Assembly (NCBI GenBank): GCA_016861245.1
Contig: BOKZ01000001.1
Location: forward strand, 615,006-679,005
Source of the DNA: Patescibacteria group bacterium
Lineage (GTDB): Bacteria > Patescibacteriota > UBA1384 > 2-12-FULL-50-11
Length of the DNA: 64,000 nt
Direction: 5' to 3'
Below the pieces are notes generated by a model. It was not told the origin of the DNA. It made no database searches and saw only the letters and a program-made list of their open reading frames with translations. The position numbers were made by a program, and so were the translations under genes. Shown piece by piece: positions 1 through 64,000 of the stretch; positions within the stretch are counted from its first letter, which is position 1, and each line of letters begins with the position of its first letter.

Positions 1-6
1 AGCAAC

Positions 7-2496
7 ATGAATAGCAATTCGGACAACTTCATAAATAGATTAAGCGAAACCGCTCAGAAGATCCTTACTGATTCAGAGCTGTTCGCTCGGACGCTTCACA
101 GCGGGTTAGATACCCAACACTTACTTACTAGTTTGTCGGCCAACGCCGGCACGCTTGCTTACGAGTGGCTTCGTGAAAGTGGGATTACGCCAGAGCGTAT
201 TAGCTATGTTCTGCACGCAAACGCCGAACAGCTCAAACCGACAGAAATAATTTCAACCGATATTAAGCGAATTCTAAAAATCGCACATCGCAAGGCCTCG
301 CAATATCAAACACCAACAGTTGATACCGAGCACTTACTTTTAGCGCTAACTAGCGCCAAAGATTGTAACGCTTACAGAGTACTCCTGTTATTAGAGATCG
401 ATCCGAAGACGTTGCGAGATCAGCTCGAAGAGTACTTCGAACAAGTTCAAGAAGCAACGATGACAGACGATGGCGAAGATGACGAACCGATCGAGCACGG
501 TCAGTTTCCTTCATTAGGTCGTGAACAACAAAAAACAGCGCCAAAACCGAAAACTGCAACGGAATTTTTCACAACCGATATAACGGCTCTGGCCAAAGAA
601 GGTAAGCTCGACCCTGTTATTGGCAGAAGTAACGAAATTCAGCGGATGACGCAAATTCTAATTCGACGCGTAAAGAATAACCCAATCCTTACCGGTGAAC
701 CAGGCGTTGGTAAAACTGCGATAGTTGAAGGTTTGGCGCAGAGAATCGCCTCTGGTGACGTACCGCAACATTTAGCCGATAAGCGCGTTCTAAGCCTTGA
801 TCTGGCCTTGCTTATCTCCGGTACCACGTATCGAGGGCAATTTGAGGAGCGAACGAAGAAATTAATGGACGAGGTAATAAAAGCCGGCAACGTTATTCTT
901 TTTATCGACGAACTCCACACAATTGTTGGCGCCGGCGCCGCTGAAGGCTCGGTCGATTTATCAAACATCATCAAACCAGCGCTCGCCAAGGGTCAGCTCC
1001 GACTCGTCGGCGCAACGACCAACGACGAGTATCGAAAATATATCGAGAAAGATCCCGCTTTAGAGCGAAGACTACAAAAAATTATCGTCGAGGAACCTTC
1101 AAGCGAAGAGACGGTACTAATTCTTCAGGGACTCAAACCCGTATACGAGAAACACCACGGAGTTACATTTGACGACGAGGCGATCCACGCCGCCGTCGAC
1201 TTATCTAAGCGCTATATCTCAGATCGATTTTTGCCGGACAAAGCGATCGATTTAATCGACGAGGCCGCCGCTGCCGCACAGCTAGAGGAGAAACAGCTGA
1301 AGATTTCTAACCAACTTCAGGAGTTAGAGAGACGCCGCAAGCACGCTCATACCGAGCACATTAAAGCTCGAGATATGGTTGACTACAAAACGGCGATGGA
1401 GTATCGAACGCTTGAACTTCGACTACAAAACGAGATTGAGAAAGTAAAAACCAAATTACCAAAGCGCGTTAAGGCTCGCGTTATTACTCGTGAAGATATC
1501 GCCCGAGTAGTGTCGCTCTGGACCGGAGTTCCGGTTGTGTCATTAGCTAAATCCGACAAAATTCGCCTTTCAAACCTAGAAGCGGCGCTTAAAGCATCGA
1601 TTGTGGGGCAAGATGAGGCTATCAGCTCGATCGCCGCTGCCGTTAAGCGTTCTTCAGTGGGCGTGGCTGATCCGCGCCGTCCGCTCGGTTCGTTCATTTT
1701 CCTCGGACCAACCGGCGTTGGGAAAACCGAATTAGCTAAGGTTCTAGCTCGAGAAGTTTACGGCCGAGAAGAAGCGCTAGTTAAAATTGATATGAGCGAG
1801 TTCATGGAGCGTCACAACGTCTCAAGGCTCGTCGGTGCACCGCCAGGCTACGTCGGCTACGAAGACGCTGGCAAACTAACGGAAACAATTCGTCGTCAGC
1901 CGTACTCGGTAGTATTGCTCGACGAGATCGAGAAAGCCCATCCAGACGTATTTAATATGCTCTTACAAGTAATGGAGGATGGGTACATCACCGATGCAAA
2001 AGGTCGCAAGGTAAACTTCCGCAACACTATTATTATTATGACTTCAAATATCGGTATGGCAGAACTGAATCGCCACGCCGCTATCGGCTTTAAGACCAAC
2101 GAGAATAACCTAGAAGACAAGTACGAATTGGTTAAAAAACACGTCATGGACCGACTCAAAGACAGTTTTCAGCCCGAATTTCTTAACCGGTTAGATAAGA
2201 TTATCGTCTTTAGACCGCTCGGCCAGGAGAATATCCGTCAGATCGTTGAACGACAGCTGCGCGAGTTAAAACTTCGCTTAGCTATGGAGGAGATCGATCT
2301 CCAAGTTGAAAAGACCGCCGAAGAGTTTATCGCCGAGCGCGGATTCGATCCAGAGTTCGGTGCCAGACCGATCCGCCGTGTTATTACCGAATACATCGAA
2401 AATCCGCTCTCAGATTTACTCTTAAGCGGTAAGCTGTCGAAGAAGTCTCCCGTACGTGTACTGCGAAAAGGCGATAAACTAGCGCTTGTTAAATAA
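7..2496 (+). CDS. clpC: ATP-dependent Clp protease ATP-binding subunit ClpC (two AAA+ modules, Clp-N repeats)
   Basis: 829 aa. N-terminal Clp-N repeats. Walker A GEPGVGKTAIVEGLAQRI. Second AAA module with GPTGVGKTELAKVLA and VGAPPGYVGYEDAG. The short coiled-coil middle domain fits ClpC rather than ClpB. Confidence 0.9.
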   Translation: MNSNSDNFINRLSETAQKILTDSELFARTLHSGLDTQHLLTSLSANAGTLAYEWLRESGITPERISYVLHANAEQLKPTEIISTDIKRILKIAHRKASQYQTPTVDTEHLLLALTSAKDCNAYRVLLLLEIDPKTLRDQLEEYFEQVQEATMTDDGEDDEPIEHGQFPSLGREQQKTAPKPKTATEFFTTDITALAKEGKLDPVIGRSNEIQRMTQILIRRVKNNPILTGEPGVGKTAIVEGLAQRIASGDVPQHLADKRVLSLDLALLISGTTYRGQFEERTKKLMDEVIKAGNVILFIDELHTIVGAGAAEGSVDLSNIIKPALAKGQLRLVGATTNDEYRKYIEKDPALERRLQKIIVEEPSSEETVLILQGLKPVYEKHHGVTFDDEAIHAAVDLSKRYISDRFLPDKAIDLIDEAAAAAQLEEKQLKISNQLQELERRRKHAHTEHIKARDMVDYKTAMEYRTLELRLQNEIEKVKTKLPKRVKARVITREDIARVVSLWTGVPVVSLAKSDKIRLSNLEAALKASIVGQDEAISSIAAAVKRSSVGVADPRRPLGSFIFLGPTGVGKTELAKVLAREVYGREEALVKIDMSEFMERHNVSRLVGAPPGYVGYEDAGKLTETIRRQPYSVVLLDEIEKAHPDVFNMLLQVMEDGYITDAKGRKVNFRNTIIIMTSNIGMAELNRHAAIGFKTNENNLEDKYELVKKHVMDRLKDSFQPEFLNRLDKIIVFRPLGQENIRQIVERQLRELKLRLAMEEIDLQVEKTAEEFIAERGFDPEFGARPIRRVITEYIENPLSDLLLSGKLSKKSPVRVLRKGDKLALVK

Positions 2497-2571
2497 CTCT
2501 CTAACTCATTGACTTTTTACCCCCTATATGGTAGGGTAGTTGCGATTTGCACAGGAGGTGCAACGTACATA

Positions 2572-2897
2572 TGAAAACACGGACGTCAACCATCATTTTC
2601 TTCACAGCCGTAGCGCTGCTCGTCTGGCACTACCACCTCGACCCAGGTGGTGTAGTGCTCTCGGACATCCCCAACGATCCGAACGTCACCGAAGGGTGGC
2701 CGTGGCTCGTTGGCGCGATCGGAATCATTTTGATCCCGTTCGGCTTCCTTGTGAGGCAATACGAAAACGAGCAGTACGAAGCCGCGAAGAAGCAACGGGC
2801 GATATCGCAAGAAACCAAACGACGCCGAGAGCGGAATAGAACTAACCTTCTGATTCGAGTCTCGGCCGAGACTGGCATCCCGCAGTATCGCCGCTAA
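2572..2897 (+). CDS. hypothetical small membrane protein (2 predicted TM helices)
   Basis: ORF 2547..2897. The internal ATG at 2572 is preceded by AGGAGGT. Two hydrophobic segments (IIFFTAVALLVW, LVGAIGIILIPFGFLV) and a basic C-terminal tail. I do not recognise a family. Confidence 0.4.
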
Positions 2898-2911
2898 CAA
2901 CGTCTTTCCAC

Positions 2912-2951
2912 GGGACCCTAGGACACGTTTACGTGCACCGGGGTCCCTTTT
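2912..2951 (+). terminator. intrinsic terminator hairpin (GGGACCC...GGGTCCC + T-run)
   Basis: Perfect 7-bp GC stem followed by TTTT directly after the 2572..2897 gene. A second hairpin, CGCGCAacgagTGCGCG (2965..2981), has the T-run on the opposite strand and serves the convergent minus-strand gene. Confidence 0.6.
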
Positions 2952-2991
2952 CATATAAAAAATCGCGCAACGAGTGCGCGAAAATTGTGGC

Positions 2992-3294
2992 TTATGCAGC
3001 CAGTATTGGTTCGAACGGGATTAGCCCCAGCCGACAAGCCGCCCTAAAGGCTTGGACGCGATTATTCACCATCAGCTTGTCGTAGATATTTGCCAAGTGA
3101 AAATCCACGGTTCGCTTTGAGATGAACAGTACATCTGCAGCTTCTTTACTACTGTGTCCTTGAGCGATTAAGCTCAGGACCTCAATTTCGCGCCTAGTTA
3201 AGCGAACAGCGTTTAGAACCGGTCGCTTGACTTGTTGACTGGGGCATAACGCCCCGGGTTTGTCTAAGGTACTACCAATCAATACAGCCTCCAT
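2992..3294 (-). CDS. LuxR/GerE-family helix-turn-helix transcriptional regulator (stand-alone DNA-binding domain)
   Basis: 100 aa. The C-terminal segment LTRREIEVLSLIAQGHSSKEAADVLFISKRTVDFHLANIYDKLMVNNRVQA is a typical LuxR-type HTH. Confidence 0.75.
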   Translation of the reverse strand: MEAVLIGSTLDKPGALCPSQQVKRPVLNAVRLTRREIEVLSLIAQGHSSKEAADVLFISKRTVDFHLANIYDKLMVNNRVQAFRAACRLGLIPFEPILAA

Positions 3295-3424
3295 CCCGAA
3301 GATACGGGGGTTACTAGTGTACTGGAGTTATTGGATTAAGTCTAGCCTCACTAGAGCTATTTCGGCTTCTGTTCGGTTTTCCACTTATCCACAATCGAAC
3401 TGTTGTTTCGGAAATTGTTTGGGG

Positions 3425-3452
3425 ATAAGTAACAAAAATGCGCCCGATTGGG
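3425..3452 (-). terminator. intrinsic terminator (GCGCCC-loop-GGGCGC + T-run on minus strand)
   Basis: Minus-sense reads CCAGAGCGCCCAATCGGGCGCATTTTTGTTAC, directly after the stop of the 3461..4008 gene. Confidence 0.6.
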
Positions 3453-3460
3453 CGCTCTGG

Positions 3461-4008
3461 TTAGGTTCTTCTGAGAATTAACTTGATGGCGTCATGGAGA
3501 CGCCGCTTATCATTCACCTCGTTGATGATTGTGAAGTCGGCCACGGCGATTGGACCACCTTTGGCACTATTTTCGATCTCAGCTCGATCCCTAGCTTCAG
3601 CTTCCTCGGCTGTGAGCGGCCGCATCCGGCGAACAGCAAGACGTTCTTTGCGCACCCTCGGCGACGCGTAGACGCACAGAACCTGAAGTTGCGGAAACTC
3701 TTCGCGAAGAATGAGTAGTTCGTCCCAGCTATAGAGCCCGTCTATCACCGTATCACCCTTCTCGAACGCCACCCGGATTCGGTCGATGTTTAGGATAGCG
3801 TACGCCGCCATACCTAAACGAGCGCGAAATTCTTCCCGTACCGTCCGCTCACTTGCTTCACCTGACGGCATCCCTCGTTTTTCTACCTCGTCCAGCGTTA
3901 CCTGCCCGAAGTAGATTTTTTGGTACCCGACCGAAACCAAAAAATCACAGACCTCGCCCTTGCCTGACCCAGACATACCAACGACAGCAATTAGCTTGTT
4001 TCCCATAA
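3461..4008 (-). CDS. P-loop nucleoside/nucleotide kinase family protein (dephospho-CoA kinase-like / dNMP kinase-like)
   Basis: Walker A LIAVVGMSGSGKGEV near the N-terminus. The start is chosen at MGNKLIAV (GAGGTG RBS 8 nt upstream). The longer ORF to 4096 has no RBS. The specific kinase type is not resolved. Confidence 0.55.
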
Positions 4009-4053
4009 TAGGTACACCTCTGTACTGGGAGAAAGTATAACAAAAACTTGCAT

Positions 4054-4070
4054 ATTCGGGAATTGTTCGG
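4054..4070 (+). promoter_or_regulatory. candidate LexA/SOS operator (site C: ATTCGG-GAATT-GTTCGG)
   Basis: Direct repeat with GTTC-N7-GTTC spacing. It sits in the spacer of the putative promoter of the 4084 gene and matches sites A, B and D. Confidence 0.4.
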
Positions 4071-4083
4071 GTACGGTAGGAAT

Positions 4084-4344
4084 ATGCAATTCTCAACCGC
4101 CGTTGAAGAGATTAACGAGCCGATTAAGGTTTTAGCTAGTTTCGACGCCGGTCGATTACGACTCCATACCTTTCTTTGGAACGATCGCATCTATAAGGTC
4201 GATCGATTTAATTTACTACATATCTCTAAAGACGGCGCCGGGCAAAGATATCATTATTGCGTTAGCTCAGCCGGTAACGACTACCAACTACGCTTTAACC
4301 CAATCGATCTCGAGTGGCGCCTTGAAAAAGTCTGTACTGGGTAA
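4084..4344 (+). CDS. hypothetical protein; gene carries the GTTCGG-N5-GTTCGG operator-like motif in its promoter (possible SOS-induced small protein)
   Basis: ORF 4048..4344. The likely start is MQFSTAVEE, preceded by GGTAGGAATATG. About 86 aa, no TM. The motif ATTCGGGAATTGTTCGG lies between a TTGCAT -35 and the -10. A bidirectional terminator, CCCAAGcaaataCTTGGG, follows at 4352..4369. Confidence 0.45.
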   Translation: MQFSTAVEEINEPIKVLASFDAGRLRLHTFLWNDRIYKVDRFNLLHISKDGAGQRYHYCVSSAGNDYQLRFNPIDLEWRLEKVCTG

Positions 4345-4371
4345 TAAAAAAACCCAAGCAAATACTTGGGA

Positions 4372-4683
4372 TTACGGACGAACGGTAATGAGAGGGTGAA
4401 GGCGTCTAAAGCGGTTAACGTCGCTGTATGCTAGCTCAGCGCGATACCCACTGCCTACTAACCAGTAACGCGGCTGCTTGGGATCAAACAAGTCCTCGAT
4501 AACGGCGCAGCTTTTGCAAAAAGCAAAATGAAAACAGATAAGCCACAGCGGGATGCTGCACGGCCCCAGAAAGCAAAAGAGTGCCGTTCCGAGCACGGCA
4601 GTGACGATTAGGTAATGAATATTACCGTTTCGTACGTTTTCGATCGTGCCAATCGGGAGCTCTGAGAAGTCTTGATAAGTCAT
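4372..4683 (-). CDS. hypothetical membrane protein
   Basis: 103 aa. Hydrophobic core LIVTAVLGTALFCFLGPCSIPLWLICFHFAF and Cys pairs. No family recognised. Confidence 0.35.
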   Translation of the reverse strand: MTYQDFSELPIGTIENVRNGNIHYLIVTAVLGTALFCFLGPCSIPLWLICFHFAFCKSCAVIEDLFDPKQPRYWLVGSGYRAELAYSDVNRFRRLHPLITVRP

Positions 4684-4771
4684 ATACTCTCCAGGTACAA
4701 ATGTCGGGTTAGTATAGCAAACCGGCGCCTGCTTGTCAGTAAAAAAACTGGGCGGTTGCCCAGTTGGTATA

Positions 4772-5125
4772 TTAGTTTTCTGAGATGCGTTCGAGAGAGT
4801 GCCTCACCTGGAGCTCTTCGATTTTTGCCTCATCGATCGGTGCGCTGTAGCCGCGATACTGGATCTCCCAAACGCTTGATCGCTTATCGTTGGGGTCGTC
4901 GCGCCTAATAACTCGCAACGGGTGCCGCCACTGATAGAGAGCTAGCATCAGCCCAACAAGCCCCGAAGCGGCGGCGAGCCAGACGTTGTTAAGCCCGATA
5001 CCGCACAACGCAGCTACTAAACTCATCGAGAGGAACCAGAGTCCGCCTCGAATCTTATTTCTTTCGTACATTCGAACAACATCGTTATACATCGGCATCA
5101 GCCAACCTCCAAAGAACAAATTCAC
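4772..5125 (-). CDS. hypothetical membrane protein (bacterial PH-like fold suspected)
   Basis: 117 aa. Two TM-like segments followed by a charged C-terminal region. An alternative start at MPMYND is possible. Confidence 0.35.
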   Translation of the reverse strand: MNLFFGGWLMPMYNDVVRMYERNKIRGGLWFLSMSLVAALCGIGLNNVWLAAASGLVGLMLALYQWRHPLRVIRRDDPNDKRSSVWEIQYRGYSAPIDEAKIEELQVRHSLERISEN

Positions 5126-5162
5126 TTCGATCTTACACTAATTGTCAAAAACGCTAATTGAC

Positions 5163-5179
5163 GTTCGGGTTTTGTTCGG
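5163..5179 (+). promoter_or_regulatory. candidate LexA/SOS operator (site A: GTTCGG-GTTTT-GTTCGG) in dinB promoter
   Basis: Perfect direct repeat of GTTCGG with a 5-nt spacer. It lies immediately 3' of a TTGACG -35 and upstream of the GAATAAT -10-like element. Confidence 0.5.
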
Positions 5180-5290
5180 TATTGTAAGAATAATGGATAT
5201 TGTCGACGTTATCGTTGCGGTGTACGCGAGTGGGGGGTAAGTGAGTATTATTTTACATCTCGATATCTCGCCCTGCGGGCTCGTCTCCAA

Positions 5291-6556
5291 ATGAAAGAAT
5301 CAAAGATTCTCCATTTGGATATGAACTCGTATTTTGCGGCGATGGAGCAGCAAGCGTACCCAAATTTGCGCGGTAAACCGATCGGTGTCGCCGGTAAGGG
5401 TAAAAGCGAGCGGACAGTGATCGTCGGCGCATCGATCGAGGCGAAGAAATTTGGTATTACTTCTGGAACGCCAGGTTGGGAAGCGCTAAAACTCTGTCCA
5501 CAACTAATTATCATTCCCGCCGATTACAGCCGTTACGTCTACACTAGTCGCAAAATATTTAGTTTATTAGAGCGCTTTAGTCCAACGGTCGAGGTTTTTT
5601 CGATCGACGAGGCGTTCATCGATCTCGGCAACGCTTGTTCCTGGGAGGACGCGCTACAAATAGCTAAACAAATTAAGCAATTAATTCGAACCCAGGTTGG
5701 GGAGTGGATGAGCTGCTCGGTTGGTATATCGTACGGACGAACGCTCGCGAAGCTCGGTAGCGAACTTCAAAAACCGGACGGTCTGGTTTTAATTAGACCC
5801 GAAGACTTCGCTGAAATAGCGGAGAGAACGCCGATCGAGAAGCTCTGCGGCATCGGCTGGCGACTACGACCGCGCTTGAATCAACTCGGTGTTACCACTA
5901 TTGCCCAGTTGGGGAGGTTACCGAAAAGCACGCTAGTTAGTGTTTTTGGTGATCACACCGGTAACTGGCTCCATAGTATCGGTAACGGTATCGAGAGCAG
6001 ACGCCTGCGCTCGTTTCACGACTTGCCGCAAGAAAAATCGATCAGTCACGCCTATACGCTGCCACGCGATATTACTCATACCGCCGACGTTCGCAGAGTC
6101 TTACTACTTTTATCTGAACGAGTCGGTGTACGGTTGCGTAAAAAAGGACTAATGGCTAGAAGCGTTTCTGTTTATTTGCGCTTTGGCGACAGAACTGGCT
6201 GGGCAACGCGATCAACTGGTAAGGAATATTTCCTCGACGGTTACCGAATTTACCAGTTAGCGCTCAAGCAGCTCGAAAAAATCCCGAGCCAGAAGTCTAT
6301 CCGATTAGTTTCAGTGGCGGTGACTGAACTGTGTCGTCAAACGGAGATCGCTCAACCGCTCTTTCCGGAAAGTCGACAAGCGGAACGAGTTGTATTAGCT
6401 ATGGATCGAATTAACCATAAATACGGCGAGCTCACCGTTTATCGCGGCAGTTTGCTCGGTGTTAAGCAGAAGATATTTAACTTACCAGACGGACGAAATC
6501 ATCGACTCTATGTTCCAAAAATTAGCGAGATTAATCCGTTCCTGAAGCGGTTTTAG
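5291..6556 (+). CDS. dinB: DNA polymerase IV (Y-family translesion polymerase DinB)
   Basis: 421 aa. N-terminus ILHLDMNSYFAAMEQQ, and SIDEAFIDL with the catalytic acidic residues. Typical DinB length. Sits directly upstream of lexA. Confidence 0.9.
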   Translation: MKESKILHLDMNSYFAAMEQQAYPNLRGKPIGVAGKGKSERTVIVGASIEAKKFGITSGTPGWEALKLCPQLIIIPADYSRYVYTSRKIFSLLERFSPTVEVFSIDEAFIDLGNACSWEDALQIAKQIKQLIRTQVGEWMSCSVGISYGRTLAKLGSELQKPDGLVLIRPEDFAEIAERTPIEKLCGIGWRLRPRLNQLGVTTIAQLGRLPKSTLVSVFGDHTGNWLHSIGNGIESRRLRSFHDLPQEKSISHAYTLPRDITHTADVRRVLLLLSERVGVRLRKKGLMARSVSVYLRFGDRTGWATRSTGKEYFLDGYRIYQLALKQLEKIPSQKSIRLVSVAVTELCRQTEIAQPLFPESRQAERVVLAMDRINHKYGELTVYRGSLLGVKQKIFNLPDGRNHRLYVPKISEINPFLKRF

Positions 6557-6578
6557 GTTTAATATCTGCTATTGACAC

Positions 6579-6595
6579 GTTCGGTTTTTGTTCGC
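6579..6595 (+). promoter_or_regulatory. candidate LexA/SOS operator (site B: GTTCGG-TTTTT-GTTCGC) in lexA promoter (autoregulation)
   Basis: Same motif and the same position relative to a TTGACA -35 as at dinB. Confidence 0.5.
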
Positions 6596-6607
6596 TACTG
6601 TGAATAT

Positions 6608-7210
6608 ATGTTAACGCCAAAACAAAAATTAATTTTAGACTTCGTTGAGCAATTTATTAACGAAAACGACTACGCGCCAAGCTATCGTGAGATCGCCGAG
6701 CATTTTGGCTTTAGTTCGGTTGCAACTGTAGCCGAACACATTGAAAATTTACGACTCAAAGGTTACTTAGCCAACCAAGATACCGGATACCGTTCGCTTA
6801 AAGTTACTAATATCGATGTCGAGCCAGATAGCGGCTTATTTACAATCGCCGTACCGCTACTTGGTGCAATTAGGGCGGGTAAACCGGTCGAGGCAGTACG
6901 AACTAACGAAACGCTTGAGGTGCCGAGAGATATGATGGGTAAAAACGTGTTTGCGCTTAAGGTTCGCGGCGATTCGATGATGGATGACGGTATTTTGGAT
7001 GGTGATTTTGTGGTGGTTGAGCCGTGTCAGAACCCAAAAAATGGCGATATTGTGGTTGCGTTAATTAATAAAGACGAAGTTACCCTAAAACGTTTCTACC
7101 GTGAGAAAGATCATATTCGCTTACAACCGGCCAATAAGAAGTACCAGCCGATCCGAGTTAAAAAGGTGAGTATTCAGGGTAAAGTACGCGGCGTAATCCG
7201 GAAGTTCTAA
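6608..7210 (+). CDS. lexA: LexA repressor (S24 peptidase)
   Basis: N-terminal winged HTH (LTPKQKLILDFVEQFINENDYAPSYREIAEHFGF). Cleavage site VPLLGAIRAGKP. Ser-Lys dyad (GDSMMDDGILDGDFVVV...LKRF). Start set at MLTPKQ; the longer ORF from 6572 is less likely. Confidence 0.9.
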   Translation: MLTPKQKLILDFVEQFINENDYAPSYREIAEHFGFSSVATVAEHIENLRLKGYLANQDTGYRSLKVTNIDVEPDSGLFTIAVPLLGAIRAGKPVEAVRTNETLEVPRDMMGKNVFALKVRGDSMMDDGILDGDFVVVEPCQNPKNGDIVVALINKDEVTLKRFYREKDHIRLQPANKKYQPIRVKKVSIQGKVRGVIRKF

Positions 7211-7288
7211 CATCAGCTGTCTGTAAAAGTTGAGTAATAATCTGGCTAATGGTATATGTCAGATATGAAGCAATGGGGGAGTCGGTAA

Positions 7289-7528
7289 ATGGCCAAAAAA
7301 GCCTCTCGGAAGTTTTTCTTGTTCGGGAAGTATTCTTTGGCGTTGCTGCTACCTAAGAAATGGCTAACAGAACTCGGCGCCGACCGAAAAACAACTGTGA
7401 CCTTAGAATACGATCATAAGAAAAAACGAATCATTGTTAAATTCTCGCCAACAAGTAGCCCAAAGAGTAAAAAACCCAAAAAAGATAAACAGCTAGACGA
7501 AACCTGGCAACCAATACCGCAGATCTAA
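7289..7528 (+). CDS. AbrB/SpoVT-like small DNA-binding protein with Lys-rich tail
   Basis: 79 aa. The N-terminal GKYSLALLLPKKWLTELG resembles the swapped-hairpin beta-barrel of AbrB/MazE. The KKPKKDK tail is basic. Confidence 0.4.
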   Translation: MAKKASRKFFLFGKYSLALLLPKKWLTELGADRKTTVTLEYDHKKKRIIVKFSPTSSPKSKKPKKDKQLDETWQPIPQI

Positions 7529-7612
7529 CTTCGAGATCAACACACAGCTCAGGGGGGATCCACGAATTTACTATTTGTCAGTTGAGACGAACGAGGTTAC
7601 GATAGGGATAAT

Positions 7613-8140
7613 ATGGCGAGGGATTTTGATTTTCGTAGAACTCCTACAACAAAACCTATTATCAAGACTCCGGTTACTCCGGCGCCCGTTGCGCGACCTC
7701 CTATTCAGAGCGCACAGCCGATAAAACGATCCAAAAACGTTAGCTGGGTTGCTGTTGTGGTGATTCTGGCAGTATTTGCGGTTGGACTCGGACTATACTA
7801 CCAATCGCTGCAGGCACCAAGGTCCAACGTACAAACGAACTCAGAAAGTTCTGTAGAACAGCAGTCGGAGAAAAAGCAGTTGGTGGTTGATGTATTTGAT
7901 GGCGGTGCCGGTACAGACGTTCTGTCAACTACAGTCGCAACGCTCAAACAGAACGGTTTTACCGTTACAGATTCAGGGAAAGCACAGTTCGAATACGATA
8001 AGACGTATATTTGGTACGTAACTGGGTTTGAGAGCGACGCACAAAAGATTGCTTCATTACTAAGTAGTAGAAAAACTGTACTGAAAGAATCTAAGGTCAG
8101 CGGCGGTTTCACCATACAAATCCAATTAGGAAAGGAATAA
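7613..8140 (+). CDS. membrane-anchored LytR_C (LytR C-terminal) domain protein
   Basis: 175 aa. Pro-rich N-terminus, one TM (VAVVVILAVFAVGLGLY), then LVVDVFDGGAGTDVLSTTVATLKQNGFTVTDSGKA, typical of the LytR_C domain. Confidence 0.6.
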   Translation: MARDFDFRRTPTTKPIIKTPVTPAPVARPPIQSAQPIKRSKNVSWVAVVVILAVFAVGLGLYYQSLQAPRSNVQTNSESSVEQQSEKKQLVVDVFDGGAGTDVLSTTVATLKQNGFTVTDSGKAQFEYDKTYIWYVTGFESDAQKIASLLSSRKTVLKESKVSGGFTIQIQLGKE

Positions 8141-8655
8141 TGAGCATTAACTACTCAAATCAGCGGGTTGGGGTCTTCGTCGACGTCCAGAACTTGTATT
8201 ACAGCGCCAGGGCGATGTACGACGCTAACGTTAACTTCGGACGGATACTGGAAACAGCAGCGAACGGACGTCAGCTTATTAGAGCGATCGCGTATGTTAT
8301 TAAATCTGAAGCGCCGAAAGAACAGGGCTTTTTTGACGCACTCGAAAAAGCCGGCTTTGAAGTGAAGTCAAAAGACATTCAGGTGTTCGCTGACGGTCAG
8401 AAAAAAGGGGATTGGGACGTCGGCGTTGCGATCGATGCAATAAAAATTGCGGACCGGCTTGATGTAGTAGTACTAGTTACTGGTGACGGCGATTTTATCC
8501 CGTTAGTAACGTACCTGCGTGAAAATCGCGGCTGTCGGGTAGAGGGTGTAGCGTTCGGGCGAAGTACCTCGAGTAAACTAATCGAATCACTAGATTCATT
8601 CGTTGACATCGACGACGACAAGCGCGGTTTTTTATTTAAAAGTCGAGGGAAGTAA
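8140..8655 (+). CDS. NYN/LabA-like (PIN-like) domain protein
   Basis: 171 aa. VGVFVDVQNLYYSA...VVVLVTGDGDFIPLV matches the conserved acidic residues of LabA/NYN nucleases. Confidence 0.65.
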   Translation: MSINYSNQRVGVFVDVQNLYYSARAMYDANVNFGRILETAANGRQLIRAIAYVIKSEAPKEQGFFDALEKAGFEVKSKDIQVFADGQKKGDWDVGVAIDAIKIADRLDVVVLVTGDGDFIPLVTYLRENRGCRVEGVAFGRSTSSKLIESLDSFVDIDDDKRGFLFKSRGK

Positions 8656-9386
8656 TGTTAAAAGTTCGCGATCTACAAATTCCACTCACGCATTCCACCG
8701 ACGGTCTGTCGTTTCAATTGCAATCTGGTGAAATTTTAGGAGTTATCGGAAAAAACTCATCGGGAAAAAGCGAACTACTAGAGTGTTTGGCGACTCCTTC
8801 TCTAGCTCGCTCGGGCAGTGTATCGATAAATAATGTGGACGCTCTACAAGAATCTCTTAAGTACAGGCATTTGATCGGGTATCTACCGAACCCCGTAATT
8901 ATCGAGCCACACCTCACCGGCATCGAGTTTCTTGAGTTAATAAGCGGAAGCTACGAGTTATCGCCGAAGGATCGAACTGAACAGATCTTGAAACTAGCCG
9001 AAGAGTTAGGCTGTCACTCTGAAATGTTTACGTTAATTGAGCGACTCTCGAATTCAACTAAACAAAAAATTGCGTTTATCGCGACGCTGCTTCACTCACC
9101 GAGAGTTCTCTTCTTAGATGAACCTTGGCAGTTTCTCGACTGGAGCGGCCAAGAAGCAGTGACTCAGATTATCAAAAACCAGCAAGTTGAGGGACGTGTT
9201 GTTGTTATTTCGAGCAACGACCTCGATCGTCTAGAGGAGCTGACAAAACAATATCTCGTACTAGACGAGGGTGCCACGCTGGCGATGGGGACTCTTACAG
9301 AGCTAGCGAACAGTACGCGGTCCAAATCAAAATCACTGCCCGACATTTGGCGCTCAATGGAAAAAATTGGCCATTTGCGTGAGTAA
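8655..9386 (+). CDS. ABC transporter ATP-binding protein (degenerate signature motif)
   Basis: Walker A GKNSSGKSELLECL. Walker B VLFLDEPWQFLD. Weak signature LSNSTKQKIA. Confidence 0.7.
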   Translation: MLKVRDLQIPLTHSTDGLSFQLQSGEILGVIGKNSSGKSELLECLATPSLARSGSVSINNVDALQESLKYRHLIGYLPNPVIIEPHLTGIEFLELISGSYELSPKDRTEQILKLAEELGCHSEMFTLIERLSNSTKQKIAFIATLLHSPRVLFLDEPWQFLDWSGQEAVTQIIKNQQVEGRVVVISSNDLDRLEELTKQYLVLDEGATLAMGTLTELANSTRSKSKSLPDIWRSMEKIGHLRE

Positions 9387-10717
9387 TGAGTTATCTTTCG
9401 TTGGCGCTCCTTGGTATTAGTAGAGTACTAGTTCGGCGGAATCGAACGGTGAGCGTGCTCAATATTATTTTAACGCTGATAATACTTGCTGTTTGGGCAG
9501 CGATTATTTGGTTTATCCGTGCTGAGTACAACGGAGCGTTAGTTCTACAACTAACAGTGTTAGTACAGGTACTTTCAGTCTCCGCGCTCGTCATCTTTTC
9601 CTCCTCGGCCATTTGGCAAAAGTACTTTTCAAGACAAACGATCGCTTGGTTAGAAGCGATGCCAGCGTTAGTATTTGGCTCGATCATCTCGATAGTTACG
9701 CTGGTACCGTACTACTTGGCGTACACCTCACTGAGCAGTAACCCGTATATACTCCTGCGCTTAGTTTCGATCACACTGCTCTGTATATCCTGGGGAGTTA
9801 TCGCCGCCTCGATCGGTTTATTTATACAAAAGACTACCGCCTCCGTACTGGCCCGCGCATTACTCTATATTGCTGCTTGCGCTGGAGTATTCTACTTAGT
9901 TTCGTCGGAAATTTTCACCGTTATTAGTACTGGCCTACAAGCCAGTACGATTAATACAGCTATTACAGCTACGCTACTAACCGTTGGGCTATGCGGGTTC
10001 TCGATCGCATTGCTTGAAGTAGTATCAAGTATCCCCGATAGATTCCACCGCGCGTATCGGTATTCTGGGCTACTTACTTCCTTTAGGATATTTGGTATTA
10101 GTGGCGACCAACGAAGCGTTCAAATTACAAACGCGGTCTTACACTGGTTGCGCAGTACCTCAAATCAATATCGTTTAGCGGCGCTACTATTAGTGCTCTA
10201 CGGCATCAACAAAATATATCAGGCTACAGAGTTAATCGACCAACGCGGCTCGATACTACTGTTAGGGGCTGTAATCTGTGCGTTTACCGCCACGATTAGT
10301 TTTACTGCTACAACTCGCTCGCAATTGCAGCGATATCACTGGTTACCCTTAACAAAAAACTCGGCCGCTACCAGCGATTGGTTAGCAGGAGTACTAATTT
10401 ACGCGCTGACGCTTGCGGTGTTCTACTGGTTTTCGACAAATATCTCGCTATCAGTTTTTGGGACAATCGCAGCGGTGGCATTAATAACGCATACTATTAC
10501 CGTTGGGGTGGTTTACAACTTGAGCAGAGTGCACCAACATTTTACTGATCGTTTAACTCCCTTGATTATCGGCAGCGCCTTACTCGGTCTAACACCTGGG
10601 TTATTCTTCCAGATCGTACCAACGGACATCACCTATGCTGTACTTGGACTTTGGCTACTTTCGACATTGGTATTTTTTCGTTTCGTCAATCGAGAGAATC
10701 AGCTTTCTGTACGTTAA
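9386..10717 (+). CDS. polytopic membrane protein, putative permease partner of the upstream ABC ATPase
   Basis: 443 aa. About 10-12 hydrophobic helices. Translationally coupled (ATGA overlap) to the ABC ATPase gene. Confidence 0.5.
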   Translation: MSYLSLALLGISRVLVRRNRTVSVLNIILTLIILAVWAAIIWFIRAEYNGALVLQLTVLVQVLSVSALVIFSSSAIWQKYFSRQTIAWLEAMPALVFGSIISIVTLVPYYLAYTSLSSNPYILLRLVSITLLCISWGVIAASIGLFIQKTTASVLARALLYIAACAGVFYLVSSEIFTVISTGLQASTINTAITATLLTVGLCGFSIALLEVVSSIPDRFHRAYRYSGLLTSFRIFGISGDQRSVQITNAVLHWLRSTSNQYRLAALLLVLYGINKIYQATELIDQRGSILLLGAVICAFTATISFTATTRSQLQRYHWLPLTKNSAATSDWLAGVLIYALTLAVFYWFSTNISLSVFGTIAAVALITHTITVGVVYNLSRVHQHFTDRLTPLIIGSALLGLTPGLFFQIVPTDITYAVLGLWLLSTLVFFRFVNRENQLSVR

Positions 10718-10751
10718 TTCCTTTATTCGACGGCGCTAGTATAATTACAGG

Positions 10752-12113
10752 ATGAAGATTACCGCACCGAGATGGTTATCCGATCTTGCCCAAAACTATT
10801 CAAGTGAGTCTCATCAACTGTTTTTAGTGGGTGGGGCAGTTCGAGACCAGCTATTAGACAAACCGGTGAATGAGTGGGATTGCGCGACCGATGCTTTGCC
10901 CTCAGAAACGGAGCACTTACTACGCAAAGCCGGTGTGAAGGGTATAAACAAAATCGGGGAGCGATTCGGAACTATCGTCGGCAACTACCACGGCGAAGTT
11001 GTTGAGATTACAACCTTTCGAAGCGAGGAATACAGCGAGTATTCACGCAATCCTGAAGTAAAGTTTGGGACAGATATTGAGTCAGATTTAGCCCGGCGAG
11101 ACTTTACGATTAACGCGATCGCATACGATTTACAAAACTCGAAGATTCTCGATCCACATAACGGTGTCGCGGATATAAACAACCGACGAATACACGCAGT
11201 TGGCAGAGCCGTTGATCGGTTTCGCGAAGATCCTCTTAGGATGTTACGCGCTATCCGCTTAGCGGCAGTATTAGGTTTTACTATTAGTCACGAGACGCTC
11301 TCTGCAATTACTACTGAACGCGAACGGTTCAGCTTGTTAACTATCGAGCGAGTTAATCAAGAAGTCTCAAAAATGCTTTTAGCTAAAAGCCCGAGTGCTG
11401 GTATAAAGCTGTTGGTGGAAACCGGACTCATTACCTATATTCTTCCAGAATTATTGCCATCAATTGACCTCGAGTTTGACGCGAAAGAACATAAGGACAT
11501 TTACGCCCATATCTTACAAGTACTAGACAATACTCCGCCGAAACTCGAATTGCGCTGGTGCGCGCTCCTACACGATATCGCCAAGCCGTTAACTCGTAAG
11601 AAAATCGGCGGCGAGTACCACTTTTTAGGCCATGAAGTTGTCGGTGCCCGTATGGCAAAACAAATCCTACGAAGGTTGAAGTACTCAAACGAATTTGTTG
11701 AGTACGTCTCAAAGTTAACGTACTTGCACCAGCGAATTCCAAACGACGACGGCAGCTGGACGGACGGCGCTGTCCGACGGTTTGTACGCGATGCGGGCGA
11801 ATTATTAGAAGACTTATTCATTTTTGCCGAGGCTGATAGTACCGGCAAAAACGAACGCAAATTACAAGAGTACAGGAAAAAACGAGAGAATTTAAAAAAG
11901 CGAATTACCCAACTCGAACAAGAAGCCGAGATCGCTAAAATAAAGAGTCCGCTTTCCGGGGATGAATTGGTTGAGTTATTTCACCGAAAACCAGGGCCTT
12001 GGATTAAACCAATTAAAGACGAGTTACTGCGGATGGTGCTAGATAACGAACTTCACGCTGAAGATAAAAAAAAGGCCGTCGAGATTGCTCGACGGCTCGC
12101 CCCAAAGGGCTAG
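10752..12113 (+). CDS. cca: CCA tRNA nucleotidyltransferase with HD domain
   Basis: LVGGAVRDQLL...DFTINAIAY...RDFTINA form the head and neck of the PolyA polymerase/CCA family. An HD-like motif is downstream (LHDIAKP...HEVVGA). Confidence 0.85.
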   Translation: MKITAPRWLSDLAQNYSSESHQLFLVGGAVRDQLLDKPVNEWDCATDALPSETEHLLRKAGVKGINKIGERFGTIVGNYHGEVVEITTFRSEEYSEYSRNPEVKFGTDIESDLARRDFTINAIAYDLQNSKILDPHNGVADINNRRIHAVGRAVDRFREDPLRMLRAIRLAAVLGFTISHETLSAITTERERFSLLTIERVNQEVSKMLLAKSPSAGIKLLVETGLITYILPELLPSIDLEFDAKEHKDIYAHILQVLDNTPPKLELRWCALLHDIAKPLTRKKIGGEYHFLGHEVVGARMAKQILRRLKYSNEFVEYVSKLTYLHQRIPNDDGSWTDGAVRRFVRDAGELLEDLFIFAEADSTGKNERKLQEYRKKRENLKKRITQLEQEAEIAKIKSPLSGDELVELFHRKPGPWIKPIKDELLRMVLDNELHAEDKKKAVEIARRLAPKG

Positions 12114-12526
12114 GGGTTCATCACAGCAGCGACAGCACTCTGCAGGAACGCTCCTGCCTGGGGCACTGCCGCCCTGTTGAGTGTTTCGGCCACCTCTAGA
12201 TTGAAGTGCCCAATTGTTAAGGCACCGCATACCCTTGAGTGTGGGAAATCTCCCACACGATCCAAGTACTCCTCCGATGGCAGGCGCACGTAACAGCGAT
12301 CCTGCACATCGGAGAGTGCCTTGAGCGTTGGCTGAAGCGTCGGCAGTCCTCGGCGAGGGACGAAGATTGTCACCATCGCAGTCGGATGCTGTTTGGCTAG
12401 CTGTGCAAGCTCGCCACCCTCGAGACAGGTGATGATCGCACGATCGTTGCCGATAACCGGTCGATCAAAGACTTTGCGTCCTCCAATCTGGAGGTCTTTT
12501 CCTGCGATAATAGCGCTAATGTTCAT
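12110..12526 (-). CDS. hypothetical protein (GC-rich gene, family not recognised)
   Basis: 138 aa. Coherent ORF on the minus strand in a locally GC-rich stretch. Convergent with cca and overlaps its stop by 4 nt. Confidence 0.4.
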   Translation of the reverse strand: MNISAIIAGKDLQIGGRKVFDRPVIGNDRAIITCLEGGELAQLAKQHPTAMVTIFVPRRGLPTLQPTLKALSDVQDRCYVRLPSEEYLDRVGDFPHSRVCGALTIGHFNLEVAETLNRAAVPQAGAFLQSAVAAVMNP

Positions 12527-12626
12527 ATTCCTCCCGGTACTCGAAGTACCTGTGCAAAAATCATACAGTTTTTAACCAAAAAGTCACTAGTATTGGCACC
12601 TATTTTTGGTTCAGGTATGGTAAGTA

Positions 12627-13736
12627 TTGTTAAGGAGGGAAGTGAGCCGAATTTCATTATTTTTTCAAAACAATCGTAAGAAGTTACTTATCGTCGGACC
12701 AGTAATAGGAATACTGTTATTTGGTGCGATTGTGGCTGGGTATCGATATTTCGTACCAGCACCAACAGAAGAACCGAAGCCAGTCGTTCAGGAAAAACCA
12801 GCACCAACAACAGCACCGAGCTTATTTACTGGATTAGAGGTAAAAATTGGTGAGGAGAATCGTCGATCGGTAGCTGCGATGATCGAAAATTCGCAGGCAG
12901 CTCGTCCGCAGGTTGGTTTAACGAGCGCTGATATCGTTTACGAAGCAGTTTCTGAAGGCGGAATTACTCGTTTTGTAGCGATATATTCGAGTAGTTACCC
13001 AGAGAAAGCTGGTCCAATTCGATCGGCGCGTAGTTACTTTATAGATTGGTTGAGCGAGTACGATTCGATGTACGTCCACGCTGGCGGCTCACCAACAGCT
13101 TTGTCCAGAATTGGGCAGTACGCGATCAAAGATTACCCTCACAGCAACGACGGCACCTACGTACGCGAGCCGCAGCGAGGCGTTGCTTCTGAACACACGT
13201 TGTTTGCTAATATTTTAAAGATTTATCAAAATGGAACTGGCAAAAAAGGTTGGTCGGCAACGCATGATTTTGCAAGTTGGAAGTTTAAGAAGCCGACCAC
13301 TCCAACGGGCGGGGGATCCATCACAGTTGACTTCTCAACAGCCCCGTTCAAGGTTGTTTGGGATTTTGATATTGCAACTAACAAATGGTCGCGAACGATG
13401 GCTGGTCTTCCCCATAAAGATCGGTTAAGCGGCGAGCAAATTACCGCCACCAACGTTGTTGTTATTACTGTCCAACGCTCTGCCAACGCTCCATACAGTG
13501 GAACAGGCAAAGAATCTGAGTGGACGATGCAGACGATCGGTTCTGGTGTTGCTTCGGTGTTTCGCGACGGTACTCGTATCGATGGCACTTGGAAAAAGCC
13601 AAGCAGGACTGAAAGAACCAGGTTTTACGACGCGGCAGGAGCGGAGATAGAGCTTAACCAAGGAAAAACATGGGTTGAAGTTCTGCCGCAAACAGGAGCG
13701 CTAACTTTTGTGCCAACTACAACTCCAACTCAATAA
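12627..13736 (+). CDS. DUF3048 (YerB-like) domain lipoprotein/secreted protein
   Basis: N-terminal TM/signal, a Pro-rich linker, then AAMIENSQAARPQVGLTSADIVYEAVSEGGITRFVAIYSS, characteristic of DUF3048. Confidence 0.65.
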   Translation: MLRREVSRISLFFQNNRKKLLIVGPVIGILLFGAIVAGYRYFVPAPTEEPKPVVQEKPAPTTAPSLFTGLEVKIGEENRRSVAAMIENSQAARPQVGLTSADIVYEAVSEGGITRFVAIYSSSYPEKAGPIRSARSYFIDWLSEYDSMYVHAGGSPTALSRIGQYAIKDYPHSNDGTYVREPQRGVASEHTLFANILKIYQNGTGKKGWSATHDFASWKFKKPTTPTGGGSITVDFSTAPFKVVWDFDIATNKWSRTMAGLPHKDRLSGEQITATNVVVITVQRSANAPYSGTGKESEWTMQTIGSGVASVFRDGTRIDGTWKKPSRTERTRFYDAAGAEIELNQGKTWVEVLPQTGALTFVPTTTPTQ

Positions 13737-13747
13737 ACAAAGTGCAA

Positions 13748-13782
13748 AACAAAAAGGACTCAGATGAGTCCTTTTTGCGAAG
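13748..13782. terminator. bidirectional intrinsic terminator (AAAAAGGACTCA-gatg-AGTCCTTTTT)
   Basis: Perfect hairpin flanked by A-run and T-run, between convergent genes. Confidence 0.65.
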
Positions 13783-13784
13783 GT

Positions 13785-14480
13785 TTAACCTTCGATACTG
13801 TTCGCGATCCCGATAACCTTATTCACGTAGCTCATCGAGTAGTTATAACGCAGTAAAGCGTTCGTAACGTTACCCGAGGCAGCACCGTTGGCTGCAAGGA
13901 GCTTCGCGGCACCAAACAAACAGTCTGGTGCGTAGGTGCTATCTTTGATACCGTCGCCGTTACCGTCTTGAGCGTAAGCTCGCCACGTTCCCGGCATAAA
14001 CTGACACGGACCCTGGGCACCGGCGTACGAACGAATCGTTGTATGCCAGCGCTTACCAGACTCCACCTGCCAGACAGCTTCGAGAATTTTCCAGTCAATT
14101 CCGTAAGCGCTCGCGGCTTTTTGAGCCCACAGACGCTTAACAGCTAGACCAGGATCAGCCTCACTTACCGTTTTTGGTGTAACAGATGTTGCTACAACGG
14201 CTGTTTTCGGCTTCTCTGCAGCTTTAACTGTCGGTAACTCCAATGTTTTCGGTTGAACCACGACGATTTCAGCGGTTAAAGGCTGAAGTTTCGATTCGAT
14301 TACAACCGGTGTTGATACTTGCGTATCAGCGGATTCACCAGCAGTTGGCATCACTAACGGAACAACCATTAAAAGCGCTCCGAGATAGCGAAGATCAAAC
14401 GACTTGTTAACAGTGCGTACCACCCTCCTGCAACTCTTGCGAAATTGGGCAAGAGTACAAGGAATGTAAATTGTACTCAA
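13785..14480 (-). CDS. lytic transglycosylase (SLT domain), secreted
   Basis: Signal/TM at the N-terminus. The C-terminal part, AYGIDWKILEAVWQVESG...GAQGPCQFMPGTWRAY, is characteristic of membrane-bound lytic murein transglycosylase/SLT_2. Confidence 0.75.
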   Translation of the reverse strand: MSTIYIPCTLAQFRKSCRRVVRTVNKSFDLRYLGALLMVVPLVMPTAGESADTQVSTPVVIESKLQPLTAEIVVVQPKTLELPTVKAAEKPKTAVVATSVTPKTVSEADPGLAVKRLWAQKAASAYGIDWKILEAVWQVESGKRWHTTIRSYAGAQGPCQFMPGTWRAYAQDGNGDGIKDSTYAPDCLFGAAKLLAANGAASGNVTNALLRYNYSMSYVNKVIGIANSIEG

Positions 14481-14657
14481 CTCCTTACTTGTTTCCGCCG
14501 TGAGGCGGCCTTCTCGGTTACGTTACCAGCGCTAGTTACCTAGCGACTAACGAATAACTTCCCAAAAGAAGTGTTGGTACCTTACCATATCTGAACCAGA
14601 AAGTCAACCAGTTAACACCGTATTGCGAGCTGGGAAAATACAAGTAACAATACCGGT

Positions 14658-14990
14658 ATGAACAACTGTTTATTCTGCAAAATTGTGATCGGAACGATAC
14701 ACTCGAATAAAGTTATAGAGACCGCCCACTCGTACGCATTTCACGACATTCACCCCAAAGCTCCGACACACGTATTAATTATTCCTAAGCGACACGTCGA
14801 ACGGCCAGAGGAACTAAGGCCGGAAGAGATCGCAGACATGCTCGCCTGCAGCGAAGAAATTGCTCAGATCACTGGAGTCAAGGAGAGCGGTTACAGGTTA
14901 CTATTTAACGTTGGGGCGCATGCCGGCCAAGAGATCGATCACGTACACCTACACATACTCGGAGGTGCGAGCGCGAAGGCGATGTACTAG
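14658..14990 (+). CDS. HIT-family (histidine triad) nucleotide hydrolase
   Basis: 110 aa. HIT motif HVHLHILGG near the C-terminus. Confidence 0.85.
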   Translation: MNNCLFCKIVIGTIHSNKVIETAHSYAFHDIHPKAPTHVLIIPKRHVERPEELRPEEIADMLACSEEIAQITGVKESGYRLLFNVGAHAGQEIDHVHLHILGGASAKAMY

Positions 14991-15026
14991 TTAACATCTG
15001 TCAAAAATAGTGCTAAAATTTCACTA

Positions 15027-15233
15027 ATGTCTGACAATTATTCACCCCGAGAACGCGAAGGCGCACCATCAGTCGAAGTTGTACTTCGCCGCTTTTTCCG
15101 TGACGTCCAACAGTCTGATCTTATGACTGAGATTAAGCGCCGCCGCTACTTTGAGAAATCGCCGTCGCGAAATGCGCGTCGAGCGGCTGCACACGGCAAA
15201 GAAACTCGCCGCCGAGCTAAGCGCGGGTACTAA
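15027..15233 (+). CDS. rpsU: 30S ribosomal protein S21
   Basis: 68 aa basic protein. VVLRRFFRDVQQSDLMTEIKRRRYFEKSPSR matches bS21. Confidence 0.85.
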   Translation: MSDNYSPREREGAPSVEVVLRRFFRDVQQSDLMTEIKRRRYFEKSPSRNARRAAAHGKETRRRAKRGY

Positions 15234-15685
15234 TGAATCTAACTAGTCAAATTGAAGCCGATCTTACCGAAGCACTTCGAGAGAAAAACGAAGTCAAGAA
15301 AACAGTATTGCGCTCGTTGAAAAGCGCTCTCAAAAACGCGTCGATCGAAAAAAACCAAGCAGTGTTAAGCGAAGAGGAAGAGCTTCAAGTTATAGCCCGA
15401 GAAATTAAGCGTCGTAAGGAAGCGATCGCAGCCTACGAAAGCGCAAACAAACCAGAATTAATGGCCGATGAGCAAGCAGAACTTGAAATTCTTTCGGTAT
15501 ATCTACCGGCGCAGTTAAACGAAGACGAGATCCGCCGTGAAGTTCAGGAAGTACTTAATTCCGGTAGTTATTCGCTATCAACGATGGGTCAAGCAATGGG
15601 AGCCGTTAGTCAAAAACTCAAAGGCAAGGCCGATATGTCGGCTGTTTCGCAAATTGTTCGAGACGAACTGACAAAGCTCGGTTGA
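15233..15685 (+). CDS. yqeY: GatB/YqeY domain protein
   Basis: 150 aa. N-terminal LTSQIEADLTEALREKNEVKKTVLRSLKSALKNA is typical of YqeY. A TAATG overlap with rpsU matches the usual rpsU-yqeY pairing. Confidence 0.8.
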   Translation: MNLTSQIEADLTEALREKNEVKKTVLRSLKSALKNASIEKNQAVLSEEEELQVIAREIKRRKEAIAAYESANKPELMADEQAELEILSVYLPAQLNEDEIRREVQEVLNSGSYSLSTMGQAMGAVSQKLKGKADMSAVSQIVRDELTKLG

Positions 15686-15688
15686 GCT

Positions 15689-16075
15689 ATGACTTATAAC
15701 GTCCGTGTTACTGTTATCAACGAAACAGAACTGATTGTCGCCGAGGAGGTATTTTCTCAGGTAATTTCGCGGATCGTTAATCGCTTGCGACCAGTTAAAG
15801 CCGTTGATACAGTGGGAGTTGAGATAGTATTGGTGGGGGATCAAAAAATACAAACATTAAATAAGCAGTATCTACACAACGATTACCCGACCGACGTTCT
15901 CAGCTTTCCGCCGTCTGAGCGTTCTATCGAGCAAGCTCAAACACTCGGTAGTATAGTCATCTCAATCGACACCGCCGCTAAACAGTCGAAACAAGCTGGT
16001 GTGGCGATCGAGAAAGAGCTGGAGGTACTAACCGGTCACGGTTTATTACATTTACTAGAGTTCCACCACAAATAA
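15689..16075 (+). CDS. ybeY: rRNA maturation endoribonuclease YbeY
   Basis: 128 aa. C-terminal metal site LTGHGLLHLLEFHH (H3xH5xH-like). Confidence 0.75.
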   Translation: MTYNVRVTVINETELIVAEEVFSQVISRIVNRLRPVKAVDTVGVEIVLVGDQKIQTLNKQYLHNDYPTDVLSFPPSERSIEQAQTLGSIVISIDTAAKQSKQAGVAIEKELEVLTGHGLLHLLEFHHK

Positions 16076-16090
16076 TGAAATGCGAGGGGA

Positions 16091-17329
16091 ATGCCACGAG
16101 ATAACTTGTTAGTCGGATTAGATATTGGGACCTCAAAAGTAGCTGCTTGCGTCGGTGTAATTAACGAAAACGAAATCCAGATCGTCGGACTCTCCGCTGT
16201 AGCCCATAGCGGACTACGTAAAGGGGTGATCACTGATTTAGAAGAAACGGTGAGCGCTGTTTCCCAGGTACTCGAAGACGTCGAACGGATGGTCGGCTCT
16301 CCGATTACACACTGCTACGTGTCAGTTGCCGGACCTTCGATCGAATCGTTCCCAGCAAAAGGCGTGGTGGCGGTCTCGAAGCCAAACGGCGAGATCGATC
16401 ATAGCGACGTCGAGCGAGTAATCGACGCCGCTCGAACTGCGACGCTACCACAGAACCGGGAACTGCTCCATTTGTTTCCAGAGCGTTATTTTGTTGACGG
16501 TCAGAACCAAGAGCGCGATCCAGTTGGTATGAACGGCATTCGTCTCGAGGTTGAAGCGCTCCTGATTAGCGCCACCGCAGCCGCTTCAAGAAACTTAACA
16601 AAAACCATCTACCAAGCCGGCTTAGAGCTAGACGGTGTTGTATTCGGCCCGTTAGCCTCAGCCAAGTTATTAACTAATAAAAAACAGCGTGAGAGCGGGG
16701 TAGCGTTAGTAGATATCGGCGCCGGCTCAACCGATTTAGTTATTTACGAAGAAGGGCAGTTGATTCACGCAGCATCTTTACCAGTTGGATCGATGCACAT
16801 CACTAACGATATCGCGATCGGCCTACGAACGAACTTGGACGTCGCTGAAGCGATAAAGCTGCGTTACGGCAGCGTACTAAAGGAAAAAATCCGCGAGAGC
16901 GAGACGATAAATCTATCTAGTTTCGACCCAGGCGAGTCGGATAAAGTAACTCGGAAGCAAGTTGCGGAGATAGTAGATGCCAGAGCGGCCGAGATTTTTC
17001 ATTTACTAAAAGAGGAGCTGCAAAAAGTCGGTAAAGACGGCCTATTACCGGCCGGAGTAATCTTTACCGGCGGCGGCAGCGATTTGGAGGGTCTCACAGA
17101 ATTAGCCCGTTCAACACTACGATTACCGGCCACGATCGGCTTTCCGGTAGTGACAGTTTCGGGTATGATTGACAAGATCGATAGTCCGATATACGCTACC
17201 AGCGTCGGACTTGTCCTCTGGGCTTCAGAAGAAACCGGAGGCAAAGATGCACCTTGGCGGCTCGATTTAGGAAAATTTGGGGGGGTAGTTGACCGTTTTC
17301 GAGGAATTTTTAAGAATTTTACAAACTAG
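16091..17329 (+). CDS. ftsA: cell division protein FtsA
   Basis: 412 aa actin-like ATPase. LVGLDIGTSKVAACVG phosphate-1 motif. Sits upstream of ftsZ. Confidence 0.9.
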   Translation: MPRDNLLVGLDIGTSKVAACVGVINENEIQIVGLSAVAHSGLRKGVITDLEETVSAVSQVLEDVERMVGSPITHCYVSVAGPSIESFPAKGVVAVSKPNGEIDHSDVERVIDAARTATLPQNRELLHLFPERYFVDGQNQERDPVGMNGIRLEVEALLISATAAASRNLTKTIYQAGLELDGVVFGPLASAKLLTNKKQRESGVALVDIGAGSTDLVIYEEGQLIHAASLPVGSMHITNDIAIGLRTNLDVAEAIKLRYGSVLKEKIRESETINLSSFDPGESDKVTRKQVAEIVDARAAEIFHLLKEELQKVGKDGLLPAGVIFTGGGSDLEGLTELARSTLRLPATIGFPVVTVSGMIDKIDSPIYATSVGLVLWASEETGGKDAPWRLDLGKFGGVVDRFRGIFKNFTN

Positions 17330-17378
17330 AAAACGGGTGAATGTTGACGGTCGCGACATTTCTCGTTAGTGGAGAATA

Positions 17379-18590
17379 ATGGACAGGGAAAGCTTAGACA
17401 CCTTCGCAAATATTAAAGTCTGTGGCGTTGGCGGTTCCGGTGGGAACGCTATCGCCCGAATGATTGCCGCTCGAGTTCGAGGCGTCGAATTTATTGCTAT
17501 TAATACCGACGCGCAAGCGCTGTTAAATAACCCCGCGCCAGTAAAGGTTCAGGTCGGTAAAGAAACTACACGTGGATTAGGCGCTGGTGCCGATACAGAG
17601 GTTGGTCGCAAGAGTGCCGAAGAGAATAAAGACGAAATTTACGAAGTGCTTAAAGGCGCAGATATGGTTTTTGTTACGTTCGGCGCTGGTGGCGGTACCG
17701 GTACGGGTGCGGGACCGATGGTGGCGCAAATCGCTAAAGAACTCGGAGCGCTAACTGTTGGCGTTGTTACTAAACCGTTTAGTTTCGAAGGTTTACGCCG
17801 TAAAAAAATGGCTGAGATCGGTATAGAAGAACTCCGAGACAAAGTCGACACGTTAATTACAATTCCTAACGACCGCTTACTCCAGGTTATCGACAAGAAA
17901 ACGTCGCTACCAGATGCGTTCGGTATCGTCGACGATATCTTACGCCAAGGCGTTCAAGGAATTTCTGATTTAATTATTATTCCTGGAATTATTAACGTTG
18001 ACTTTGCTGACGTTCGAACAATTATGCACGACGCCGGCTCAGCGTTAATGGGAATCGGTCGCGCCAGCGGTGAGAACCGTGCGATCGAGGCCGCTCGTCA
18101 AGCGATCGATTCGCCGCTCCTAGAGCTCTCGATCGATGGCGCTAAAGGCATCCTTTACAACATCACCGGCGGACCAGATATGACGATGTACGAGGTTGAG
18201 GAAGCGTCTAAGGCTATTACTGAAGCAGCAGACCCAGAAGCAAATATCATCTTTGGCGCGATCGTCGACGACGCGATGTCCGGCGAGATTAAGATTACTG
18301 TCATCGCCACTGGGTTCGAAGCTGAACTAGCCAAGCCGCCAACAAAACGCCGCGCTAGCGAAGATATGATCGGATTTGGCGCCCGAGGCAATCAAGTTCA
18401 AAACTCGTCAACGATTCCGTTTTTCGGCTCTCAAAACACTCCGCAACAGCCGTTTACACTCGAACAAGAGCCGATGGATCTGACGCCACGCCGCGAGCGA
18501 ATCACACCACCGCCACCAGCACCGACTAAAGACGAAGAAAAAGACGACGAGCTCGACGTCCCAGCCTTCATCCGTAGAAAATTGAGGTAA
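17379..18590 (+). CDS. ftsZ: cell division GTPase FtsZ
   Basis: [10 protein letters not shown] and the tubulin signature [10 protein letters not shown]. Pro-rich C-terminal linker, then the conserved C-terminal peptide [13 protein letters not shown]. Confidence 0.95.
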
Positions 18591-18685
18591 CTCAATTTTC
18601 GAAGGAACGAGTAAACGCGAGTATTAGACAAAAACTTCGTTAAACCGAACCGATTCCAGGAAATTTCGTTACTACGATCAAGAAC

Positions 18686-18711
18686 CGAACAGTTGTTCGG
18701 CTTTTGTGCGG
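18686..18711 (+). promoter_or_regulatory. candidate operator in nrdJ leader: palindrome CGAACAGTTGTTCG overlapping GTTCGG-CTTTT-GTGCGG (site D)
   Basis: About 110 nt upstream of nrdJ and just 5' of a TTGACA...TGGTAGGGT promoter-like element. The second half-site is degenerate. Confidence 0.35.
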
Positions 18712-18819
18712 TTTGCTGCTTGACACAATTAATGACCGATGTGGTAGGGTGAGCAAGATACGGAGGGGTAAGATTTTCCCTGGAATCACTACATATAAGG
18801 TTAATTTGGAGGATGAGGG

Positions 18820-21800
18820 ATGGCACAAAAGCGTAAGAGTGATGACGTGAGTTTGAGCGAAATCGCTCTTAAACCGGTGGAGATTTCTGTCGATCTGCCA
18901 AGCGATAAAAAAGCAAAACCGGGGCTGAAAGTGACTCGTCGGTTCACAAAAGAGGGTGAAGACGTTTTCTCGACAGTTACATGGGAGAAACGGAGTTCTG
19001 TTATCTCCGACGAGAAAGGTAATATCATCTCCCAAATTAATGATATCGATGTACCGAGCAGCTGGACTCAGCTAGCTACTGATATTATCGCTTATAAATA
19101 TTTTCGCAAAGCAGGGTTACCAACGAAAGAGGGGAGAGAGACATCGGTTAAACAACCGATTTTTCGTATCGCTCATACGATCGCGGATTTCGGCGAGAAA
19201 TTCGGCTATTTTGCCAGCGCCAGCGACCGGCAGGCCTACGAGGAAGAGCTTATTTACCTACTCCTAACACAACGAGCGGCGTTCAACTCACCAGTATGGT
19301 TTAACTGTGGCTTATATCATCAGTACGGAATACAGGGTCAAGGCGGATCTTTCTATTGGGATTTTAAAGAAGATAAGGTTTTAGAAACAAAAACTGCTTA
19401 TCGTAACCCGCAATGTTCGGCTTGTTTTATTTTATCGGTTACCGACACGTTGCCGGGAATTTTTGAGTTAGTAAAAACTGAGTCGCATATCTTTAAGTAC
19501 GGCTCGGGAGCTGGCGCCAATTTCTCCACGCTTAGAAGTCGTTTTGAACGATTGAGCGGCGGCGGTTACTCAAGCGGGATGATGAGTTTTCTACGTGTTT
19601 TTGACCGTGCGGCAGGCGCAACTAAATCCGGCGGTACTACCAGACGGGCAGCAAAAATGGTGGTCGTTAACATCGATCACCCTGAAATCGAGGACTTTAT
19701 TGAGTGGAAGGTAAAAGAAGAGAGAAAAGTTCAGATACTAATCGACGCTGGCTACGAGTCGGATTTTAACGGCGAGGCGTACAGCACTGTTTCTGGACAA
19801 AATTCCAATAATTCAGTTCGGATTACCGACGAATTTATGCACGCCTACGAAAATGACGGCGAATGGCAAACCCGAAGTGTTACTACTAAAGAACCTATAA
19901 AAACATTTAAGGCCCGGGAGTTAATGGATCGAATCGCACAGGCAGCCTGGAAGTGCGCGGATCCAGGCGTTCAGTTTGATACGACTATTAACGAATGGCA
20001 CACCTGCCCAAATACCGATCGAATCAACGCCTCAAACCCGTGCTCGGAATATATGTTTCTCGACGACTCGGCTTGTAACCTAGCGTCGATTAACTTGGGT
20101 AAGTTCATTAACGAGAACGGCGAGTTTGATATTGCTGGTTATCGTCACGCTTGCCGCATAATGTTTATCGGCCAAGAAATAGAAGTAGATTTATCTTCGT
20201 ACCCAACCGCAACGATCGCTAAAAACAGTCACGACTATCGGCCGCTCGGCCTCGGCTACGCCAATCTTGGTGCGCTATTGATGCTTAAAGGCGTACCTTA
20301 CGACTCAGAAGAGGGCTTTGCCATCGGTGGAGCGTTAACCGCTATTATGTGCGGCCACGCCTATAAAACGTCAGCGGAAATCGCTGCCGTTAAGGGTCCG
20401 TTTAACGGTTTCGTACGCAACCGCGCGCCGATGTTAAATGTTATGAAGAAACACCGAGCCGCTGCTTATAAGATCAACGAGAAACACTGCCCAACCGATC
20501 TATTTGAAGCCGCCAAACAAGACTGGGACGAAGCGGTAGCGCTCGGCGAACAGTTCGGTTACCGAAACTCACAAGCAACGGTTATCGCTCCGACTGGGAC
20601 GATCGGACTACTGATGGATTGTGATACTACCGGTGTTGAGCCGGATTTTGCGTTAGTTAAATTCAAAAAGCTCGCTGGTGGCGGCTCGATGAAAATTGTT
20701 AATAACGCTGTCCAACAAGCGCTAAAAAATCTTGGGTACACGGAAACACAGCGTAAAGAAATTATCGACTACGCCGTTGGTACTGGTAGCCTCGACGGCA
20801 GTACACCGATTAATAGAGCCTCGTTAGTGAAAAAGGGACTACTTGATAGTGAGATCCAAAAGATTGAGGATTCATTAAAAAGCGCGTTCGACATTACCTA
20901 CGCATTCAACCGTTTTTCGCTTGGTGAAGACGCGTTTAATCGTCTCGGAATTACTCCTGAGATCGAGCAAAAATCGGGCTTTTCCTTCCTTAAACATATT
21001 GGCTTTACCGACTCCGAGATTACCCAGACAAACGAGGTTATTTGCGGTACGCAGATGTTGGAGGGGGCACCTCACCTAAAGGTTGAGCACTACCCAGTTT
21101 TCGACTGTGCTAACAAGTGTGGATCAAAGGGGACTCGCTATATTAAAGCGATGGCTCACGTTCATATGATGGCCGCAGTTCAGCCGTTTATCTCAGGAGC
21201 AATCTCGAAGACCATCAACATGCCGCACGAGGCGACAGTAGAAGACGTAAAAGACGTTTATATCCAATCCTGGAAATTAGGCATTAAAGCGCTAGCCTTG
21301 TACCGCGACGGATCGAAGTTGTCTCAACCACTCAACACGAAAAAAGAGGAGGAGAAAGAGGAAAGGTCGCAAGAAACTGTTGTTGTTTATAAGCCACGAC
21401 GCAGACGTCTTAGCGACGAACGCCAGGCGATCACTCATAAATTTAGTATTGCTGGACACGAAGGCTATATCACTGTCGGTCTCTACGAAGACGGTCAACC
21501 CGGCGAGATCTTTATCACTATGGCAAAACAGGGGAGTGTGATTAGCGGTTTGATGGACGCTTTTGCTACTTCGATCTCGATGGCGCTGCAATACGGCGTA
21601 CCGTTATCTGTTATTATCAGAAAATTTGCCAATAGTCGTTTCGAGCCGTACGGGTTCACTTCCAATCCGCAGATTCGCATCGCCAAATCGATCGTAGACT
21701 ATATCGCGCGCTACCTTGGAATTAAGTTCCTCTCCACCGCCGAACAACAAGAAATCGGTATTAAATCCGATAACCCTGCCGCTTCGAGCCAGGCGCCGCT

Positions 21801-22020
21801 TGAGCTAGAAACAAACGGACCGGGCGTCGCTGTACCGATTAAGCTCGGCGAAAGCGAGAAAGACGTAGAAGAAGATCAGGACGATTCTGACATTACCTCA
21901 CCGCCACCAGCAGCCTCCTCAGACGCTCCGCCGTGTCCAACCTGTGGATCGATGACAACTAAAACCGGTACCTGTTACACTTGTTTGTCGTGCGGTTCGA
22001 CTACCGGTGGCTGTAGCTAG
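18820..22020 (+). CDS. nrdJ: ribonucleoside-diphosphate/triphosphate reductase, class II (adenosylcobalamin-dependent, NrdJ long monomeric form) with C-terminal Cys4 zinc ribbon
   Basis: 1066 aa. Active-site region NPCSEYMFLDDSACNLASINL, typical of class II/Ia RNR catalytic domains. The size, the absence of an adjacent nrdF, and the C-terminal CPTCGSMTTKTGTCYTCLSCG fit NrdJ. GGAGG RBS 7 nt upstream. Confidence 0.85.
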   Translation: MAQKRKSDDVSLSEIALKPVEISVDLPSDKKAKPGLKVTRRFTKEGEDVFSTVTWEKRSSVISDEKGNIISQINDIDVPSSWTQLATDIIAYKYFRKAGLPTKEGRETSVKQPIFRIAHTIADFGEKFGYFASASDRQAYEEELIYLLLTQRAAFNSPVWFNCGLYHQYGIQGQGGSFYWDFKEDKVLETKTAYRNPQCSACFILSVTDTLPGIFELVKTESHIFKYGSGAGANFSTLRSRFERLSGGGYSSGMMSFLRVFDRAAGATKSGGTTRRAAKMVVVNIDHPEIEDFIEWKVKEERKVQILIDAGYESDFNGEAYSTVSGQNSNNSVRITDEFMHAYENDGEWQTRSVTTKEPIKTFKARELMDRIAQAAWKCADPGVQFDTTINEWHTCPNTDRINASNPCSEYMFLDDSACNLASINLGKFINENGEFDIAGYRHACRIMFIGQEIEVDLSSYPTATIAKNSHDYRPLGLGYANLGALLMLKGVPYDSEEGFAIGGALTAIMCGHAYKTSAEIAAVKGPFNGFVRNRAPMLNVMKKHRAAAYKINEKHCPTDLFEAAKQDWDEAVALGEQFGYRNSQATVIAPTGTIGLLMDCDTTGVEPDFALVKFKKLAGGGSMKIVNNAVQQALKNLGYTETQRKEIIDYAVGTGSLDGSTPINRASLVKKGLLDSEIQKIEDSLKSAFDITYAFNRFSLGEDAFNRLGITPEIEQKSGFSFLKHIGFTDSEITQTNEVICGTQMLEGAPHLKVEHYPVFDCANKCGSKGTRYIKAMAHVHMMAAVQPFISGAISKTINMPHEATVEDVKDVYIQSWKLGIKALALYRDGSKLSQPLNTKKEEEKEERSQETVVVYKPRRRRLSDERQAITHKFSIAGHEGYITVGLYEDGQPGEIFITMAKQGSVISGLMDAFATSISMALQYGVPLSVIIRKFANSRFEPYGFTSNPQIRIAKSIVDYIARYLGIKFLSTAEQQEIGIKSDNPAASSQAPLELETNGPGVAVPIKLGESEKDVEEDQDDSDITSPPPAASSDAPPCPTCGSMTTKTGTCYTCLSCGSTTGGCS

Positions 22021-22038
22021 CGAGGCGGAGTAATACCG

Positions 22039-22578
22039 ATTTACACCAAAAAAGGGGATAACGGTGAGACCGGGTTACCCGGAGGACGACGGCTTAGCAA
22101 AGCCGATCGTCTCTTCGAGGTCCTAGGCGGCCTTGATCAAACCAGCGCCACACTCGGGTTGGCGGTGGCGCAAATAAAAAACAAACGGTTACGCGACGAA
22201 TTACAAAATATTCAGCGCCACTTTTTGGCGATCGGGGCGACGCTTGCCTCAGAAAAACCGTTAGAGATGCCAATAATTGCCGAGTTGCCGGCTCTAACTA
22301 AGCACCTGGAACACCAAATCGATATCTGGGATAAACAGTTGCCCGAATTGAAAAATTTTATCTTAGCCGGTGGCTCCGTTGCAGGCGCTACCCTGCACCA
22401 AGCCAGAACGTTTATCCGACAAGCTGAGAGGAATTATTATTGCCTAGACAGCAATCAAAAAATCCCTGAAATCGGCATATACCTCAACCGACTTTCTGAT
22501 TACCTTTTTCAAGCTGCGAGATATTACAATTTCCTCCAAAAGCAGCCTGAGGCGATTTGGAAGTACACAAAAGATTAG
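22039..22578 (+). CDS. ATP:cob(I)alamin adenosyltransferase, PduO-type (N-terminal start unresolved; no canonical start codon)
   Basis: Translation immediately after the nrdJ TAG gives ...IYTKKGDNGETGLPGGRRLSKADRLFEVLGGLDQTSATLGLAVAQ, the hallmark PduO-type N-terminus (IYTxxGDxGxT). The six-frame track only starts at a TTG at 22159. Candidate starts are ATT at 22039 and ATA at 22033. Confidence 0.75.
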   Translation: MYTKKGDNGETGLPGGRRLSKADRLFEVLGGLDQTSATLGLAVAQIKNKRLRDELQNIQRHFLAIGATLASEKPLEMPIIAELPALTKHLEHQIDIWDKQLPELKNFILAGGSVAGATLHQARTFIRQAERNYYCLDSNQKIPEIGIYLNRLSDYLFQAARYYNFLQKQPEAIWKYTKD

Positions 22579-22638
22579 GTGTAATTGAGTTGACTTTCTG
22601 GAGAAAAATCGGTATAGTGGTGGCGTTAAGTTAATAGG

Positions 22639-22692
22639 GACGGTAGTGCTGGAAACGGTCGATCCCCTCCCGTCGTTTCCAGTACTACCGTC
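22639..22692 (+). other. long near-perfect hairpin (about 21-bp stem) in the pduO to 22774 intergenic region
   Basis: GACGGTAGTGCTGGAAACGG...CCGTCGTTTCCAGTACTACCGTC. A TATAGT -10-like element lies about 25 nt upstream. A canonical terminator follows at 22708..22745. Confidence 0.45.
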
Positions 22693-22707
22693 TTTAGAAA
22701 ATCAACA

Positions 22708-22745
22708 AGAAGCCCTCGGTTAATCCCGAGGGCTTCTTTATTATT
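22708..22745 (+). terminator. intrinsic terminator (GAAGCCCTCGG-ttaatc-CCGAGGGCTTC + T-run)
   Basis: Perfect 11-bp stem followed by TTTATTATT. Confidence 0.7.
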
Positions 22746-22773
22746 ACGACGACTATGATATCCTGATAGACAC

Positions 22774-23328
22774 ATGAGAAGCGAGTCAACCTCACCAACT
22801 GCCATCGTTTTAACCTGTATTGCTGCGCTCGGTAGACTAATCCCGCATCCCGCCAATATGACGCCGATTGGGGCTAGTAGCTTATTTGGTGGTGCGATGG
22901 TTGCCAGACCATGGAATTACTTATTACCGCTTCTAACAATGTTTGTAACTGATATTTTTCTCGGCTTCCACGCTACTATGCCGTACGTCTACGCCAGTAT
23001 TGCAATCGGGGTATTTCTGGCTGAATCGTTTCTAAAGAAGTCTGCGAACTTAAAACTTGTAGCCATCATCTCAGTTGTAAACGCTGTATTATTCTTCATC
23101 GTTACCAATTTTGGCGTCTGGGCAAGCTCAACGCTGTATCCAAAAACTACGGCTGGATTATACCAATGTTACGTTATGGGCTTACCGTTTCTGCGGAATA
23201 TGGTAATCGGGGATGTGTTGTTCGGCGTCGGATTCTTCGCCATGTATCAGTACGCTCACAAAACTGCAGTAAAAACCGCGTTTGACAATTGGGCGATCCG
23301 ATCGTTACAGTTGGCGAGGATTAAATAG
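22774..23328 (+). CDS. small polytopic membrane protein (5-6 TM); candidate vitamin transporter S-component (BtuM/ECF-S-like) by context
   Basis: 184 aa, mostly hydrophobic (LIPHPANMTPIGASSLFGG..., VAIISVVNAVLFFIVTNFGVW...). The start is uncertain: 22774 or 22858. Located between the adenosyltransferase and thioredoxin genes. Confidence 0.4.
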   Translation: MRSESTSPTAIVLTCIAALGRLIPHPANMTPIGASSLFGGAMVARPWNYLLPLLTMFVTDIFLGFHATMPYVYASIAIGVFLAESFLKKSANLKLVAIISVVNAVLFFIVTNFGVWASSTLYPKTTAGLYQCYVMGLPFLRNMVIGDVLFGVGFFAMYQYAHKTAVKTAFDNWAIRSLQLARIK

Positions 23329-23336
23329 GAGGAATA

Positions 23337-23614
23337 TGAGCAACGTAACACTAATAGATTTCTGGGCGGCTTGGTGCGGACCGTGTAAAGTGATGCACCC
23401 GATCGTAGAAGAGCTCGAAAAAGAATATAGCGGTAAACTGACCGTTACAAAATACGACGTTGATGATCCTGCAAATCAGTCTGTAGTTCAGAAATACGAG
23501 GTTATGGCGATGCCAACGTACTTTATTGAAAAAGACGGAGAAGTGGTACAGCAGTTCGTCGGCGCTCAGAGCAAAAAGACTCTCGCCGACGCTATCGATA
23601 AAGTACTAAGTTAA
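23337..23614 (+). CDS. trxA: thioredoxin
   Basis: Active site WAAWCGPCK. AGGAGG RBS 6 nt upstream of MSNVTLIDF. About 92 aa. Confidence 0.9.
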
Positions 23615-26539
23615 TTGTTGGAACAGTTGAACGATTTCTGACTCTTCGTCATCGATAGGAAAATCTTTTCTTGAGAGTATCTCGTTGTAGGAATCTACAA
23701 CATCTCGCTTCATTTGTTTAATTTCGTCAGTAGTAATCTGAAAAACTTCGCAACGAAACGTCTTTTTATCATCGATAAATTGGATGGCGAATTCTTTTGC
23801 TTGATACGGAAAGAGTGGGTCGAGTTCGCACAGCATAGCGTAGAATACTAATTGCGCTTTCATTTTACCGTCAGAGTCCTGGGTTTTCCCTTCGATATAA
23901 TTTGCAGTTCTTGATTGTGAACCGGTTTTATAGTCGATAATTCGAACGTTTTTCGTTGTTGGGCTAATCGGTTCGATGCAGTCAATTTTACCGTTTAGCC
24001 AAATTTTTTCTAACATCACCTGGTGAGGTCTAAAACTGTACTCAGTCCCAAGCGGCCTAATCCATGTGGGGGCGTGAGAGTCGTAAAACTCACTTAATAC
24101 ATCGATGCCCTGCTCAAGAAAGGTGTCTCGGTTAGTGTACGGAATGCTCCTCTGTATCTCTTCTCTAAAGTAGAGGAGTAGTTTTTGCTTAGTCGGTAAT
24201 TTCTTGAACGCCTTGTAGTCTCGGTTAAAGCGCTCAAGGGCGGCGTGGACCGAGTCACCGTAAGCCAAGCTTGGCGTAAACGGCGTCGGTAACTTATATA
24301 CGTGTTTCAGTAAGTAAGTTCGTGGGCATGTTTTATAATCCCAGTATGCCGTGAACGAGAACGGGACTTGAGCCACACGCTCCCGGATAAAAGAGAGTTC
24401 GGCGGAGTTGATTGAGGAGTCGGGAATAGGGAAGAGTTGTTGAGTAATGAACCGGCTAAGTTGTGTTTCTTTAATCGTTAGCGGTTCCGATCGAGCAGTC
24501 GTTTCTATCTCTTTAACCAACTGGCTCGGAAGCTCATCACGACCATCAGCGCCGATTTGCGAATACGAAATAGTTAACTGCTTTCTTGCACGAGTTATCG
24601 CCACATAGAACAGTCGTCTCATATCTTCTAACTCATCATTATCAGTACCGGCCGCACCGATCAGCTCACTAGGAATTTTTACCGTAGAACGATTCGGCTT
24701 AACGCGCCAAACGCGATCGGTGGCATGAGGAATAAATACAACGTCAAACTCGAGTCCCTTTGCTTGATGGACAGTATTAATAAACACGCCCGCGGTTTCA
24801 GCGCGGGATCGATTAACTGAAAATGACAGACCGTACGTCCGATGTAGCTCAAGGTATTCGAGCCAATCAGAGAGTTGCGCGGTTTGATTTCGCTTGGCGT
24901 ACTCGCGACAATTTTCAATTAGCGTCGCCACTAACTCAAGGCTCGATAAGTGCTGCGGTCGCTTCCGAATAGCGTCGAGAACACCGCCACGATACAACAC
25001 CTCTTCGACAAGTTCCGGCACCGATAGCAGTTCTTGCCGGTGGTGCCATTCAACGAGACGCTCAGCCACATTTTTTATACCCTGGTTCGCGGTTTCAAGG
25101 GCAGCAGCGATTATTTTCTTCTTTGTTTCGCGAGCAGTATTAATTACCTCAATTACACTCAGCGCCTCTTTTGTACCGACAAGCGCTCGAAGCGCGCTGG
25201 CAACTGCCACATCGTTATTCGGATCGTTGATTGCTCGTAGTAGTTGGACTAACACTTGAACTTCTCTTTCTTTTAGCAAATCCGTACTTTGTAGGCCGGC
25301 CACCACCAAACCGGCTTTCTCAGCTGAATCACGAAAATCATTCGCTTCGCTATTAGTTCGAAAAAGTACCGCCATCTCCTCCCAAGCGATACCATCCTTG
25401 TGCAAACGGTTCAGACGATCGATGAGCGCAAAATGTTCAGCAATTTGGGTTGTAGCTACTAAAATATCTGGCTGTAACCCTGGGCTTACAGTTGCTTGTA
25501 GGGAGTCAGCGACGGCTGGGATTTGTTTTGAGAGTTGCTGGCTGTTGTGAGAAATTAATTCGTGAGCTGTTTCTAGAATTTCTGGAGAGCTTCGATAGTT
25601 TTGAGTTAGTGAAATCACTGTAAGATCGGGATACCTTCGGTAAAAATGCAGCATATTTGTCACTGAAGCGCCCTGGAAGCGGTAGATGGCTTGTTTATCG
25701 TCACCGACGACAAATAAATTTGGCGTCTCGAAAAAATCAGCGAGTAACTCGACTAATTTATTCTGAGCGTTGTTAGTATCTTGATACTCATCAACTAAAA
25801 TATATTGATACCGTTCCTGAAAATATGCTTTAACTTCGGCGTTTTTTTGTAGCGCCGAGAGTGCCAGTAGAATCATATCTTCGTAGTCGTAGACAGAGCG
25901 ACGTTCTAACTCTTTTTGGTACTCCGTTAAAATCTCTGCGAACTCGAGCAGGATCTGGCTCGTTCGTTTGTTCCGTTCAGCTTCAGTCTTATTTTTTACT
26001 TTTTTCCGACCGAGCGCTTGGACGTACGTAACTATCTGATTAACCTCGATCGCTTCCTGCTTAGCCGTCCTAATCGCGCTCGCGATATCGCGAACGTGCG
26101 CCGTTTCGCTTCGAAGTGGACGCAGTAATTTTACTGATGGATTTTTTTTAATGATCTTCTCAAGTAGTAGTAGGCGCTCAAGATTATCTAGTTGAGTGAG
26201 TGTACGAGCGGTTGAAAAAATATGGGGGAAGGTGCCGATAACTTCGTTAGCGAAACCGTGGAACGTTGCGATCGTTACTTGATATGAAACAGCACCGATA
26301 TATTTGGTAAGACGCTCTCTTAGAGCCACAACACCGGCTTCAGTGAAAGTAAGCGCTAAAATATTTTTTGCCGACAGCTGAGTGCTCTGTAAGATAGCTG
26401 CAATTCTAAGCGCGACAACTTGTGTTTTACCCGTACCCGGTCCCGCTACTACCATCACCGGGCCCTCAATCGCTTCGACAGCTTGTCGCTGAGCAGTGTT
26501 AAGTTTGCGCAACTCTTTTCTAAATCGGTTTTCGCTCAT
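23606..26539 (-). CDS. UvrD/PcrA-family SF1 helicase fused to a C-terminal PD-(D/E)xK (RecB/AddB-like) nuclease domain
   Basis: 977 aa. Walker A VMVVAGPGTGKTQV. A UvrD-like helicase core fills the N-terminal two thirds. The C-terminal region carries IDYKTG...FYAMLCE, a RecB-family nuclease signature. Confidence 0.75.
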   Translation of the reverse strand: MSENRFRKELRKLNTAQRQAVEAIEGPVMVVAGPGTGKTQVVALRIAAILQSTQLSAKNILALTFTEAGVVALRERLTKYIGAVSYQVTIATFHGFANEVIGTFPHIFSTARTLTQLDNLERLLLLEKIIKKNPSVKLLRPLRSETAHVRDIASAIRTAKQEAIEVNQIVTYVQALGRKKVKNKTEAERNKRTSQILLEFAEILTEYQKELERRSVYDYEDMILLALSALQKNAEVKAYFQERYQYILVDEYQDTNNAQNKLVELLADFFETPNLFVVGDDKQAIYRFQGASVTNMLHFYRRYPDLTVISLTQNYRSSPEILETAHELISHNSQQLSKQIPAVADSLQATVSPGLQPDILVATTQIAEHFALIDRLNRLHKDGIAWEEMAVLFRTNSEANDFRDSAEKAGLVVAGLQSTDLLKEREVQVLVQLLRAINDPNNDVAVASALRALVGTKEALSVIEVINTARETKKKIIAAALETANQGIKNVAERLVEWHHRQELLSVPELVEEVLYRGGVLDAIRKRPQHLSSLELVATLIENCREYAKRNQTAQLSDWLEYLELHRTYGLSFSVNRSRAETAGVFINTVHQAKGLEFDVVFIPHATDRVWRVKPNRSTVKIPSELIGAAGTDNDELEDMRRLFYVAITRARKQLTISYSQIGADGRDELPSQLVKEIETTARSEPLTIKETQLSRFITQQLFPIPDSSINSAELSFIRERVAQVPFSFTAYWDYKTCPRTYLLKHVYKLPTPFTPSLAYGDSVHAALERFNRDYKAFKKLPTKQKLLLYFREEIQRSIPYTNRDTFLEQGIDVLSEFYDSHAPTWIRPLGTEYSFRPHQVMLEKIWLNGKIDCIEPISPTTKNVRIIDYKTGSQSRTANYIEGKTQDSDGKMKAQLVFYAMLCELDPLFPYQAKEFAIQFIDDKKTFRCEVFQITTDEIKQMKRDVVDSYNEILSRKDFPIDDEESEIVQLFQQLT

Positions 26540-26614
26540 CGAGGGTTAGTCTAATGCTTTTCGTAGTTCTCTCCAAGTCGGCCCCTTGACAATAATTTAC
26601 CGATCGTTCAGAAT

Positions 26615-26880
26615 ATTCGTACCTCGTCAAAGGCAACGCGACCGGAGACGAGCCGCGACCCACAGTCGCGGTGCAGCTGCTCCTTTCAGGAGCGCAACCG
26701 TACCTGGAAAGGTGACGACAACCACCCTGTCGGTAGAGACCACCAAGTGTCTCACAAGCCGATACGGTCCCCCCGCGTCTCACGCGGTAAGTGTTCGTCG
26801 TCGAACGGTCATCCGATCGGGCCCTGGCGCCCGAGCCCCCAATACCGCCCTCCTGTTTGGTGCGTGAGGGGGTCTTTTTT
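26615..26880 (+). ncRNA. candidate structured non-coding RNA (GC-rich, hairpin-dense, promoter and terminator present; family unidentified)
   Basis: About 260 nt at roughly 62% GC in a 48% GC background. A TTGACA -35 lies at 26586. There are at least six local perfect stems (CCGCGAC/GTCGCGG, GCTCC/GGAGC, GAGAC/GTCTC, CCGCG/CGCGG, CGTTCG/CGAACG, TCGGGC/GCCCGA). It ends with CCCTC...GAGGGGG + T8. ORFs in all frames are Arg-rich junk. Confidence 0.4.
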
Positions 26881-26894
26881 TATACACTAACACT

Positions 26895-27602
26895 ATGAAT
26901 CAACCAGAAATCATCGCCGAAACTAACGACTACTTTGTAATAAACAAGCCGGCCGATATGGCGGTAGAGCCGCCATCAAAGCAAAAAACATTACTGGATT
27001 GGCTACTACAAACCAAAAGAATATCTACTGACGGCTGGGAACTGGAGAGTCGTTACGGCGTAGTTCACAGGCTTGATACCGACACATCAGGCGTTATTAT
27101 TTGGGCAAAAAACCCTGCATCACAACAAAACTTGAAACAACTCTGGCAGGGGAGAGCCGTTAAAAAAACCTATCTGGCATTGGTGATAGGGGAGTGTCCA
27201 CAAAACGGCACGATCGAACTTCCGCTCGTGCGCGATAATAAGAACGATCGCCAAGCCATTGCCTGGCTAACGGACCAGCGCGCTCGAGCGGCGATTACCG
27301 ATTACGAGCGAATCGCTATCGGCAGTATCGATTCGTTACAGTGTAGTTTAGTACGAGCGCATCCGATTACTGGTAGAACCCATCAAATCCGCGTTCACCT
27401 AAAGGCGATCGGACATCCGATTATCGGCGATGAGCTTTACGGCGAAAAATCGACCGACACGCTCGCTAAAAAACTACATATCAGCCGTCAGTTTCTTCAC
27501 GCAACCGAGCTTTGCCTACCAAACACAGATTGTTATCGCGCCAACCTACCGAAAGAGCTAGTCGAATCGCTTAGTGCTGCCGGGATCGACTACGTTGAGT
27601 AA
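26895..27602 (+). CDS. rluA: RluA-family pseudouridine synthase
   Basis: 235 aa. Catalytic motif HRLDTDTSGVIIWAKN. No S4 domain. Confidence 0.85.
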   Translation: MNQPEIIAETNDYFVINKPADMAVEPPSKQKTLLDWLLQTKRISTDGWELESRYGVVHRLDTDTSGVIIWAKNPASQQNLKQLWQGRAVKKTYLALVIGECPQNGTIELPLVRDNKNDRQAIAWLTDQRARAAITDYERIAIGSIDSLQCSLVRAHPITGRTHQIRVHLKAIGHPIIGDELYGEKSTDTLAKKLHISRQFLHATELCLPNTDCYRANLPKELVESLSAAGIDYVE

Positions 27603-27629
27603 CGGGGATCTTCTTGGTAAGATTCATCA

Positions 27630-28688
27630 ATGCGACACGCAGTAATTATGGCTGGCGGAACCGGAACACGACTCTGGCCACTTAGCCGAAAATCTACACC
27701 AAAACAGTTCCAGAAGTTAATTGGTGAGCGAACGCTACTACAACAAACTTACGATCGTATTCGCGGTATCATTGACCCAGAACAGGTTTGGGTGGTGACC
27801 GGCGAGCAGTATAAAGAGTTGGTTATCGAACAGCTGCCGGAGATTTTAGCTGCTCATATTATTACCGAACCAGTTGGACGGAACACCGCACCGGCAACAG
27901 CATTGGCAACCCTTAGTATATTAAAGGAAGATCCCGAAGCCGTCTTATTTGGCTTATTACCAGCCGATCATTACGTCGGCAAGCCGAAAGTCTTCGCAGA
28001 AGCAACCAAGGCAGTTTTCTCGTTTATCGAACAACACCCAGAATACGTGGTTACTATCGGAGTTCGACCGACCGAACCGAATACCGGACTTGGGTATATC
28101 AAAATGGGCGACAAGCTTGAATCGATTCAGAAACGAGCGATCTTCCATGTCGAATCGTTTCATGAGAAACCAAACCAAATAACGGCTGAGGAGTTTGTGA
28201 CGAGCGGTGAGTACTTATGGAACGGCGGCTACTATCTATTTAACGGCGCCAAAATGATCGAGTATTACGAGCAGCTTGCTCCGGAGATACTGCGAACTGT
28301 TGGCGAATACATCGAAGACCCGACTGTCGAGCTATATAACAGTGTTTCTTCTGAGCCGATCGATAAAGCGATCTCAGAGAAGCTTTCTAATTTAGCAGTG
28401 ATTCCGGTCGAGATGGATTGGAGCGATATCGGCAATTGGGCAACGCTACACGAAATTCTCTCAGAACAGGGGAAAAGTACTGAAGTCGTGATAGGGGATA
28501 GTATCTCAGATAAAACAAGCAACACCTTAGTAATGGGTGGAAGCAAATTAATTGTCACAGTAGGAGTGAAAGATATTGTTGTTATCGACACGGACGACGT
28601 CATTCTGATCTGCGAGAAGGGGAGTGTACAAGACGTTAAAAAAATTGTAGAACAGTTGCAGGAGCAGGGAAGAGAACACCTGCTGTAA
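27630..28688 (+). CDS. manC: mannose-1-phosphate guanylyltransferase-like sugar nucleotidyltransferase
   Basis: N-terminal AVIMAGGTGTRLWPLSR nucleotidyltransferase motif. 352 aa with a C-terminal left-handed-helix-like region. Confidence 0.75.
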   Translation: MRHAVIMAGGTGTRLWPLSRKSTPKQFQKLIGERTLLQQTYDRIRGIIDPEQVWVVTGEQYKELVIEQLPEILAAHIITEPVGRNTAPATALATLSILKEDPEAVLFGLLPADHYVGKPKVFAEATKAVFSFIEQHPEYVVTIGVRPTEPNTGLGYIKMGDKLESIQKRAIFHVESFHEKPNQITAEEFVTSGEYLWNGGYYLFNGAKMIEYYEQLAPEILRTVGEYIEDPTVELYNSVSSEPIDKAISEKLSNLAVIPVEMDWSDIGNWATLHEILSEQGKSTEVVIGDSISDKTSNTLVMGGSKLIVTVGVKDIVVIDTDDVILICEKGSVQDVKKIVEQLQEQGREHLL

Positions 28689-28697
28689 TTCACACTT

Positions 28698-29954
28698 ATG
28701 CGAAGAAATTTCTGGATCGGTTTTATTTTAATCCTTGGTTTAATTGGGCTCGGCGCGTACGTGAGCTTGCCGTCAACCGAACAGTTCCTCGGTCGCGATA
28801 CAATAGTACGACAGGGGCTTGACCTCCAGGGTGGAGCGCGGTTAGTGTACGAGCTTGATCTCAGCCGCACAAACGACGACGATCGAACAAACGCAATTGA
28901 GTCAACTCGTCAGGTAATCGAGCGTCGCGTTAATAGTACCGGGGTAACGGAGCCGTTAATTCAACCAGGCAAACTCGGCACTAAACAAACGTTAATTGTT
29001 GAGCTGCCGGGAATTACTGATGTCAACGAAGCGACCGACCTAATCGGTAAAACCGCCCAACTAGATTTTCGAGAAGCCGATCCGAACTCCGATGACAAAT
29101 GGCTTCCAACTGGTTTAACTGGCAAGCAGCTATCTCGGGCGACGGTTACTTTCGATCAAACCACTAACGCGCCGCAAATTAGCCTAACGTTCAATAACGA
29201 AGGTAAACAGTTATTCGGCGACATTACCGGGAGAAATATCGGCAAGCCCGTTGCGATTTTTCTAGACGAAGAAGTTCTGTCGGCGCCGACTGTTCAGGAT
29301 AAAATTACTGCTGGCGAAGCGGTTATTACTGGTCAATTTAGTATTCAAGAAGTAAAAGAGATTGTCAGTTTGCTAAACGCTGGAGCGCTCGATGTGCCGA
29401 TCAAACTCGTAGAGCAGCGAACTGTCGGAGCAACACTTGGTGAAGATTCGGTAAAACGGAGCCTAGTTGCCGGCCTGGTCGGACTGATTTTGGTTGTAAT
29501 ATTTATGTTGATCAACTACCGAGTTGCAGGGATCGTGGCGGTCTTGGCGCTGTTAGCCTATACCGTTATCACGTTCGGATTATTCAAGTTTATTCCAGTT
29601 ACGTTAACACTCGCTGGAATCGCTGGTTTTATTCTGTCGATCGGTATGGCTGTTGACGCCAATATTTTAATGTTTGAGCGGATGCGCGAAGAGTTAGCGT
29701 TGGGTAAAGATATTAAAATAGCAATGGAGGAGAGCTTCCGTCGCGCTTGGCCGTCGGTTCGCGACTCGAATATGGCAACGATCATTACTTGTGCGATTCT
29801 TTTCTTCTTTACAACGGGGGTAGTAAAAGGTTTTGCGTTAACTCTGGCCGTTGGTGTCATTGTTTCGCTATTTAGTTCGATTACTGTTAGTCGTTCGTTG
29901 CTACGCTTATTTGCCCTTAACGGCGGCCTACGAAGGATGTTGGAGAGAGTATGA
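28698..29954 (+). CDS. secD: protein translocase subunit SecD
   Basis: 418 aa. N-terminal TM, a large periplasmic domain, and a C-terminal 6-TM bundle with MFERMREE. Confidence 0.9.
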   Translation: MRRNFWIGFILILGLIGLGAYVSLPSTEQFLGRDTIVRQGLDLQGGARLVYELDLSRTNDDDRTNAIESTRQVIERRVNSTGVTEPLIQPGKLGTKQTLIVELPGITDVNEATDLIGKTAQLDFREADPNSDDKWLPTGLTGKQLSRATVTFDQTTNAPQISLTFNNEGKQLFGDITGRNIGKPVAIFLDEEVLSAPTVQDKITAGEAVITGQFSIQEVKEIVSLLNAGALDVPIKLVEQRTVGATLGEDSVKRSLVAGLVGLILVVIFMLINYRVAGIVAVLALLAYTVITFGLFKFIPVTLTLAGIAGFILSIGMAVDANILMFERMREELALGKDIKIAMEESFRRAWPSVRDSNMATIITCAILFFFTTGVVKGFALTLAVGVIVSLFSSITVSRSLLRLFALNGGLRRMLERV

Positions 29955-30868
29955 CATATCGATTTTTAGGGAGAAAGAAAATACTTTGGTTGGCGATCTC
30001 TGTGGCAATTATGATCCCCGGTATCATCGCCTTAAGTGTTTGGAAGCTGCCGCTTGGTATCGACTTCAGGGGCGGCGCACAGTTTGAGTTGAAATTCGAC
30101 AAAACGCCTACACAGGAAGCGCTCAAACAGAAAATTACCAGCTACCCAGAGGCTAGGGGAGTGACTGTAACAACAGCGGAAGGGGAGTCGTTCATCGTTC
30201 GCGTCCTGCCGATTAGCGAAGGGGAGTATAAGGAAATTTCTAAAAAATTAGAGACAGATTTCGGCACATACACTGAGAAACAGTTTCAATCGGTTGGACC
30301 GAGCGTTTCGAAAGATTTAACCCGCAAAGCGATCACAGCTGTTGTAATTGCTACTCTGTTAATTATCCTCTACCTTACTTACTCGTTCAGGGGCGTCTCC
30401 CACCCTGTTTCCTCCTGGAGATTCGGCTTAGTAGCCGCCGTGGCGCTGTTGCACGATCTGTTAATCTCGATCGGCGTATTTGCGATTCTCGCCCACTACT
30501 TTAACTACGAGGTTGATAGCTCCTTTATTACGGCGATGTTAACCATCATGGGCTTCTCAGTTCACGATACAATTGTAGTGTTCGATCGCATTCGAGAGAA
30601 CTTAACGAAAAACCGAGTCGGAGCCGCTGCAGAGTTCGAACAGGTTGCCGACAACTCGCTTGGTGAGACGCTCAACCGTTCAATCGCTACCAGTCTAACG
30701 GTTATCTTCACCTTAAGTGCGTTAGCGATTCTTGGCGGCGAAAGTATCCGTGGTTTTGTGGTGACTTTATTAGTCGGAATTTTCATCGGCACGTACTCAT
30801 CGATATTTACCGCCACGCCGCTGCTAGTTTTGTGGCAACAACGCGTTTTTAATAAACAACGCTCGTAG
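29951..30868 (+). CDS. secF: protein translocase subunit SecF
   Basis: 305 aa. Overlaps secD by 4 nt. C-terminal RND-like TM bundle. Confidence 0.9.
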   Translation: MTYRFLGRKKILWLAISVAIMIPGIIALSVWKLPLGIDFRGGAQFELKFDKTPTQEALKQKITSYPEARGVTVTTAEGESFIVRVLPISEGEYKEISKKLETDFGTYTEKQFQSVGPSVSKDLTRKAITAVVIATLLIILYLTYSFRGVSHPVSSWRFGLVAAVALLHDLLISIGVFAILAHYFNYEVDSSFITAMLTIMGFSVHDTIVVFDRIRENLTKNRVGAAAEFEQVADNSLGETLNRSIATSLTVIFTLSALAILGGESIRGFVVTLLVGIFIGTYSSIFTATPLLVLWQQRVFNKQRS

Positions 30869-30960
30869 AAATTGGGTACTCAACGAGTACTTAATCATCA
30901 AAAATTTAAACTGCGCTTAAAACGCAAATTTAACGGTAAAGTTGTTTTTAATAGGTTAAT

Positions 30961-31080
30961 TTAGATACTGAATAGTAATTTCAGCAGCAGTGCGACAACA
31001 AATGCAGCGATAATGAGCAAGACGTACTCAATAAGAAAGGGGAGGAGCTCTTGGTTAATAAATCGAGTAATGGGCTTCAT
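30961..31080 (-). CDS. candidate 39-aa hydrophobic small peptide (not in ORF track)
   Basis: MKPITRFINQELLPFLIEYVLLIIAAFVVALLLKLLFSI. A single TM helix in an AT-rich 470-nt intergenic gap, upstream of and co-oriented with the ATPase operon. No clear RBS. Confidence 0.25.
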   Translation of the reverse strand: MKPITRFINQELLPFLIEYVLLIIAAFVVALLLKLLFSI

Positions 31081-31343
31081 TTAAGATAATCATACCAAGA
31101 CTATATGAAATAGTAATTATTTTTACGTCGTACAATGTATCTTGTGCGACACTTAAGAACAGATGGCGATTAAATTATTAAAAATATTAGCCATAAGAGC
31201 CGGTCCCTAAATAAGCGGAAATAGTGGTGCAGCGCAGCTGTGACCCCCGGGGACCTCCCTGAGAAAAGTAGAAATTGCAAAATTTTTAACACTTCTCCCC
31301 CACTGCCGGCGGGGGAGAAGGTAGCAAACAAAAAATTAATCTG

Positions 31344-34259
31344 TTATTTTATTTCGTCGATCGGCTCGTAATCGTCGTTAATTTTAGGTCTGTCAACGTG
31401 CGTCGAATCTAGTTTCAGACCCAGCGAGTCAGCCTGATCCCAGGTAATTAAATGCGTCAATTCTTCGTCACTCTCCCCTGCTCCCCCACTCTGCGGCTCG
31501 GTGTCTAGATGTAATTCTTCGATCACTTGTTCGCTAATCGCCGCTTCTGGTGCTGGACTCACAGGCGAGGAACTCTCAGAAACTGGGGACTCCCCTGCTT
31601 CAGTCGGTTTTTCAACCATATCCCCTTCTGGAGAAACCGCGTACCATTGCCGATTAAAACGATCTTTCAGTATCTCCATCTTCTTCGGCAAGATAAACTC
31701 AGTTTCCTTTACGATCTCTTGTTGCTCTTCTGTTTGGATATCTGATTTAACAGGTTCGGCCTCGGTTTGATTTTTTTCTGTGGGTAGGGTGACAATCCGA
31801 TCCATCTTTTTCGCGTTTTCGACGCTGTGCGGATTTTTATCCTCTTCTTCGCTTAAGTTGATCGGTGACGACCAATCGGTGATGTAATCTTCGACGTCAC
31901 TTTTTGGTGTAGCAAACGCCTCCCGACTAGCAATTACAACTTGATCCTTCAGCATCGCTTTTTCGGTTGGCGGCGGTAGCGTTGCGGCGGAGAACGCCGG
32001 CACCGTAACGCCGTCGATCGCCATCTTTAAGTAAATCTGGCGGTTCGGCTGGTTCACTAAATCGTTTACATCGAAAACTGGCTGGAACTCATTTTTTAGC
32101 GCCTCGGCGTCGGCCGCGCCGACACGAAACGCTACCATCGTACCAACGTTCCCGAATACAGCGTTTGCGACAGTCTCCGGCATCTGGCTGATGTACTGGT
32201 TAATCATCACCAAATTGAGTCGGTATTTACGAGCTTCAGAAAGAATTGTTGCAAACGAGTCGGTCGCAAAATTCTGAAACTCGTCTACGTATAAGTAGAA
32301 ATCACGTCGATCTTCTTCTGCAACATTTGTTCGTCCCATCGCTGCAAGTTGAATCTTAGTAATTAACATAGAACCAAGCAGCGCCGAGTTATCCTCGCCA
32401 ATTTTTCCGGTCGAGAGATCGGCAAGTAGAATCTTGCCTTCGTCCATAATTTTCCGGATATCCATCGTCGATCGCGGTTGTCCGACAATATTCCGAATTG
32501 TTGAAGACGAGAGGAACTGGCCGACTTTGTTTTGGATCGGTGCGATCGCTTCTTGCCTAAACTTCGGTTCGTACTTTTCGTACTCGTTCACAAAGAAGTC
32601 CTTAATGACCGGGTCTTTCAGCACGCTAATTACTTTTCGACGATAGGCGTTGTCGGTAAGAATTCGCATTACACCCAGTAGCGTCGAGTTCGGATATTCA
32701 AGCAACGCCAATACGGAATTACGTAGGATATACTCCAAGCGCGGACCCCAAGATTCGCCGAAGATCTTTTTAAAGATTCCGACAACACCGGAGGCGACAA
32801 CGTTTTGCATCTCCGGTTGAACGTTTTCTAAGATGTTAAAACCGATCGGGAAATCGTGATCGGCTGGGTTGAAGTAAACGACGTCGTGAATGCGTTCTTC
32901 CGGAATAAAATCTAGTACGTGATCGATCAGCTCGCCGTGCGGATCAACAACAGCGACCCCTCTACCTTCGCGAATATCGTCGTAGATCATGTTTTCCATT
33001 AGCGTCGACTTACCGGTTCCGGTTTTACCGATGATGTAAGCGTGTAAACGACGATCTTTCTTTTTAATACCGAACTTGCGAATTTCGTTACGGAAGTTTG
33101 TTTGCGCGAATACTGTTAGCTCGTCCGCTGGCACGGTCCCGATTAGCGGCAAGTTCGACGGCGGTTCCCCTTTTTTGGAGCCTGCCCACGCGATCGTCGG
33201 CGTAGCCACTGTTTCTGACGGGAAATGGTAAAGCGACGCTAGCTCGGTGATGTTAAAAATCATATCGCCAGCGCCAATATCACGATTTCGGTAGAGCGTG
33301 ATTACATCGTGATCGGTTACGATTTCTTTTGACGCAAACCCGTTTAAGTTAAGCGTATTGTATTGCTTATAAGCGCCGACAATTTGCTCTAGCTTGGCGC
33401 TGGCGGCGTACTGCTCCGGCGCGATCGCCACGATGCGAATCGTAGAGCCAAATCCGAGTTTTGTAATCTTCTCTTCGATTCCCTTAAGCGCTTGTTGAAC
33501 CGGGCCGCTTAATTCTTTTGCTTTACTCTCTTTTTTCTCTTCCGGAGCGCTGCCAGCGCCAGTAGCGACGCTCTTAATAAAATCGACCGTGAAGTTCTTC
33601 ATTTCTTTAGCGACCAACTCGACGGCGCCAACTTGTTTAGCTGGCGGTTCTTTAACGTTTTTAATCTCAGCGTCTCCGAGCTTTTGCCAGTCGTCGTCGA
33701 TCGGTCGGACGATCAACTGAACCCAAATTTCCTCGTGATCACCAGCCGAACTAAGCACCCCGGTAATCGATGAAAGCGGGTCAACTTCAAAGTTTTGGAA
33801 CGTTTTAATTGGATAAACAGGCGGTTTTTTAAGAACGAGTTCAGTTGCCGCCACCGCTTTTTCTTCCGGCGCAATCGCGTAATCTTGATCGGTCGGTACT
33901 ACAGAAATCTCAACGTTCGGGTACTGCGCGTAAATCTGACTCGTCACAAATTCTTTCAACTCCGCTGGCATTTGAGCAAAGAATGTGATGGTTTTATTTT
34001 TAGAAATTACTTCAAAGCTAATATGTTGTTGTTGTGAAACGCTTTCACGAAAGATACCGTGCAACGCGGCGAACATCTGCTCTGCCGCTTGTGGCGTGCG
34101 GTCGTTGTTTTTTGGTACCGATATCGAAACTAGTACCCGATCGCTCGGACCGAGGTGTTCGGCTACTTCTTGCTTGACTGTCGAGCTACGTCGCCAGAAG
34201 TAAACAGCGCCGCCGATAAAGAAGGCAGTAAATAGTAAATTGATCGTTAGTAACAACAT
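31344..34259 (-). CDS. membrane-anchored type IV coupling protein-like ATPase (VirD4/TraG/TrwB-like, FtsK-HerA superfamily), paralog B, with long acidic C-terminal tail
   Basis: 971 aa. N-terminal TM (LLLTINLLFTAFFIGGAVYFW). Walker A IIGKTGTGKSTLMENM followed by AVVDPHGEL (DPxGE as in TrwB). Walker B FYLYVDEFQNF. The roughly 230-aa C-terminus is acidic and low-complexity. The start overlaps the stop of paralog A (TAATG). Confidence 0.7.
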   Translation of the reverse strand: MLLLTINLLFTAFFIGGAVYFWRRSSTVKQEVAEHLGPSDRVLVSISVPKNNDRTPQAAEQMFAALHGIFRESVSQQQHISFEVISKNKTITFFAQMPAELKEFVTSQIYAQYPNVEISVVPTDQDYAIAPEEKAVAATELVLKKPPVYPIKTFQNFEVDPLSSITGVLSSAGDHEEIWVQLIVRPIDDDWQKLGDAEIKNVKEPPAKQVGAVELVAKEMKNFTVDFIKSVATGAGSAPEEKKESKAKELSGPVQQALKGIEEKITKLGFGSTIRIVAIAPEQYAASAKLEQIVGAYKQYNTLNLNGFASKEIVTDHDVITLYRNRDIGAGDMIFNITELASLYHFPSETVATPTIAWAGSKKGEPPSNLPLIGTVPADELTVFAQTNFRNEIRKFGIKKKDRRLHAYIIGKTGTGKSTLMENMIYDDIREGRGVAVVDPHGELIDHVLDFIPEERIHDVVYFNPADHDFPIGFNILENVQPEMQNVVASGVVGIFKKIFGESWGPRLEYILRNSVLALLEYPNSTLLGVMRILTDNAYRRKVISVLKDPVIKDFFVNEYEKYEPKFRQEAIAPIQNKVGQFLSSSTIRNIVGQPRSTMDIRKIMDEGKILLADLSTGKIGEDNSALLGSMLITKIQLAAMGRTNVAEEDRRDFYLYVDEFQNFATDSFATILSEARKYRLNLVMINQYISQMPETVANAVFGNVGTMVAFRVGAADAEALKNEFQPVFDVNDLVNQPNRQIYLKMAIDGVTVPAFSAATLPPPTEKAMLKDQVVIASREAFATPKSDVEDYITDWSSPINLSEEEDKNPHSVENAKKMDRIVTLPTEKNQTEAEPVKSDIQTEEQQEIVKETEFILPKKMEILKDRFNRQWYAVSPEGDMVEKPTEAGESPVSESSSPVSPAPEAAISEQVIEELHLDTEPQSGGAGESDEELTHLITWDQADSLGLKLDSTHVDRPKINDDYEPIDEIK

Positions 34260-36655
34260 TAGAGTGAAATTGCGTCAACTGGTGGCAAAGAGTATTGCTT
34301 ACGTGCGGCAGTGCGAATCCAGTTAGACATCTCTATTGTACCCTTGTTTGGGCTCTTTACGCCTCGGAGACTAAACGGTTTGGTTGGCGTCAGGTCCACG
34401 AGCAGCTTAACATAGGCCTGAAACCGGTCAAGGTTGGTTAGATCCTCAACGGACAAGCCGACCATCTCGTGGCTAAGGTACTCGGCGTCTTCAGCGCCGA
34501 CGCGATACGCAATTAATGTACCGACGTTACCAATCACCGCATCGCGGATTTTTTCGGTTAACTGCGCAAAATACTGGTTCGTAATATTTAAACAGAGCCT
34601 GTACTTTCGTGCTTCGGCTAAAATTGTTGCGAACGTGTCGGTCGTAAAATTCTGAAACTCATCAACGTACAAATAGAAATCTTGGCGATCTTCCTCTGGA
34701 ATATCGGCGCGACTAAACGCAGCCACTTGCATTTTCGAAACAAGAATAAGCCCGAGTAGATTCGAGTTAATCTCACCAATTTTACCCTTGGCTAAGTTGA
34801 TGAGCAGGATCTTTTTACCGTCCATTACTTCGCGAAAATCAAACGAACTTTTTTTCTGGCCGATAATATTGCGCATTAAATCGTTGGTCATAAAGCGACC
34901 GAACTTCGAGATAAAATAGTTATACATCTCCGATTTATGGAAATCGGAGGTTTTGGCTAATTGCTGCTGCCAAAAGGCTTTCACAACCGGATCGGTAACG
35001 TTGGCGACAGATTTTTCCCGGAACGCGTCGTCGGTGAAGAGTCGTGGCAGATCGATCAAACTGCCGCCATCTGGGTTGCTCATTACCGTCAGCGCTGCGT
35101 TACGTGCCCAGTGCTCCCACTGCGGTCCGACGATGCCGGTACGGTTAGGGTCAAAAAGCTTGTAGAAAATTTCGATTACTTCTTGAATTAGAAAGTCTTT
35201 TTCCTCCGGACGACTGTACTCTAGTAAGTTCAGTCCGAGTGGATACTCGGTATCTGATGGGTCAAATAGGATAACGTCTTTAGCGCGGTGAGTTGGAACC
35301 TTCTTTAATAAACTTTCAATCGCGTCACCGAGCGGATCGATAAAACATAGCCCTTTACCGGCGTGCATGTCTTGCTCAATCATCGTCTCAAACAACGTCG
35401 TTTTCCCAACACCAGTTTTTCCGATCATGAATAAGTGTCGACGCCGATCTTCGTCTTTAAGCCGAACCAACTGACGCGTACCGCGGTAGATCGACTCGCC
35501 CAACACCACGCCGTCGTTTGGCAAATTCGCCGGCGCCGGTAACGAGCGAGCGACTAACCACTTAACGCCAGGTGTCTCCAACGAACGGTTCGGCAGATGA
35601 AAAATACTACTTATCTCTTCAACGTTTAGGATCATCCGCGGCGCCCCGGTAAATAGACGCAGCAAATAATCGCGGGCAATCTTTTGCGGCGCCACTTTTT
35701 TATATTTCAAACTATTAAATTGCGGCGAGTAAAACTGCGCCATCGACGAAATAATAATATTTAAATTAGCGTCAGCAGACGCTTCGTCTTTTCCGGTCGC
35801 CACAATCCTAATTATTACTTCAAATCCCGTCTTAGCGCCTTTTTCCTGTAGACCTTTAATCAGCTCTTCCTGCTGAGGGTTGAGCGGCTGTGGCTTTTCT
35901 TCCACTTTAGTTGGTCGTACAACTTCGCCGATCATACCGGCAACGCGCCCGGTTTTAGAGCGATTAACTAAATGCATTTTGTTGTTAGTAACGTGTCCAG
36001 TAGCCACGACGGTATGCTGACGCCACGAGTCGTTGATCGGTCGAATAAGCAGTTGGACCGCGGCTGTGCCGTTGTCTTTTAATTTCGTTAGTGCGTTCGT
36101 CATCGCCGAGAGCGGATCGGTCTCCAAATAACGGTAAGTTTTTAACGGTAAGATAAAACTTTTAGCTTGTTCCATTACTGCGCCGCTAACTGCTGGAGCT
36201 TCGGCGGTAAAAATCGGCGGCGGCACATCGTACTGAATTTCCGCGGTCGGAAAGTAACTATGCAGTTGTCTCTCAACGATCGATTGAATGCGCTTCGGAC
36301 AAATTATTAAAAACTGAATCACGTTACCGACCGAAACGATCTCCAAACTAACGTGCGCCGGCGTACTAAATAACCAATCAATAAAATGTTTCTGATGAAT
36401 GGTGGTGGTTAACGAAGAGTAGAACTGCTCCATCGGCGAGATTAAGTCTTTAAAGTCTTTGATCGGCTCGTTAGCTTGATCAGTTCGTTTCTGTGTATCG
36501 CGCGGTACTGTTACCGTCATCGCTACAAGACTTTTTACATCATCAAATGTATCTTTTTTCTGGAAGTAGCGTAAAAACAGCGTCAAGATGATCGGTACAA
36601 TCGCAATGACGGCAATAATTGTAAAAAATAAGTAATTAGGTAGGCCGTCAAACAT
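34259..36655 (-). CDS. membrane-anchored type IV coupling protein-like ATPase (VirD4/TraG/TrwB-like), paralog A
   Basis: 798 aa. N-terminal TM (YLFFTIIAVIAIVPIILTLFL). Walker A MIGKTGVGKTTLFETM followed by CFIDPLGDA. Walker B FYLYVDEFQNF. Same architecture as paralog B, with about 35-40% identity by eye in the ATPase region. Confidence 0.7.
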   Translation of the reverse strand: MFDGLPNYLFFTIIAVIAIVPIILTLFLRYFQKKDTFDDVKSLVAMTVTVPRDTQKRTDQANEPIKDFKDLISPMEQFYSSLTTTIHQKHFIDWLFSTPAHVSLEIVSVGNVIQFLIICPKRIQSIVERQLHSYFPTAEIQYDVPPPIFTAEAPAVSGAVMEQAKSFILPLKTYRYLETDPLSAMTNALTKLKDNGTAAVQLLIRPINDSWRQHTVVATGHVTNNKMHLVNRSKTGRVAGMIGEVVRPTKVEEKPQPLNPQQEELIKGLQEKGAKTGFEVIIRIVATGKDEASADANLNIIISSMAQFYSPQFNSLKYKKVAPQKIARDYLLRLFTGAPRMILNVEEISSIFHLPNRSLETPGVKWLVARSLPAPANLPNDGVVLGESIYRGTRQLVRLKDEDRRRHLFMIGKTGVGKTTLFETMIEQDMHAGKGLCFIDPLGDAIESLLKKVPTHRAKDVILFDPSDTEYPLGLNLLEYSRPEEKDFLIQEVIEIFYKLFDPNRTGIVGPQWEHWARNAALTVMSNPDGGSLIDLPRLFTDDAFREKSVANVTDPVVKAFWQQQLAKTSDFHKSEMYNYFISKFGRFMTNDLMRNIIGQKKSSFDFREVMDGKKILLINLAKGKIGEINSNLLGLILVSKMQVAAFSRADIPEEDRQDFYLYVDEFQNFTTDTFATILAEARKYRLCLNITNQYFAQLTEKIRDAVIGNVGTLIAYRVGAEDAEYLSHEMVGLSVEDLTNLDRFQAYVKLLVDLTPTKPFSLRGVKSPNKGTIEMSNWIRTAARKQYSLPPVDAISL

Positions 36656-36977
36656 CTTTATTGGCCTCGAAGAAGTGCTCCATCATCGCTTGAACGGCAC
36701 CGATATCGGCTTTTGAGTCTGTAAGTGCCTCGTCGATGGCAGCTTTCGGCGCCGAGGACTCCGACTCAGGCTGCTGTTGGCTACTTTTTGCGGGTTCGAC
36801 TTCTTTTTGTTGTACTTCCTGAACTACTCTTGTCTGTTCAGCAGCCCCACCTCCGGTTTCTGGTTGTTGACCGATCCAAGGGCCTTCGTTGAGCCGTTCT
36901 CGCCACTGCGATACCTCTGGACCTACGCTCTGATCAGACTCCGGAGCAACTCCGGAGAACCTTGGTTTACCCTCCAT
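36648..36977 (-). CDS. small acidic low-complexity protein, first gene of the ATPase module
   Basis: 109 aa. Gln/Glu/Pro-rich and predicted disordered. Overlaps the start of ATPase A by 8 nt. Confidence 0.4.
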   Translation of the reverse strand: MEGKPRFSGVAPESDQSVGPEVSQWRERLNEGPWIGQQPETGGGAAEQTRVVQEVQQKEVEPAKSSQQQPESESSAPKAAIDEALTDSKADIGAVQAMMEHFFEANKDV

Positions 36978-37014
36978 AACATAAATATACCAGTCCCCGT
37001 CTCTTTTGTAAGTC

Positions 37015-38660
<1,646 letters not shown>

Positions 38661-38974
38661 CCATAAATTTTACCATCTTCAGGGTAGTTTGTCGCCGGCA
38701 GCTATCGCTATCTGAAAATTGTGTATACTAAAAGTGTCCTTCATTAAGGACTTGAAAAGTTGGCCACTAAGCAACTTTTGACTTACCTTGAGCGTCGCAA
38801 CTCACACTGTTAGTTTGTTCGTTAGGAATTTTGAGGTGAGTAGCAGCATAGATAGGATGCACTGCTGTCCGTAGGCGAAAGTGCTGCCGTGTGGTAGTTA
38901 GAGATTTTGCGATCTCTCCGAGATGGGTTGTGGCCGTATCTGTCTTGTGGTTCGCACGCGACGCAATTACGGAA

Positions 38975-39012
38975 GAAGTCCCCGTGTACGCAAATACGCG
39001 GGGCTTCTTTTT
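38975..39012 (+). terminator. intrinsic terminator-like hairpin (CCCCG...CGCGGGG + T7)
   Basis: GTCCCCGTGTACGCAAATACGCGGGGCTTCTTTTTTTG sits at the end of a 400-nt ORF-free region. Confidence 0.5.
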
Positions 39013-39071
39013 TTGTTAGGTTTTCCCTACACTGTGACTAATCTGCACCTACCGATTTACAGGAGAAAAGC

Positions 39072-40028
39072 ATGATCAACGTAGTCAAATCTGCATGGAA
39101 GTGGCTATTAACTTTCGTGCTCAAACCGCTCGTCCTCTACAGAAGCCGCGAACACGTTGAATTCAAATTCAATTGGTTCAGTACGTTTCTAGTGCTGCAG
39201 TCAGCGGCGTGCATCAGCCTCGTACTGTGGCTGTACCATCGCATCTCGCCGGAGCTCTTTGCCGTACAGTTCAACTCGCCCTGGTACGAGTATGTGATCT
39301 GTTTCGTCGTCGCTCACGCGTTCATGGGACTGTTCGAGTACTTCTTTCATCGCTACACGCTCCACGGGCTGTTCTGGAAGTTCCTCTGGTTTCTCCATCG
39401 GAAGCACGAGGAGCATCACGGCCTTACGCACGTCACCGACCTTAAGGGTAGCACTGAAGTGGCGTCGAGGAGTAAAGTTCGAAACAAGTACGCGATCAAA
39501 GACGGCGACCAAATTCAGTCGTCGGCCTTTCCGGCCTACGCCCTGGTCACCTTCTGGGGGATCTTCAGTCTTGTTCTCGTCCCACTGCAGCTACTCTTGC
39601 GATCGCAACCGATCGTTATAACCGGCTACATGTCGGTTGTGTTTTCGTTCGGTCTCTACGAGATTATCCACGCCATCTGGCATCTGGATTACGACAAGCA
39701 TTGGAAAAAGCGCGTCGAAACCTCAAAGACTTGGCGAACGATCTACGGGTTCCATCTCATGCACCACGTCCGTGGTTGCAGTAGAACTAACCTGGCAATC
39801 AGCGGCGTATTCGGCTACTGGCTATGGGACAAACTGTTCGGCTCGCTCTACATTCCATCCGAGTTACCACTCGAAGGCGTGGAGATCGATCCCGACACGC
39901 TCAAGCCCCCGAAACCGCCTCGCTGGCTCCAGTGGCTCGACGAAAAAGTCGATGCCCGCGCAGCCCGCATCAAAAAGCAAGAAGCCAAACGGCGTCTCGC
40001 CGTGCATCAGTCCTCCTCGCGCCCGTAA
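39072..40028 (+). CDS. fatty acid hydroxylase/sterol desaturase superfamily membrane protein (di-iron His-box enzyme)
   Basis: 318 aa. His boxes HRYTLH, HRKHEEHH, HAIWHLD and HLMHH, with several TM segments. The gene is GC-rich (all-frame shadow ORFs), suggesting horizontal acquisition. Confidence 0.7.
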   Translation: MINVVKSAWKWLLTFVLKPLVLYRSREHVEFKFNWFSTFLVLQSAACISLVLWLYHRISPELFAVQFNSPWYEYVICFVVAHAFMGLFEYFFHRYTLHGLFWKFLWFLHRKHEEHHGLTHVTDLKGSTEVASRSKVRNKYAIKDGDQIQSSAFPAYALVTFWGIFSLVLVPLQLLLRSQPIVITGYMSVVFSFGLYEIIHAIWHLDYDKHWKKRVETSKTWRTIYGFHLMHHVRGCSRTNLAISGVFGYWLWDKLFGSLYIPSELPLEGVEIDPDTLKPPKPPRWLQWLDEKVDARAARIKKQEAKRRLAVHQSSSRP

Positions 40029-40044
40029 GTGCGCGAGGACTTTT

Positions 40045-40221
40045 TTATACCACTTCGTTTTCGTCCGTTGGCTCTTCGGCAACAGCTTTTACGTGTAAAT
40101 CATCAACGCAGTTACACGCTTCCATCATCGCACCAACCATCGTGCAAGAATCCGTATCGCAGGCCTTTGGGACATCACTTTTTCCGCCGCACGTTCCTCG
40201 ACAAACATAGTGTTCACTCAT
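40045..40221 (-). CDS. small Cys-rich protein (58 aa; 8 Cys, putative metal-binding)
   Basis: MSEHYVCRGTCGGKSDVPKACDTDSCTMVGAMMEACNCVDDLH. GGAGGTG RBS 7 nt upstream. Its start overlaps the stop of the upstream gene (ATGAGTGA). Confidence 0.5.
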   Translation of the reverse strand: MSEHYVCRGTCGGKSDVPKACDTDSCTMVGAMMEACNCVDDLHVKAVAEEPTDENEVV

Positions 40222-40447
40222 TTTTTTCACCTCCGTTCCAAAATGCGGTGTATATAACACCATCGCTCCCTTTTCGGTCTTCAGTATACCACCCCGCTTC
40301 TTTTGCCCACTCCCCTACTCTTTTATTGCGTTTTTTCTGGGACAAAGCATATAGTTCGTCTTTTTCGTCTTGATTCATCTCCCGCCCAAACCTCGCTTGG
40401 AATAAGTCATCAAAACTAAATCGGCAAGAATAACTCATTGCATGCAA
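40214..40447 (-). CDS. hypothetical small protein, translationally coupled to the Cys-rich gene
   Basis: 77 aa (or 54 aa from MNQDEKD). Charged protein, with WYTEDRKGSDGVIYTAFWNGGEK. No family recognised. Confidence 0.35.
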   Translation of the reverse strand: MHAMSYSCRFSFDDLFQARFGREMNQDEKDELYALSQKKRNKRVGEWAKEAGWYTEDRKGSDGVIYTAFWNGGEKNE

Positions 40448-40501
40448 TGTAACAAAAAGGAGCCAAATTGGCTCCTTTTTCGAATTCTAAATTAGAATTC
40501 T

Positions 40502-40882
40502 TTACTTAAGTTCGACCGTAGCGCCGGCTTCTTCGAGTTTCTTCTTAGCAGCTTCAGCGTCTTCCTTCTTCATTGTGCCGAGCTCTTTTGGAGCGGCATC
40601 AACGAGATCTTTAGCTTCTTTAAGACCGAGTTCTTGTTTGATCTCACGGACTGCCTTAATGACGGCGATCTTTTGGTCGCCAGAAGCAGCGAGGACAACG
40701 TTGTACTCAGACTTCTCTTCTGCGGCTTCCGCAGCACCACCGCCAGCAGCTGGCGCAGCACCGGCTGCCATTACTGGCATAGCGCTAACGCCAAACTTCT
40801 CTTCTAAACCTTTTACTAACTCTGAGAGCTCCATTACGGAAAGCTCACCAACCTGCTCGATAATTTTTTCTACGTTACTCAT
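40502..40882 (-). CDS. rplL: 50S ribosomal protein L7/L12
   Basis: 126 aa. N-terminal dimerisation helix, Ala/Pro hinge, and C-terminal domain [20 protein letters not shown]. Confidence 0.95.
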
Positions 40883-40909
40883 TTATTTTCCTTTCTTACT
40901 TTCTATTTA

Positions 40910-41425
40910 TTATTTCTTCGATTCCTCAACCGCTCGTACCACGTAGGCAAACTGCTGTAGTGGGAAGTTTAAGTTGTAAACCAATCCTTGGATTAAACCG
41001 TGGAGACGGCCAACAACCTGAGCTTGTAAGGTTTCTTTACTTGGGAGTGAGGCGAGGGTTTTAACGGCTGAAGAGTCAAAGAAATTGCCGTCGATCCAAC
41101 CGCCGAGAATCTCTAACGATTCAGTTTCTTTCGCGAAATCGCTTAGCATTTTTGCCGCTACAACTTCATCTTGAAAGCCGTAAGCAATTGCGAGCTGTTT
41201 CTCTGGAATTTCCAGTTCGCGTTTCTGGTTTTTTAAGATCAGGCGAAGGAGATTATTACTCAACATTCGAACCTTACCCTGCTCTTCAAACGCCTTATCT
41301 CGAAGCGCCAGGTTCGCCTTAGCGTTAAGCGCTGTGTACGCAAAGATAATACTAATGCGTGAGGCTTCGAGCTCGCTGGTAAGCTGCTCAACTAACGCGA
41401 CTTTTTGTGCTCGTAGTAATGCCAT
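40910..41425 (-). CDS. rplJ: 50S ribosomal protein L10
   Basis: 171 aa. Sits upstream of rplL. The N-terminus LRAQKVALVEQLTSELEAS is typical of uL10. Confidence 0.9.
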   Translation of the reverse strand: MALLRAQKVALVEQLTSELEASRISIIFAYTALNAKANLALRDKAFEEQGKVRMLSNNLLRLILKNQKRELEIPEKQLAIAYGFQDEVVAAKMLSDFAKETESLEILGGWIDGNFFDSSAVKTLASLPSKETLQAQVVGRLHGLIQGLVYNLNFPLQQFAYVVRAVEESKK

Positions 41426-41478
41426 TTATTTCTATAATTCTAGGTTGAATTTATATGGTTCTGAACAGTGTCGCGGAA

Positions 41479-41518
41479 GCTGAATTGATTGGTTTGCCGT
41501 AGGCAAAATTCAGCTGAG
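41479..41518. repeat. 40-nt hairpin repeat element copy 1 (GCTGAATTGATTGGTTTGCC-loop-GGCAAAATTCAGCTGAG) in rplJ leader
   Basis: About 80% identical to the element at 50317..50354. Both lie 50-130 nt upstream of minus-strand gene starts. Confidence 0.5.
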
Positions 41519-41695
41519 CGCCAAGTAGTATGTTGCCGCTGGAGCGACATAACTACATCTGTGAAGAAACATGTAAATGCAACAAATTGACGCCCAAAGA
41601 GACGTCGCTTGCGGCTTCGTCCTCGGCAGGATTTACGGCTTGTCTCTTACGAGGGCCACCTACTTTCTTTGGAACAGAGTAATTTTCCCAAAAAA

Positions 41696-42211
41696 CTAGT
41701 TGAGTGTCAATAAAGCCCGTAAATGCTCGGCCGACATCCGGCCGGGGAAAAAGTATTTAATTCTATTGCCGCTGATGTAATAGCTAGCTGGAATAGTTCC
41801 GGACCAACTTCTAAACGTCGTCCCCTGCTCATCGAAATAATTAGGAAACGTCACACCAAGTTCGTTTAGCTTTGCTGCCGCCACATCGGGCTGATCCTGA
41901 ATATTAATTAATACTGGCTTTAAAGCAGTGCCCGTTAATATATTCTTTTGTTCTGTTAATAATAGGACGCACTCGTTGCAGCTGCTATTCCAGAAGGTTA
42001 CGAGCGTTGGCGAACCAACCACCTGTTCGATCGCAACCTTCTTCCCTTGAGCATCGATAATCGACGATGCTGGCAGCGCGTCGTCAACTGCAAATGGCGT
42101 AATGTCGTTTGGGTCAATCTTTGTATTTACAGTTTCGCTCGTACCACTTAGGAAAATCCCAACAACAATAATTGAGAGCACAAAAATGACCGGCAAAATA
42201 AGCCGGTTCAT
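41696..42211 (-). CDS. membrane-anchored TlpA/redoxin-family thiol-disulfide oxidoreductase
   Basis: 171 aa. N-terminal TM. Thioredoxin-fold active site FWNSSCNEC (CxxC). Inserted between rplA and rplJ. Confidence 0.7.
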   Translation of the reverse strand: MNRLILPVIFVLSIIVVGIFLSGTSETVNTKIDPNDITPFAVDDALPASSIIDAQGKKVAIEQVVGSPTLVTFWNSSCNECVLLLTEQKNILTGTALKPVLINIQDQPDVAAAKLNELGVTFPNYFDEQGTTFRSWSGTIPASYYISGNRIKYFFPGRMSAEHLRALLTLN

Positions 42212-42238
42212 TCTTTACGGGCCCCTCTGCCCATTTCG

Positions 42239-43138
42239 TTATTTCAGAAACGTTAAATCAATGGCTGCCGAAGGGCTCATTGTAGAAGTAATGTAGGCAG
42301 CAGAAATTCGACTCTTCTGAATACTACCTAACATCGCAGCAGCGTTTTCTTTGAGTTTAGCGGTATCCCAGGAAACTTTACCGATTATCTGGTGAATATT
42401 ATCGCTACTATCAATTCGATACTCAACTTTGCCGGAGTTAATTTCTTCAATCGCTTTTTTCGGATCGTTGGTGACGGTACCGGATTTTGGATCTGGCATC
42501 TTGCCTTTTGGTCCTAAGATTTTAGCGATTTTACCAACCTTTGGCATCAGCTCGGGCGAAGCGATCGCAACATCAAAATCGATCTTTTTTGTTTTAGCGA
42601 TCTCTTCGATCTTGGCTTCATCGAGAACAATAATCTTCTTCTCTTTGCCGGTGCCGTGCGGTAAATGAATAACGCTCTTAGAAGATTCTGTACTGCCCTT
42701 ACTTTTCTTTTTAAGCAACTTTAAATGCAACTCAACACTACCATCAAATTTTGAGTACGAAGTCTTTTTAATCAGTTCGATCGCTTCTTCTAAGTCGTAG
42801 AGTTTACCTTTTTCGATATGGGCAGTTGCGGCCGCATATTTAGCTGAGCGCTTTTTCTTCGTGGCGACCTTTGCAGGTTTTGCGCTTTTCTTCGGAGATT
42901 TCTTATTTACTGCCTCAGCAGATTCGTTGTCTGTGTGAATGGCAGCAACTTCGGCTGGCACAACTGCATCGGCATCAGCTGCTTCCTCAGCAATCAGAGC
43001 TTTCTCGGCTTCTTCGTCTGGATTATTTTCGACCTCATCTTGCGAAGCTTCGTCAGCACGCGCTGTTAAAACTTCTGCTTCTTCGATAGCAGATTTTTCT
43101 TGGTCGACGGCGTTATTAGTTGTTTTTTTCTTTGGCAT
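42239..43138 (-). CDS. rplA: 50S ribosomal protein L1 with an 85-aa low-complexity N-terminal extension
   Basis: The C-terminal roughly 215 aa align to uL1 (KGKLYDLEEAIELIKK...GPKGKMPDPKSGTVT). The N-terminal 85 aa are Ala/Glu/Lys-rich. Confidence 0.85.
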   Translation of the reverse strand: MPKKKTTNNAVDQEKSAIEEAEVLTARADEASQDEVENNPDEEAEKALIAEEAADADAVVPAEVAAIHTDNESAEAVNKKSPKKSAKPAKVATKKKRSAKYAAATAHIEKGKLYDLEEAIELIKKTSYSKFDGSVELHLKLLKKKSKGSTESSKSVIHLPHGTGKEKKIIVLDEAKIEEIAKTKKIDFDVAIASPELMPKVGKIAKILGPKGKMPDPKSGTVTNDPKKAIEEINSGKVEYRIDSSDNIHQIIGKVSWDTAKLKENAAAMLGSIQKSRISAAYITSTMSPSAAIDLTFLK

Positions 43139-43694
43139 TAAAAGTATTCGGTTCTAGTTGTTCTTCCATAGATTTTATCAGATAAGAGACGACTCGGTCA
43201 ACGATCGCACCAAGCTCCCGACGCTCATCGGAACTAAACTTTGATAATACGTACTCGGCCAAGTCGTGATCGTGATGTTCGGGACGACCGATACCAATAC
43301 GAATACGCCAGTAGTCCGGTCCGATCTCGTTATCAATCGATTTAATGCCGTTATGTCCGCCGCTAGTGCCACCGTGTTTAACACGAACTTCGCCAAACCG
43401 GAACTCGGTGTCGTCGTGGATAACCCAGAGACGTTCGCGGTCCAGTCCGTGTTTTTGCATTAACGCCTCAACCACGTGACCAGATTCGTTCATGTACGTT
43501 CCTGGCTTAATCAACTGTATTTTTTCGCCACGAAACTGGAATGCGATTTCGTCGCTATTAAGTAAATGCTTTTGACGATGCCAGTGCGTCTCACCTAGTT
43601 GCTTTGCCAGCGCTTCGATAACTTCAAAACCGACATTATGCCTTGTTCCTTCGTATCGATCACCCGGATTACCTAACCCGATAATTGTTAGCAT
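43116..43694 (-). CDS. pth: peptidyl-tRNA hydrolase
   Basis: 192 aa. LTIIGLGNPGDRYEGTRHNVGF with the catalytic His. Overlaps rplA by 23 nt. Confidence 0.9.
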   Translation of the reverse strand: MLTIIGLGNPGDRYEGTRHNVGFEVIEALAKQLGETHWHRQKHLLNSDEIAFQFRGEKIQLIKPGTYMNESGHVVEALMQKHGLDRERLWVIHDDTEFRFGEVRVKHGGTSGGHNGIKSIDNEIGPDYWRIRIGIGRPEHHDHDLAEYVLSKFSSDERRELGAIVDRVVSYLIKSMEEQLEPNTFNAKEKNN

Positions 43695-43697
43695 TAA

Positions 43698-44009
43698 CTA
43701 CATCCCAGGTAGTTTCATGTCCTTGAGTAGTGGCTGCATTCGGGTGGCGGATTCGGTCTGAGCGCGGCTCATTGCTTGACCGATTGTGTCCTTAAGATTT
43801 GCCTCGAGCTCATTCTTTTTTTCCGGAGTTAGTAGTTCATCAGCAATTTCAATGGCTACAATCTTCATCTCGCCGCTTACTACAACACCAACGAGATTAT
43901 CAGTAGAGCGCGCTTCGATCTCTAGCTCTTTAAGCTCTTTTTGTAGCTGTTTGGCTTTCTTTTGGAGCTGATACATATCTTTCATCTGTCCGAAATTTGG
44001 TAATGCCAT
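43698..44009 (-). CDS. ybaB: nucleoid-associated protein YbaB/EbfC
   Basis: 103 aa. MKDMYQLQKKAKQLQKELKELEIEA...VGVVVSGEMKIVAIEI. Confidence 0.8.
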   Translation of the reverse strand: MALPNFGQMKDMYQLQKKAKQLQKELKELEIEARSTDNLVGVVVSGEMKIVAIEIADELLTPEKKNELEANLKDTIGQAMSRAQTESATRMQPLLKDMKLPGM

Positions 44010-44995
44010 TATTTTGTTTCCTTTCTTTTTAGTAATAAATATTTTGCGTACGCATCGATGAACGTTTCTATTTTGCCGTCGAGCACGTCGTCGACAGCGC
44101 TGGTTTCAAAGCCAGTGCGCACATCTTTAACGAGCTGGTACGGCTGTAGTACGTACGATCGAATCTGATTTCCCCAGGAAGCTAAGACCGGCTCGCCTTT
44201 GTGTTTCTGCTCTTCGGCACGCTGGCGTTCTTCCTCGAGTAATTGTAGCTTTGCTTGAAGGATTTTCATAGCCTGTAACTTATTTTGCAGTTGACTTCGT
44301 TCGTTCTGGCAAGTTACTACGATCTTGGACGGCAAGTGAGTAATTCGTACTGCCGAATCGGTAGTATTAACGCCTTGCCCGCCGTGACCCCCAGCTCGAT
44401 AAACGTCGATCTTTAGTTCATCTGGATTAATTACTAATTCTGATTTTTCAACTTCTGGGACAACCTCTACAAGCGCAAACGAGGTGTGACGGGATTTACT
44501 AGCATCAAACGGCGAGATTCGGACGAGCCTATGAACGCCGCCTTCGCCTTTGAGCTTGCCGTACGCGCGAAAACCTTTAACCTGCAACATCGCGCTTTTA
44601 ATCCCCGCTTCTTCACCGGCGCTTTTTTCTAGCAACTCCACTTTGAAGTTAGCGCGTTCGCAGTAACGAGTGTAGAGACGTAAGAGCATCTCGGCCCAAT
44701 CCTGAGCTTCGGTGCCGCCAGAGCCGGCGTGAACAGAAAGATACGCATTCGAGTCGTCGTGTTCGCCAGTAAAAACTGCTTCTCGCTCTATCTCATCGAG
44801 CTCGCGTTCGCTTTCTGCTAATTCGAATCGCAAAAGCATATCTTCAAGGTGTTTATACTCCTGCGTTAGCTTAGCGGCATGTTGATGATCACTCCAAAAT
44901 TCTGGATTTTTCATCTGTTCCTGAATGCGAGCTAGGCGCTCCTGTTTAGAAGGAATCCCCAATAGTTCTTCTAGTTCTTTTTTACGATCATTCAT
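44009..44995 (-). CDS. prfB: peptide chain release factor 2 (no programmed +1 frameshift site present)
   Basis: 328 aa. GGQ motif (GGHGGQGVNTTDSAVRITHLP). SPF tripeptide (RISPFDASKSR) marks RF2 rather than RF1. The ORF begins about where the E. coli frameshift site would be, and no CTTTGAC lies upstream. Confidence 0.85.
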   Translation of the reverse strand: MNDRKKELEELLGIPSKQERLARIQEQMKNPEFWSDHQHAAKLTQEYKHLEDMLLRFELAESERELDEIEREAVFTGEHDDSNAYLSVHAGSGGTEAQDWAEMLLRLYTRYCERANFKVELLEKSAGEEAGIKSAMLQVKGFRAYGKLKGEGGVHRLVRISPFDASKSRHTSFALVEVVPEVEKSELVINPDELKIDVYRAGGHGGQGVNTTDSAVRITHLPSKIVVTCQNERSQLQNKLQAMKILQAKLQLLEEERQRAEEQKHKGEPVLASWGNQIRSYVLQPYQLVKDVRTGFETSAVDDVLDGKIETFIDAYAKYLLLKRKETK

Positions 44996-45015
44996 ATAAG
45001 TATTTTACTCTAGTT

Positions 45016-45088
45016 CCCCAAAGCGTGCTTGGGGTGGGGGTGAAGGGGGTAGGGGCAGCGCTTCGCAAGTAGCACCCCCTACCCCCTT
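45016..45088. repeat. GC-rich G-tract palindromic repeat element, copy 1
   Basis: CCCCAAAGCGTGCTTGGGGTGGGGGTGAAGGGGGTAGGGGCAGCGCTTCGCAAGTAGCACCCCCTACCCCC. About 85% identical, in inverted orientation, to 51366..51448. Confidence 0.6.
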
Positions 45089-45142
45089 CTATAAAAATTG
45101 AGTCTTTGGTTGAACAAAATTTTTGTAAGTTTTTAAGTAACA

Positions 45143-45172
45143 AAAAAAGACCCATTTCTGGGTCTTTTTTTG
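45143..45172. terminator. bidirectional intrinsic terminator (AAAAAAAGACCCAtttcTGGGTCTTTTTTT)
   Basis: Perfect hairpin flanked by A7/T7, downstream of the 45180..45734 gene on the minus strand. Confidence 0.7.
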
Positions 45173-45179
45173 TTACTTG

Positions 45180-45734
45180 TTAACCAAGTAAGTCAGCTTC
45201 TTTGCGAGCTAACATGTAGCGACGTAAAGCAACCGCTAGGGTTGTTAACGCACCCGGAAGGATAGCAGCTTCCGCACCAGCCTTTGGTAAGGTGGTGACA
45301 GTCTTGCTAACTACCACTTTGTTAGCACACTTCGCAGCAGCTTTAGCAGCGCTGGCGCTCGAAGACGAGCTAGCAGCGGAACTGGCTGAAGCAAAGGCAC
45401 TCGGACAATCCGCCGTCTGAGTTACGGTGTTACCACCGCTTGTTGCAGACGAAGAACTTGAGCTAGAACTCGAAGAGCTAGAACTCGAAGACGAGCTTGA
45501 GCTAGACGAACTCGAACCGCTAGAGCTAGACGAGCCGCTTGAAGCAGCCGAACTAGCAGAAGCACCGGCACCAGCAGAAGCTGATACGCCACCAACACTA
45601 GCCGAAGCAGCGCTTGAAGAGCTAGCAGACGAGCTTGAGCTCGAAGAGCTAGAACTTGAAGCAGCGGCAACTAGCGCAGGGCTAGTAAAGGCTACTGTTA
45701 AGGCAACTAAGATGGAAACTAATATATATTTCAT
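45180..45734 (-). CDS. serine-rich repeat surface protein with C-terminal LPxAG-type sortase sorting signal
   Basis: Signal peptide MKYILVSILVALTVAFTSPALVAA. About 100 residues of near-pure Ser/Ala/Gly. C-terminal TLPKAG, then a hydrophobic stretch, then RRYMLARKE (cell-wall-anchor architecture). AGGAGAT RBS before MKYIL. Confidence 0.6.
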   Translation of the reverse strand: MKYILVSILVALTVAFTSPALVAAASSSSSSSSSSSASSSSAASASVGGVSASAGAGASASSAASSGSSSSSGSSSSSSSSSSSSSSSSSSSSSSSATSGGNTVTQTADCPSAFASASSAASSSSSASAAKAAAKCANKVVVSKTVTTLPKAGAEAAILPGALTTLAVALRRYMLARKEADLLG

Positions 45735-45880
45735 TATATCTCCTATTATCATCTCACTTGCCCTAAGGCAAGTGTGCTTATATTTTCATTCACTTTTCAG
45801 ACTAATCTCGACTTCTAATTAGTCGGAAAAGAAATGTTCCGAGGCACAGGTTTTAAGGCCTGCACCTCGGAAAGGATGTT

Positions 45881-46633
45881 CTATCCTCCTGCCGCTGCTG
45901 CCGAGCTGGAGCTCGACGATGACGACGAAGAGGAAGAACTGGAAGAGCTTGAGCTCGAAGACGAGCTCCCGCCCGCGCCACCTGCACCGCCGAAAGCAAG
46001 AGCTGCAACGTTGAACGTATTGCCCTTGCCCAGCTGGGCATTGAAGGAGACGCCGCCGATCACCGGCGAGATCACCGTCGGAGCGCCCAGGTTGGCGATG
46101 TGTTGCTGCTGGGTGGGCAGCAACATGACGGGAATGTACTTCGGCACTTCGACCGGCCGATCGACCGGCACGTAGACCGGCACTTCGACCCGTCGTTCGG
46201 GACCAGGTACCGTCACTCGGTACTCGCGAACCAACGTGCGTTGGTACGTCAGCGTTCGAGTCTCGGTTTTCACCGCCGACCGCTGCCAGATCAGGTTGTT
46301 GCAAGCAACAATCTGAAGCGGCAGATCGGTCTTGCGATCGCAGAGAACCTGGCGACCAGCGAGCGATTCGTACTTGAACTCGTTACGGTTGCGGTAGTGA
46401 ACCCAACCGTACTCGCCCTGACGACCGGCACGTCGGTACGTGCCCTCGTTGCTCACCGGAAGTCGCGAGTAGGACCATTGGTAGTCCTTGGAGAGCAGAA
46501 GGTCTGGGCCTTCCTGGTACTCTCGGACGAACTCCCGAGTTCCAGAACTCGTTGACGGGTCAATGCTCTGCGCACCAGCGAGGCTGGCACAGATCAGAGC
46601 GGCAATGACGAGAGGGGTGTGGATCAGTTTCAT
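45881..46633 (-). CDS. secreted hypothetical protein with C-terminal poly-Ser tail (GC-rich islet)
   Basis: 250 aa. Signal peptide MKLIHTPLVIAALICASLAGAQS. Val/Pro-rich repeats (VEVPVYVPVDRPVEVPKYIPV). Ends with GGAGGAGG + S24. Local GC is about 60%. Confidence 0.55.
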   Translation of the reverse strand: MKLIHTPLVIAALICASLAGAQSIDPSTSSGTREFVREYQEGPDLLLSKDYQWSYSRLPVSNEGTYRRAGRQGEYGWVHYRNRNEFKYESLAGRQVLCDRKTDLPLQIVACNNLIWQRSAVKTETRTLTYQRTLVREYRVTVPGPERRVEVPVYVPVDRPVEVPKYIPVMLLPTQQQHIANLGAPTVISPVIGGVSFNAQLGKGNTFNVAALAFGGAGGAGGSSSSSSSSSSSSSSSSSSSSSSAAAAGG

Positions 46634-46634
46634 C

Positions 46635-47807
46635 TTAGTTCTCCTCGCTCAAGCGGAAGACGAGAGTTCGCTCTCGTCCGTCGGCGTCGATCAGTGTGAT
46701 CGTCGCTCCAAGGAAGCGCTTGATACTTCCCCAGGCTATCGCTTCGTGGCGATCGCCGCTTCGGCGCAACATCAGCGGGTGGTCTTTGTCGTCGAGCCTC
46801 AGTACCGCTGTAAACTGCCTGGAGTCACTCAACGTCAGTACCACTTGATTCCGACGGGAGGATAACTGGATCTCAGTTACCTCCGGCGCGAACGTGTGAC
46901 GACGTGCATCTCCGAGTAGTTGCTGCTCGGTGGCGTTCAGCTCTGAACGGAGGAAGTCGAACTTCTGCTCCGAACTTGTCTGCATCGCACCAACAGTAAC
47001 AGCGCAAAACTCGACTGGAGGCTGGTTAGCACCGGCCGTTCCAGCGTTACCTGCGTTACCGACGTTTGCACCGGTTGGAAAACCACCGGGCAAAGCGGTG
47101 TTGCCTGTCTGCGTAGTCGGCGGCTGGTTAGCCGGTCGACCTTGCAGGGCAATTTGGAACTCCTCAAGCGAAGTAAAGTTCCGAATCGTTCCGTCCGGCA
47201 TCTGAGCCGTGTATGACTGAACGACTGGATACATACTTCCACCCGCGCCGGCCGTAGCCAGGCGAGCTTGCTCGTCAGCGGCCATTTGGAGAAATTGGCG
47301 GATATCGAGACGAATGAACGTCGCACTCCCCCACTCCGTACGGCTCGTACGAACCTTGATCTGGTTGATTCCAAGATCTAGATCGCTGACGGCGATGAAC
47401 GGATAGTCGCCAACCACGCCCTGAGCGCCGCTGGGTCTACCTCTCACCACCCTGCCACCTTCGACCTTCCGCCACTCGACTAACTTGTCGTTGACGTAGA
47501 TTGTGTGGTCGTGAGCTGGTGAGCTGTTCGTGAAGGCTTTCACCTTCAGCAGAACTTTGTCACCAAACCAGACCGAAGTCTGAGTGGTGGGATCCCAGCT
47601 CGTAAAGTAAGTCGGTTGATCGCCCTTGACGATGTAAACGTCGAAAACGACCTTGACGGCCGAAATCGGACGTTCTTGCGTTTGGGCGATCCGGGCGTTG
47701 ATACCCGAGCTGATTGCTCCGAAGAGCAACGACTCGAGCAACTGTGCCTTTGCGAACGTTGGGGCAATGGCAAGAACCACCGCCATCAGAATTGCGGATT
47801 TCTTCAT
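46635..47807 (-). CDS. secreted hypothetical protein (GC-rich islet)
   Basis: 390 aa. Signal peptide MKKSAILMAVVLAIAPTFAKAQ. A Gly/Asn/Ala-rich linker in the middle. No family recognised. Its stop is 1 nt from the start of the next gene. Confidence 0.55.
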   Translation of the reverse strand: MKKSAILMAVVLAIAPTFAKAQLLESLLFGAISSGINARIAQTQERPISAVKVVFDVYIVKGDQPTYFTSWDPTTQTSVWFGDKVLLKVKAFTNSSPAHDHTIYVNDKLVEWRKVEGGRVVRGRPSGAQGVVGDYPFIAVSDLDLGINQIKVRTSRTEWGSATFIRLDIRQFLQMAADEQARLATAGAGGSMYPVVQSYTAQMPDGTIRNFTSLEEFQIALQGRPANQPPTTQTGNTALPGGFPTGANVGNAGNAGTAGANQPPVEFCAVTVGAMQTSSEQKFDFLRSELNATEQQLLGDARRHTFAPEVTEIQLSSRRNQVVLTLSDSRQFTAVLRLDDKDHPLMLRRSGDRHEAIAWGSIKRFLGATITLIDADGRERTLVFRLSEEN

Positions 47808-48073
47808 CTTTGTATCTCCTGTGCGTGCATTCCGCGGATCGCGGTGACGCTCTTGTCAGCGCCATCTCAGCCAGGAAGAGGGAAGGAGGGAAACTGTCGA
47901 GGTCGAGCAAGCTCAGCCTGTAATGACAGCTCTCCCTAATCCCAGCCGAGAGGGCACCGACAAACAGAAACTACAAAGACATATACTATTACTCTCTCCA
48001 ATCCACTCGCAATCTCATCGGTAGATATTAATTGCGAGCGGGTTGGAGATGGCGAGACGAGCTCGCCGAGGAT

Positions 48074-48092
48074 GTTGGTGGAGGCGCCGGGA
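48074..48092 (-). repeat. 19-nt direct duplicate of the tmRNA-like gene 3' end (ATTCCCGGCGCCTCCACCA on minus strand); att-like
   Basis: Identical to 48131..48149, 38 nt downstream of the tmRNA-like 3' CCA. This is the kind of duplicate left by site-specific integration at tRNA/tmRNA 3' ends. Confidence 0.55.
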
Positions 48093-48126
48093 ATACACCG
48101 TAACTGTGTGATCCCCGCCGCTCCAA

Positions 48127-48264
48127 AGGCAAATCTTGGTGGAGGCGCCGGGAATTGAACCCGGTTCCAAAAAGAGAAACACGATGTCGTTGGTTTTTGT
48201 TTAGGCATTTTCCCAACTTGAGCTACCACGCTCAGACTTCGCTCTTACCCTCTCTGTCGAACCC
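48127..48264 (-). ncRNA. ssrA: tmRNA (ssrA)-like gene comprising only the tRNA-like domain and P2 helix (138 nt; no tag reading frame found)
   Basis: The minus-strand 5' end GGGGGCGUAAGGGUUCGACAGAGAGGG matches the tmRNA 5' consensus (compare B. subtilis GGGGACGUUACGGAUUCGACAGGGAUGG). The 3' end AUCGUGUUUCUCUUUUUGGAACCGGGUUCAAUUCCCGGCGCCUCCACCA matches the tmRNA T-arm/acceptor/CCA (compare AUCGAUGUUUCUGGACGUGGGUUCGACUCCCACCGUCUCCACCA). The 5' GGGGGCG pairs with the 3' CGCCUCC. The body is far too short for pseudoknots or a tag ORF. Confidence 0.55.
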
Positions 48265-48483
48265 TTACGCCCCCACTGCTTGGGTACCAAAAACTGCCAC
48301 TGCTTTCCAATTCGCCTCATCAGCATTAATCGGAACAATCGAGACAAGGTTCCAGCCCCGTTCTGACATTTCATCGAAGGAAATTGGTTCTTCTGCAAAC
48401 TGCAAGTCTCTGACTCGCAGACAGACGTTTTTCTCGCTGTCCACTGTTGCAACTATTGGTAGGGTTCTGTATTGCATATTCAC
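48265..48483 (-). CDS. hypothetical small protein (72 aa) abutting the tmRNA-like 5' end
   Basis: MNMQYRTLPIVATVDSEKNVCLRVRDLQFAEEPISFDEMSERGWNLVSIVPINADEANWKAVAVFGTQAVGA. Balanced composition. Not SmpB. Confidence 0.35.
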   Translation of the reverse strand: MNMQYRTLPIVATVDSEKNVCLRVRDLQFAEEPISFDEMSERGWNLVSIVPINADEANWKAVAVFGTQAVGA

Positions 48484-48916
48484 TCCAATCAGCTCACGGT
48501 ACAGGCGGTATTAATGTAACCGCTCGTTCATGGGCTAGTTGGAGAGAACGGATTGTTAAAGTGTGCCGCTATGAACGAAAGCTCTTTGGACATTCGTCGC
48601 ACGGCAGGCTTCTTGCGAAGCGATTGCACTATATAAAGGAAGTTAGATACCTACGAGCGGTTGTTGCGACGACGCTACGTTGGATACGTCCCACTGGGAG
48701 CGCAACGCTACGGTGTAATTCGAAACATCCAAACGTAAGTAAAATAAAAAGCCGTGGTAGACAGAACAACTACTAGAAAGTAGGTTCCGCTGCGCACTAC
48801 CGATGCGATCTCACGACTGTTTCAACTTCTTTTTTGTTTTGGTGCAATACACTTTTTGAGTGTGCACGAACAATAGCATATGCTAGTTAAGATGTCAATG
48901 AATGTGAGGCAAATTT

Positions 48917-50251
48917 TTACCGCGGTATATAAATTGTACCATTGACGGTATCAACCACTTCGTAGCCTACCTGCTCGATTTCTGCTTTGCGATTGTCGGC
49001 AGTGAGAAAATCGTTCTTAGCTCGGGCTGCGTCCCGATCTTCGGCTAATCGCTTCGCCGAGTCACTATTTTCAATTGGCATATACCTTAAACCAAAGATA
49101 TCAAATAAGTTATCGGTATCAGCTTTATTGATAAGTTGAGCATTCTCACCCCAGAGTTGCAGTGCTTTCGGGCTATCGAGATCGTCGTTTAACGCGTCTA
49201 TAATTGCGTCAAATACTTGCATATCTGTTTTTTCAGGAGAAATAGCATATGCCTGAAATATCTTGCGACGCAGAGCGATTCCTTGCTCCATAACTGTTTT
49301 TGTGTAATCAAATGGCTTACGATAATGTGTTTGGTAAAAGGCGAGCCTTAATTCATTAGCGCTATACTGCTTTAGTGCTTCTTGAACAGTAAGACTGTTG
49401 TGAAGAGATTTACTCATCTTCTGACCGCCTACACTCAGCATCCCAGTGTGAACCCAGTAATTAGCCATGGTTTTACCTGTTAAACTCTCTGACTGAGCGA
49501 TCTCGTTCTCGTGATGAGGAAACACGTGCTCTAGACCTGATCCGTGTAGATCAAAAGTGTCGCCAAGATACTTACGACTCATAGCAGAACACTCGATATG
49601 CCAACCAGGGTAACCTCTACCCCAAGGCGAATCCCAAGTCATCTCGTTAATTGAGACTGGAGCAGCTTTCCACAGGGCAAAATCTGCCGGTGAACGTTTG
49701 TCTCCAGCAGCTTCTACTCGCGTGCCAGTAAGTATCTCGGTTAAGCCGCGATGGCTTAGCTTACCGTAATCTTTCTTTTTCGCGACACTAAAGTAGACGT
49801 TCCCAGCAGCAGTTGTATAGGCATATCCTTCCTTAATTAGTCCCTCAACGAACTCAATAATGTCGTTGATGTGTTCAGAAGCTTTAGGGAAATTATTAGG
49901 TAATCGAACCTGAAGCGCTTCTAAATCTCTCAAGTGTGCTTGAGTAAAGTGATCAACAATCTGGCGTACCGTTTGACCTGTTTCGTGGGCTTTCTTTTGA
50001 ACCTTATCTGCTCCGACTTCGGCGTCGTTAACCATATGCCCAACATCGGTAATATTCTGGATATAAGTAACTTTATAGCCCAGATAGGTTAAGAAACGAA
50101 CCAGTAAATCAAACCCTAAATATGTTCGGGCGTGACCGAGGTGGTCGTAGTCGTAAACGGTTGGTCCGCAAACGTACATTCGAACCTCACCGTCGGTAAT
50201 TGGTTTAAACTCGTCTTTTGTACCCGTAAGTGTGTTATAGATCCGAAACAT
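48917..50251 (-). CDS. cysS: cysteine--tRNA ligase
   Basis: 444 aa. HIGH-type motif [14 protein letters not shown] motif, and a Zn-binding Cys pattern of class I CysRS. Confidence 0.95.
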
Positions 50252-50316
50252 CCTCTTCTTTGTACCTTAATTATTCTTACTTAAAAAGCAATTAAGTAGT
50301 CGCTTGACATACGCGG

Positions 50317-50354
50317 GCTGAAAGATTGGTTTTGCGAAGCAAATTTCAGCTGAG
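50317..50354. repeat. 40-nt hairpin repeat element copy 2 (GCTGAAAGATTGGTTTTGC-gaa-GCAAATTTCAGCTGAG) in cysS 5' region
   Basis: See copy 1 at 41479..41518. Confidence 0.5.
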
Positions 50355-50412
50355 AATTCAGCGACGAGCTCGCTGGAAGTGAGGAGCGGTCAAGCGATAC
50401 TAAATTGCGGTC

Positions 50413-50682
50413 CTACTCGTCGCCGTAACTGTCTTCGTTATAAGACCGCTGGTCTTCGTTTAATTCTTTTTCCGCGAGTGACTCAAGCGACTCCGAACCG
50501 CTTTCATCAACTGGCACCGAAAGATCATCGTCTTCTGCAGAGAGTTCGTGGTCTGTTGGTTCGCGCATCGCATCAACCGGGACAAGTCGCCCGCCACAGC
50601 TGGTACACGACTCGTTCGCAACGGGTGTTGTCGTTCCGCAATCCTCACAGATAAATTCTTCGGCGGTTGTTTGTTCTTCCAT
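50413..50682 (-). CDS. small acidic protein with N-terminal CxxC...CxxC zinc ribbon
   Basis: 89 aa. FICEDCGTTTPVANESCTSCGG, then a highly acidic C-terminus. The plus-strand alternative (50379..50654) is Arg-rich and less plausible. Confidence 0.45.
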   Translation of the reverse strand: MEEQTTAEEFICEDCGTTTPVANESCTSCGGRLVPVDAMREPTDHELSAEDDDLSVPVDESGSESLESLAEKELNEDQRSYNEDSYGDE

Positions 50683-50699
50683 ATTAGTATTGTATCCAA

Positions 50700-51335
50700 C
50701 TATTGGTCTTTTTGTGAATACGAGCGACGGCCTTCAAGCGCTCGACTCAGCGTTAACTCGTCGGCGTACTCCAAGTCACCACCGACTGGCAGTCCGCGTG
50801 CTAATCTTGTTACCGAAAGCTCTTTAATCGTTCCTAATTCAACCGCGGATTTAATTTGCTCGTCGATATATAGCGCTGTCGCCTCGCCCTCTAAAGACGG
50901 GTCGGTTGCTAAAATAACCTCTTTGATTTCGTTAGAATTGAGTCGCTCGAGTAACTGTGAGATCGCTAAGTCCTCTGGACCGACGTGGTTGATCGGCGAG
51001 ATCTGGCCGCCGAGAACGTGGTAGCGACCGTTAAATCTTGCTTTTTCAAGTGCTAAAACATCAAGCGCCTCTTCAACCACTGCTAACTTTTGTTGGTCGC
51101 GTGTACTATCGCTGCATATCGGACACGGATCGCTCTCAGCGATTATTTGGCAAACAGAACAAGTAGTTAAGTTCTCTCGTAATTCGCTAAACGCCTGAGC
51201 GAAGCGCTGTAACTCGTGTGATTCGCGCCCTAGTAGATAAAACGTGAGACGGTTTGCTGTCTTTGGTCCGATCCCCGGCAAGGATCCAAGAACTTCAGCT
51301 AGTGCTTGAATGGATTTTGGTAGTACTTTACTCAT
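50700..51335 (-). CDS. recR: recombination protein RecR
   Basis: N-terminal HhH (LAEVLGSLPGIGPKTANRL). C4 zinc finger (CSVCQ...CPICSD). Toprim domain. Confidence 0.9.
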   Translation of the reverse strand: MSKVLPKSIQALAEVLGSLPGIGPKTANRLTFYLLGRESHELQRFAQAFSELRENLTTCSVCQIIAESDPCPICSDSTRDQQKLAVVEEALDVLALEKARFNGRYHVLGGQISPINHVGPEDLAISQLLERLNSNEIKEVILATDPSLEGEATALYIDEQIKSAVELGTIKELSVTRLARGLPVGGDLEYADELTLSRALEGRRSYSQKDQ

Positions 51336-51365
51336 TTATCATTTGTTATATTAGCCATTTTTTAT

Positions 51366-51448
51366 GCAGGGGACAGGGGGTGCTATTTGCGAAGCGCTAC
51401 CCCTATCCCCTGCACCCCAACCCCAAGCACGCTTTAGACACGGGGTTG
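51366..51448. repeat. GC-rich G-tract palindromic repeat element, copy 2 (inverted relative to copy 1)
   Basis: GCAGGGGACAGGGGGTGCTATTTGCGAAGCGCTACCCCTATCCCCTGCACCCCAACCCCAAGCACGCTTTAG. Its reverse complement aligns with 45016..45088. Confidence 0.6.
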
Positions 51449-51461
51449 AACAGACATCTCG

Positions 51462-53684
51462 TTATTTCCCTTTGGCTGGAGCTCCTTCTTCTTCCGAATA
51501 GTCGCACTGACTACAACTGATGCCAGCTTTTTTCTTTAATAAAATATTTTGACAGCGAGGGCATTTTTTATTTATCGGTTCGTCCCAAAACGCCGTTTTA
51601 CAGCTCGGATAACCGCTGCATCCCCAGAAATATTTACCACGTTTCGTGGTTTTTCGCACCAAATCCTTGCCACAATTTGGACAGGTAACACCAGAACTAA
51701 TAACAATCGGTTTCGTGAATTTGCATTTCGGATAGTCAGAGCAACCTAAGAATGTTCCAAACCGACCTTGTTTAATAGCGAGCGACTTGCCGCAATCAGG
51801 GCAGTTTTCTTTTACTTCCTCTGCAATCTGCTTCTCTTGCTCCGGTGAGAATACATCGTCTAAAAACGGTGCTCGGTAATCGCACTCTGGGTAACCGCTA
51901 CAAGCGTAAAACTTACCGAAGCGCCCCAATTTTATCACTACCGGCTTGCCGCACTTCGGACAGACTTTATCTGTCGCCTCTTCAACGATCGCTTTTTTCT
52001 CTATGGTTTTTTCTTTCTCCTGGAGCAATTTCTCGAATGGTTGATAGAAACTCCTGAGAACGGGAACTAGCTCCTTTTTTCCCTCAGCGATATCGTCTAA
52101 ACTCTCCTCCATCTCGGCAGTGAAGTTATAATCGACGATGCTTGGAAAGTTCTCGACCAGTAAATCCGTAACGACTTCAGCTACTTTTTCCGGAAAGAAC
52201 CGGCCGGTTTGGCGAGTAACGTAGCCGCGATCCACAATCGTGCTCATAATCGGAGCGTACGTCGACGGTCTGCCGATACCGCGCTTTTCAAGCTCGCGAA
52301 CGAGTGTGGCTTCTGAGTAACGAGCTGGCGGTTCAGTAAAATGCTGCATCGGATCTGCAGATTTTAGACCCAGCTTTTCGCCCTCGACAAGCTCTGGTAA
52401 TCGTTCAAATCGCTCTTCGGAATCCGGGTAGACTTTTAGAAAACCATCAAAAGTTAACTCTCGACCACGCGCAGAAAGTGAGACGCCGGCTGAAGTTTTA
52501 ATACGCACAGCTGTTGTTTTAACTTCAGCTGGACTCATCATCGAAGCGGTTGCGACCTGCCAAATTAAGTTATAGAGGCGGTAATGATCGCGGGAGACCT
52601 TGCTCTCTAGCTCCTTAGGCAAGATCGAAAAATCGGTTGGTCTGATCGCTTCGTGCGCTTCCTGAGCGCCCCGAACTTTCTTTGTAAAAGTATTCGGCGT
52701 TGACGGAATATAGCGCTGTCCGAACATCGAGCTAACTTGTTGTTCAGCTTGACGCTTAGCTGAATCGGCTATGTTGTGTGAGTCGGTTCGCATATACGTA
52801 ATCAAACCAACCGTACCCTTGCCCGGGATATCGATGCCCTCGTATAGATCTTGGGCAATTTTCATCGTTTTTTTAGCGGAGAAACTACAAACACGAGCCG
52901 CCATTTGTTGTAAGGTTGAGGTGATTAGTGGCGGCTGCGGTTTTAGTTTGCTTTCGGATGTTGTAATAGTCTCAACTGATATATCGGCTGCGGAGAGTTT
53001 TTTTGCTAGGAGCTGTGCTTCTTTTTCAGTTTTGAGCTCTAACTTGCTAGCGCCGCTTCCAAGAATAATTGCCGGGAAGTGCGCTGATTTAGTTTTTAGC
53101 TGAACTTCAAGCGTCCAAAACTCCTTCGTTACAAACGCCTTAATTTCACGCTCACGCTCAACAACCAAGCGAACAGCTACCGATTGGACCCTTCCGGCTG
53201 ATAGCCCGCGATAAACTTTTTTCCAGAGCAACGGTGAGAGCTTGTATCCAACTAAGCGGTCGAGAATTCGTCTCGCTTGTTGTGCGTCAACGAGATCGCG
53301 CGAAACTTGTCTCGGTTTTTCGATCGCGTTTTGGACGGCAGATTTTGTAATTTCGGTAAAACTAATTCGATGTATCGGTTTCTTGGTTTTGAGCTGCTCT
53401 ACTAAGTGCCAGGCAATCGCCTCTCCTTCTCGGTCCGGGTCGGTGGCAAGATACAACTCTTCGCTCGCATCTAACTCTTTTTTTATTTCGCTCACAACCT
53501 TCTTAGCTTTAGGAATAAGTTGATACGAAACTTCGAAATCGTCGTCGACATCAATCCCTAACTTACTTTTAGGTAAGTCACGAACGTGCCCGTAGGACGC
53601 TCTCACGACAAAATCCTTGCCGAGATACTGACCGATGGTCTTGGCTTTGGCTGGTGATTCTACGATAACTAATTTCTTTGACAT
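51462..53684 (-). CDS. topA: DNA topoisomerase I with C-terminal zinc-ribbon repeats
   Basis: 740 aa. Toprim N-terminus LVIVESPAKAKTIGQYLG. Catalytic Tyr region. Four C-terminal CxxC...CxxC ribbons. Confidence 0.95.
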   Translation of the reverse strand: MSKKLVIVESPAKAKTIGQYLGKDFVVRASYGHVRDLPKSKLGIDVDDDFEVSYQLIPKAKKVVSEIKKELDASEELYLATDPDREGEAIAWHLVEQLKTKKPIHRISFTEITKSAVQNAIEKPRQVSRDLVDAQQARRILDRLVGYKLSPLLWKKVYRGLSAGRVQSVAVRLVVEREREIKAFVTKEFWTLEVQLKTKSAHFPAIILGSGASKLELKTEKEAQLLAKKLSAADISVETITTSESKLKPQPPLITSTLQQMAARVCSFSAKKTMKIAQDLYEGIDIPGKGTVGLITYMRTDSHNIADSAKRQAEQQVSSMFGQRYIPSTPNTFTKKVRGAQEAHEAIRPTDFSILPKELESKVSRDHYRLYNLIWQVATASMMSPAEVKTTAVRIKTSAGVSLSARGRELTFDGFLKVYPDSEERFERLPELVEGEKLGLKSADPMQHFTEPPARYSEATLVRELEKRGIGRPSTYAPIMSTIVDRGYVTRQTGRFFPEKVAEVVTDLLVENFPSIVDYNFTAEMEESLDDIAEGKKELVPVLRSFYQPFEKLLQEKEKTIEKKAIVEEATDKVCPKCGKPVVIKLGRFGKFYACSGYPECDYRAPFLDDVFSPEQEKQIAEEVKENCPDCGKSLAIKQGRFGTFLGCSDYPKCKFTKPIVISSGVTCPNCGKDLVRKTTKRGKYFWGCSGYPSCKTAFWDEPINKKCPRCQNILLKKKAGISCSQCDYSEEEGAPAKGK

Positions 53685-54760
53685 TATTTTCGAAGATAGT
53701 ATCCCGGTTTCGGCTGATATACTCGATCGAGCAGCTCAAGCTGAGTTACCAATCCTAAGACTACCTCAATCGGCTTATTAACTACAACCGCTAACTGCTC
53801 AATATTTTTTGGGTCCTGAATGAGTAAGTCTAGAACCTGGAGTAACTCACTGTCAAGACTATTATCAATAACCTCTGAGCGCTCCAAGTCGAAATATTCA
53901 AATAATTGATCAGAGCTAATTAGGGCTGTAGCCCCGTGCTGTACTAACAAATTAGTACCAGCTGCGCTGCTGCGAGTAATATCTCCCGGCACCGCCATAA
54001 GATCACGATTATAATCGATCGCACTTTTTGCGGTTGTGAGCGAACCAGATTTTATTATCGCTTCAATTACAACTGTACCGCGTGATAACCCAGCGATAAT
54101 ACGATTTCGTATCGGAAATCTGTAGCCTTTCGGTCGAGACAACGGAGGGTACTCGCTTAGTAATAGGCCGCCTCTCGCGATAATATTTGTTGCTAGTTGG
54201 GTGTGGTCGATTGGATAAATCTCGTCTAAGCCGCCGGCCATAACTGCTACTGTCCGGCCTCCTGAATCCAACGAGCGCTCGTGTATTTTTTTATCGATTC
54301 CGTACGCTAGGCCTGAAATCGTCGTCAGCTTCGAGAGTAGTGATGGTGGGAAGAGCATCTCAATAACGCTAGTGCCGTACGTTGAACATTTACGGCTGCC
54401 GACTACAGATATCGTCGGTCGTTGCAACGCTGATAAATCCCCTTGGTAAAACAACCAGAGCGGCGGATCTGGTATCACGGATAGTAGTTTCGGGTACTGT
54501 CGGCTACCTAGAAGGATGATATCGATACCGTACTTTTTTAAACAACCTAACTCGCCTTTTTGATCAAGTTTCCGATTCTTGAGCGCCGTCGATTGAGTAC
54601 TAGTTAGCACTTTTTGACCGTTGTCGTCGAGCGCCTCCCGAAGTGTTTGATACTGCCCGTATATTTTATGCCACGCGATCGGACCGATCGCTTCAATCGC
54701 TGCCAAAGATAGTAATTCAGACTCAGTGATCCCCAAAAAGAAGCGTGGGGTTGTTGACAT
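53684..54760 (-). CDS. dprA: DNA processing protein A (DprA/Smf)
   Basis: 358 aa. Rossmann-like core ISVVGSRKCSTYG...GLAYGIDKKIHERSLDSGGRTVAVMAGGLD. N-terminal SAM-like and C-terminal winged-helix regions. Confidence 0.9.
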   Translation of the reverse strand: MSTTPRFFLGITESELLSLAAIEAIGPIAWHKIYGQYQTLREALDDNGQKVLTSTQSTALKNRKLDQKGELGCLKKYGIDIILLGSRQYPKLLSVIPDPPLWLFYQGDLSALQRPTISVVGSRKCSTYGTSVIEMLFPPSLLSKLTTISGLAYGIDKKIHERSLDSGGRTVAVMAGGLDEIYPIDHTQLATNIIARGGLLLSEYPPLSRPKGYRFPIRNRIIAGLSRGTVVIEAIIKSGSLTTAKSAIDYNRDLMAVPGDITRSSAAGTNLLVQHGATALISSDQLFEYFDLERSEVIDNSLDSELLQVLDLLIQDPKNIEQLAVVVNKPIEVVLGLVTQLELLDRVYQPKPGYYLRK

Positions 54761-54997
54761 TGTTATTAGCGTATGGTAATTTATCCGAACTTGTCGAGTC
54801 TAACTCGACAGAAGACACCGGCGTTACGTTAGTAGCTCCGCTGCCTTCTTCGCTACGGCACCCCTGGCCCTATAAATTTCGGTCGGGAAAAATTGCATTC
54901 GCAGGTGTCGAGAGTGATGAGGGGTAAGGGAAAGGCCATCGCGCAAGCGATGGCTTTTTCCGTACTGACAAGTATTAATTTAACCGGCGGTATTTTT

Positions 54998-55423
54998 TTA
55001 CTTCTCGACTTCAATACCCATCGAGCGGGCAGTACCTTCAATAATTTTTGAGGCTTGTTCAACGGTGCGAGCGTTTAAGTCTGTGAGTTTGTTCTCAGCG
55101 ATTGCTGCAATCTGAGCTTTGGTAACCTTGCCAACCTTTTCTTTACGCGGTGTCTGCGAACCTTTTTCTAAACCAGCTGCTTTTAGTAGTTGAATCGCTG
55201 CCGGCGGAGTTTTAGTAATAAAGCTAAACGTTCGATCTTCGTAAATTGAGATCTCAACTGGAACGATCGTATCACCCATCGCCCGAGTTTGCTCGTTAAA
55301 CTGAGTGATAAAATCCATCATATTAACGCCGTGCGGACCAAGAGCAGTACCGATTTGTTGACCAGGCGTCGCTTTACCGGCCGGTGCTTGGAGCTTAATA
55401 ATTGTTTTTACTTTCTTTGCCAT
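54998..55423 (-). CDS. rplK: 50S ribosomal protein L11
   Basis: 141 aa. [30 protein letters not shown]. Confidence 0.95.
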
Positions 55424-55431
55424 GTAATTAA

Positions 55432-56007
55432 TTAGATTTTTTTAACTTGGAGAAAATCGAGGTTAACCGGAGTTTCGCGGCCGAACATCGAAACAGAGAC
55501 TTTGATCTTGCCCTTTTCTGGATCGACTTCGGTAATTTTACCTTCGTAACCCTTAAGTGGGCCGTCGCTAATACGTACAAGATCGTCTTTTGCTAAATCA
55601 ACAGTGTGTTCCGGCTCATCTTTTGCCATTTTTGCCTTAATTGCTACTACTTCCGATTCAGGAATTGGCGTCGGTCGGATACCGCTACCCAAAAATCCGG
55701 TTACGCTCGGGGTATTTCGGACAACGTACCAAGATTCGTCGGTTACAATCATATGAACGAAAACGTATCCCGGGAAGCTACGCTTCTCGACGGTCTTGCG
55801 TTTGCCGTTCTTAATTTCAACTTGTTTTTCTTTCGGTACGATTACTTCAAAAATATAATCTTGCAGCTTTAGAGTAGCCGCGCGTTGCTTTAAATTCTCA
55901 GCGACTTGATCCTCGTATCCAGCGTAGGTGTGGATTACGTACCAACCAGCTTCGCCGCTTTGGCGTCGCTCTTGTGTCTCTGGGATTGAATCGATAGTAT
56001 CGCTCAT
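55432..56007 (-). CDS. nusG: transcription termination/antitermination factor NusG
   Basis: 191 aa. NGN domain ([14 protein letters not shown]) and a C-terminal KOW ([19 protein letters not shown]). Confidence 0.9.
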
Positions 56008-56195
56008 TATTTGACCGCCAATATCACTAGTTTTTGTAATCCTAAATCAAAGGCGCCGAAAATTACAGTCGCTACAGCCACACTTAAAAGAACCATTAAG
56101 GTATGGCGAATAACTGTCTCGCGCTTCGGCCAAATAACTTTTCGCGCTTCCTCGATAAGCGATCCAACGAATGCGACTCCTGGTACTTTAACCAT
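56007..56195 (-). CDS. secE: preprotein translocase subunit SecE
   Basis: 62 aa. Single C-terminal TM. VIWPKRETVIRHTLMVLLSVAVATVIF. Confidence 0.85.
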   Translation of the reverse strand: MVKVPGVAFVGSLIEEARKVIWPKRETVIRHTLMVLLSVAVATVIFGAFDLGLQKLVILAVK

Positions 56196-56538
56196 TTTTC
56201 ACCTTTTTTGTGGTCTTAGCTTTAGCTGTGGGCTTTTTCGATTCTGTTTTAGCAGCGGCACCGATCGCTACAACTTCAAGCTCGGAAAGTTGTTGTCTAT
56301 GACCGTAGCGCTTTAAATAACGAACCTTATTTTTGAACTTTAAACCGCTCACTTTTTCGCCTAAGAAATGTCGCAAAACTTTAAGCTGAATCTGTTGATC
56401 GCTCAACTGGTCCTTGAGAGAAATTGTCGCGCCCTCTTTATCGGCAACTTGGTTAACAGTAATTTTTTTACCAGCACGAACAACGTGCTGTTTGCCGCCG
56501 GCGGTTACAACTGCCAATTTGTGTTCGGAATTGCTCAT
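56188..56538 (-). CDS. rplU: 50S ribosomal protein L21 with Lys-rich C-terminal extension
   Basis: AVVTAGGKQHVVRAG...KRYGHRQQLSELEV matches bL21. The roughly 25-aa KTESKKPTAKAKTTKKVKNG tail is extra. Confidence 0.75.
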   Translation of the reverse strand: MSNSEHKLAVVTAGGKQHVVRAGKKITVNQVADKEGATISLKDQLSDQQIQLKVLRHFLGEKVSGLKFKNKVRYLKRYGHRQQLSELEVVAIGAAAKTESKKPTAKAKTTKKVKNG

Positions 56539-56603
56539 ACTTTTTATAATTAACGGATTATATTGTACGAAAAATACCCTATTGCGTCAATGCAGCGAAC
56601 CAA

Positions 56604-57716
56604 TTAGTGAAATAGGATTTTTTTATGCCGAATTGCGATACTCTCCACAATTCCGATCGCTGCGAAATCTACAATTAAAGCCGTACCGCCGTACGACATA
56701 AATGGCAGCGGTATACCAGTTACCGGCAGTAAACCGATATTCATTGAGATGTGAACGAATCCTTGAAAAAAGAACTTGGCAGCGATTCCAATACAAAGTA
56801 GTTGCGCAAACGGATCGTCCGCTTCACGAGCAACAGCCAAGATTCGAAAAATCAACAGCGTGTATAAGCTAACAGCTAGCACCGACCCAACAAAGCCAGT
56901 TGCTTCGGCAAAACCAGCGAAAATAAAATCGGCGTGAGCGACCGGCAAAAAATTCAAAACTGTTTGAGAGCCCTGACCGAAACCTCGGCCAAATAAGCCG
57001 CCACTACCGACCGCGATGAGTGACTGTCGAACATTGTAACCTTCGCCCAACGGGTCGCTCATCGGGTTAAGAAATGTCTCAACCCGTTGTCGCTGATACG
57101 GCTGCAAATTGAAAAATAGTACTGGCAGCGCCACTACGATAATACCGGCGAGTAGCGCTAGCATCCTGCGTGACGGTTTTGCTGCAAGAAAGATCGATAA
57201 AAAAACTATCAACAACACTGACGCTGTGCCAAGATCCGGTTGCAGCATCACCAAACCAACTGGCAGGGCTGCGATCAGTAAAAACCCGACAATCCGTCTC
57301 CAACCCATTACACCAATATGCTGGGCTAAAAACGCCGAGCCCGTAACTGCGCCAATTAACTTAAAAACTTCCGAGGGCTGGAGCTGGAAGAAACCGAAAT
57401 CTAGCCATCGATACGCGCCAAAGACTTTGAGAACAAATGGAAGACTCGGTGCTAGAAACGGTAATAGCGGTATAAGAAGTAGGATGCCAACCACAAATAG
57501 CAAAACGTTAAATGAGCGTAGTGCTCGATAGTCGATCGACATCATTACAACCATCGCCAGTATGGCTACGAGGGCAAATACTCCTTGATCGATCGCCAAG
57601 CGATTGCCGTATTGATGAAAGGTGATCGTGTAGATAGTTATAATTCCAGTAATTGTTAGAACAATTGGAATTAGTAACACGAACCACTCGATCGGTAGAC
57701 TCCAAAACCTACGCAT
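56604..57716 (-). CDS. SEDS-family peptidoglycan glycosyltransferase (FtsW/RodA)
   Basis: 370 aa with about 10 TM helices. Conserved VGSGGLFGRGFGQG and FIFAGFAEATGFVG motifs. Confidence 0.9.
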   Translation of the reverse strand: MRRFWSLPIEWFVLLIPIVLTITGIITIYTITFHQYGNRLAIDQGVFALVAILAMVVMMSIDYRALRSFNVLLFVVGILLLIPLLPFLAPSLPFVLKVFGAYRWLDFGFFQLQPSEVFKLIGAVTGSAFLAQHIGVMGWRRIVGFLLIAALPVGLVMLQPDLGTASVLLIVFLSIFLAAKPSRRMLALLAGIIVVALPVLFFNLQPYQRQRVETFLNPMSDPLGEGYNVRQSLIAVGSGGLFGRGFGQGSQTVLNFLPVAHADFIFAGFAEATGFVGSVLAVSLYTLLIFRILAVAREADDPFAQLLCIGIAAKFFFQGFVHISMNIGLLPVTGIPLPFMSYGGTALIVDFAAIGIVESIAIRHKKILFH

Positions 57717-57731
57717 ACTACTGTAGTAACC

Positions 57732-58154
57732 TTACGGAAGAACGTTGTCGAGCGCGCAATTGGCTAAATAATCGGCTCGTCGGTTCGCCTCGCGTCGTAC
57801 GGCGTTAAATTCGATCGTATTACCGCTTTTTTGGAGTTGGTTGATGTAGCCAAGAATCTTTTCGTAATGCGGCTTAAGAAGCGCATCTTTTACCTTATAA
57901 ACACCTTGAATTTGTTTTACCATTAACTCGCTATCGGAGTAGCACTGGATCGTGAAATCGGTAATGTTATTTGTAATTAAATACTCAAGCGCCGCGACCA
58001 TTGCCCGATACTCCGCCTGATTGTTCGTTGTTTTACCGATACTTTCAAAGCGCTCAACCAACAACTCTTTCAGTCCTTGGATCGTGTAAGCGATCGCTGC
58101 TGGACCAGGGTTACCTCTGGAAGCACCGTCGGTGTGTATAGAAATAGATCGCAT
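57732..58154 (-). CDS. rnhA: ribonuclease HI
   Basis: 140 aa. IHTDGASRGNPGPAAIA and the TNNQAEYRAM active-site region. Confidence 0.85.
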   Translation of the reverse strand: MRSISIHTDGASRGNPGPAAIAYTIQGLKELLVERFESIGKTTNNQAEYRAMVAALEYLITNNITDFTIQCYSDSELMVKQIQGVYKVKDALLKPHYEKILGYINQLQKSGNTIEFNAVRREANRRADYLANCALDNVLP

Positions 58155-58198
58155 CTAAGTGCAATATACGGTTTATTCTCGAATACGTCTAGGAGCGA

Positions 58199-59125
58199 CT
58201 ATCGACTAACGTTACCGCCGCCTGCGTAGAGGTTATAGTCGTAAATTCCGATTAACGTGCCGCTAACTCTATTAACTTCTGCCACCAGCGTTCGTTTACT
58301 CGAGCCGTAATACCCGGTTGCGATAATAACGGTTGTCAGCGAATCGATTTCCGGTCCGCGTGTTGTACCGACGCCGCTACCGCTAGTAGTGGTAGAAGTA
58401 ATTAAAGCAAACTTAACATCACAGAAATACGGTCGGAATCGCAAAGTGGTAGTAATGTCGTTTGTGGTTTTTATATCCCAGTTTTCGTTAACCCCCATCG
58501 AGTCGTAAATTGGGTTGCCGCCCCAACGAACCTGTTTTTGCGTTAAGACTTGCCCGCCTTCAGTGATCTGTTCTAACTGAACAAACGCTCGGTTATCGCT
58601 ACACTGAAACTGAAACGCGTGACGCAGATAATATGGTAGGCTATCAGCCCTATTCTCAAAGCCCGTTAGCTCTACTGCGGTATCTTTCACCGCCGTTTTA
58701 GCCGAGGCCCAGTCGAGAGTGCCGTTAGCAGCGATACCAATACTTGGGACTTTGTACTTAACTTCAAGATCGTAGTACTGTTCTTTTGGGTCGTAATTTA
58801 AGCCAGCAGTAGTCGAGAGATCTTCGTTGTTATCTACCTCAAACGTGGCAGTCTGCGGATACCTTGCGCTTGTTATACCGTAACGAAAAGCCTTACCGCT
58901 CAATGTCTGTATATCACGGTTAAACCGATATCTGGCTAACCCATCCTCAATCCCGGCTTTAGCGGCGTAGTACGCTAAAATATTATCTTCTTCGCGAGAA
59001 GATTGGCTAAACTGGACTAAGCTTATGCGCTGAGCCGCAAAAACGACCACTAAAACACCGCTAATGATCAATAGAACCATTAAGATACTGCTACCGGTTT
59101 TTTGTTGTTTAAATATTCCCCTCAT
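58199..59125 (-). CDS. pilus-associated protein with N-terminal TM anchor (PilX-like minor pilin candidate)
   Basis: 308 aa. N-terminal hydrophobic helix LMVLLIISGVLVVVFAAQRISLV with no GFTLIE motif. Co-oriented with the pseudopilin genes and overlaps the next gene by 4 nt. Confidence 0.5.
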   Translation of the reverse strand: MRGIFKQQKTGSSILMVLLIISGVLVVVFAAQRISLVQFSQSSREEDNILAYYAAKAGIEDGLARYRFNRDIQTLSGKAFRYGITSARYPQTATFEVDNNEDLSTTAGLNYDPKEQYYDLEVKYKVPSIGIAANGTLDWASAKTAVKDTAVELTGFENRADSLPYYLRHAFQFQCSDNRAFVQLEQITEGGQVLTQKQVRWGGNPIYDSMGVNENWDIKTTNDITTTLRFRPYFCDVKFALITSTTTSGSGVGTTRGPEIDSLTTVIIATGYYGSSKRTLVAEVNRVSGTLIGIYDYNLYAGGGNVSR

Positions 59126-59808
59126 CGCGATCCACCTGTTGTGATTGTTGTACTAACACTATAACACTTCGCTCGGACTTCTGCGCTAGTGCATATTGCT
59201 GTGATATCGATCGGCTTGAAGGTAAACGACAATCGTATAAACGGTGAGTGAGGCACAACTGGAGGATCTGGGACTGAGGCATCTTTAGGATTACTCCCAG
59301 AGAAAAATGGAGTACCGATTAAGCCAGTTTCTACTTTATATCCGTTAGAGAGGATTGACACCGCAGGTGACGACTCCGAACAGCTCAGCACCCGGGAATT
59401 ACCTTGGGTTCGAACTGTACAGCCCCTATGCTCTTTTAGAGTTATATCACCTGTTGGCTCGACGTTAAAAACCTTGTAAACGTAATCGGTCGAGCGCGGA
59501 TACTTCAACACGATCTTTAAACAACCGTCACTAAAATCATATCCGACAAATTCGCCGCCAGCCTGAACACAGTTGCCCTGCCCCTGCTCGTTCGTAATTT
59601 GTTCATTCAAATAGACGTATCTTAAGTCGTTAGTAATTCGATCTATTACGGAGCGCGCAACCTCCGTTCGGCGACGTGTCTCACCGCTTTTGAGCGACGA
59701 GGCTGCGCTTCGGGCAAAGATACCTAGCGTCAAGATTGCTAAACCAGAAAAAATTGCGACTGCAACTAATAACTCTAATAACGTGAAGGCTTTTCGTTTC
59801 TTTTGCAT
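59122..59808 (-). CDS. type IV prepilin-like minor pilin/pseudopilin
   Basis: 228 aa. N-terminal class III signal KRKAFTLLELLVAVAIFSGL. Confidence 0.75.
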   Translation of the reverse strand: MQKKRKAFTLLELLVAVAIFSGLAILTLGIFARSAASSLKSGETRRRTEVARSVIDRITNDLRYVYLNEQITNEQGQGNCVQAGGEFVGYDFSDGCLKIVLKYPRSTDYVYKVFNVEPTGDITLKEHRGCTVRTQGNSRVLSCSESSPAVSILSNGYKVETGLIGTPFFSGSNPKDASVPDPPVVPHSPFIRLSFTFKPIDITAICTSAEVRAKCYSVSTTITTGGSR

Positions 59809-59811
59809 AGA

Positions 59812-60600
59812 TTACAAATCGCCGACGCTTCGCCAATTTGTTAGCATCGTTGCGATGTCAGTAAAGCGATACTCACCGCGATCATTCCACAGCACAACTG
59901 AACGAACCTTAACAGCGTTGCCATCTAGAATTAACTTCGGACTGCCGGTACCAAGTCCTTCGCGATTAAGGCTTGGTCGTGTCAACAAGCAGTACCTATC
60001 GAAACGTAATTGATCAACAGTCGGCGCTTCCTGATAGCAAGTGGTTGCCGAAGCGTTACGTGGGCCGTCCGTGACAATTTTGGTTGTTGTATCGTCGCCG
60101 TTAGTATTGCAGTGCAATTTGTTGGTATTTTGATTCGCCGTTCTAATAGCTCCAACTGCTTCGACGCAGATAAATCGGTAGCCACGCAAATTCTCAGCTT
60201 GAATTTCGTCGCCAGTTAGCGGCGCCGGATCAAATGTGGCCGTTTTATACTCCAAAACATTTTTATATTCGGTCGGCAACGGCTGTAATCTCCAAGTAAT
60301 CCCATCAGCGTTGGCTACTAAATAGTGCCAGCCGTAACGATCTGAGGTTAGGTTTGGCGTGTGAAACCAATACTGTTGTCCTTGGGAAAAGCCTTGTATC
60401 CTTGAGTTGTCATCACGGATCTTCGTGGCAAATTCGATACCTTCAGCCGCCCAGCGGTTTGTCACTGTCGTATCACTACTAATAACAGTTCCTTGGATAA
60501 TAGAGTTGCTCAGCCCAACAACGGCTGCGGAAACAACAAAGAGTATGCCACCGGCAACCAAAACTTCTAAAAGCGTAAATGCCCGCTTCAATCTATTCAT
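59812..60600 (-). CDS. type IV prepilin-like minor pilin/pseudopilin
   Basis: Start at MNRLKRAFTLLEVLVAGGILFV (GGTGGAG RBS). About 262 aa. The longer ORF to 60630 lacks an RBS. Confidence 0.75.
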   Translation of the reverse strand: MNRLKRAFTLLEVLVAGGILFVVSAAVVGLSNSIIQGTVISSDTTVTNRWAAEGIEFATKIRDDNSRIQGFSQGQQYWFHTPNLTSDRYGWHYLVANADGITWRLQPLPTEYKNVLEYKTATFDPAPLTGDEIQAENLRGYRFICVEAVGAIRTANQNTNKLHCNTNGDDTTTKIVTDGPRNASATTCYQEAPTVDQLRFDRYCLLTRPSLNREGLGTGSPKLILDGNAVKVRSVVLWNDRGEYRFTDIATMLTNWRSVGDL

Positions 60601-61234
60601 ACTCCACCTGTACCCTCCCAGTGTAGTCATCTAATTTAACTTTTGCTCTTTTATCTTGGTAAGTCAAATGAAAAATGTCTTCTGGAAAGATCGGCGGCAG
60701 CTCCTGCCAAATAGTACCGGTGTTCCCTGGTCTTTCAAGAAGGAAAAGCTGCTGTGTAGGGGCTTTAAACGCGATAAAGAACGAGTCTTGGTCGTAAACT
60801 TTCCGAGACCGGGCAGTAAACGTCACACGTTGGACAAAACATGGGCCAGATTGTAACCGAGCTTGTGTTCTGGCAGCTAACGGTCTGCATGCAGCCGTGG
60901 TGGAGTTAGCGGGATACGAGATACGAACGATCGAGAAATAGTTGTTGGTATTAATGTTATCGAGCAGTATTGCGTAATAACCGACGTCATCGACACCAAG
61001 CGAACCGCTATTTCCACCTGTCTCATCGATTTGTTGCGTTGAACCGGATAGCAAACGCACTTCTTCGAGCTTTGCCTTAAACAACTCAGCATCGTTTGCA
61101 ACGCTGTTTTTTGAGAGTGATCGATCGATATTGGGAATAATGAGCGCAATTAAAAGACCGATTATGGCCATAGAGATAATTAACTCAATTAAAGTAAAGC
61201 CTCGACGAACTCTTAGCCTAAAATCCCCTCTCAT
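60593..61234 (-). CDS. type IV prepilin-like minor pilin/pseudopilin
   Basis: 213 aa. RRGFTLIELIISMAIIGLLIALIIP. Confidence 0.75.
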   Translation of the reverse strand: MRGDFRLRVRRGFTLIELIISMAIIGLLIALIIPNIDRSLSKNSVANDAELFKAKLEEVRLLSGSTQQIDETGGNSGSLGVDDVGYYAILLDNINTNNYFSIVRISYPANSTTAACRPLAARTQARLQSGPCFVQRVTFTARSRKVYDQDSFFIAFKAPTQQLFLLERPGNTGTIWQELPPIFPEDIFHLTYQDKRAKVKLDDYTGRVQVEYE

Positions 61235-61268
61235 GTTCCTTTAGCGTAGCGAATTGTTCATTTGTTGG

Positions 61269-62075
61269 CTACGACCCGATGACGTACGTCGGAATGCCGA
61301 TCAATCCAAGATACCAGGTAACTAGTTGATCACCCCAGAAAAAAGCGATTAACGCGCCGACGATCATAAACGGCACAAACGGTATCGCTGTTTTCAGCTT
61401 GGCTTGTTTACTAGCAATCGCCAGCGAGCCAAATAGGCCACCAACCAGAAAAGTGCTGACAAGAAACACAAAAGCATTCGGATAACCAACTAAGGCGCCA
61501 AGCGCCGCAGCGATCTTAACATCGCCCTCCCCCATCCATTTACCCTTGCTTGGGTAGACGATCAGCGCGATTGGCGCCACACCAACTAGCAGGCCGAGCG
61601 CCGTGTTCAGGAGCGAATCGTAATACACAACAGAGAACAGCACGGTCCCAACCAAGAGTATGTATGCCATCAAATCGGGCACCATCTGCTCGTAGAGATC
61701 GTGGAAGAATATTACAATCATCGCACCGACCGCTACAATTGCACCAATAAACGCAAGTACACCAAGTGGCAACGTAAAAATACCAGACTCGAATATCCGA
61801 TTATAAAATACTACGATGAGTGCTGCAGCAGATAACTCGACTACCGGATACTGCCACGAAATCGGCTTGCGACAGTACCGACACTTCCCGCCAAGCGTAA
61901 CGTAGCTCAATAGTGGCACCAGATCGTACCATCGTAGTTGCTGTTTGCAATGCGTACAGGCAGAGCGATCTTTTAGAATTGATAGCCATTGGTCGTAGCG
62001 ATAAATTACAACGTTCAGAAACGACCCAAACACTAGTCCGAAGATAAACGCGATAATCGTACCAACCTCAACCAT
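61269..62075 (-). CDS. pilD: prepilin peptidase (A24 family, PilD) with N-terminal Cys4 zinc site
   Basis: 268 aa. CTHCKQQLRWYDLVPLLSYVTLGGKCRYCRKPI. Polytopic, with conserved catalytic Asp regions (EGDVKIAAALG). Confidence 0.85.
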   Translation of the reverse strand: MVEVGTIIAFIFGLVFGSFLNVVIYRYDQWLSILKDRSACTHCKQQLRWYDLVPLLSYVTLGGKCRYCRKPISWQYPVVELSAAALIVVFYNRIFESGIFTLPLGVLAFIGAIVAVGAMIVIFFHDLYEQMVPDLMAYILLVGTVLFSVVYYDSLLNTALGLLVGVAPIALIVYPSKGKWMGEGDVKIAAALGALVGYPNAFVFLVSTFLVGGLFGSLAIASKQAKLKTAIPFVPFMIVGALIAFFWGDQLVTWYLGLIGIPTYVIGS

Positions 62076-62150
62076 AGCTCTACATTACTTATTTCCGACG
62101 TAAAAAAGAAGAACCCATCCGGGTTCTTCTTTTTTTTAACTAAGTGTTTT

Positions 62151-62624
62151 TTAGTTCGGACCGCTGACTGTGAAGACTTTGCCAGTGGTTAACGTCAGGA
62201 AGCCTGTGCAGGCACCGATATCTAACGATGCAGCGCCGTCTACAACGTTAGAACCGTTATCAGTTGCGCTAAGCAGCGTCACACCAGCTCCCCACGCTGC
62301 ATCAGATGAACAGGACATATAAGCGGTTGTTTGCGAATCATAATTCCAAGCCTCAGACGTCGCCCCACCACCTAAGTACGCATTCAACGATGCCCCTAAG
62401 TTGGCTTCGGAAATAGTACTTTCAGTCAATGACGGGTAAACCGGGTTTTGCTGGTCGGCCGCGTATTGTTCTACGGCCGTAGCAATATTTCTTAAGTTAT
62501 TTTTATACTGGGTATCCTGTGCTTTTTGTCGTGCGCCTGAAAGCGAGACAATAATTAATGCCGCAAGAATACCAATAATGGCGATTACCACCAACAGCTC
62601 GATGAGCGTAAAACCTTTTTTCAT
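62151..62624 (-). CDS. type IV major pilin, paralog 1
   Basis: Start at [39 protein letters not shown]. The upstream in-frame MDSVQ... has no RBS. Confidence 0.8.
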
Positions 62625-62703
62625 ATCCCTCCTAATTTCTAATATTTCAAGTTCGTTCTGAACTGAATCCAAGGGAACGTGTTCCCCTGGAATTCAAACC
62701 AGA

Positions 62704-63234
62704 TTACTGCGGACCAAATGCCGTAAAGTACTTGGCAGTTGTTGTAGTGAATCCGTTCAGTGCGATACCACCGACCGTAGGGCCAGTTGTAGCAACACCT
62801 GCAACAACATTGGCACCGTTGTCTGAGGCGCTTCGCAAGCGTGCCCCGGCAGCCCAACTCGTGAATGGAGTTGATGCATTTGTTCGATACATAGTGTCTC
62901 CCGTAGTTGCACCGGTATAGACCGTGCCAGTACCCGTATTAAAGACAGTTGAGTTAGCACCGCCACCCATATAGTCGTCTAACGCAGCAACTAAGCCGGC
63001 GTTACTAAAGATGATCCCTGTCCCAGCTCCATGATAGACGGGGTTTGGCTGATCTAAGGCATACTGCTCGATAGCTGTGGCAAGGTTTCGAACATTATTC
63101 TTGATTTGCGTATCCTGTGCTTTTTGTCGTGCGCCTGAAAGCGAGACAATAATTAATGCCGCAAGAATACCAATAATGGCGATTACCACCAACAGCTCGA
63201 TGAGTGTAAAACCTTTTTTCATATTTAGTTTCAT
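62704..63234 (-). CDS. type IV major pilin, paralog 2
   Basis: [43 protein letters not shown]. The first 37 residues after the leader are identical to paralog 1. The C-terminal variable domain is divergent. AGGAGGAG RBS. Confidence 0.8.
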
Positions 63235-63350
63235 TTCTCCTCCTTTTGGGAATATAAATGTGAACTTTCGTCGACCGCCCCTCTCGTTCTGAAAAGATCG
63301 GTGAAAGCCATTACATTCAATATCATTCTATCCATCTTGTCTGTCAAGCA

Positions 63351-64000
63351 TTACTGAATAATATTGGCTAAGTTGTAAATCGGCACGATGATCGAGAACA
63401 CCAGAAATGCTACACCTAAACCGACGATTACGAAGACAACCGGCTCAACTAATGCCGACATATTACGAATTGCCTGGTTGGTTTGTGCCTCGTAGAAATC
63501 CGCTAGTTTACCGAGAACTTGTTCTAGTTTACCGGTTTTCTCGCCAGCGGCGATCATCTCGGTAATCGTTGCCGGAAAAATTGGGTATCGAATAAGTGTT
63601 TGTGAAATCGGTGCGCCGCGCTCAACGTTTCTAGCAACCTGGTGCAGCGCCTCTCGGTAGACGATACTATCTAATACCAGCGCCACAGAATCGATCGCCT
63701 GAATAATCGGTACGCCGGCCTGAATAAGAATTCCTAGGATTCGAGTAAAACGCGCCATCTCAAGACTAACGATCAACGAATTTACTGCCGGGATCTTGAG
63801 AATAAAATTATTAAACCCTCGGCGACCTTCATCGGTTGAGATGTAACGAATGAATAGAAAAACTAGAATGCCTAATCCAAGAACGTAAAAGAACCAGTAG
63901 TTAATTAAACTATTAGTAATAAAAACTACGGTTTTAGTTGTCCATGGTAACTCTGCGCCCGACTCTTCGAATACCGATTGAAGCGCCGGAACGATCCGCG
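63351..64000 (-). CDS. pilC: type IV pilus assembly platform protein PilC/GspF (C-terminal part; gene continues past window end)
   Basis: The C-terminal T2SS-F repeat ITEMIAAGEKTGKLEQVLGKLADFYE, then a TM helix. The reading frame is open upstream of the listed Met. Confidence 0.8.
   Translation of the reverse strand, partial: RIVPALQSVFEESGAELPWTTKTVVFITNSLINYWFFYVLGLGILVFLFIRYISTDEGRRGFNNFILKIPAVNSLIVSLEMARFTRILGILIQAGVPIIQAIDSVALVLDSIVYREALHQVARNVERGAPISQTLIRYPIFPATITEMIAAGEKTGKLEQVLGKLADFYEAQTNQAIRNMSALVEPVVFVIVGLGVAFLVFSIIVPIYNLANIIQ

Follow-up and report, generated by a model that had tools for sequence, protein, structure and literature searches.

CPR bacteria are believed to grow attached to the cells of a host, and to our knowledge their surface proteins are almost entirely uncharacterised. 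In the serine-rich repeat glycoproteins GspB, Fap1 and SraP, a Ser/Ala-rich low-complexity stalk is combined with an LPXTG-type anchor. Sortase genes are usually not linked to the genes of their substrates. At the RNA level, the long structured 5' untranslated regions (UTRs) of mRNAs for S-layer and outer-membrane proteins, such as slpA and ompA, stabilise the transcript or allow autoregulation. Staphylococcus aureus SasF carries the motif LPKAG and is associated with the cell wall (PMC3398289). Sortases are encoded by more than half of CPR genomes, and outside Microgenomates they occur only patchily (PMC6744442).

Here, a locus was analysed in a 64-kb stretch of DNA (the window). It comprises a structured leader RNA and three genes, A, B and C, for exported proteins. 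We consider it likely that a Berkelbacteria-like CPR clade has kept this cell-envelope locus by vertical descent from its ancestor, and that it is not a foreign islet. The features are as follows, in the order in which they are read on the minus strand.

48137..48275, minus: tmRNA-like gene, unusually short at 138 nt (Rfam RF00023, match 48137-48274; ARAGORN)
48072..48155, minus: two copies of the tmRNA 3' end, 23 nt each, 22/23 identical, 61 nt apart (repeat search)
47851..47965, minus: structured 5' leader RNA of 115 nt upstream of A (MFE, covariation, covariance model)
46635-47807, minus: gene A, ORF for a predicted secreted protein of 390 aa
45881-46633, minus: gene B, ORF for a predicted secreted protein of 250 aa
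45837..45872, minus: terminator-like hairpin 3' of B, a 14-pair stem followed by CATTTCTTTT
45180-45734, minus: gene C, ORF for a Ser/Ala/Gly-rich protein of 184 aa
45276..45290, minus: LPKAG pentapeptide, residues 149-153 of C (sequence, orthologue comparison)
45183..45275, minus: hydrophobic segment AEAAILPGALTTLAVAL (KD 1.64), then basic tail RRYMLARKEADLLG (hydropathy, orthologue comparison)
45135..45178, no strand assigned: perfect inverted repeat of 20 nt between A/T runs, a predicted bidirectional terminator after C (repeat search)

Genes A, B and C and their products

The first-pass annotation had proposed three consecutive minus-strand genes for signal-peptide proteins, and the ORFs were found at the positions it gave. 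All three products have a basic N-terminus, then a hydrophobic core (KD 2.8-3.2) and a small-x-small site (AKA/Q in A, AGA/Q in B and VAA/A in C), and their prediction as Sec-type exported proteins is supported. For A and B, a lipoprotein signal and a type IV pilin signal were rejected, given the lack of a lipobox and of G/FTLxE, respectively. Between gene A and its counterpart in the 96.6%-identical strain L005, 36 changes are synonymous and 4 are non-synonymous (pN/pS 0.036); this, together with orthologues of A, B and C in several lineages each, ruled out spurious ORFs. An assembly chimera was rejected because the A-B-C arrangement recurs in five independent assemblies. Sequence searches of A, B and C against Pfam, NCBIfam, PHROGs, PADLOC and the PDB gave nothing above threshold, in agreement with the earlier remark that no domains were recognisable.

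Protein A belongs to a small family, with only 29 representatives among 1.84 billion proteins, all of approximately 360 to 425 aa. An AF2 model built from 27 sequences (pLDDT 80.5) replaced a poor one built from 6 (pLDDT 54). It predicts a signal peptide, an N-terminal helix, a beta-sandwich domain (approximately residues 50 to 220), a disordered G/N/A/P linker (approximately residues 225 to 265) and a second beta domain. When the model was compared with the PDB by Foldseek, only generic Ig-like sandwiches were returned (TM ≤0.18). A metagenome scan for relatives of A yielded 2 loci only. A broad alignment of 28 relatives of A was too divergent to yield search patterns.

Gene B starts 1 nt after the stop codon of A (junction TAAGATG), and a 1-nt gap or an overlap separates the two genes in every lineage checked. 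Its product carries an FKYESLAG motif, Pro-rich VPGPER-type repeats, a LLPTQQQHIANL..PTVISPV motif and a G/A tail. A 24-Ser run had been reported at the end of one protein; 22 Ser were counted in the tail of B, followed by AAAAGG. Orthologues of B, 28 to 47% identical to that of the window, lie directly 3' of A in 7 lineages, and only 5 homologues were found in a search of 5.8 billion proteins. From these searches, A and B appear to form two families without known relatives. The hairpin after B marks the 3' edge of the GC-rich leader-A-B unit.

The leader RNA upstream of gene A

The leader folds into a long hairpin, the core of which is invariant (GGCUGGGAUUWGGGAGAG / UUUCCCUCCUUCCCUYUUCCUGGCU). 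A CCCUCCU bulge in it is unpaired and similar to the anti-Shine-Dalgarno sequence. Its MFE is -65.2 kcal/mol (z -5.7). The leader was found upstream of A in 10 of 10 lineages, across which both sides had changed in 21 of 44 base pairs; 96.8% of the cells of the alignment were paired, compared with at most 53% in slid controls. A covariance model, R1, detected one leader copy per locus, with 104 to 122 bits in the sense and 33 to 46 bits in the antisense orientation. At E≤10, Rfam returned no family for 47851-47965 and just noise-level microRNA matches (≤15.7 bits). The leader is a previously undescribed structured RNA. A single 18-nt match to its core in IMG/VR (L021) was dismissed as chance, as it falls within a GC-rich gene of a phage and fails the covariance model.

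In five lineages, a promoter-like TTGACA-N17-TAnnAT ends approximately 25 to 35 nt 5' of the hairpin. The start codons of A are preceded by AGGAGG, a Shine-Dalgarno sequence 29 to 79 nt downstream of the CCCUCCU of the leader and complementary to it. A role of the leader in the control of translation or of mRNA stability is probable, with the exposed CCCUCCU as a candidate partner of the downstream Shine-Dalgarno sequence.

Gene C and its C-terminal signal

The true start of gene C is the ATG at 45734, which is preceded at 6 nt by AGGAG and agrees with the coordinates 45180..45734 given before. Its product had been described as more than 50% Ser/Ala/Gly; the measured value was 63.6%, with 35.9% Ser. 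The signal peptide, MKYILVSILVALTVAFTSPALVAA followed by ASSS, is kept in the orthologues; the KD of its hydrophobic core is 2.9. The protein contains a Cys pair (C110 and C136) and ends in ...TLPKAGAEAAILPGALTTLAVALRRYMLARKEADLLG. A plus-strand ELELE ORF (45427-45822) was rejected as a real gene, having no conserved features, the wrong orientation and no RBS. Gene callers often choose this opposite-strand ORF over C, and the protein C family is therefore under-represented in databases.

As stated in the first-pass annotation, C ends in LPKAG, with Ala at the position of Thr, a hydrophobic stretch and RRYMLARKEADLLG. The pentapeptide lies 31 residues from the C-terminus, and the tail includes 4 basic residues. 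Both the N-terminus and the tail of C are conserved in 7 lineages. Position 4 of the pentapeptide is Ala in 5 of the 7: LPKAG, LPAAG or LPTAG is found in four lineages other than that of the window, and canonical LPATG in the two deepest (L006 and L015), at the typical spacing of approximately 35 residues from the C-terminus. In all orthologues, the pentapeptide is followed by GAE..LLPG, a hydrophobic stretch and R[RK][YF]..A[KR].E..L. These comparisons support the prediction that C bears a conserved tripartite LPXTG-type C-terminal signal.

The earlier reading of this tail as a sorting signal gained strength from the orthologues but is not proven. The tail of the window's C matched neither Pfam PF00746 nor the NCBIfam sorting-signal models, even at E≤10, and only that of L006 gave a match, a sub-threshold one to Gram_pos_anchor (PF00746; E 0.011, 16.2 bits, cut-off 20). 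Among 822 ORFs of the DNA examined, C was the sole protein with such a tail. A profile of the tail recovered one partial protein from 5.8 billion, a search that carries no information, since filters remove orthologues of low complexity or the gene was called on the wrong strand. The window had been said to contain no sortase, and Pfam scans of 40 further ORFs and a TLxTC motif scan of all window ORFs of at least 60 aa likewise found none. Neither the 64-kb window nor any related locus examined (approximately 200 kb of related DNA) contains a sortase (Pfam PF04203, catalytic TLxTC).

Two readings of the tail can be compared. C may be anchored covalently by a sortase encoded elsewhere, or it may not be a sortase substrate at all, with the tail serving as a permanent C-terminal membrane anchor or as a signal for a different processing enzyme; the conservation of LPxxG would then reflect helix-capping or protein contacts. 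The lack of a sortase in the related DNA, the unmatched sorting-signal HMMs, the prevalence of Ala at position 4 and the restriction of the tail to C all fit the second reading, as does the conservation of GAE..LLPG and R[RK][YF]..A[KR].E..L, which goes far beyond that of usual LPXTG signals. However, the two deepest lineages carry canonical LPATG at the typical spacing, SasF provides a precedent for LPKAG, and sortases are common in CPR, with genes usually unlinked to those of their substrates. We regard the second reading as possible but rather unlikely.

Origin of the locus and comparison with known systems

The order CysS-[leader]-A-B-C-RF2-YbaB-Pth-L1 is common to the window, L007, L011, L006 (Candidatus Berkelbacteria RIFCSPLOWO2_01_FULL_50_28), L015 and L017, and in L012 the same order extends as far as the contig end. 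These are the seven lineages with enough flanking sequence. Three more were seen on short contigs with CysS-leader-A, in which A is 24 to 31% identical to that of the window. A patchy distribution, as expected of an island integrated at a tmRNA, was not seen for the block. The variable part at the locus is the tmRNA, which is context and lies outside the conserved block.

The tmRNA matches RF00023 at 75.2 bits, with 42 nt in place of 274 model positions, and ARAGORN predicts the tag AKSERGSSSWENA*. A literature search on reduced tmRNAs in CPR found nothing relevant. Rfam scans of L006 and L007 found no tmRNA at this locus, and in most other lineages the gap between CysS and A is too short for one; among the lineages compared, only that of the window has a tmRNA at this site. 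Strain L001 has one copy only of the tmRNA 3' end. For CysS, the window is 99.4% identical to L005 and 91.8% to L001, whereas for A, B and C it is 99.7 to 100% identical to L001 and 95.8 to 96.6% to L005. The tmRNA-bearing spacer between CysS and A is a recombination breakpoint among close strains.

The two upstream proteins had been placed at about 60% GC, which holds for gene B (60.4%) and not for gene A (56.4%). Their anomaly in GC3 is real relative to the other window genes: 0.634 for A and 0.697 for B, compared with 0.470±0.050 for 51 others (z = 3.3 and 4.5). The GC3 of C is native (0.384). In 6 of 9 lineages, GC3 is higher in A/B than in the flanking genes. Since other lineages show it too, the raised GC3 belongs to the gene pair as such and does not point to recent import. 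Nor can it be put down to codon selection for high expression, because the ribosomal-protein genes of the window have low GC3.

The first-pass annotation took the products of the block for candidate adhesins or host-interaction factors, acquired horizontally next to a tmRNA-like recombination site; in this view, an islet would have integrated at the tmRNA 3' end. The raised GC3 of A and B is in line with this, the GC-rich stretch does start just past the 23-nt duplicate of the tmRNA 3' end, and the spacer is a recombination junction, indel-polymorphic between strains; that part of the claim stands. Acquisition itself does not, and is largely refuted by synteny: 7 lineages have the block at this one site, with CysS on one side and RF2 on the other, and 3 more have CysS-leader-A. 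In addition, Rfam scans found no tmRNA in L006 and L007, and the CysS-A gap is only approximately 200 to 360 nt in most other lineages. Neither an integrase nor any other mobility gene lies between the tmRNA and RF2; this stretch holds just the leader and A, B and C, which are unmatched in Pfam and PHROGs. The genes are not flanked by repeats of the tmRNA 3' end; both att-like copies lie upstream, and the window contains no third within 3 mismatches. Raised GC3 of A/B is also seen in L006, L015, L017, L019 and L020, and an IMG/VR search found no relatives of A among viruses. Thus, an integrated islet is highly improbable. A and B could instead be cassettes swapped by xenologous recombination among Berkelbacteria lineages of differing GC content, with the invariant leader and the low-complexity region of C as homology arms. 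Across lineages, A is only 23 to 52% identical (82% in one close pair), compared with a uniform 62 to 72% for CysS apart from that pair; L019 is 70% identical to the window in CysS yet 27% in A. The GC3 offset of A/B varies between lineages from -0.04 to +0.2, and a strain-level breakpoint has been demonstrated between CysS and A. On the other hand, L007 and L011, which are closest to the window in A, rank high in CysS and RF2 identity too, the housekeeping identities are near star-like, so that incongruence cannot be shown from these data, and the spread of identities is accounted for equally well if surface proteins evolve fast. We therefore consider cassette exchange unlikely, and retain vertical maintenance of an ancestral envelope locus as the preferred explanation.

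For the ancestral envelope locus, the following organisation is proposed. Two transcription units would be present, leader-A-B ending at the hairpin after B, and a separate C. The first would open with the 115-nt leader and encode two translationally coupled Sec-exported proteins, A with Ig-like beta-sandwich domains joined by a disordered linker and B Pro-rich with a low-complexity tail. We infer that A and B most likely act at the cell surface as a complex of fixed ratio, together with C or close to it. Exported C would be a short Ser/Ala/Gly-rich stalk held at the surface by LPKAG, the hydrophobic segment and the basic tail, either covalently through a sortase or by an uncleaved C-terminal helix in the membrane. 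Close strains exchange the whole block by homologous recombination, and the breakpoint falls in the tmRNA-bearing spacer. A bolder proposal, which we hold to be doubtful, is that leader-A-B-C is a clade-defining envelope module of Berkelbacteria-like CPR (e.g., their principal surface coat or the layer in contact with the host), expressed under the control of a riboregulator of a new class, and a recombination hot spot where biased gene conversion keeps the GC3 of A/B high. The riboregulator would then be the ultra-conserved 115-nt hairpin, whose 16S-like anti-Shine-Dalgarno mimic CCCUCCU could pair with the Shine-Dalgarno sequence of gene A or titrate a factor.

The syntenic, conserved trio consists of exported proteins that may function in the envelope or in host contact in one CPR clade, and the comparison of C orthologues supports the use of LPXTG-type anchoring signals, including the LPxAG variant, in this clade. 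The leader is a strongly covarying unannotated RNA motif that is directly testable as a regulator. In general, a GC3 anomaly beside a tmRNA is insufficient to call an island.

Like LPXTG-type sorting-signal proteins, among them the LPxAG proteins SasF and SasD, C has an N-terminal signal peptide and a pentapeptide approximately 35 residues from the C-terminus, followed by a hydrophobic segment and a Lys/Arg-rich tail; its LPKAG is identical to that of SasF, a motif that a sortase tolerates in S. aureus. In contrast to SasF and SasD, C belongs to a CPR bacterium with no sortase in the examined DNA, has an extra conserved GAE..LLPG after the motif and carries a strongly conserved tail of 14 residues (RRYMLARKEA). 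Typical LPXTG signals have a shorter and far less conserved cytoplasmic tail than C, which stays below the Pfam and NCBIfam model thresholds. By likeness to GspB, Fap1 and SraP, the stalk of C is plausibly a wall-spanning or glycosylated spacer. However, C has 184 aa rather than thousands and lacks a ligand-binding region and the long KxYKxGKxW signal peptide. Unlike at the GspB, Fap1 and SraP loci, Pfam scans found no accessory SecA2/Y2 or glycosyltransferase genes near C. With the slpA and ompA 5' UTRs, the leader shares a very stable hairpin near the mRNA 5' end, a position downstream of a consensus-like promoter and an association with exported envelope proteins. It differs from them in its anti-Shine-Dalgarno-like CCCUCCU bulge, in matching no Rfam family and in a core that is invariant over approximately 45 nt while the proteins are only approximately 25% identical between lineages.

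A conserved, probable envelope operon downstream of cysS

The three consecutive minus-strand genes A, B and C, together with a structured RNA (the leader) upstream of A, most likely form a clade-specific conserved envelope operon; it combines two secreted orphan proteins, a Ser-rich protein of the LPXTG type and a new leader RNA. The window has a GC content of ~47%, and its housekeeping genes are those typical of a small-genome bacterium.

Features of the locus in window coordinates
44009-44995, minus, prfB (RF2), downstream neighbour of C
45180-45734, minus, gene C, 184-aa ORF, ATG start preceded by AGGAG; perfect bidirectional terminator 3' of it
45881-46633, minus, gene B, 250-aa ORF; terminator-like hairpin 3' of it
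46635-47807, minus, gene A, 390-aa ORF
47851-47965, minus, leader, 115-nt hairpin
48072-48155, minus, duplicated 23-nt tmRNA 3' end, copies 61 nt apart
48137-48275, minus, tmRNA-like gene between cysS and A, 138 nt (Rfam match 48137-48274, 75 bits)
48917-50251, minus, cysS, upstream neighbour of A

The first-pass annotation had described three minus-strand signal-peptide genes, and in each ORF a basic start, a hydrophobic core and a small-x-small site were found at the N-terminus. Its statement that recognisable domains are lacking also held, as A, B and C had no match in Pfam, NCBIfam, PHROGs, PADLOC or PDB sequence searches. The G/N/A-rich spacer is a G/N/A/P linker in A; the terminal poly-Ser run of B is present, with 22 residues instead of the proposed 24.

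Gene context was examined in nine further lineages (L006, L007, L011, L012, L015 and L017-L020). A lies directly 3' of cysS wherever the contig includes the upstream flank, and on long enough contigs it is followed by B, a Ser/Ala/Gly-rich C and RF2-YbaB-Pth-L1. This context was seen in L007, L011, L015, L017 and L006, the named genome Candidatus Berkelbacteria RIFCSPLOWO2_01_FULL_50_28, and in L012 as far as the start of C, where the contig ends; the short contigs of the distant L018-L020 show only cysS and/or A. The same arrangement is present in five independent assemblies of the window's species. Between lineages, identity was 62-76% for housekeeping proteins, 23-52% for A and 28-55% for B (close L007/L012 pair excluded). 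Against a strain at 96.6% identity, 36 of the changes in A are synonymous and 4 are not (pN/pS 0.036). The genes are thus real and old, and the block dates back to the ancestor of its clade. These findings make the organism a Berkelbacteria-like CPR bacterium.

Relatives of A are few, with 6 among 5.8 billion clustered proteins and 29 representatives among 1.84 billion proteins, all of 360-425 aa and shared architecture. In the AlphaFold model of A (27 sequences, pLDDT 80.5), a signal peptide plus helix leads into a confidently predicted beta-sandwich region (residues 50-220, pLDDT above 90) and, beyond a disordered linker, a second beta domain. PDB fold matches were generic Ig-like ectodomains only, with low TM scores; such matches are compatible with a surface-binding role without proving it. 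B has the conserved motifs FKYESLAG, VPGPER-type repeats and LAPQQQ[HY]IANL..PTV. It starts 1 nt past the A stop, and the two genes overlap in other lineages, which implies coupled translation; the proteins probably form a complex.

The leader RNA

In each of the ten lineages, a hairpin of 113-116 nt precedes A (L006 9816-9930, L007 9837-9949, L011 3112-3224, L012 4535-4647, L015 3374-3489, L017 717-829, L018 15-127, L019 2069-2181 and L020 5523-5634, besides the window). Its folding energy is -65 kcal/mol (z -5.7), and compensatory changes across these lineages affect 21 of its 44 pairs. Paired cells make up 96.8%; slid controls did not exceed 53%, and none of 500 shuffles attained the observed values. 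The leader is placed on the strand of A because both G·U pairs and the scores of R1, the covariance model built for it (104-122 bits sense, 33-46 antisense), favour sense. No Rfam family matched.

The middle section, GGCUGGGAUUWGGGAGAG ... UUUCCCUCCUUCCCUYUUCCUGGCU, is invariant even at ~25% A identity. It leaves a CCCUCCU bulge unpaired that resembles an anti-Shine-Dalgarno sequence; the complement of this bulge, the Shine-Dalgarno sequence AGGAGG, lies 29-79 nt downstream. Consensus-like promoters end ~25-35 nt upstream of the leader in five lineages. We infer a 5'-UTR element that would stabilise the mRNA or gate translation.

In a separate observation, ~400 nt after cysS (window 48479-48916, minus), ending in CTGATTGGAGTGAATATG, are conserved with L007 (9033-9400) and L012 and contain a strong promoter, TTGACA-17-TATTGT, at 48898-48870. 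The element GATTGGAG reappears immediately before the leader (~48005); an insertion of ~450-500 nt bounded by this repeat parts promoter from leader in the window, L007 and L012 lineages only.

Composition bias, the tmRNA-like gene and recombination

The block had been read as a horizontally acquired islet beside a tmRNA-like recombination site. GC at third codon positions (GC3) is 0.634 in A, 0.697 in B and 0.384 in C, compared with 0.470±0.050 in 51 other window genes, so A and B are true outliers. In addition, a 23-nt copy of the tmRNA 3' end recurs 61 nt downstream of the tmRNA-like gene, and the GC-rich stretch begins just beyond. However, the two copies do not flank A-B-C, no integrase is present at the locus, Rfam scans found no tmRNA at the cysS-A site in L006 or L007, and the block keeps the same slot across lineages. 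The bias itself is shared by orthologues: L006, L015, L017, L019 and L020 have A/B GC3 above that of the flanking genes, whereas L007, L012 and L011 do not. Since it is also raised in these five lineages, the bias is a property of the gene pair and not a sign of recent import into this genome. Expression-linked codon choice is an unlikely cause, because the ribosomal-protein genes of the window show low GC3. The features reported earlier are real and the anchor signal was sensibly read, but framing the block as a horizontally transferred islet is wrong.

The tmRNA-like gene keeps the acceptor stem with G3:U70, the T-arm and helix 2, while 42 nt stand in place of 274 Rfam model positions, including all pseudoknots. 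Its predicted tag, AKSERGSSSWENA, does not end in the usual ...LAA, and strain variants (AAG>GTG, TCA>TCG) preserve the tag frame. The 61 nt between the 3'-end copies scored 22 bits (E 0.03) against the permuted-tmRNA model, below its threshold. The sequence immediately 5' of the gene is completely different between strains and its 3' end is duplicated; therefore, both ends are rearrangement breakpoints.

Three close strains were compared: the window, L001 and L005. For cysS, the window and L005 are 99.4% identical, with L001 at 92% to both; for A, B and C, the window and L001 are 99.7-100% identical, with L005 at ~96% to both. These conflicting relationships place a breakpoint of recombination between cysS and A; among close strains, the block is exchanged as one unit. 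The tmRNA 3' end is single in L001 (~2017) and double in the window, and ~200 nt just upstream of the window's tmRNA are missing from L001 and L005, leaving an indel-polymorphic spacer. A recombination site is therefore present at the strain level, but it is not that of a foreign islet.

Elsewhere in the window, a second strong GC3 outlier (0.705), 39072-40028 (+), encodes a 318-aa membrane protein in a variable slot beside the L7/L12 gene. Its His-box motifs (HRYTLH, HEEHH, HLMHH) resemble by eye those of fatty-acid hydroxylases or desaturases; it had no Pfam match, and this gene may have been acquired by genuine horizontal transfer. Intergenic regions also hold two copies (45020-45100 and 51356-51435, inverted, ~88% identical) of an 81-nt palindromic repeat rich in G/C (…GGGGTGAAGGGGGTAGGGG…CCCCTACCCCCTTC…), which resembles a REP or MITE element. 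Two adjacent large TrwB/VirD4-like coupling-ATPase genes (31344-36655, minus) and a type IV pilus cluster (58199-63776, minus; four N-methyl pilins, PilD peptidase, T2SS-F protein) are candidates for other cell-contact systems.

The C-terminal signal of C

C contains 35.9% Ser and 63.6% Ser, Ala and Gly together, in agreement with the more than 50% first estimated, and ends with TLPKAG-AEAAILPGALTTLAVAL-RRYMLARKEADLLG. The tail could be aligned in seven lineages as LP[KAT][AT]G, AE..[IL]LPG, ~12 hydrophobic residues and R[RK][YF]..A[KR].E..L. The window and L017 share the pentapeptide LPKAG, L007 has LPAAG, L011 has LPTAG, and L006 and L015 have the canonical LPATG. Automatic gene callers annotate a plus-strand 'ELELEE…' ORF (window 45427-45822; also L001-L004 and L011) instead of C; such wrong-strand calls have left most of the C family out of protein databases.

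The proposal of a sortase-type signal gains from the conserved tail, the LPATG of L006 and L015 and a precedent in Staphylococcus aureus, but the window's tail does not reach the Pfam LPXTG-anchor model, and that of L006 falls just under it (16.2 bits, where the cut-off is 20; E 0.011). No sortase is encoded in the 64-kb window, as had been stated, or in any DNA fetched for related loci, where C alone among 822 ORFs has such a tail. Sortase is encoded in more than half of CPR genomes and only patchily outside Microgenomates (PMC6744442). On balance, processing of C by a sortase is slightly more likely than not; a tail that serves as a permanent membrane anchor takes up most of the remaining probability.

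For work on CPR surface biology, the orphan A/B families and the RNA motif are concrete leads that can be tested. Taken singly, the parts of the locus are variants of kinds already known. Two LPxAG proteins occur in S. aureus (PMC3436756), and one protein of this species, the wall-associated SasF, carries the same LPKAG motif as C (PMC3398289).

Follow-up and report, generated by a model that had tools for sequence, protein, structure and literature searches.

Nearly all bacteria have a tmRNA, whose pseudoknots and tag reading frame count as its defining features; whether these are needed has been a matter of debate since mutagenesis work in E. coli. The locus described here, on a 64,000-nt stretch of DNA from a Patescibacteria group bacterium (contig BOKZ01000001.1; the window), carries both ends of a tmRNA gene within 138 nt and raises the question of what such a gene is. 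The original prediction offered two answers, a decayed ssrA and an unusual reduced tmRNA derivative. We favor the second and give a probability of roughly 0.6 to the reading that selection has kept a true, though drastically reduced, tmRNA gene in a Patescibacteria (Saccharibacteria-type) lineage whose genome measures ∼0.68 Mb.

Ends and tRNA-like domain of the 138-nt gene

The miniature gene runs on the minus strand from 48274 to 48137 (138 nt) and is supported by Rfam model RF00023, a family covariance model, folding, and covariation. The predicted 138-nt tmRNA-like gene on this strand was borne out in its ends, acceptor pairing, and encoded CCA; the coordinates first given, 48264..48127, start 10 nt inside the gene and end 10 nt beyond it. 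Scoring with a covariance model, proposed along with the prediction, placed the termini above threshold: RF00023 aligned over model positions 1 to 374, matching both model ends, with 75.2 bits (E = 2e-27) against a gathering threshold of 47 bits. This was the sole RF00023 match in the 64-kb window, even at a permissive threshold, and the family covariance model (R1) gave the gene 135.9 bits. Folding of the 138-nt RNA, likewise proposed, yielded a minimum free energy of -53.4 kcal/mol (z = -3.7).

The elements of a tRNA-like domain can be read from the sequence. The 5' end is canonical (GGGGGCGUAAGGGUUCGAC), and the 7-bp acceptor stem (RNA positions 1 to 7 with 128 to 134) contains G3·U132, the equivalent of G3·U70. 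The gene further encodes a GGNUUCGAC D-loop analogue (GGGUUCGAC, RNA positions 11 to 19), a GGA motif, a T-arm with a TΨC-type loop (111 to 127), discriminator A135, and CCA (136 to 138), all on the minus strand; a gene for a CCA-adding enzyme is present in the genome. Helix P2, which the original prediction had seen retained, pairs RNA positions ∼19 to 40 with 87 to 106 and corresponds to consensus helices 2 to 4, in which 12 of 14 pairs show compensatory changes. Some 274 internal positions of RF00023 are reduced to 42 nt. As had been foreseen, this leaves no room for pseudoknots: none of PK1 to PK4 is present, and the 42 to 50 nt distal to P2 in the family form two nested, covariation-backed hairpins. 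The earlier description of the RNA as a tRNA-like domain plus P2 only has to be widened to include these two conserved hairpins.

A covarying family and its internal hairpins

When genome, metagenome, and viral collections were scanned with patterns, ∼13 distinct homologues of 135 to 144 nt emerged. They lie in other Patescibacteria, where their chromosomal contexts are unrelated, and on two phage-like contigs, with further members from metagenomes. Four of them share no flanking genes (L012; L017, in the uvrB-uvrA gap; L018, near efp on a 629-kb scaffold; and L028, near uvrC); from accession ranges, we suspect that the L018 genome is that of GTDB species 9FT-COMBO-53-11 sp001772805. The common architecture consists of an acceptor stem with G3·U70, a D-loop analogue, a long P2, hairpin A (GUGGUA), hairpin B, and a T-arm, and single-sequence folds, made independently, give the same layout. 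In the consensus structure of 13 homologues, 27 of 34 pairs have double-sided compensatory changes. Paired cells amount to 89.2%, against 43 to 54% in slid controls, and the covariation score of 0.60, compared with at most 0.18 in controls, was reached in 0 of 500 shuffles. The T-arm is 98.5% paired, with covariation. Invariance of motifs across homologues is partly imposed by the search patterns; G3·U70 occurs in all 13 members, including six metagenome sequences in which U70 was not forced by the pattern.

The family model separates members (94 to 143 bits) from other miniature forms (at most 67 bits). Four minis from outside the Patescibacteria (L010, L011, L014, and L019) were rejected as members at 47 to 66 bits, against at least 94 for members. 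Two of these are internally deleted look-alikes: L010, from a Burkholderiaceae MAG, and L014, whose sequence has an assembly gap. Very few species in a set of 185,579 representative genomes matched the strict pattern; either the mini form is rare or clade-restricted or the strict pattern is too strict. In three members (L023, L024, and L027) the mini gene lies within tRNA arrays with spacers of 3 to 6 nt, which implies tRNA-type processing.

These data bear on the possibility that the locus is an ssrA pseudogene, rendered nonfunctional by an internal deletion at an integration hotspot. The missing model positions (∼274 of 374), the lack of a conserved tag frame, recombinational activity at the locus, and the isolated internally deleted look-alikes elsewhere would all fit such a relic. 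Yet the architecture is kept where flanking genes are no longer shared, every helix, including those of the replaced region, has compensatory changes, and the relic of a single deletion would be neither common to several lineages nor covarying across them. Because of this conservation and covariation we regard a decayed fragment as refuted, with only a very small chance left to it. Recent horizontal copies of one sequence are also unlikely, because the homologues diverge by 30 to 40%. A family spread across distant genomes with strong covariation contradicts the first of the original answers and supports the second, an unusual reduced tmRNA derivative that comprises more than the tRNA-like domain and P2. 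On sequence evidence, several ultra-small Patescibacteria share the mini-tmRNA as a conserved, structured gene, and its conservation suggests that these bacteria keep stalled-ribosome rescue in a stripped-down form.

Hairpin A (UGAGC-GUGGUA-GCUCA; 48219..48234, minus strand, RNA positions 41 to 56) occupies the place of PK1. Its stem, consensus helix 5, is 95.9% paired in the 13 homologues, with compensatory changes at all four pairs, and the UGGU of its loop is invariant in the family, including seven members recovered without UGGU in the search pattern. Hairpin B (GUUGG-GAAAAUGCCUAAACAAAAA-CCAAC; 48189..48217, minus strand, RNA positions 58 to 86) has a covarying stem (helix 6) and an A-rich loop, 19 to 24 nt long across the family and at 48212..48194 in the window, which sits where the resume region normally is. 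The loop motif AAAUGC.../...RACC recurs among homologues. A UGGU:ACCR tertiary pairing is possible, the bases concerned being invariant in the family.

No tag frame, that is, a resume codon with an in-frame stop, is conserved across the 13 members, and 6 of 13 loops lack a stop. The loop in the window contains GCC (48207..48205) followed by UAA (48204..48202), single stranded and preceded by AAAAU. GCC begins 11 nt past hairpin A, presumably the same gap as that between PK1 and the resume codon in E. coli. The original statement that resume codon and tag frame are absent therefore stands for the family as a whole, but the window loop does hold GCC-UAA and ARAGORN does call a tag. With resumption at GCC and termination at UAA, the RNA would be a fully competent minimal trans-translation RNA whose one-codon tag adds Ala-Ala. 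GCC-UAA is shared with L007 and L030, GCU-UGA or GUU-UAG stands near the same position in L026, L027, and L028, and two-residue tags are documented (PMC11915505). Against this, L012 and L017 carry GCC-UAC instead, the loops of L018, L020, L021, and L023 have no stop triplet, L017 has none at all 3' of position 31, and the putative codon register shifts from member to member. Stop triplets occur in 7 of 13 loops where 9.6 are expected from shuffled loops, fewer than chance. We consider a one-codon tag improbable.

ARAGORN, also suggested at the outset as a check, calls a tmRNA in the window, with a 13-residue tag, AKSERGSSSWENA, and a gene start 45 nt upstream in a strain-specific block. This tag is an artifact of that block. 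It is called neither in L002 to L006, which have the same internal sequence, nor in any other family member, and its reading frame crosses the covarying stems.

Strain-variable DNA at both ends of the gene

The gene is identical or nearly identical in every strain-level contig. It occupies the same place on the chromosome in all strains and in L007, the sister species, where it is 97.1% identical to the window gene (prfB and pth, 87 to 90%). Its 5' end is adjoined by the strain-specific block (48278..48477, minus strand, 200 bp), which is replaced by 15 bp in L002 and L004 and by an unrelated 183 bp in L003. The block holds an orphan ORF of 70/72 aa (48483..48265, minus strand), which ends with a TAA stop inside the tmRNA (RNA positions 8 to 10) and has no homologues outside its own cluster, no viral relatives, and no Pfam match. 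From cysS to the gene, a single sequence resembles a sigma-70 promoter (TTGACA-17-TATTGT with TG; 48870..48898, minus strand); it is a match to consensus only, and the count of such matches is not above shuffle expectation.

The 3' end of the gene is part of a direct repeat. Copy 1 (48136..48155, minus strand) consists of the gene's last 19 nt (3' half of the T-loop, T-stem, acceptor 3' strand, and ACCA) plus 1 nt; it is followed by a 61-bp strain-polymorphic unit (48075..48135, minus strand) made up of a 41-bp spacer (48135..48095) and copy 2 (48094..48075). A duplication here had been predicted, and the exact repeat is real; it measures 20 nt (ATTCCCGGCGCCTCCACCAA, 48155..48136 and 48094..48075) rather than 19, with a 61-nt period and 41 nt rather than 38 between copies, and the second copy is not at 48092..48074. 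The window holds no third copy, and 0 of 100 shuffles gave two matches. By alignment, the 61-bp unit repeats the last ∼45 nt of the gene in degenerate form, with 14 nt inserted in the T-loop, and it folds as a ∼12-bp acceptor/T-like minihelix ending in ACCA (-26.7 kcal/mol, z = -3.2). It is present in the window, L001, L034, and L035, and as a diverged 59-bp version in the sister species, and is precisely absent from L002 to L006 and L033. Tandem duplication accounts for the unit only in part: the spacer aligns to the 3' part of the gene, with the 14-nt insertion and many mismatches.

The repeat begins in the T-loop, which we take to be the typical position for integrase target sites in tRNA genes, and together with the strains lacking the unit it has the form of an integrase-type insertion. 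The original reading of a classic integrase footprint is right to this extent, but the copies enclose only 41 bp, with neither integrase nor cargo; the proteins of the neighboring cassette have no Pfam match, and the neighbors include no integrase-like ORF. A reconstructed attP junction (P-core-P') had 0 matches in viral contigs. We read the unit as a separate strain-polymorphic event, either a recombination scar at the gene's 3' end or a partial duplication of it.

Comparison with related genomes, as the original prediction had advised, brought out the empty-site strains; the repeat is not, however, the boundary of the GC-rich cassette. Between the two lies a leader (47853..48074, minus strand, 222 bp) present in all strains and 97 to 98% identical across strains that bear different cassettes, so that the predicted islet border is displaced and the cassette begins ∼220 bp farther on. 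The leader (fold, -44.1 kcal/mol, z = -5.0) holds a GGCGAG/CUCGCC hairpin and an inverted repeat, CTCCAACCCGCTCGCAAT / ATTGCGAGTGGATTGGAG, at 48048..48031 and 48013..47996. This repeat had been noticed before as 16 bp at 47968..48016; it spans 18 bp per arm at 48048..47996.

The cassette (45305..47852, minus strand) encodes secreted-type proteins of 390 aa (47807..46635) and 250 aa (46633..45881), both with the signal-peptide-like N termini that had been predicted, and most of a Ser-rich, LPKAG-anchored protein of 190 aa (45752..45180). The high GC content noted earlier is confirmed: 45753..48074 has 56.6% GC and the two ORFs have 58%, compared with 47.3% for the window. In L003 to L006 the cassette is replaced by nonhomologous genes for 370 and 306 aa, and it is 95 to 97% identical to that of L007, compared with 87 to 90% for core genes; it is strain variable and recently exchanged between lineages. 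Its variation runs from 47853 to 45305, past the leader, and is not bounded by the repeats. Because variable DNA adjoins both gene ends, cassettes are swapped, and this segment is more similar than the core between two lineages, the locus is a recombination hotspot.

Such surroundings would suit an accessory RNA derived from a mobile element and residing beside a normal ssrA, a tag-less mini-tmRNA in competition for SmpB, AlaRS, or stalled ribosomes, like the RNA of phage DS6A, which consists of a tRNA-like domain only. Phages of these bacteria could be its source or could carry it as well. The exchange of the segment between lineages and the variable DNA at both gene ends are in keeping with this, as are the members on a phage-like contig (L023/L024) that also bears a GP88 gene, PHROG matches, and a tRNA array and on a 159-kb IMG/VR contig (L030), other mini-tmRNA types on viral contigs (L029, L031, and L032), and the report that RNAs with only a tRNA-like domain inhibit tmRNA (PMC4131195). 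The fixed chromosomal position, however, and the housekeeping neighbors in other genomes (uvrA/B, uvrC, and efp) argue for a resident gene, and a pure SmpB decoy would have no need of a covarying P2 and two extra hairpins. No prophage genes flank the mini-tmRNA in the window, IMG/VR yielded no further match to the family pattern, and blastn against 50,697 phage genomes was negative. We judge an accessory RNA unlikely. As to partners, tblastn with E. coli and B. subtilis SmpB gave no match in the window or at any family-member locus, and neither smpB (by Pfam listings) nor another tmRNA occurs within 10 kb past either window edge, ∼84 kb of the ∼685-kb genome having been covered in all. In a database search with B. 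subtilis SmpB, the best 120 matches listed were all from Bacillaceae.

Proposed mechanism and known systems

Our best reading remains that the mini-tmRNA is native to this lineage, as its reduced and essentially tag-less tmRNA. In E. coli, PK2 to PK4 of tmRNA can be replaced, and a hairpin can substitute for PK1. Reduction has spared the tRNA-like domain (alanine identity pair G3·U70, discriminator A and CCA, T-arm, GGNUUCGAC, and GGA motif) and P2, turned the region past P2 into a small three-way junction, and removed PK2 to PK4, canonical helix 5, and a conserved tag frame. We infer that tRNA-processing enzymes would cut the RNA from a longer transcript, AlaRS would charge it with alanine, and SmpB and EF-Tu would bring it to a stalled ribosome with an empty A site, where the nascent chain would pass to it. 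The A-rich loop may then enter the mRNA channel and, in the window genome, could direct one GCC codon and a UAA stop, giving an Ala-Ala end. Alternatively, release may come from an ArfB-type hydrolase or from drop-off followed by Pth. A stop encoded by the tmRNA is probably not required for release, since many family members have none.

We put forward more tentatively, at somewhat less than even odds, that a Patescibacteria clade has a ∼138-nt pseudoknot-free RNA as its only tmRNA and rescues ribosomes by alanine transfer alone (Ala-Ala in some species), with no encoded tag and, in many species, no encoded stop. If so, bacteria would have a counterpart to the tag-less mitochondrial system, and this RNA would be the minimal one for SmpB-dependent rescue, with the invariant GUGGUA loop and the A-rich loop standing in for PK1 and the mRNA-like domain. 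A natural, covarying 138-nt tmRNA would show what minimization spares (tRNA-like domain, P2, a hairpin replacing PK1, and a short A-rich loop) and would allow a test, in bacteria, of whether rescue can do without tagging and without a stop codon in the tmRNA. ARAGORN misses or misannotates mini-tmRNA genes, and statements on completeness and "missing tmRNA" in candidate-phyla genomes may be affected. At this locus, the tmRNA gene also serves as a landmark for surface-protein cassette exchange in episymbiotic bacteria.

Among known arrangements, integrase att sites at the 3' ends of tRNA and tmRNA genes resemble the 61-bp unit in the repeat from the T-loop, the degenerate extended similarity of the displaced copy, and the existence of empty-site strains; they differ in that here 41 bp separate the copies, with no integrase or island, a GC-rich cassette not bounded by the repeat, and no viral attP match. 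With canonical tmRNA (SsrA, RF00023), the mini-tmRNA shares the alanine-type acceptor with G3·U70, GGNUUCGAC, T-arm, ACCA, a P2 with a CCAAG/AGCAA-type internal loop, and a score above the gathering threshold. It measures 138 rather than ∼350 nt, lacks PK1 to PK4, helix 5, and a conserved tag frame, and has two simple hairpins in place of a ∼270-nt mRNA-like and pseudoknot region.

The only earlier mention of this form that we found is one line in a 2025 tmRNA database paper (PMC11915505), which states that the tmRNA of GTDB species 9FT-COMBO-53-11 sp001772805 "may lack" a tag frame. Literature searches for 9FT-COMBO-53-11, GCA 001772805, and DTUPAT3 returned nothing past that sentence, which gives no structure, family, or distribution; here, a covarying family extends over several genomes and phage-like contigs. 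The Fermentibacterota tmRNAs have two-residue Ala-Ala tags (PMC11915505), the same end that GCC-UAA in the window would yield; they are otherwise ordinary as far as stated, whereas the codon and stop of the mini-tmRNA are not conserved in its family. Remnants without a coding sequence, namely, jakobid and oomycete mitochondrial tmRNA (RF02544), ∼65-bp plastid forms of Mallomonadaceae, and the mycobacteriophage DS6A RNA, have been proposed to act in rescue without tagging or in SmpB titration (PMC11915505, PMC4131195). Like the mini-tmRNA, they keep the tRNA-like domain and have no recognizable tag frame. Those remnants are either essentially a ∼65-nt tRNA-like domain alone or permuted two-piece genes, whereas the mini-tmRNA is a one-piece chromosomal bacterial gene with a long P2, a conserved three-way junction, and an A-rich loop.

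Gene structure and covariation

The mini tmRNA gene occupies positions 48274..48137 of the window on the minus strand (138 nt, GGGGGCGUAAGGGUUCGAC... to ...GGGUUCAAUUCCCGGCGCCUCCACCA); the original prediction had recognized a tmRNA-like gene of this length but placed it 10 nt away, at 48264..48127. The Rfam tmRNA model it had named as a check, RF00023, matches the gene with 75.2 bits (E = 2e-27; gathering threshold, 47). Even at a permissive threshold, the 64-kb window holds no other Rfam match. The alignment spans both model ends, with 42 nt standing in for ~274 internal model positions. In the acceptor stem G1-G7 pair with C128-C134, and the alanine-identity position is a G3·U wobble; the discriminator A and the CCA are encoded. 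The gene has the tRNA-like domain (TLD) and P2 that define a tmRNA and falls short of that definition in its pseudoknots and tag frame; automated tools will label it as a tmRNA.

Thirteen distinct sequences could be aligned to one structure. It consists of a 7-bp acceptor stem; a 14-bp P2 in three segments with a recurrent CCAAG/AGCAA internal loop, which we take to resemble E. coli helix 2; and, distal to P2, hairpin A (4 to 5 bp, loop GUGGUA or RUGGUG) and hairpin B (5 to 6 bp, with an A-rich loop of 19 to 24 nt sharing AAAUGC... / ...RACC), followed by a 5-bp T-arm. Double-sided compensatory changes were found in 27 of 34 pairs, compared with 9 to 18 in slid controls and a mean of 17.6 in shuffled ones. 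Standard pairs fill 89.2% of cells (43 to 54% in slid controls), the covariation score is 0.60 (0.18 or less in slid controls), and for each of three covariation measures none of 500 shuffles equaled the observed value. Single-sequence minimum free energy folds of most members give the same layout. On a covariance model derived from the alignment, members score 94 to 143 bits and other short tmRNA-like sequences no more than 67 bits; the model finds a single copy in the window. A decayed ssrA fragment would not give such covariation and model separation, and that explanation is ruled out by the family-wide structure.

The invariance of GGGG, GGNTTCGAC, and GGTTCRATTCC, and of TGGTRSC in a second pattern, is partly by construction, since these motifs were written into the search patterns; the helices were not part of the patterns, and U70 was left free in the search for six metagenome sequences. 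The UGGU of hairpin A is also invariant in seven members found by a pattern lacking it. Sequences complementary to it are the ACCA of the 3' end and a conserved RACC on the 3' side of loop B, at its base.

Distribution and genomic setting

Scanning 185,579 species, one representative each, for a tmRNA 5' end, a 70- to 100-nt gap, and a tmRNA 3' end returned 13 loci. Rfam identified mini tmRNAs with full model ends in six genomes of Patescibacteria and in a few further genomes; the other carriers are labeled Saccharimonadales, Saccharibacteria, Patescibacteria group, and Berkelbacteria. These labels and the closest genome match (L007, below) place the host of the window among the ultra-small Patescibacteria/CPR bacteria. 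A family-specific pattern yielded nine more loci in metagenomes, every one a mini tmRNA of 135 to 144 nt, and one further member lies on a 159-kb IMG/VR contig (L030); viral and phage-database searches found no additional family copies. Members in four other Patescibacteria genomes (L012, L017, L018, and L028) have no neighboring genes in common with the window; they adjoin uvrB/uvrA, uvrC, efp, or an acyltransferase gene, an ordinary chromosomal context. One metagenome contig (L024) carries a phage-type GP88 gene and several PHROG matches, so a minority of members is probably phage-borne; this phage-like contig also has a radical-SAM gene and a gene whose product carries the C-terminal domain of ribosomal L7/L12.

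The neighboring genes are rplJ, rplA, pth, ybaB, prfB, cysS, recR, topA, dprA, rplK, and nusG; genes for type IV pili, a sortase, glycolytic enzymes, a ClpB/C-type ATPase, and a CCA-adding enzyme lie farther away. A search for SmpB found none in the ~84 kb around the locus or in any family-member locus examined. No tRNA gene was detected in the whole 64-kb window by ARAGORN or Rfam; tRNA clusters lie just outside both edges (L037 and L040). An 81-nt GC-rich hairpin element occurs in two intergenic copies, 88% identical and mutually inverted, at 45020-45100 (plus strand) and 51356-51435, on either side of the 6.3-kb recR-cysS-ssrA-cassette segment. Differences between the copies preserve the pairing of a 14-bp stem (GAAGGGGGTAGGGG/CCCCTACCCCCTTC versus GCAGGGGATAGGGG/CCCCTGTCCCCTGC); the element may function as a small RNA or in the manner of a terminator, or it may be a substrate for inversion.

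Clues to processing come from members inside tRNA arrays (L023, 3870-4293; L024, 5484-5907; L027, 1268-1668), whose tRNAs are Ile-UAU, Thr-UGU, and Leu-UAA, or Val, Leu, and Thr. Gaps of 3 to 6 nt to the neighboring tRNAs imply that the RNA is cotranscribed with them and matured as by RNase P. The lone sigma-70-like match upstream of the gene in the window directly follows cysS.

Strain-variable flanks

We compared contigs with an identical CysRS (L001 to L006) and contigs encoding the same 390-amino-acid protein (L033 to L036). All of them carry the 138-nt gene, which differs only by one T-loop SNP (A versus G). Upstream, a 200-bp strain-specific block (48477..48278) abuts the 5' G of the gene in the window; other strains have 15 bp, or an unrelated stretch of 183 bp, in its place. 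The block harbors an orphan open reading frame of 70/72 amino acids (48265-48483, minus strand) with no homologues outside its own cluster. Its TAA lies at positions 8 to 10 of the tmRNA, so 5' maturation would leave its mRNA stopless; Carsonella smpB presents the same curiosity (PMC4131195).

Downstream, the last 19 nt of the gene plus 1 (ATTCCCGGCGCCTCCACCAA) recur exactly at 48094..48075, and none of 100 shuffles contained such a repeat pair. The predicted duplication is exact, but the copies lie 61 nt apart start to start, with a 41-bp spacer, rather than 38 nt. Spacer and second copy form a 61-bp unit carried by the window, L001, L034, and L035, precisely missing from L002 to L006 and L033, and represented by a diverged 59-bp version in a sister species (L007). 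The unit aligns as a degenerate copy of the last ~45 nt of the gene with a 14-nt T-loop insertion, and its fold is an acceptor/T-like minihelix of ~12 bp with ACCA at its end (z = -3.2 in the window and -3.6 in L007). Either a scar left when site-specific recombination hit the T-loop position or an old partial duplication would fit; viral contigs contained no match to a reconstructed attP junction.

Beyond the unit, a 222-bp leader (48074..47853, minus strand) is kept in all strains and precedes a strain-variable GC-rich cassette (47852..45305, minus strand), exchanged elsewhere for unrelated 370- and 306-amino-acid genes that are likewise GC rich. The third cassette gene shares only a C-terminal LPKAG-type anchor between strains. 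This low-complexity surface protein (45180-45752, minus strand) has a signal peptide and a conserved LPKAG-type anchor with a transmembrane tail, is Ser rich here and Asn/Ser rich in L003 (5777-6271), and has only its last 48 residues in common between strains; a sortase gene lies nearby, just past the left window edge (L037). The GC-rich block at 45753..48074 is real, at 56.6% GC against 47.3% for the window, and so is the inverted repeat within it, which lies at 48048..47996, not at 47968..48016.

The original prediction read the repeat as an integrase footprint bordering this GC-rich islet. The repeat holds up, but no integrase gene is present at the locus, and the repeat does not bound the cassette, which starts only after the conserved leader. 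The closest genome-collection match, L007 ("MAG: bacterium isolate DTUPAT3"), is syntenic at 87 to 97% nucleotide identity: tmRNA, leader, and cassette are 95 to 97% identical and prfB and pth 87 to 90% (exchanged segment, window 45305-48274 versus L007 403-3500). From these identities, the tmRNA-leader-cassette segment has evidently been swapped recently between lineages, which makes the locus a hotspot of recombination, albeit one without the classic signature of an island.

Tag frame, proposed mechanism, and related RNAs

According to ARAGORN, a tmRNA that encodes the tag AKSERGSSSWENA spans 48137..48319. We consider this tag unreliable because its 5' end falls in the strain-specific upstream block, because it is lost in L002 to L006 despite identical internal sequence and in all other family members, and because its frame passes through covarying stems. 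More plausible in this genome is a minimal frame, GCC-UAA at 48207..48202 in the hairpin B loop, preceded by AAAAU and 11 nt past hairpin A; its product would be Ala-Ala, similar to the 2-residue tags reported for Fermentibacterota tmRNAs (PMC11915505). L012 and L017 have GCC-UAC instead of GCC-UAA, L017 has no stop triplet 3' of position 31, and L018, L020, L021, and L023 have no loop stop. Loop stops occur in 7 of 13 members, with shuffled loops giving an expectation of 9.6. No tag reading frame is conserved across the family; the earlier statement that no resume codon or tag frame exists is correct for the family but not literally for this genome.

To our knowledge, all known determinants of alanylation, EF-Tu binding, and SmpB binding reside in the TLD. 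Because this domain is intact and conserved, we propose that the mini tmRNA may be charged with alanine and, with SmpB, could enter stalled ribosomes and take the nascent peptide. Hairpin A occupies the place of PK1, a pseudoknot for which a stable hairpin can substitute functionally in E. coli; PK2 to PK4 are dispensable in vitro. The A-rich loop is the lone candidate mRNA-like segment. Since the stop codon is not conserved, termination probably does not use a tmRNA-encoded stop; candidate release routes are an ArfB-type stop-independent hydrolase or peptidyl-RNA drop-off followed by Pth. Such stop-independent release resembles parallel proposals for tag-less mitochondrial tmRNA (PMC11915505).

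Other short tmRNA-like genes were also observed. A second mini-tmRNA type of 123 to 127 nt, with full Rfam model ends and a common internal motif (GCGNGUAGCG.GAAGGCSCA), occurs in two Anaerolineae MAGs (L019, 3850-3972; L011, 2357-2483) and an IMG/VR contig (L031, 10684-10809); from these carriers, it may be phage- or prophage-borne. Genes of 117 to 136 nt with other internal architectures lie on IMG/VR contigs of 176 kb (L032, 2413-2529) and 36 kb (L029, 1727-1851) and in a Saccharibacteria MAG (L008, 2263-2398). Reduced tmRNAs seem commoner in large phages and Saccharibacteria than the literature searched suggests. A 143-nt gene in a Burkholderiaceae MAG (L010, 2507-2649; 118 bits on RF00023) looks like a standard betaproteobacterial tmRNA minus a large internal stretch and may be an assembly artefact or pseudogene.

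Our literature search turned up nothing on the architecture or distribution of the mini tmRNA except a single sentence in a 2025 tmRNA database paper, according to which a tag frame "may lack" in GTDB species 9FT-COMBO-53-11 sp001772805 (PMC11915505), possibly the source of L018. That statement suggests that an exhaustive search of at least one such genome found nothing else, and the mini tmRNA may be the sole tmRNA of these organisms. The RNA is of solid interest for work on ribosome rescue and on CPR bacteria. The TLD-only forms found in phage DS6A and some plastids, at ~65 nt, are smaller and less structured than this RNA, which also differs from mitochondrial tmRNA genes in being one-piece and bacterial.
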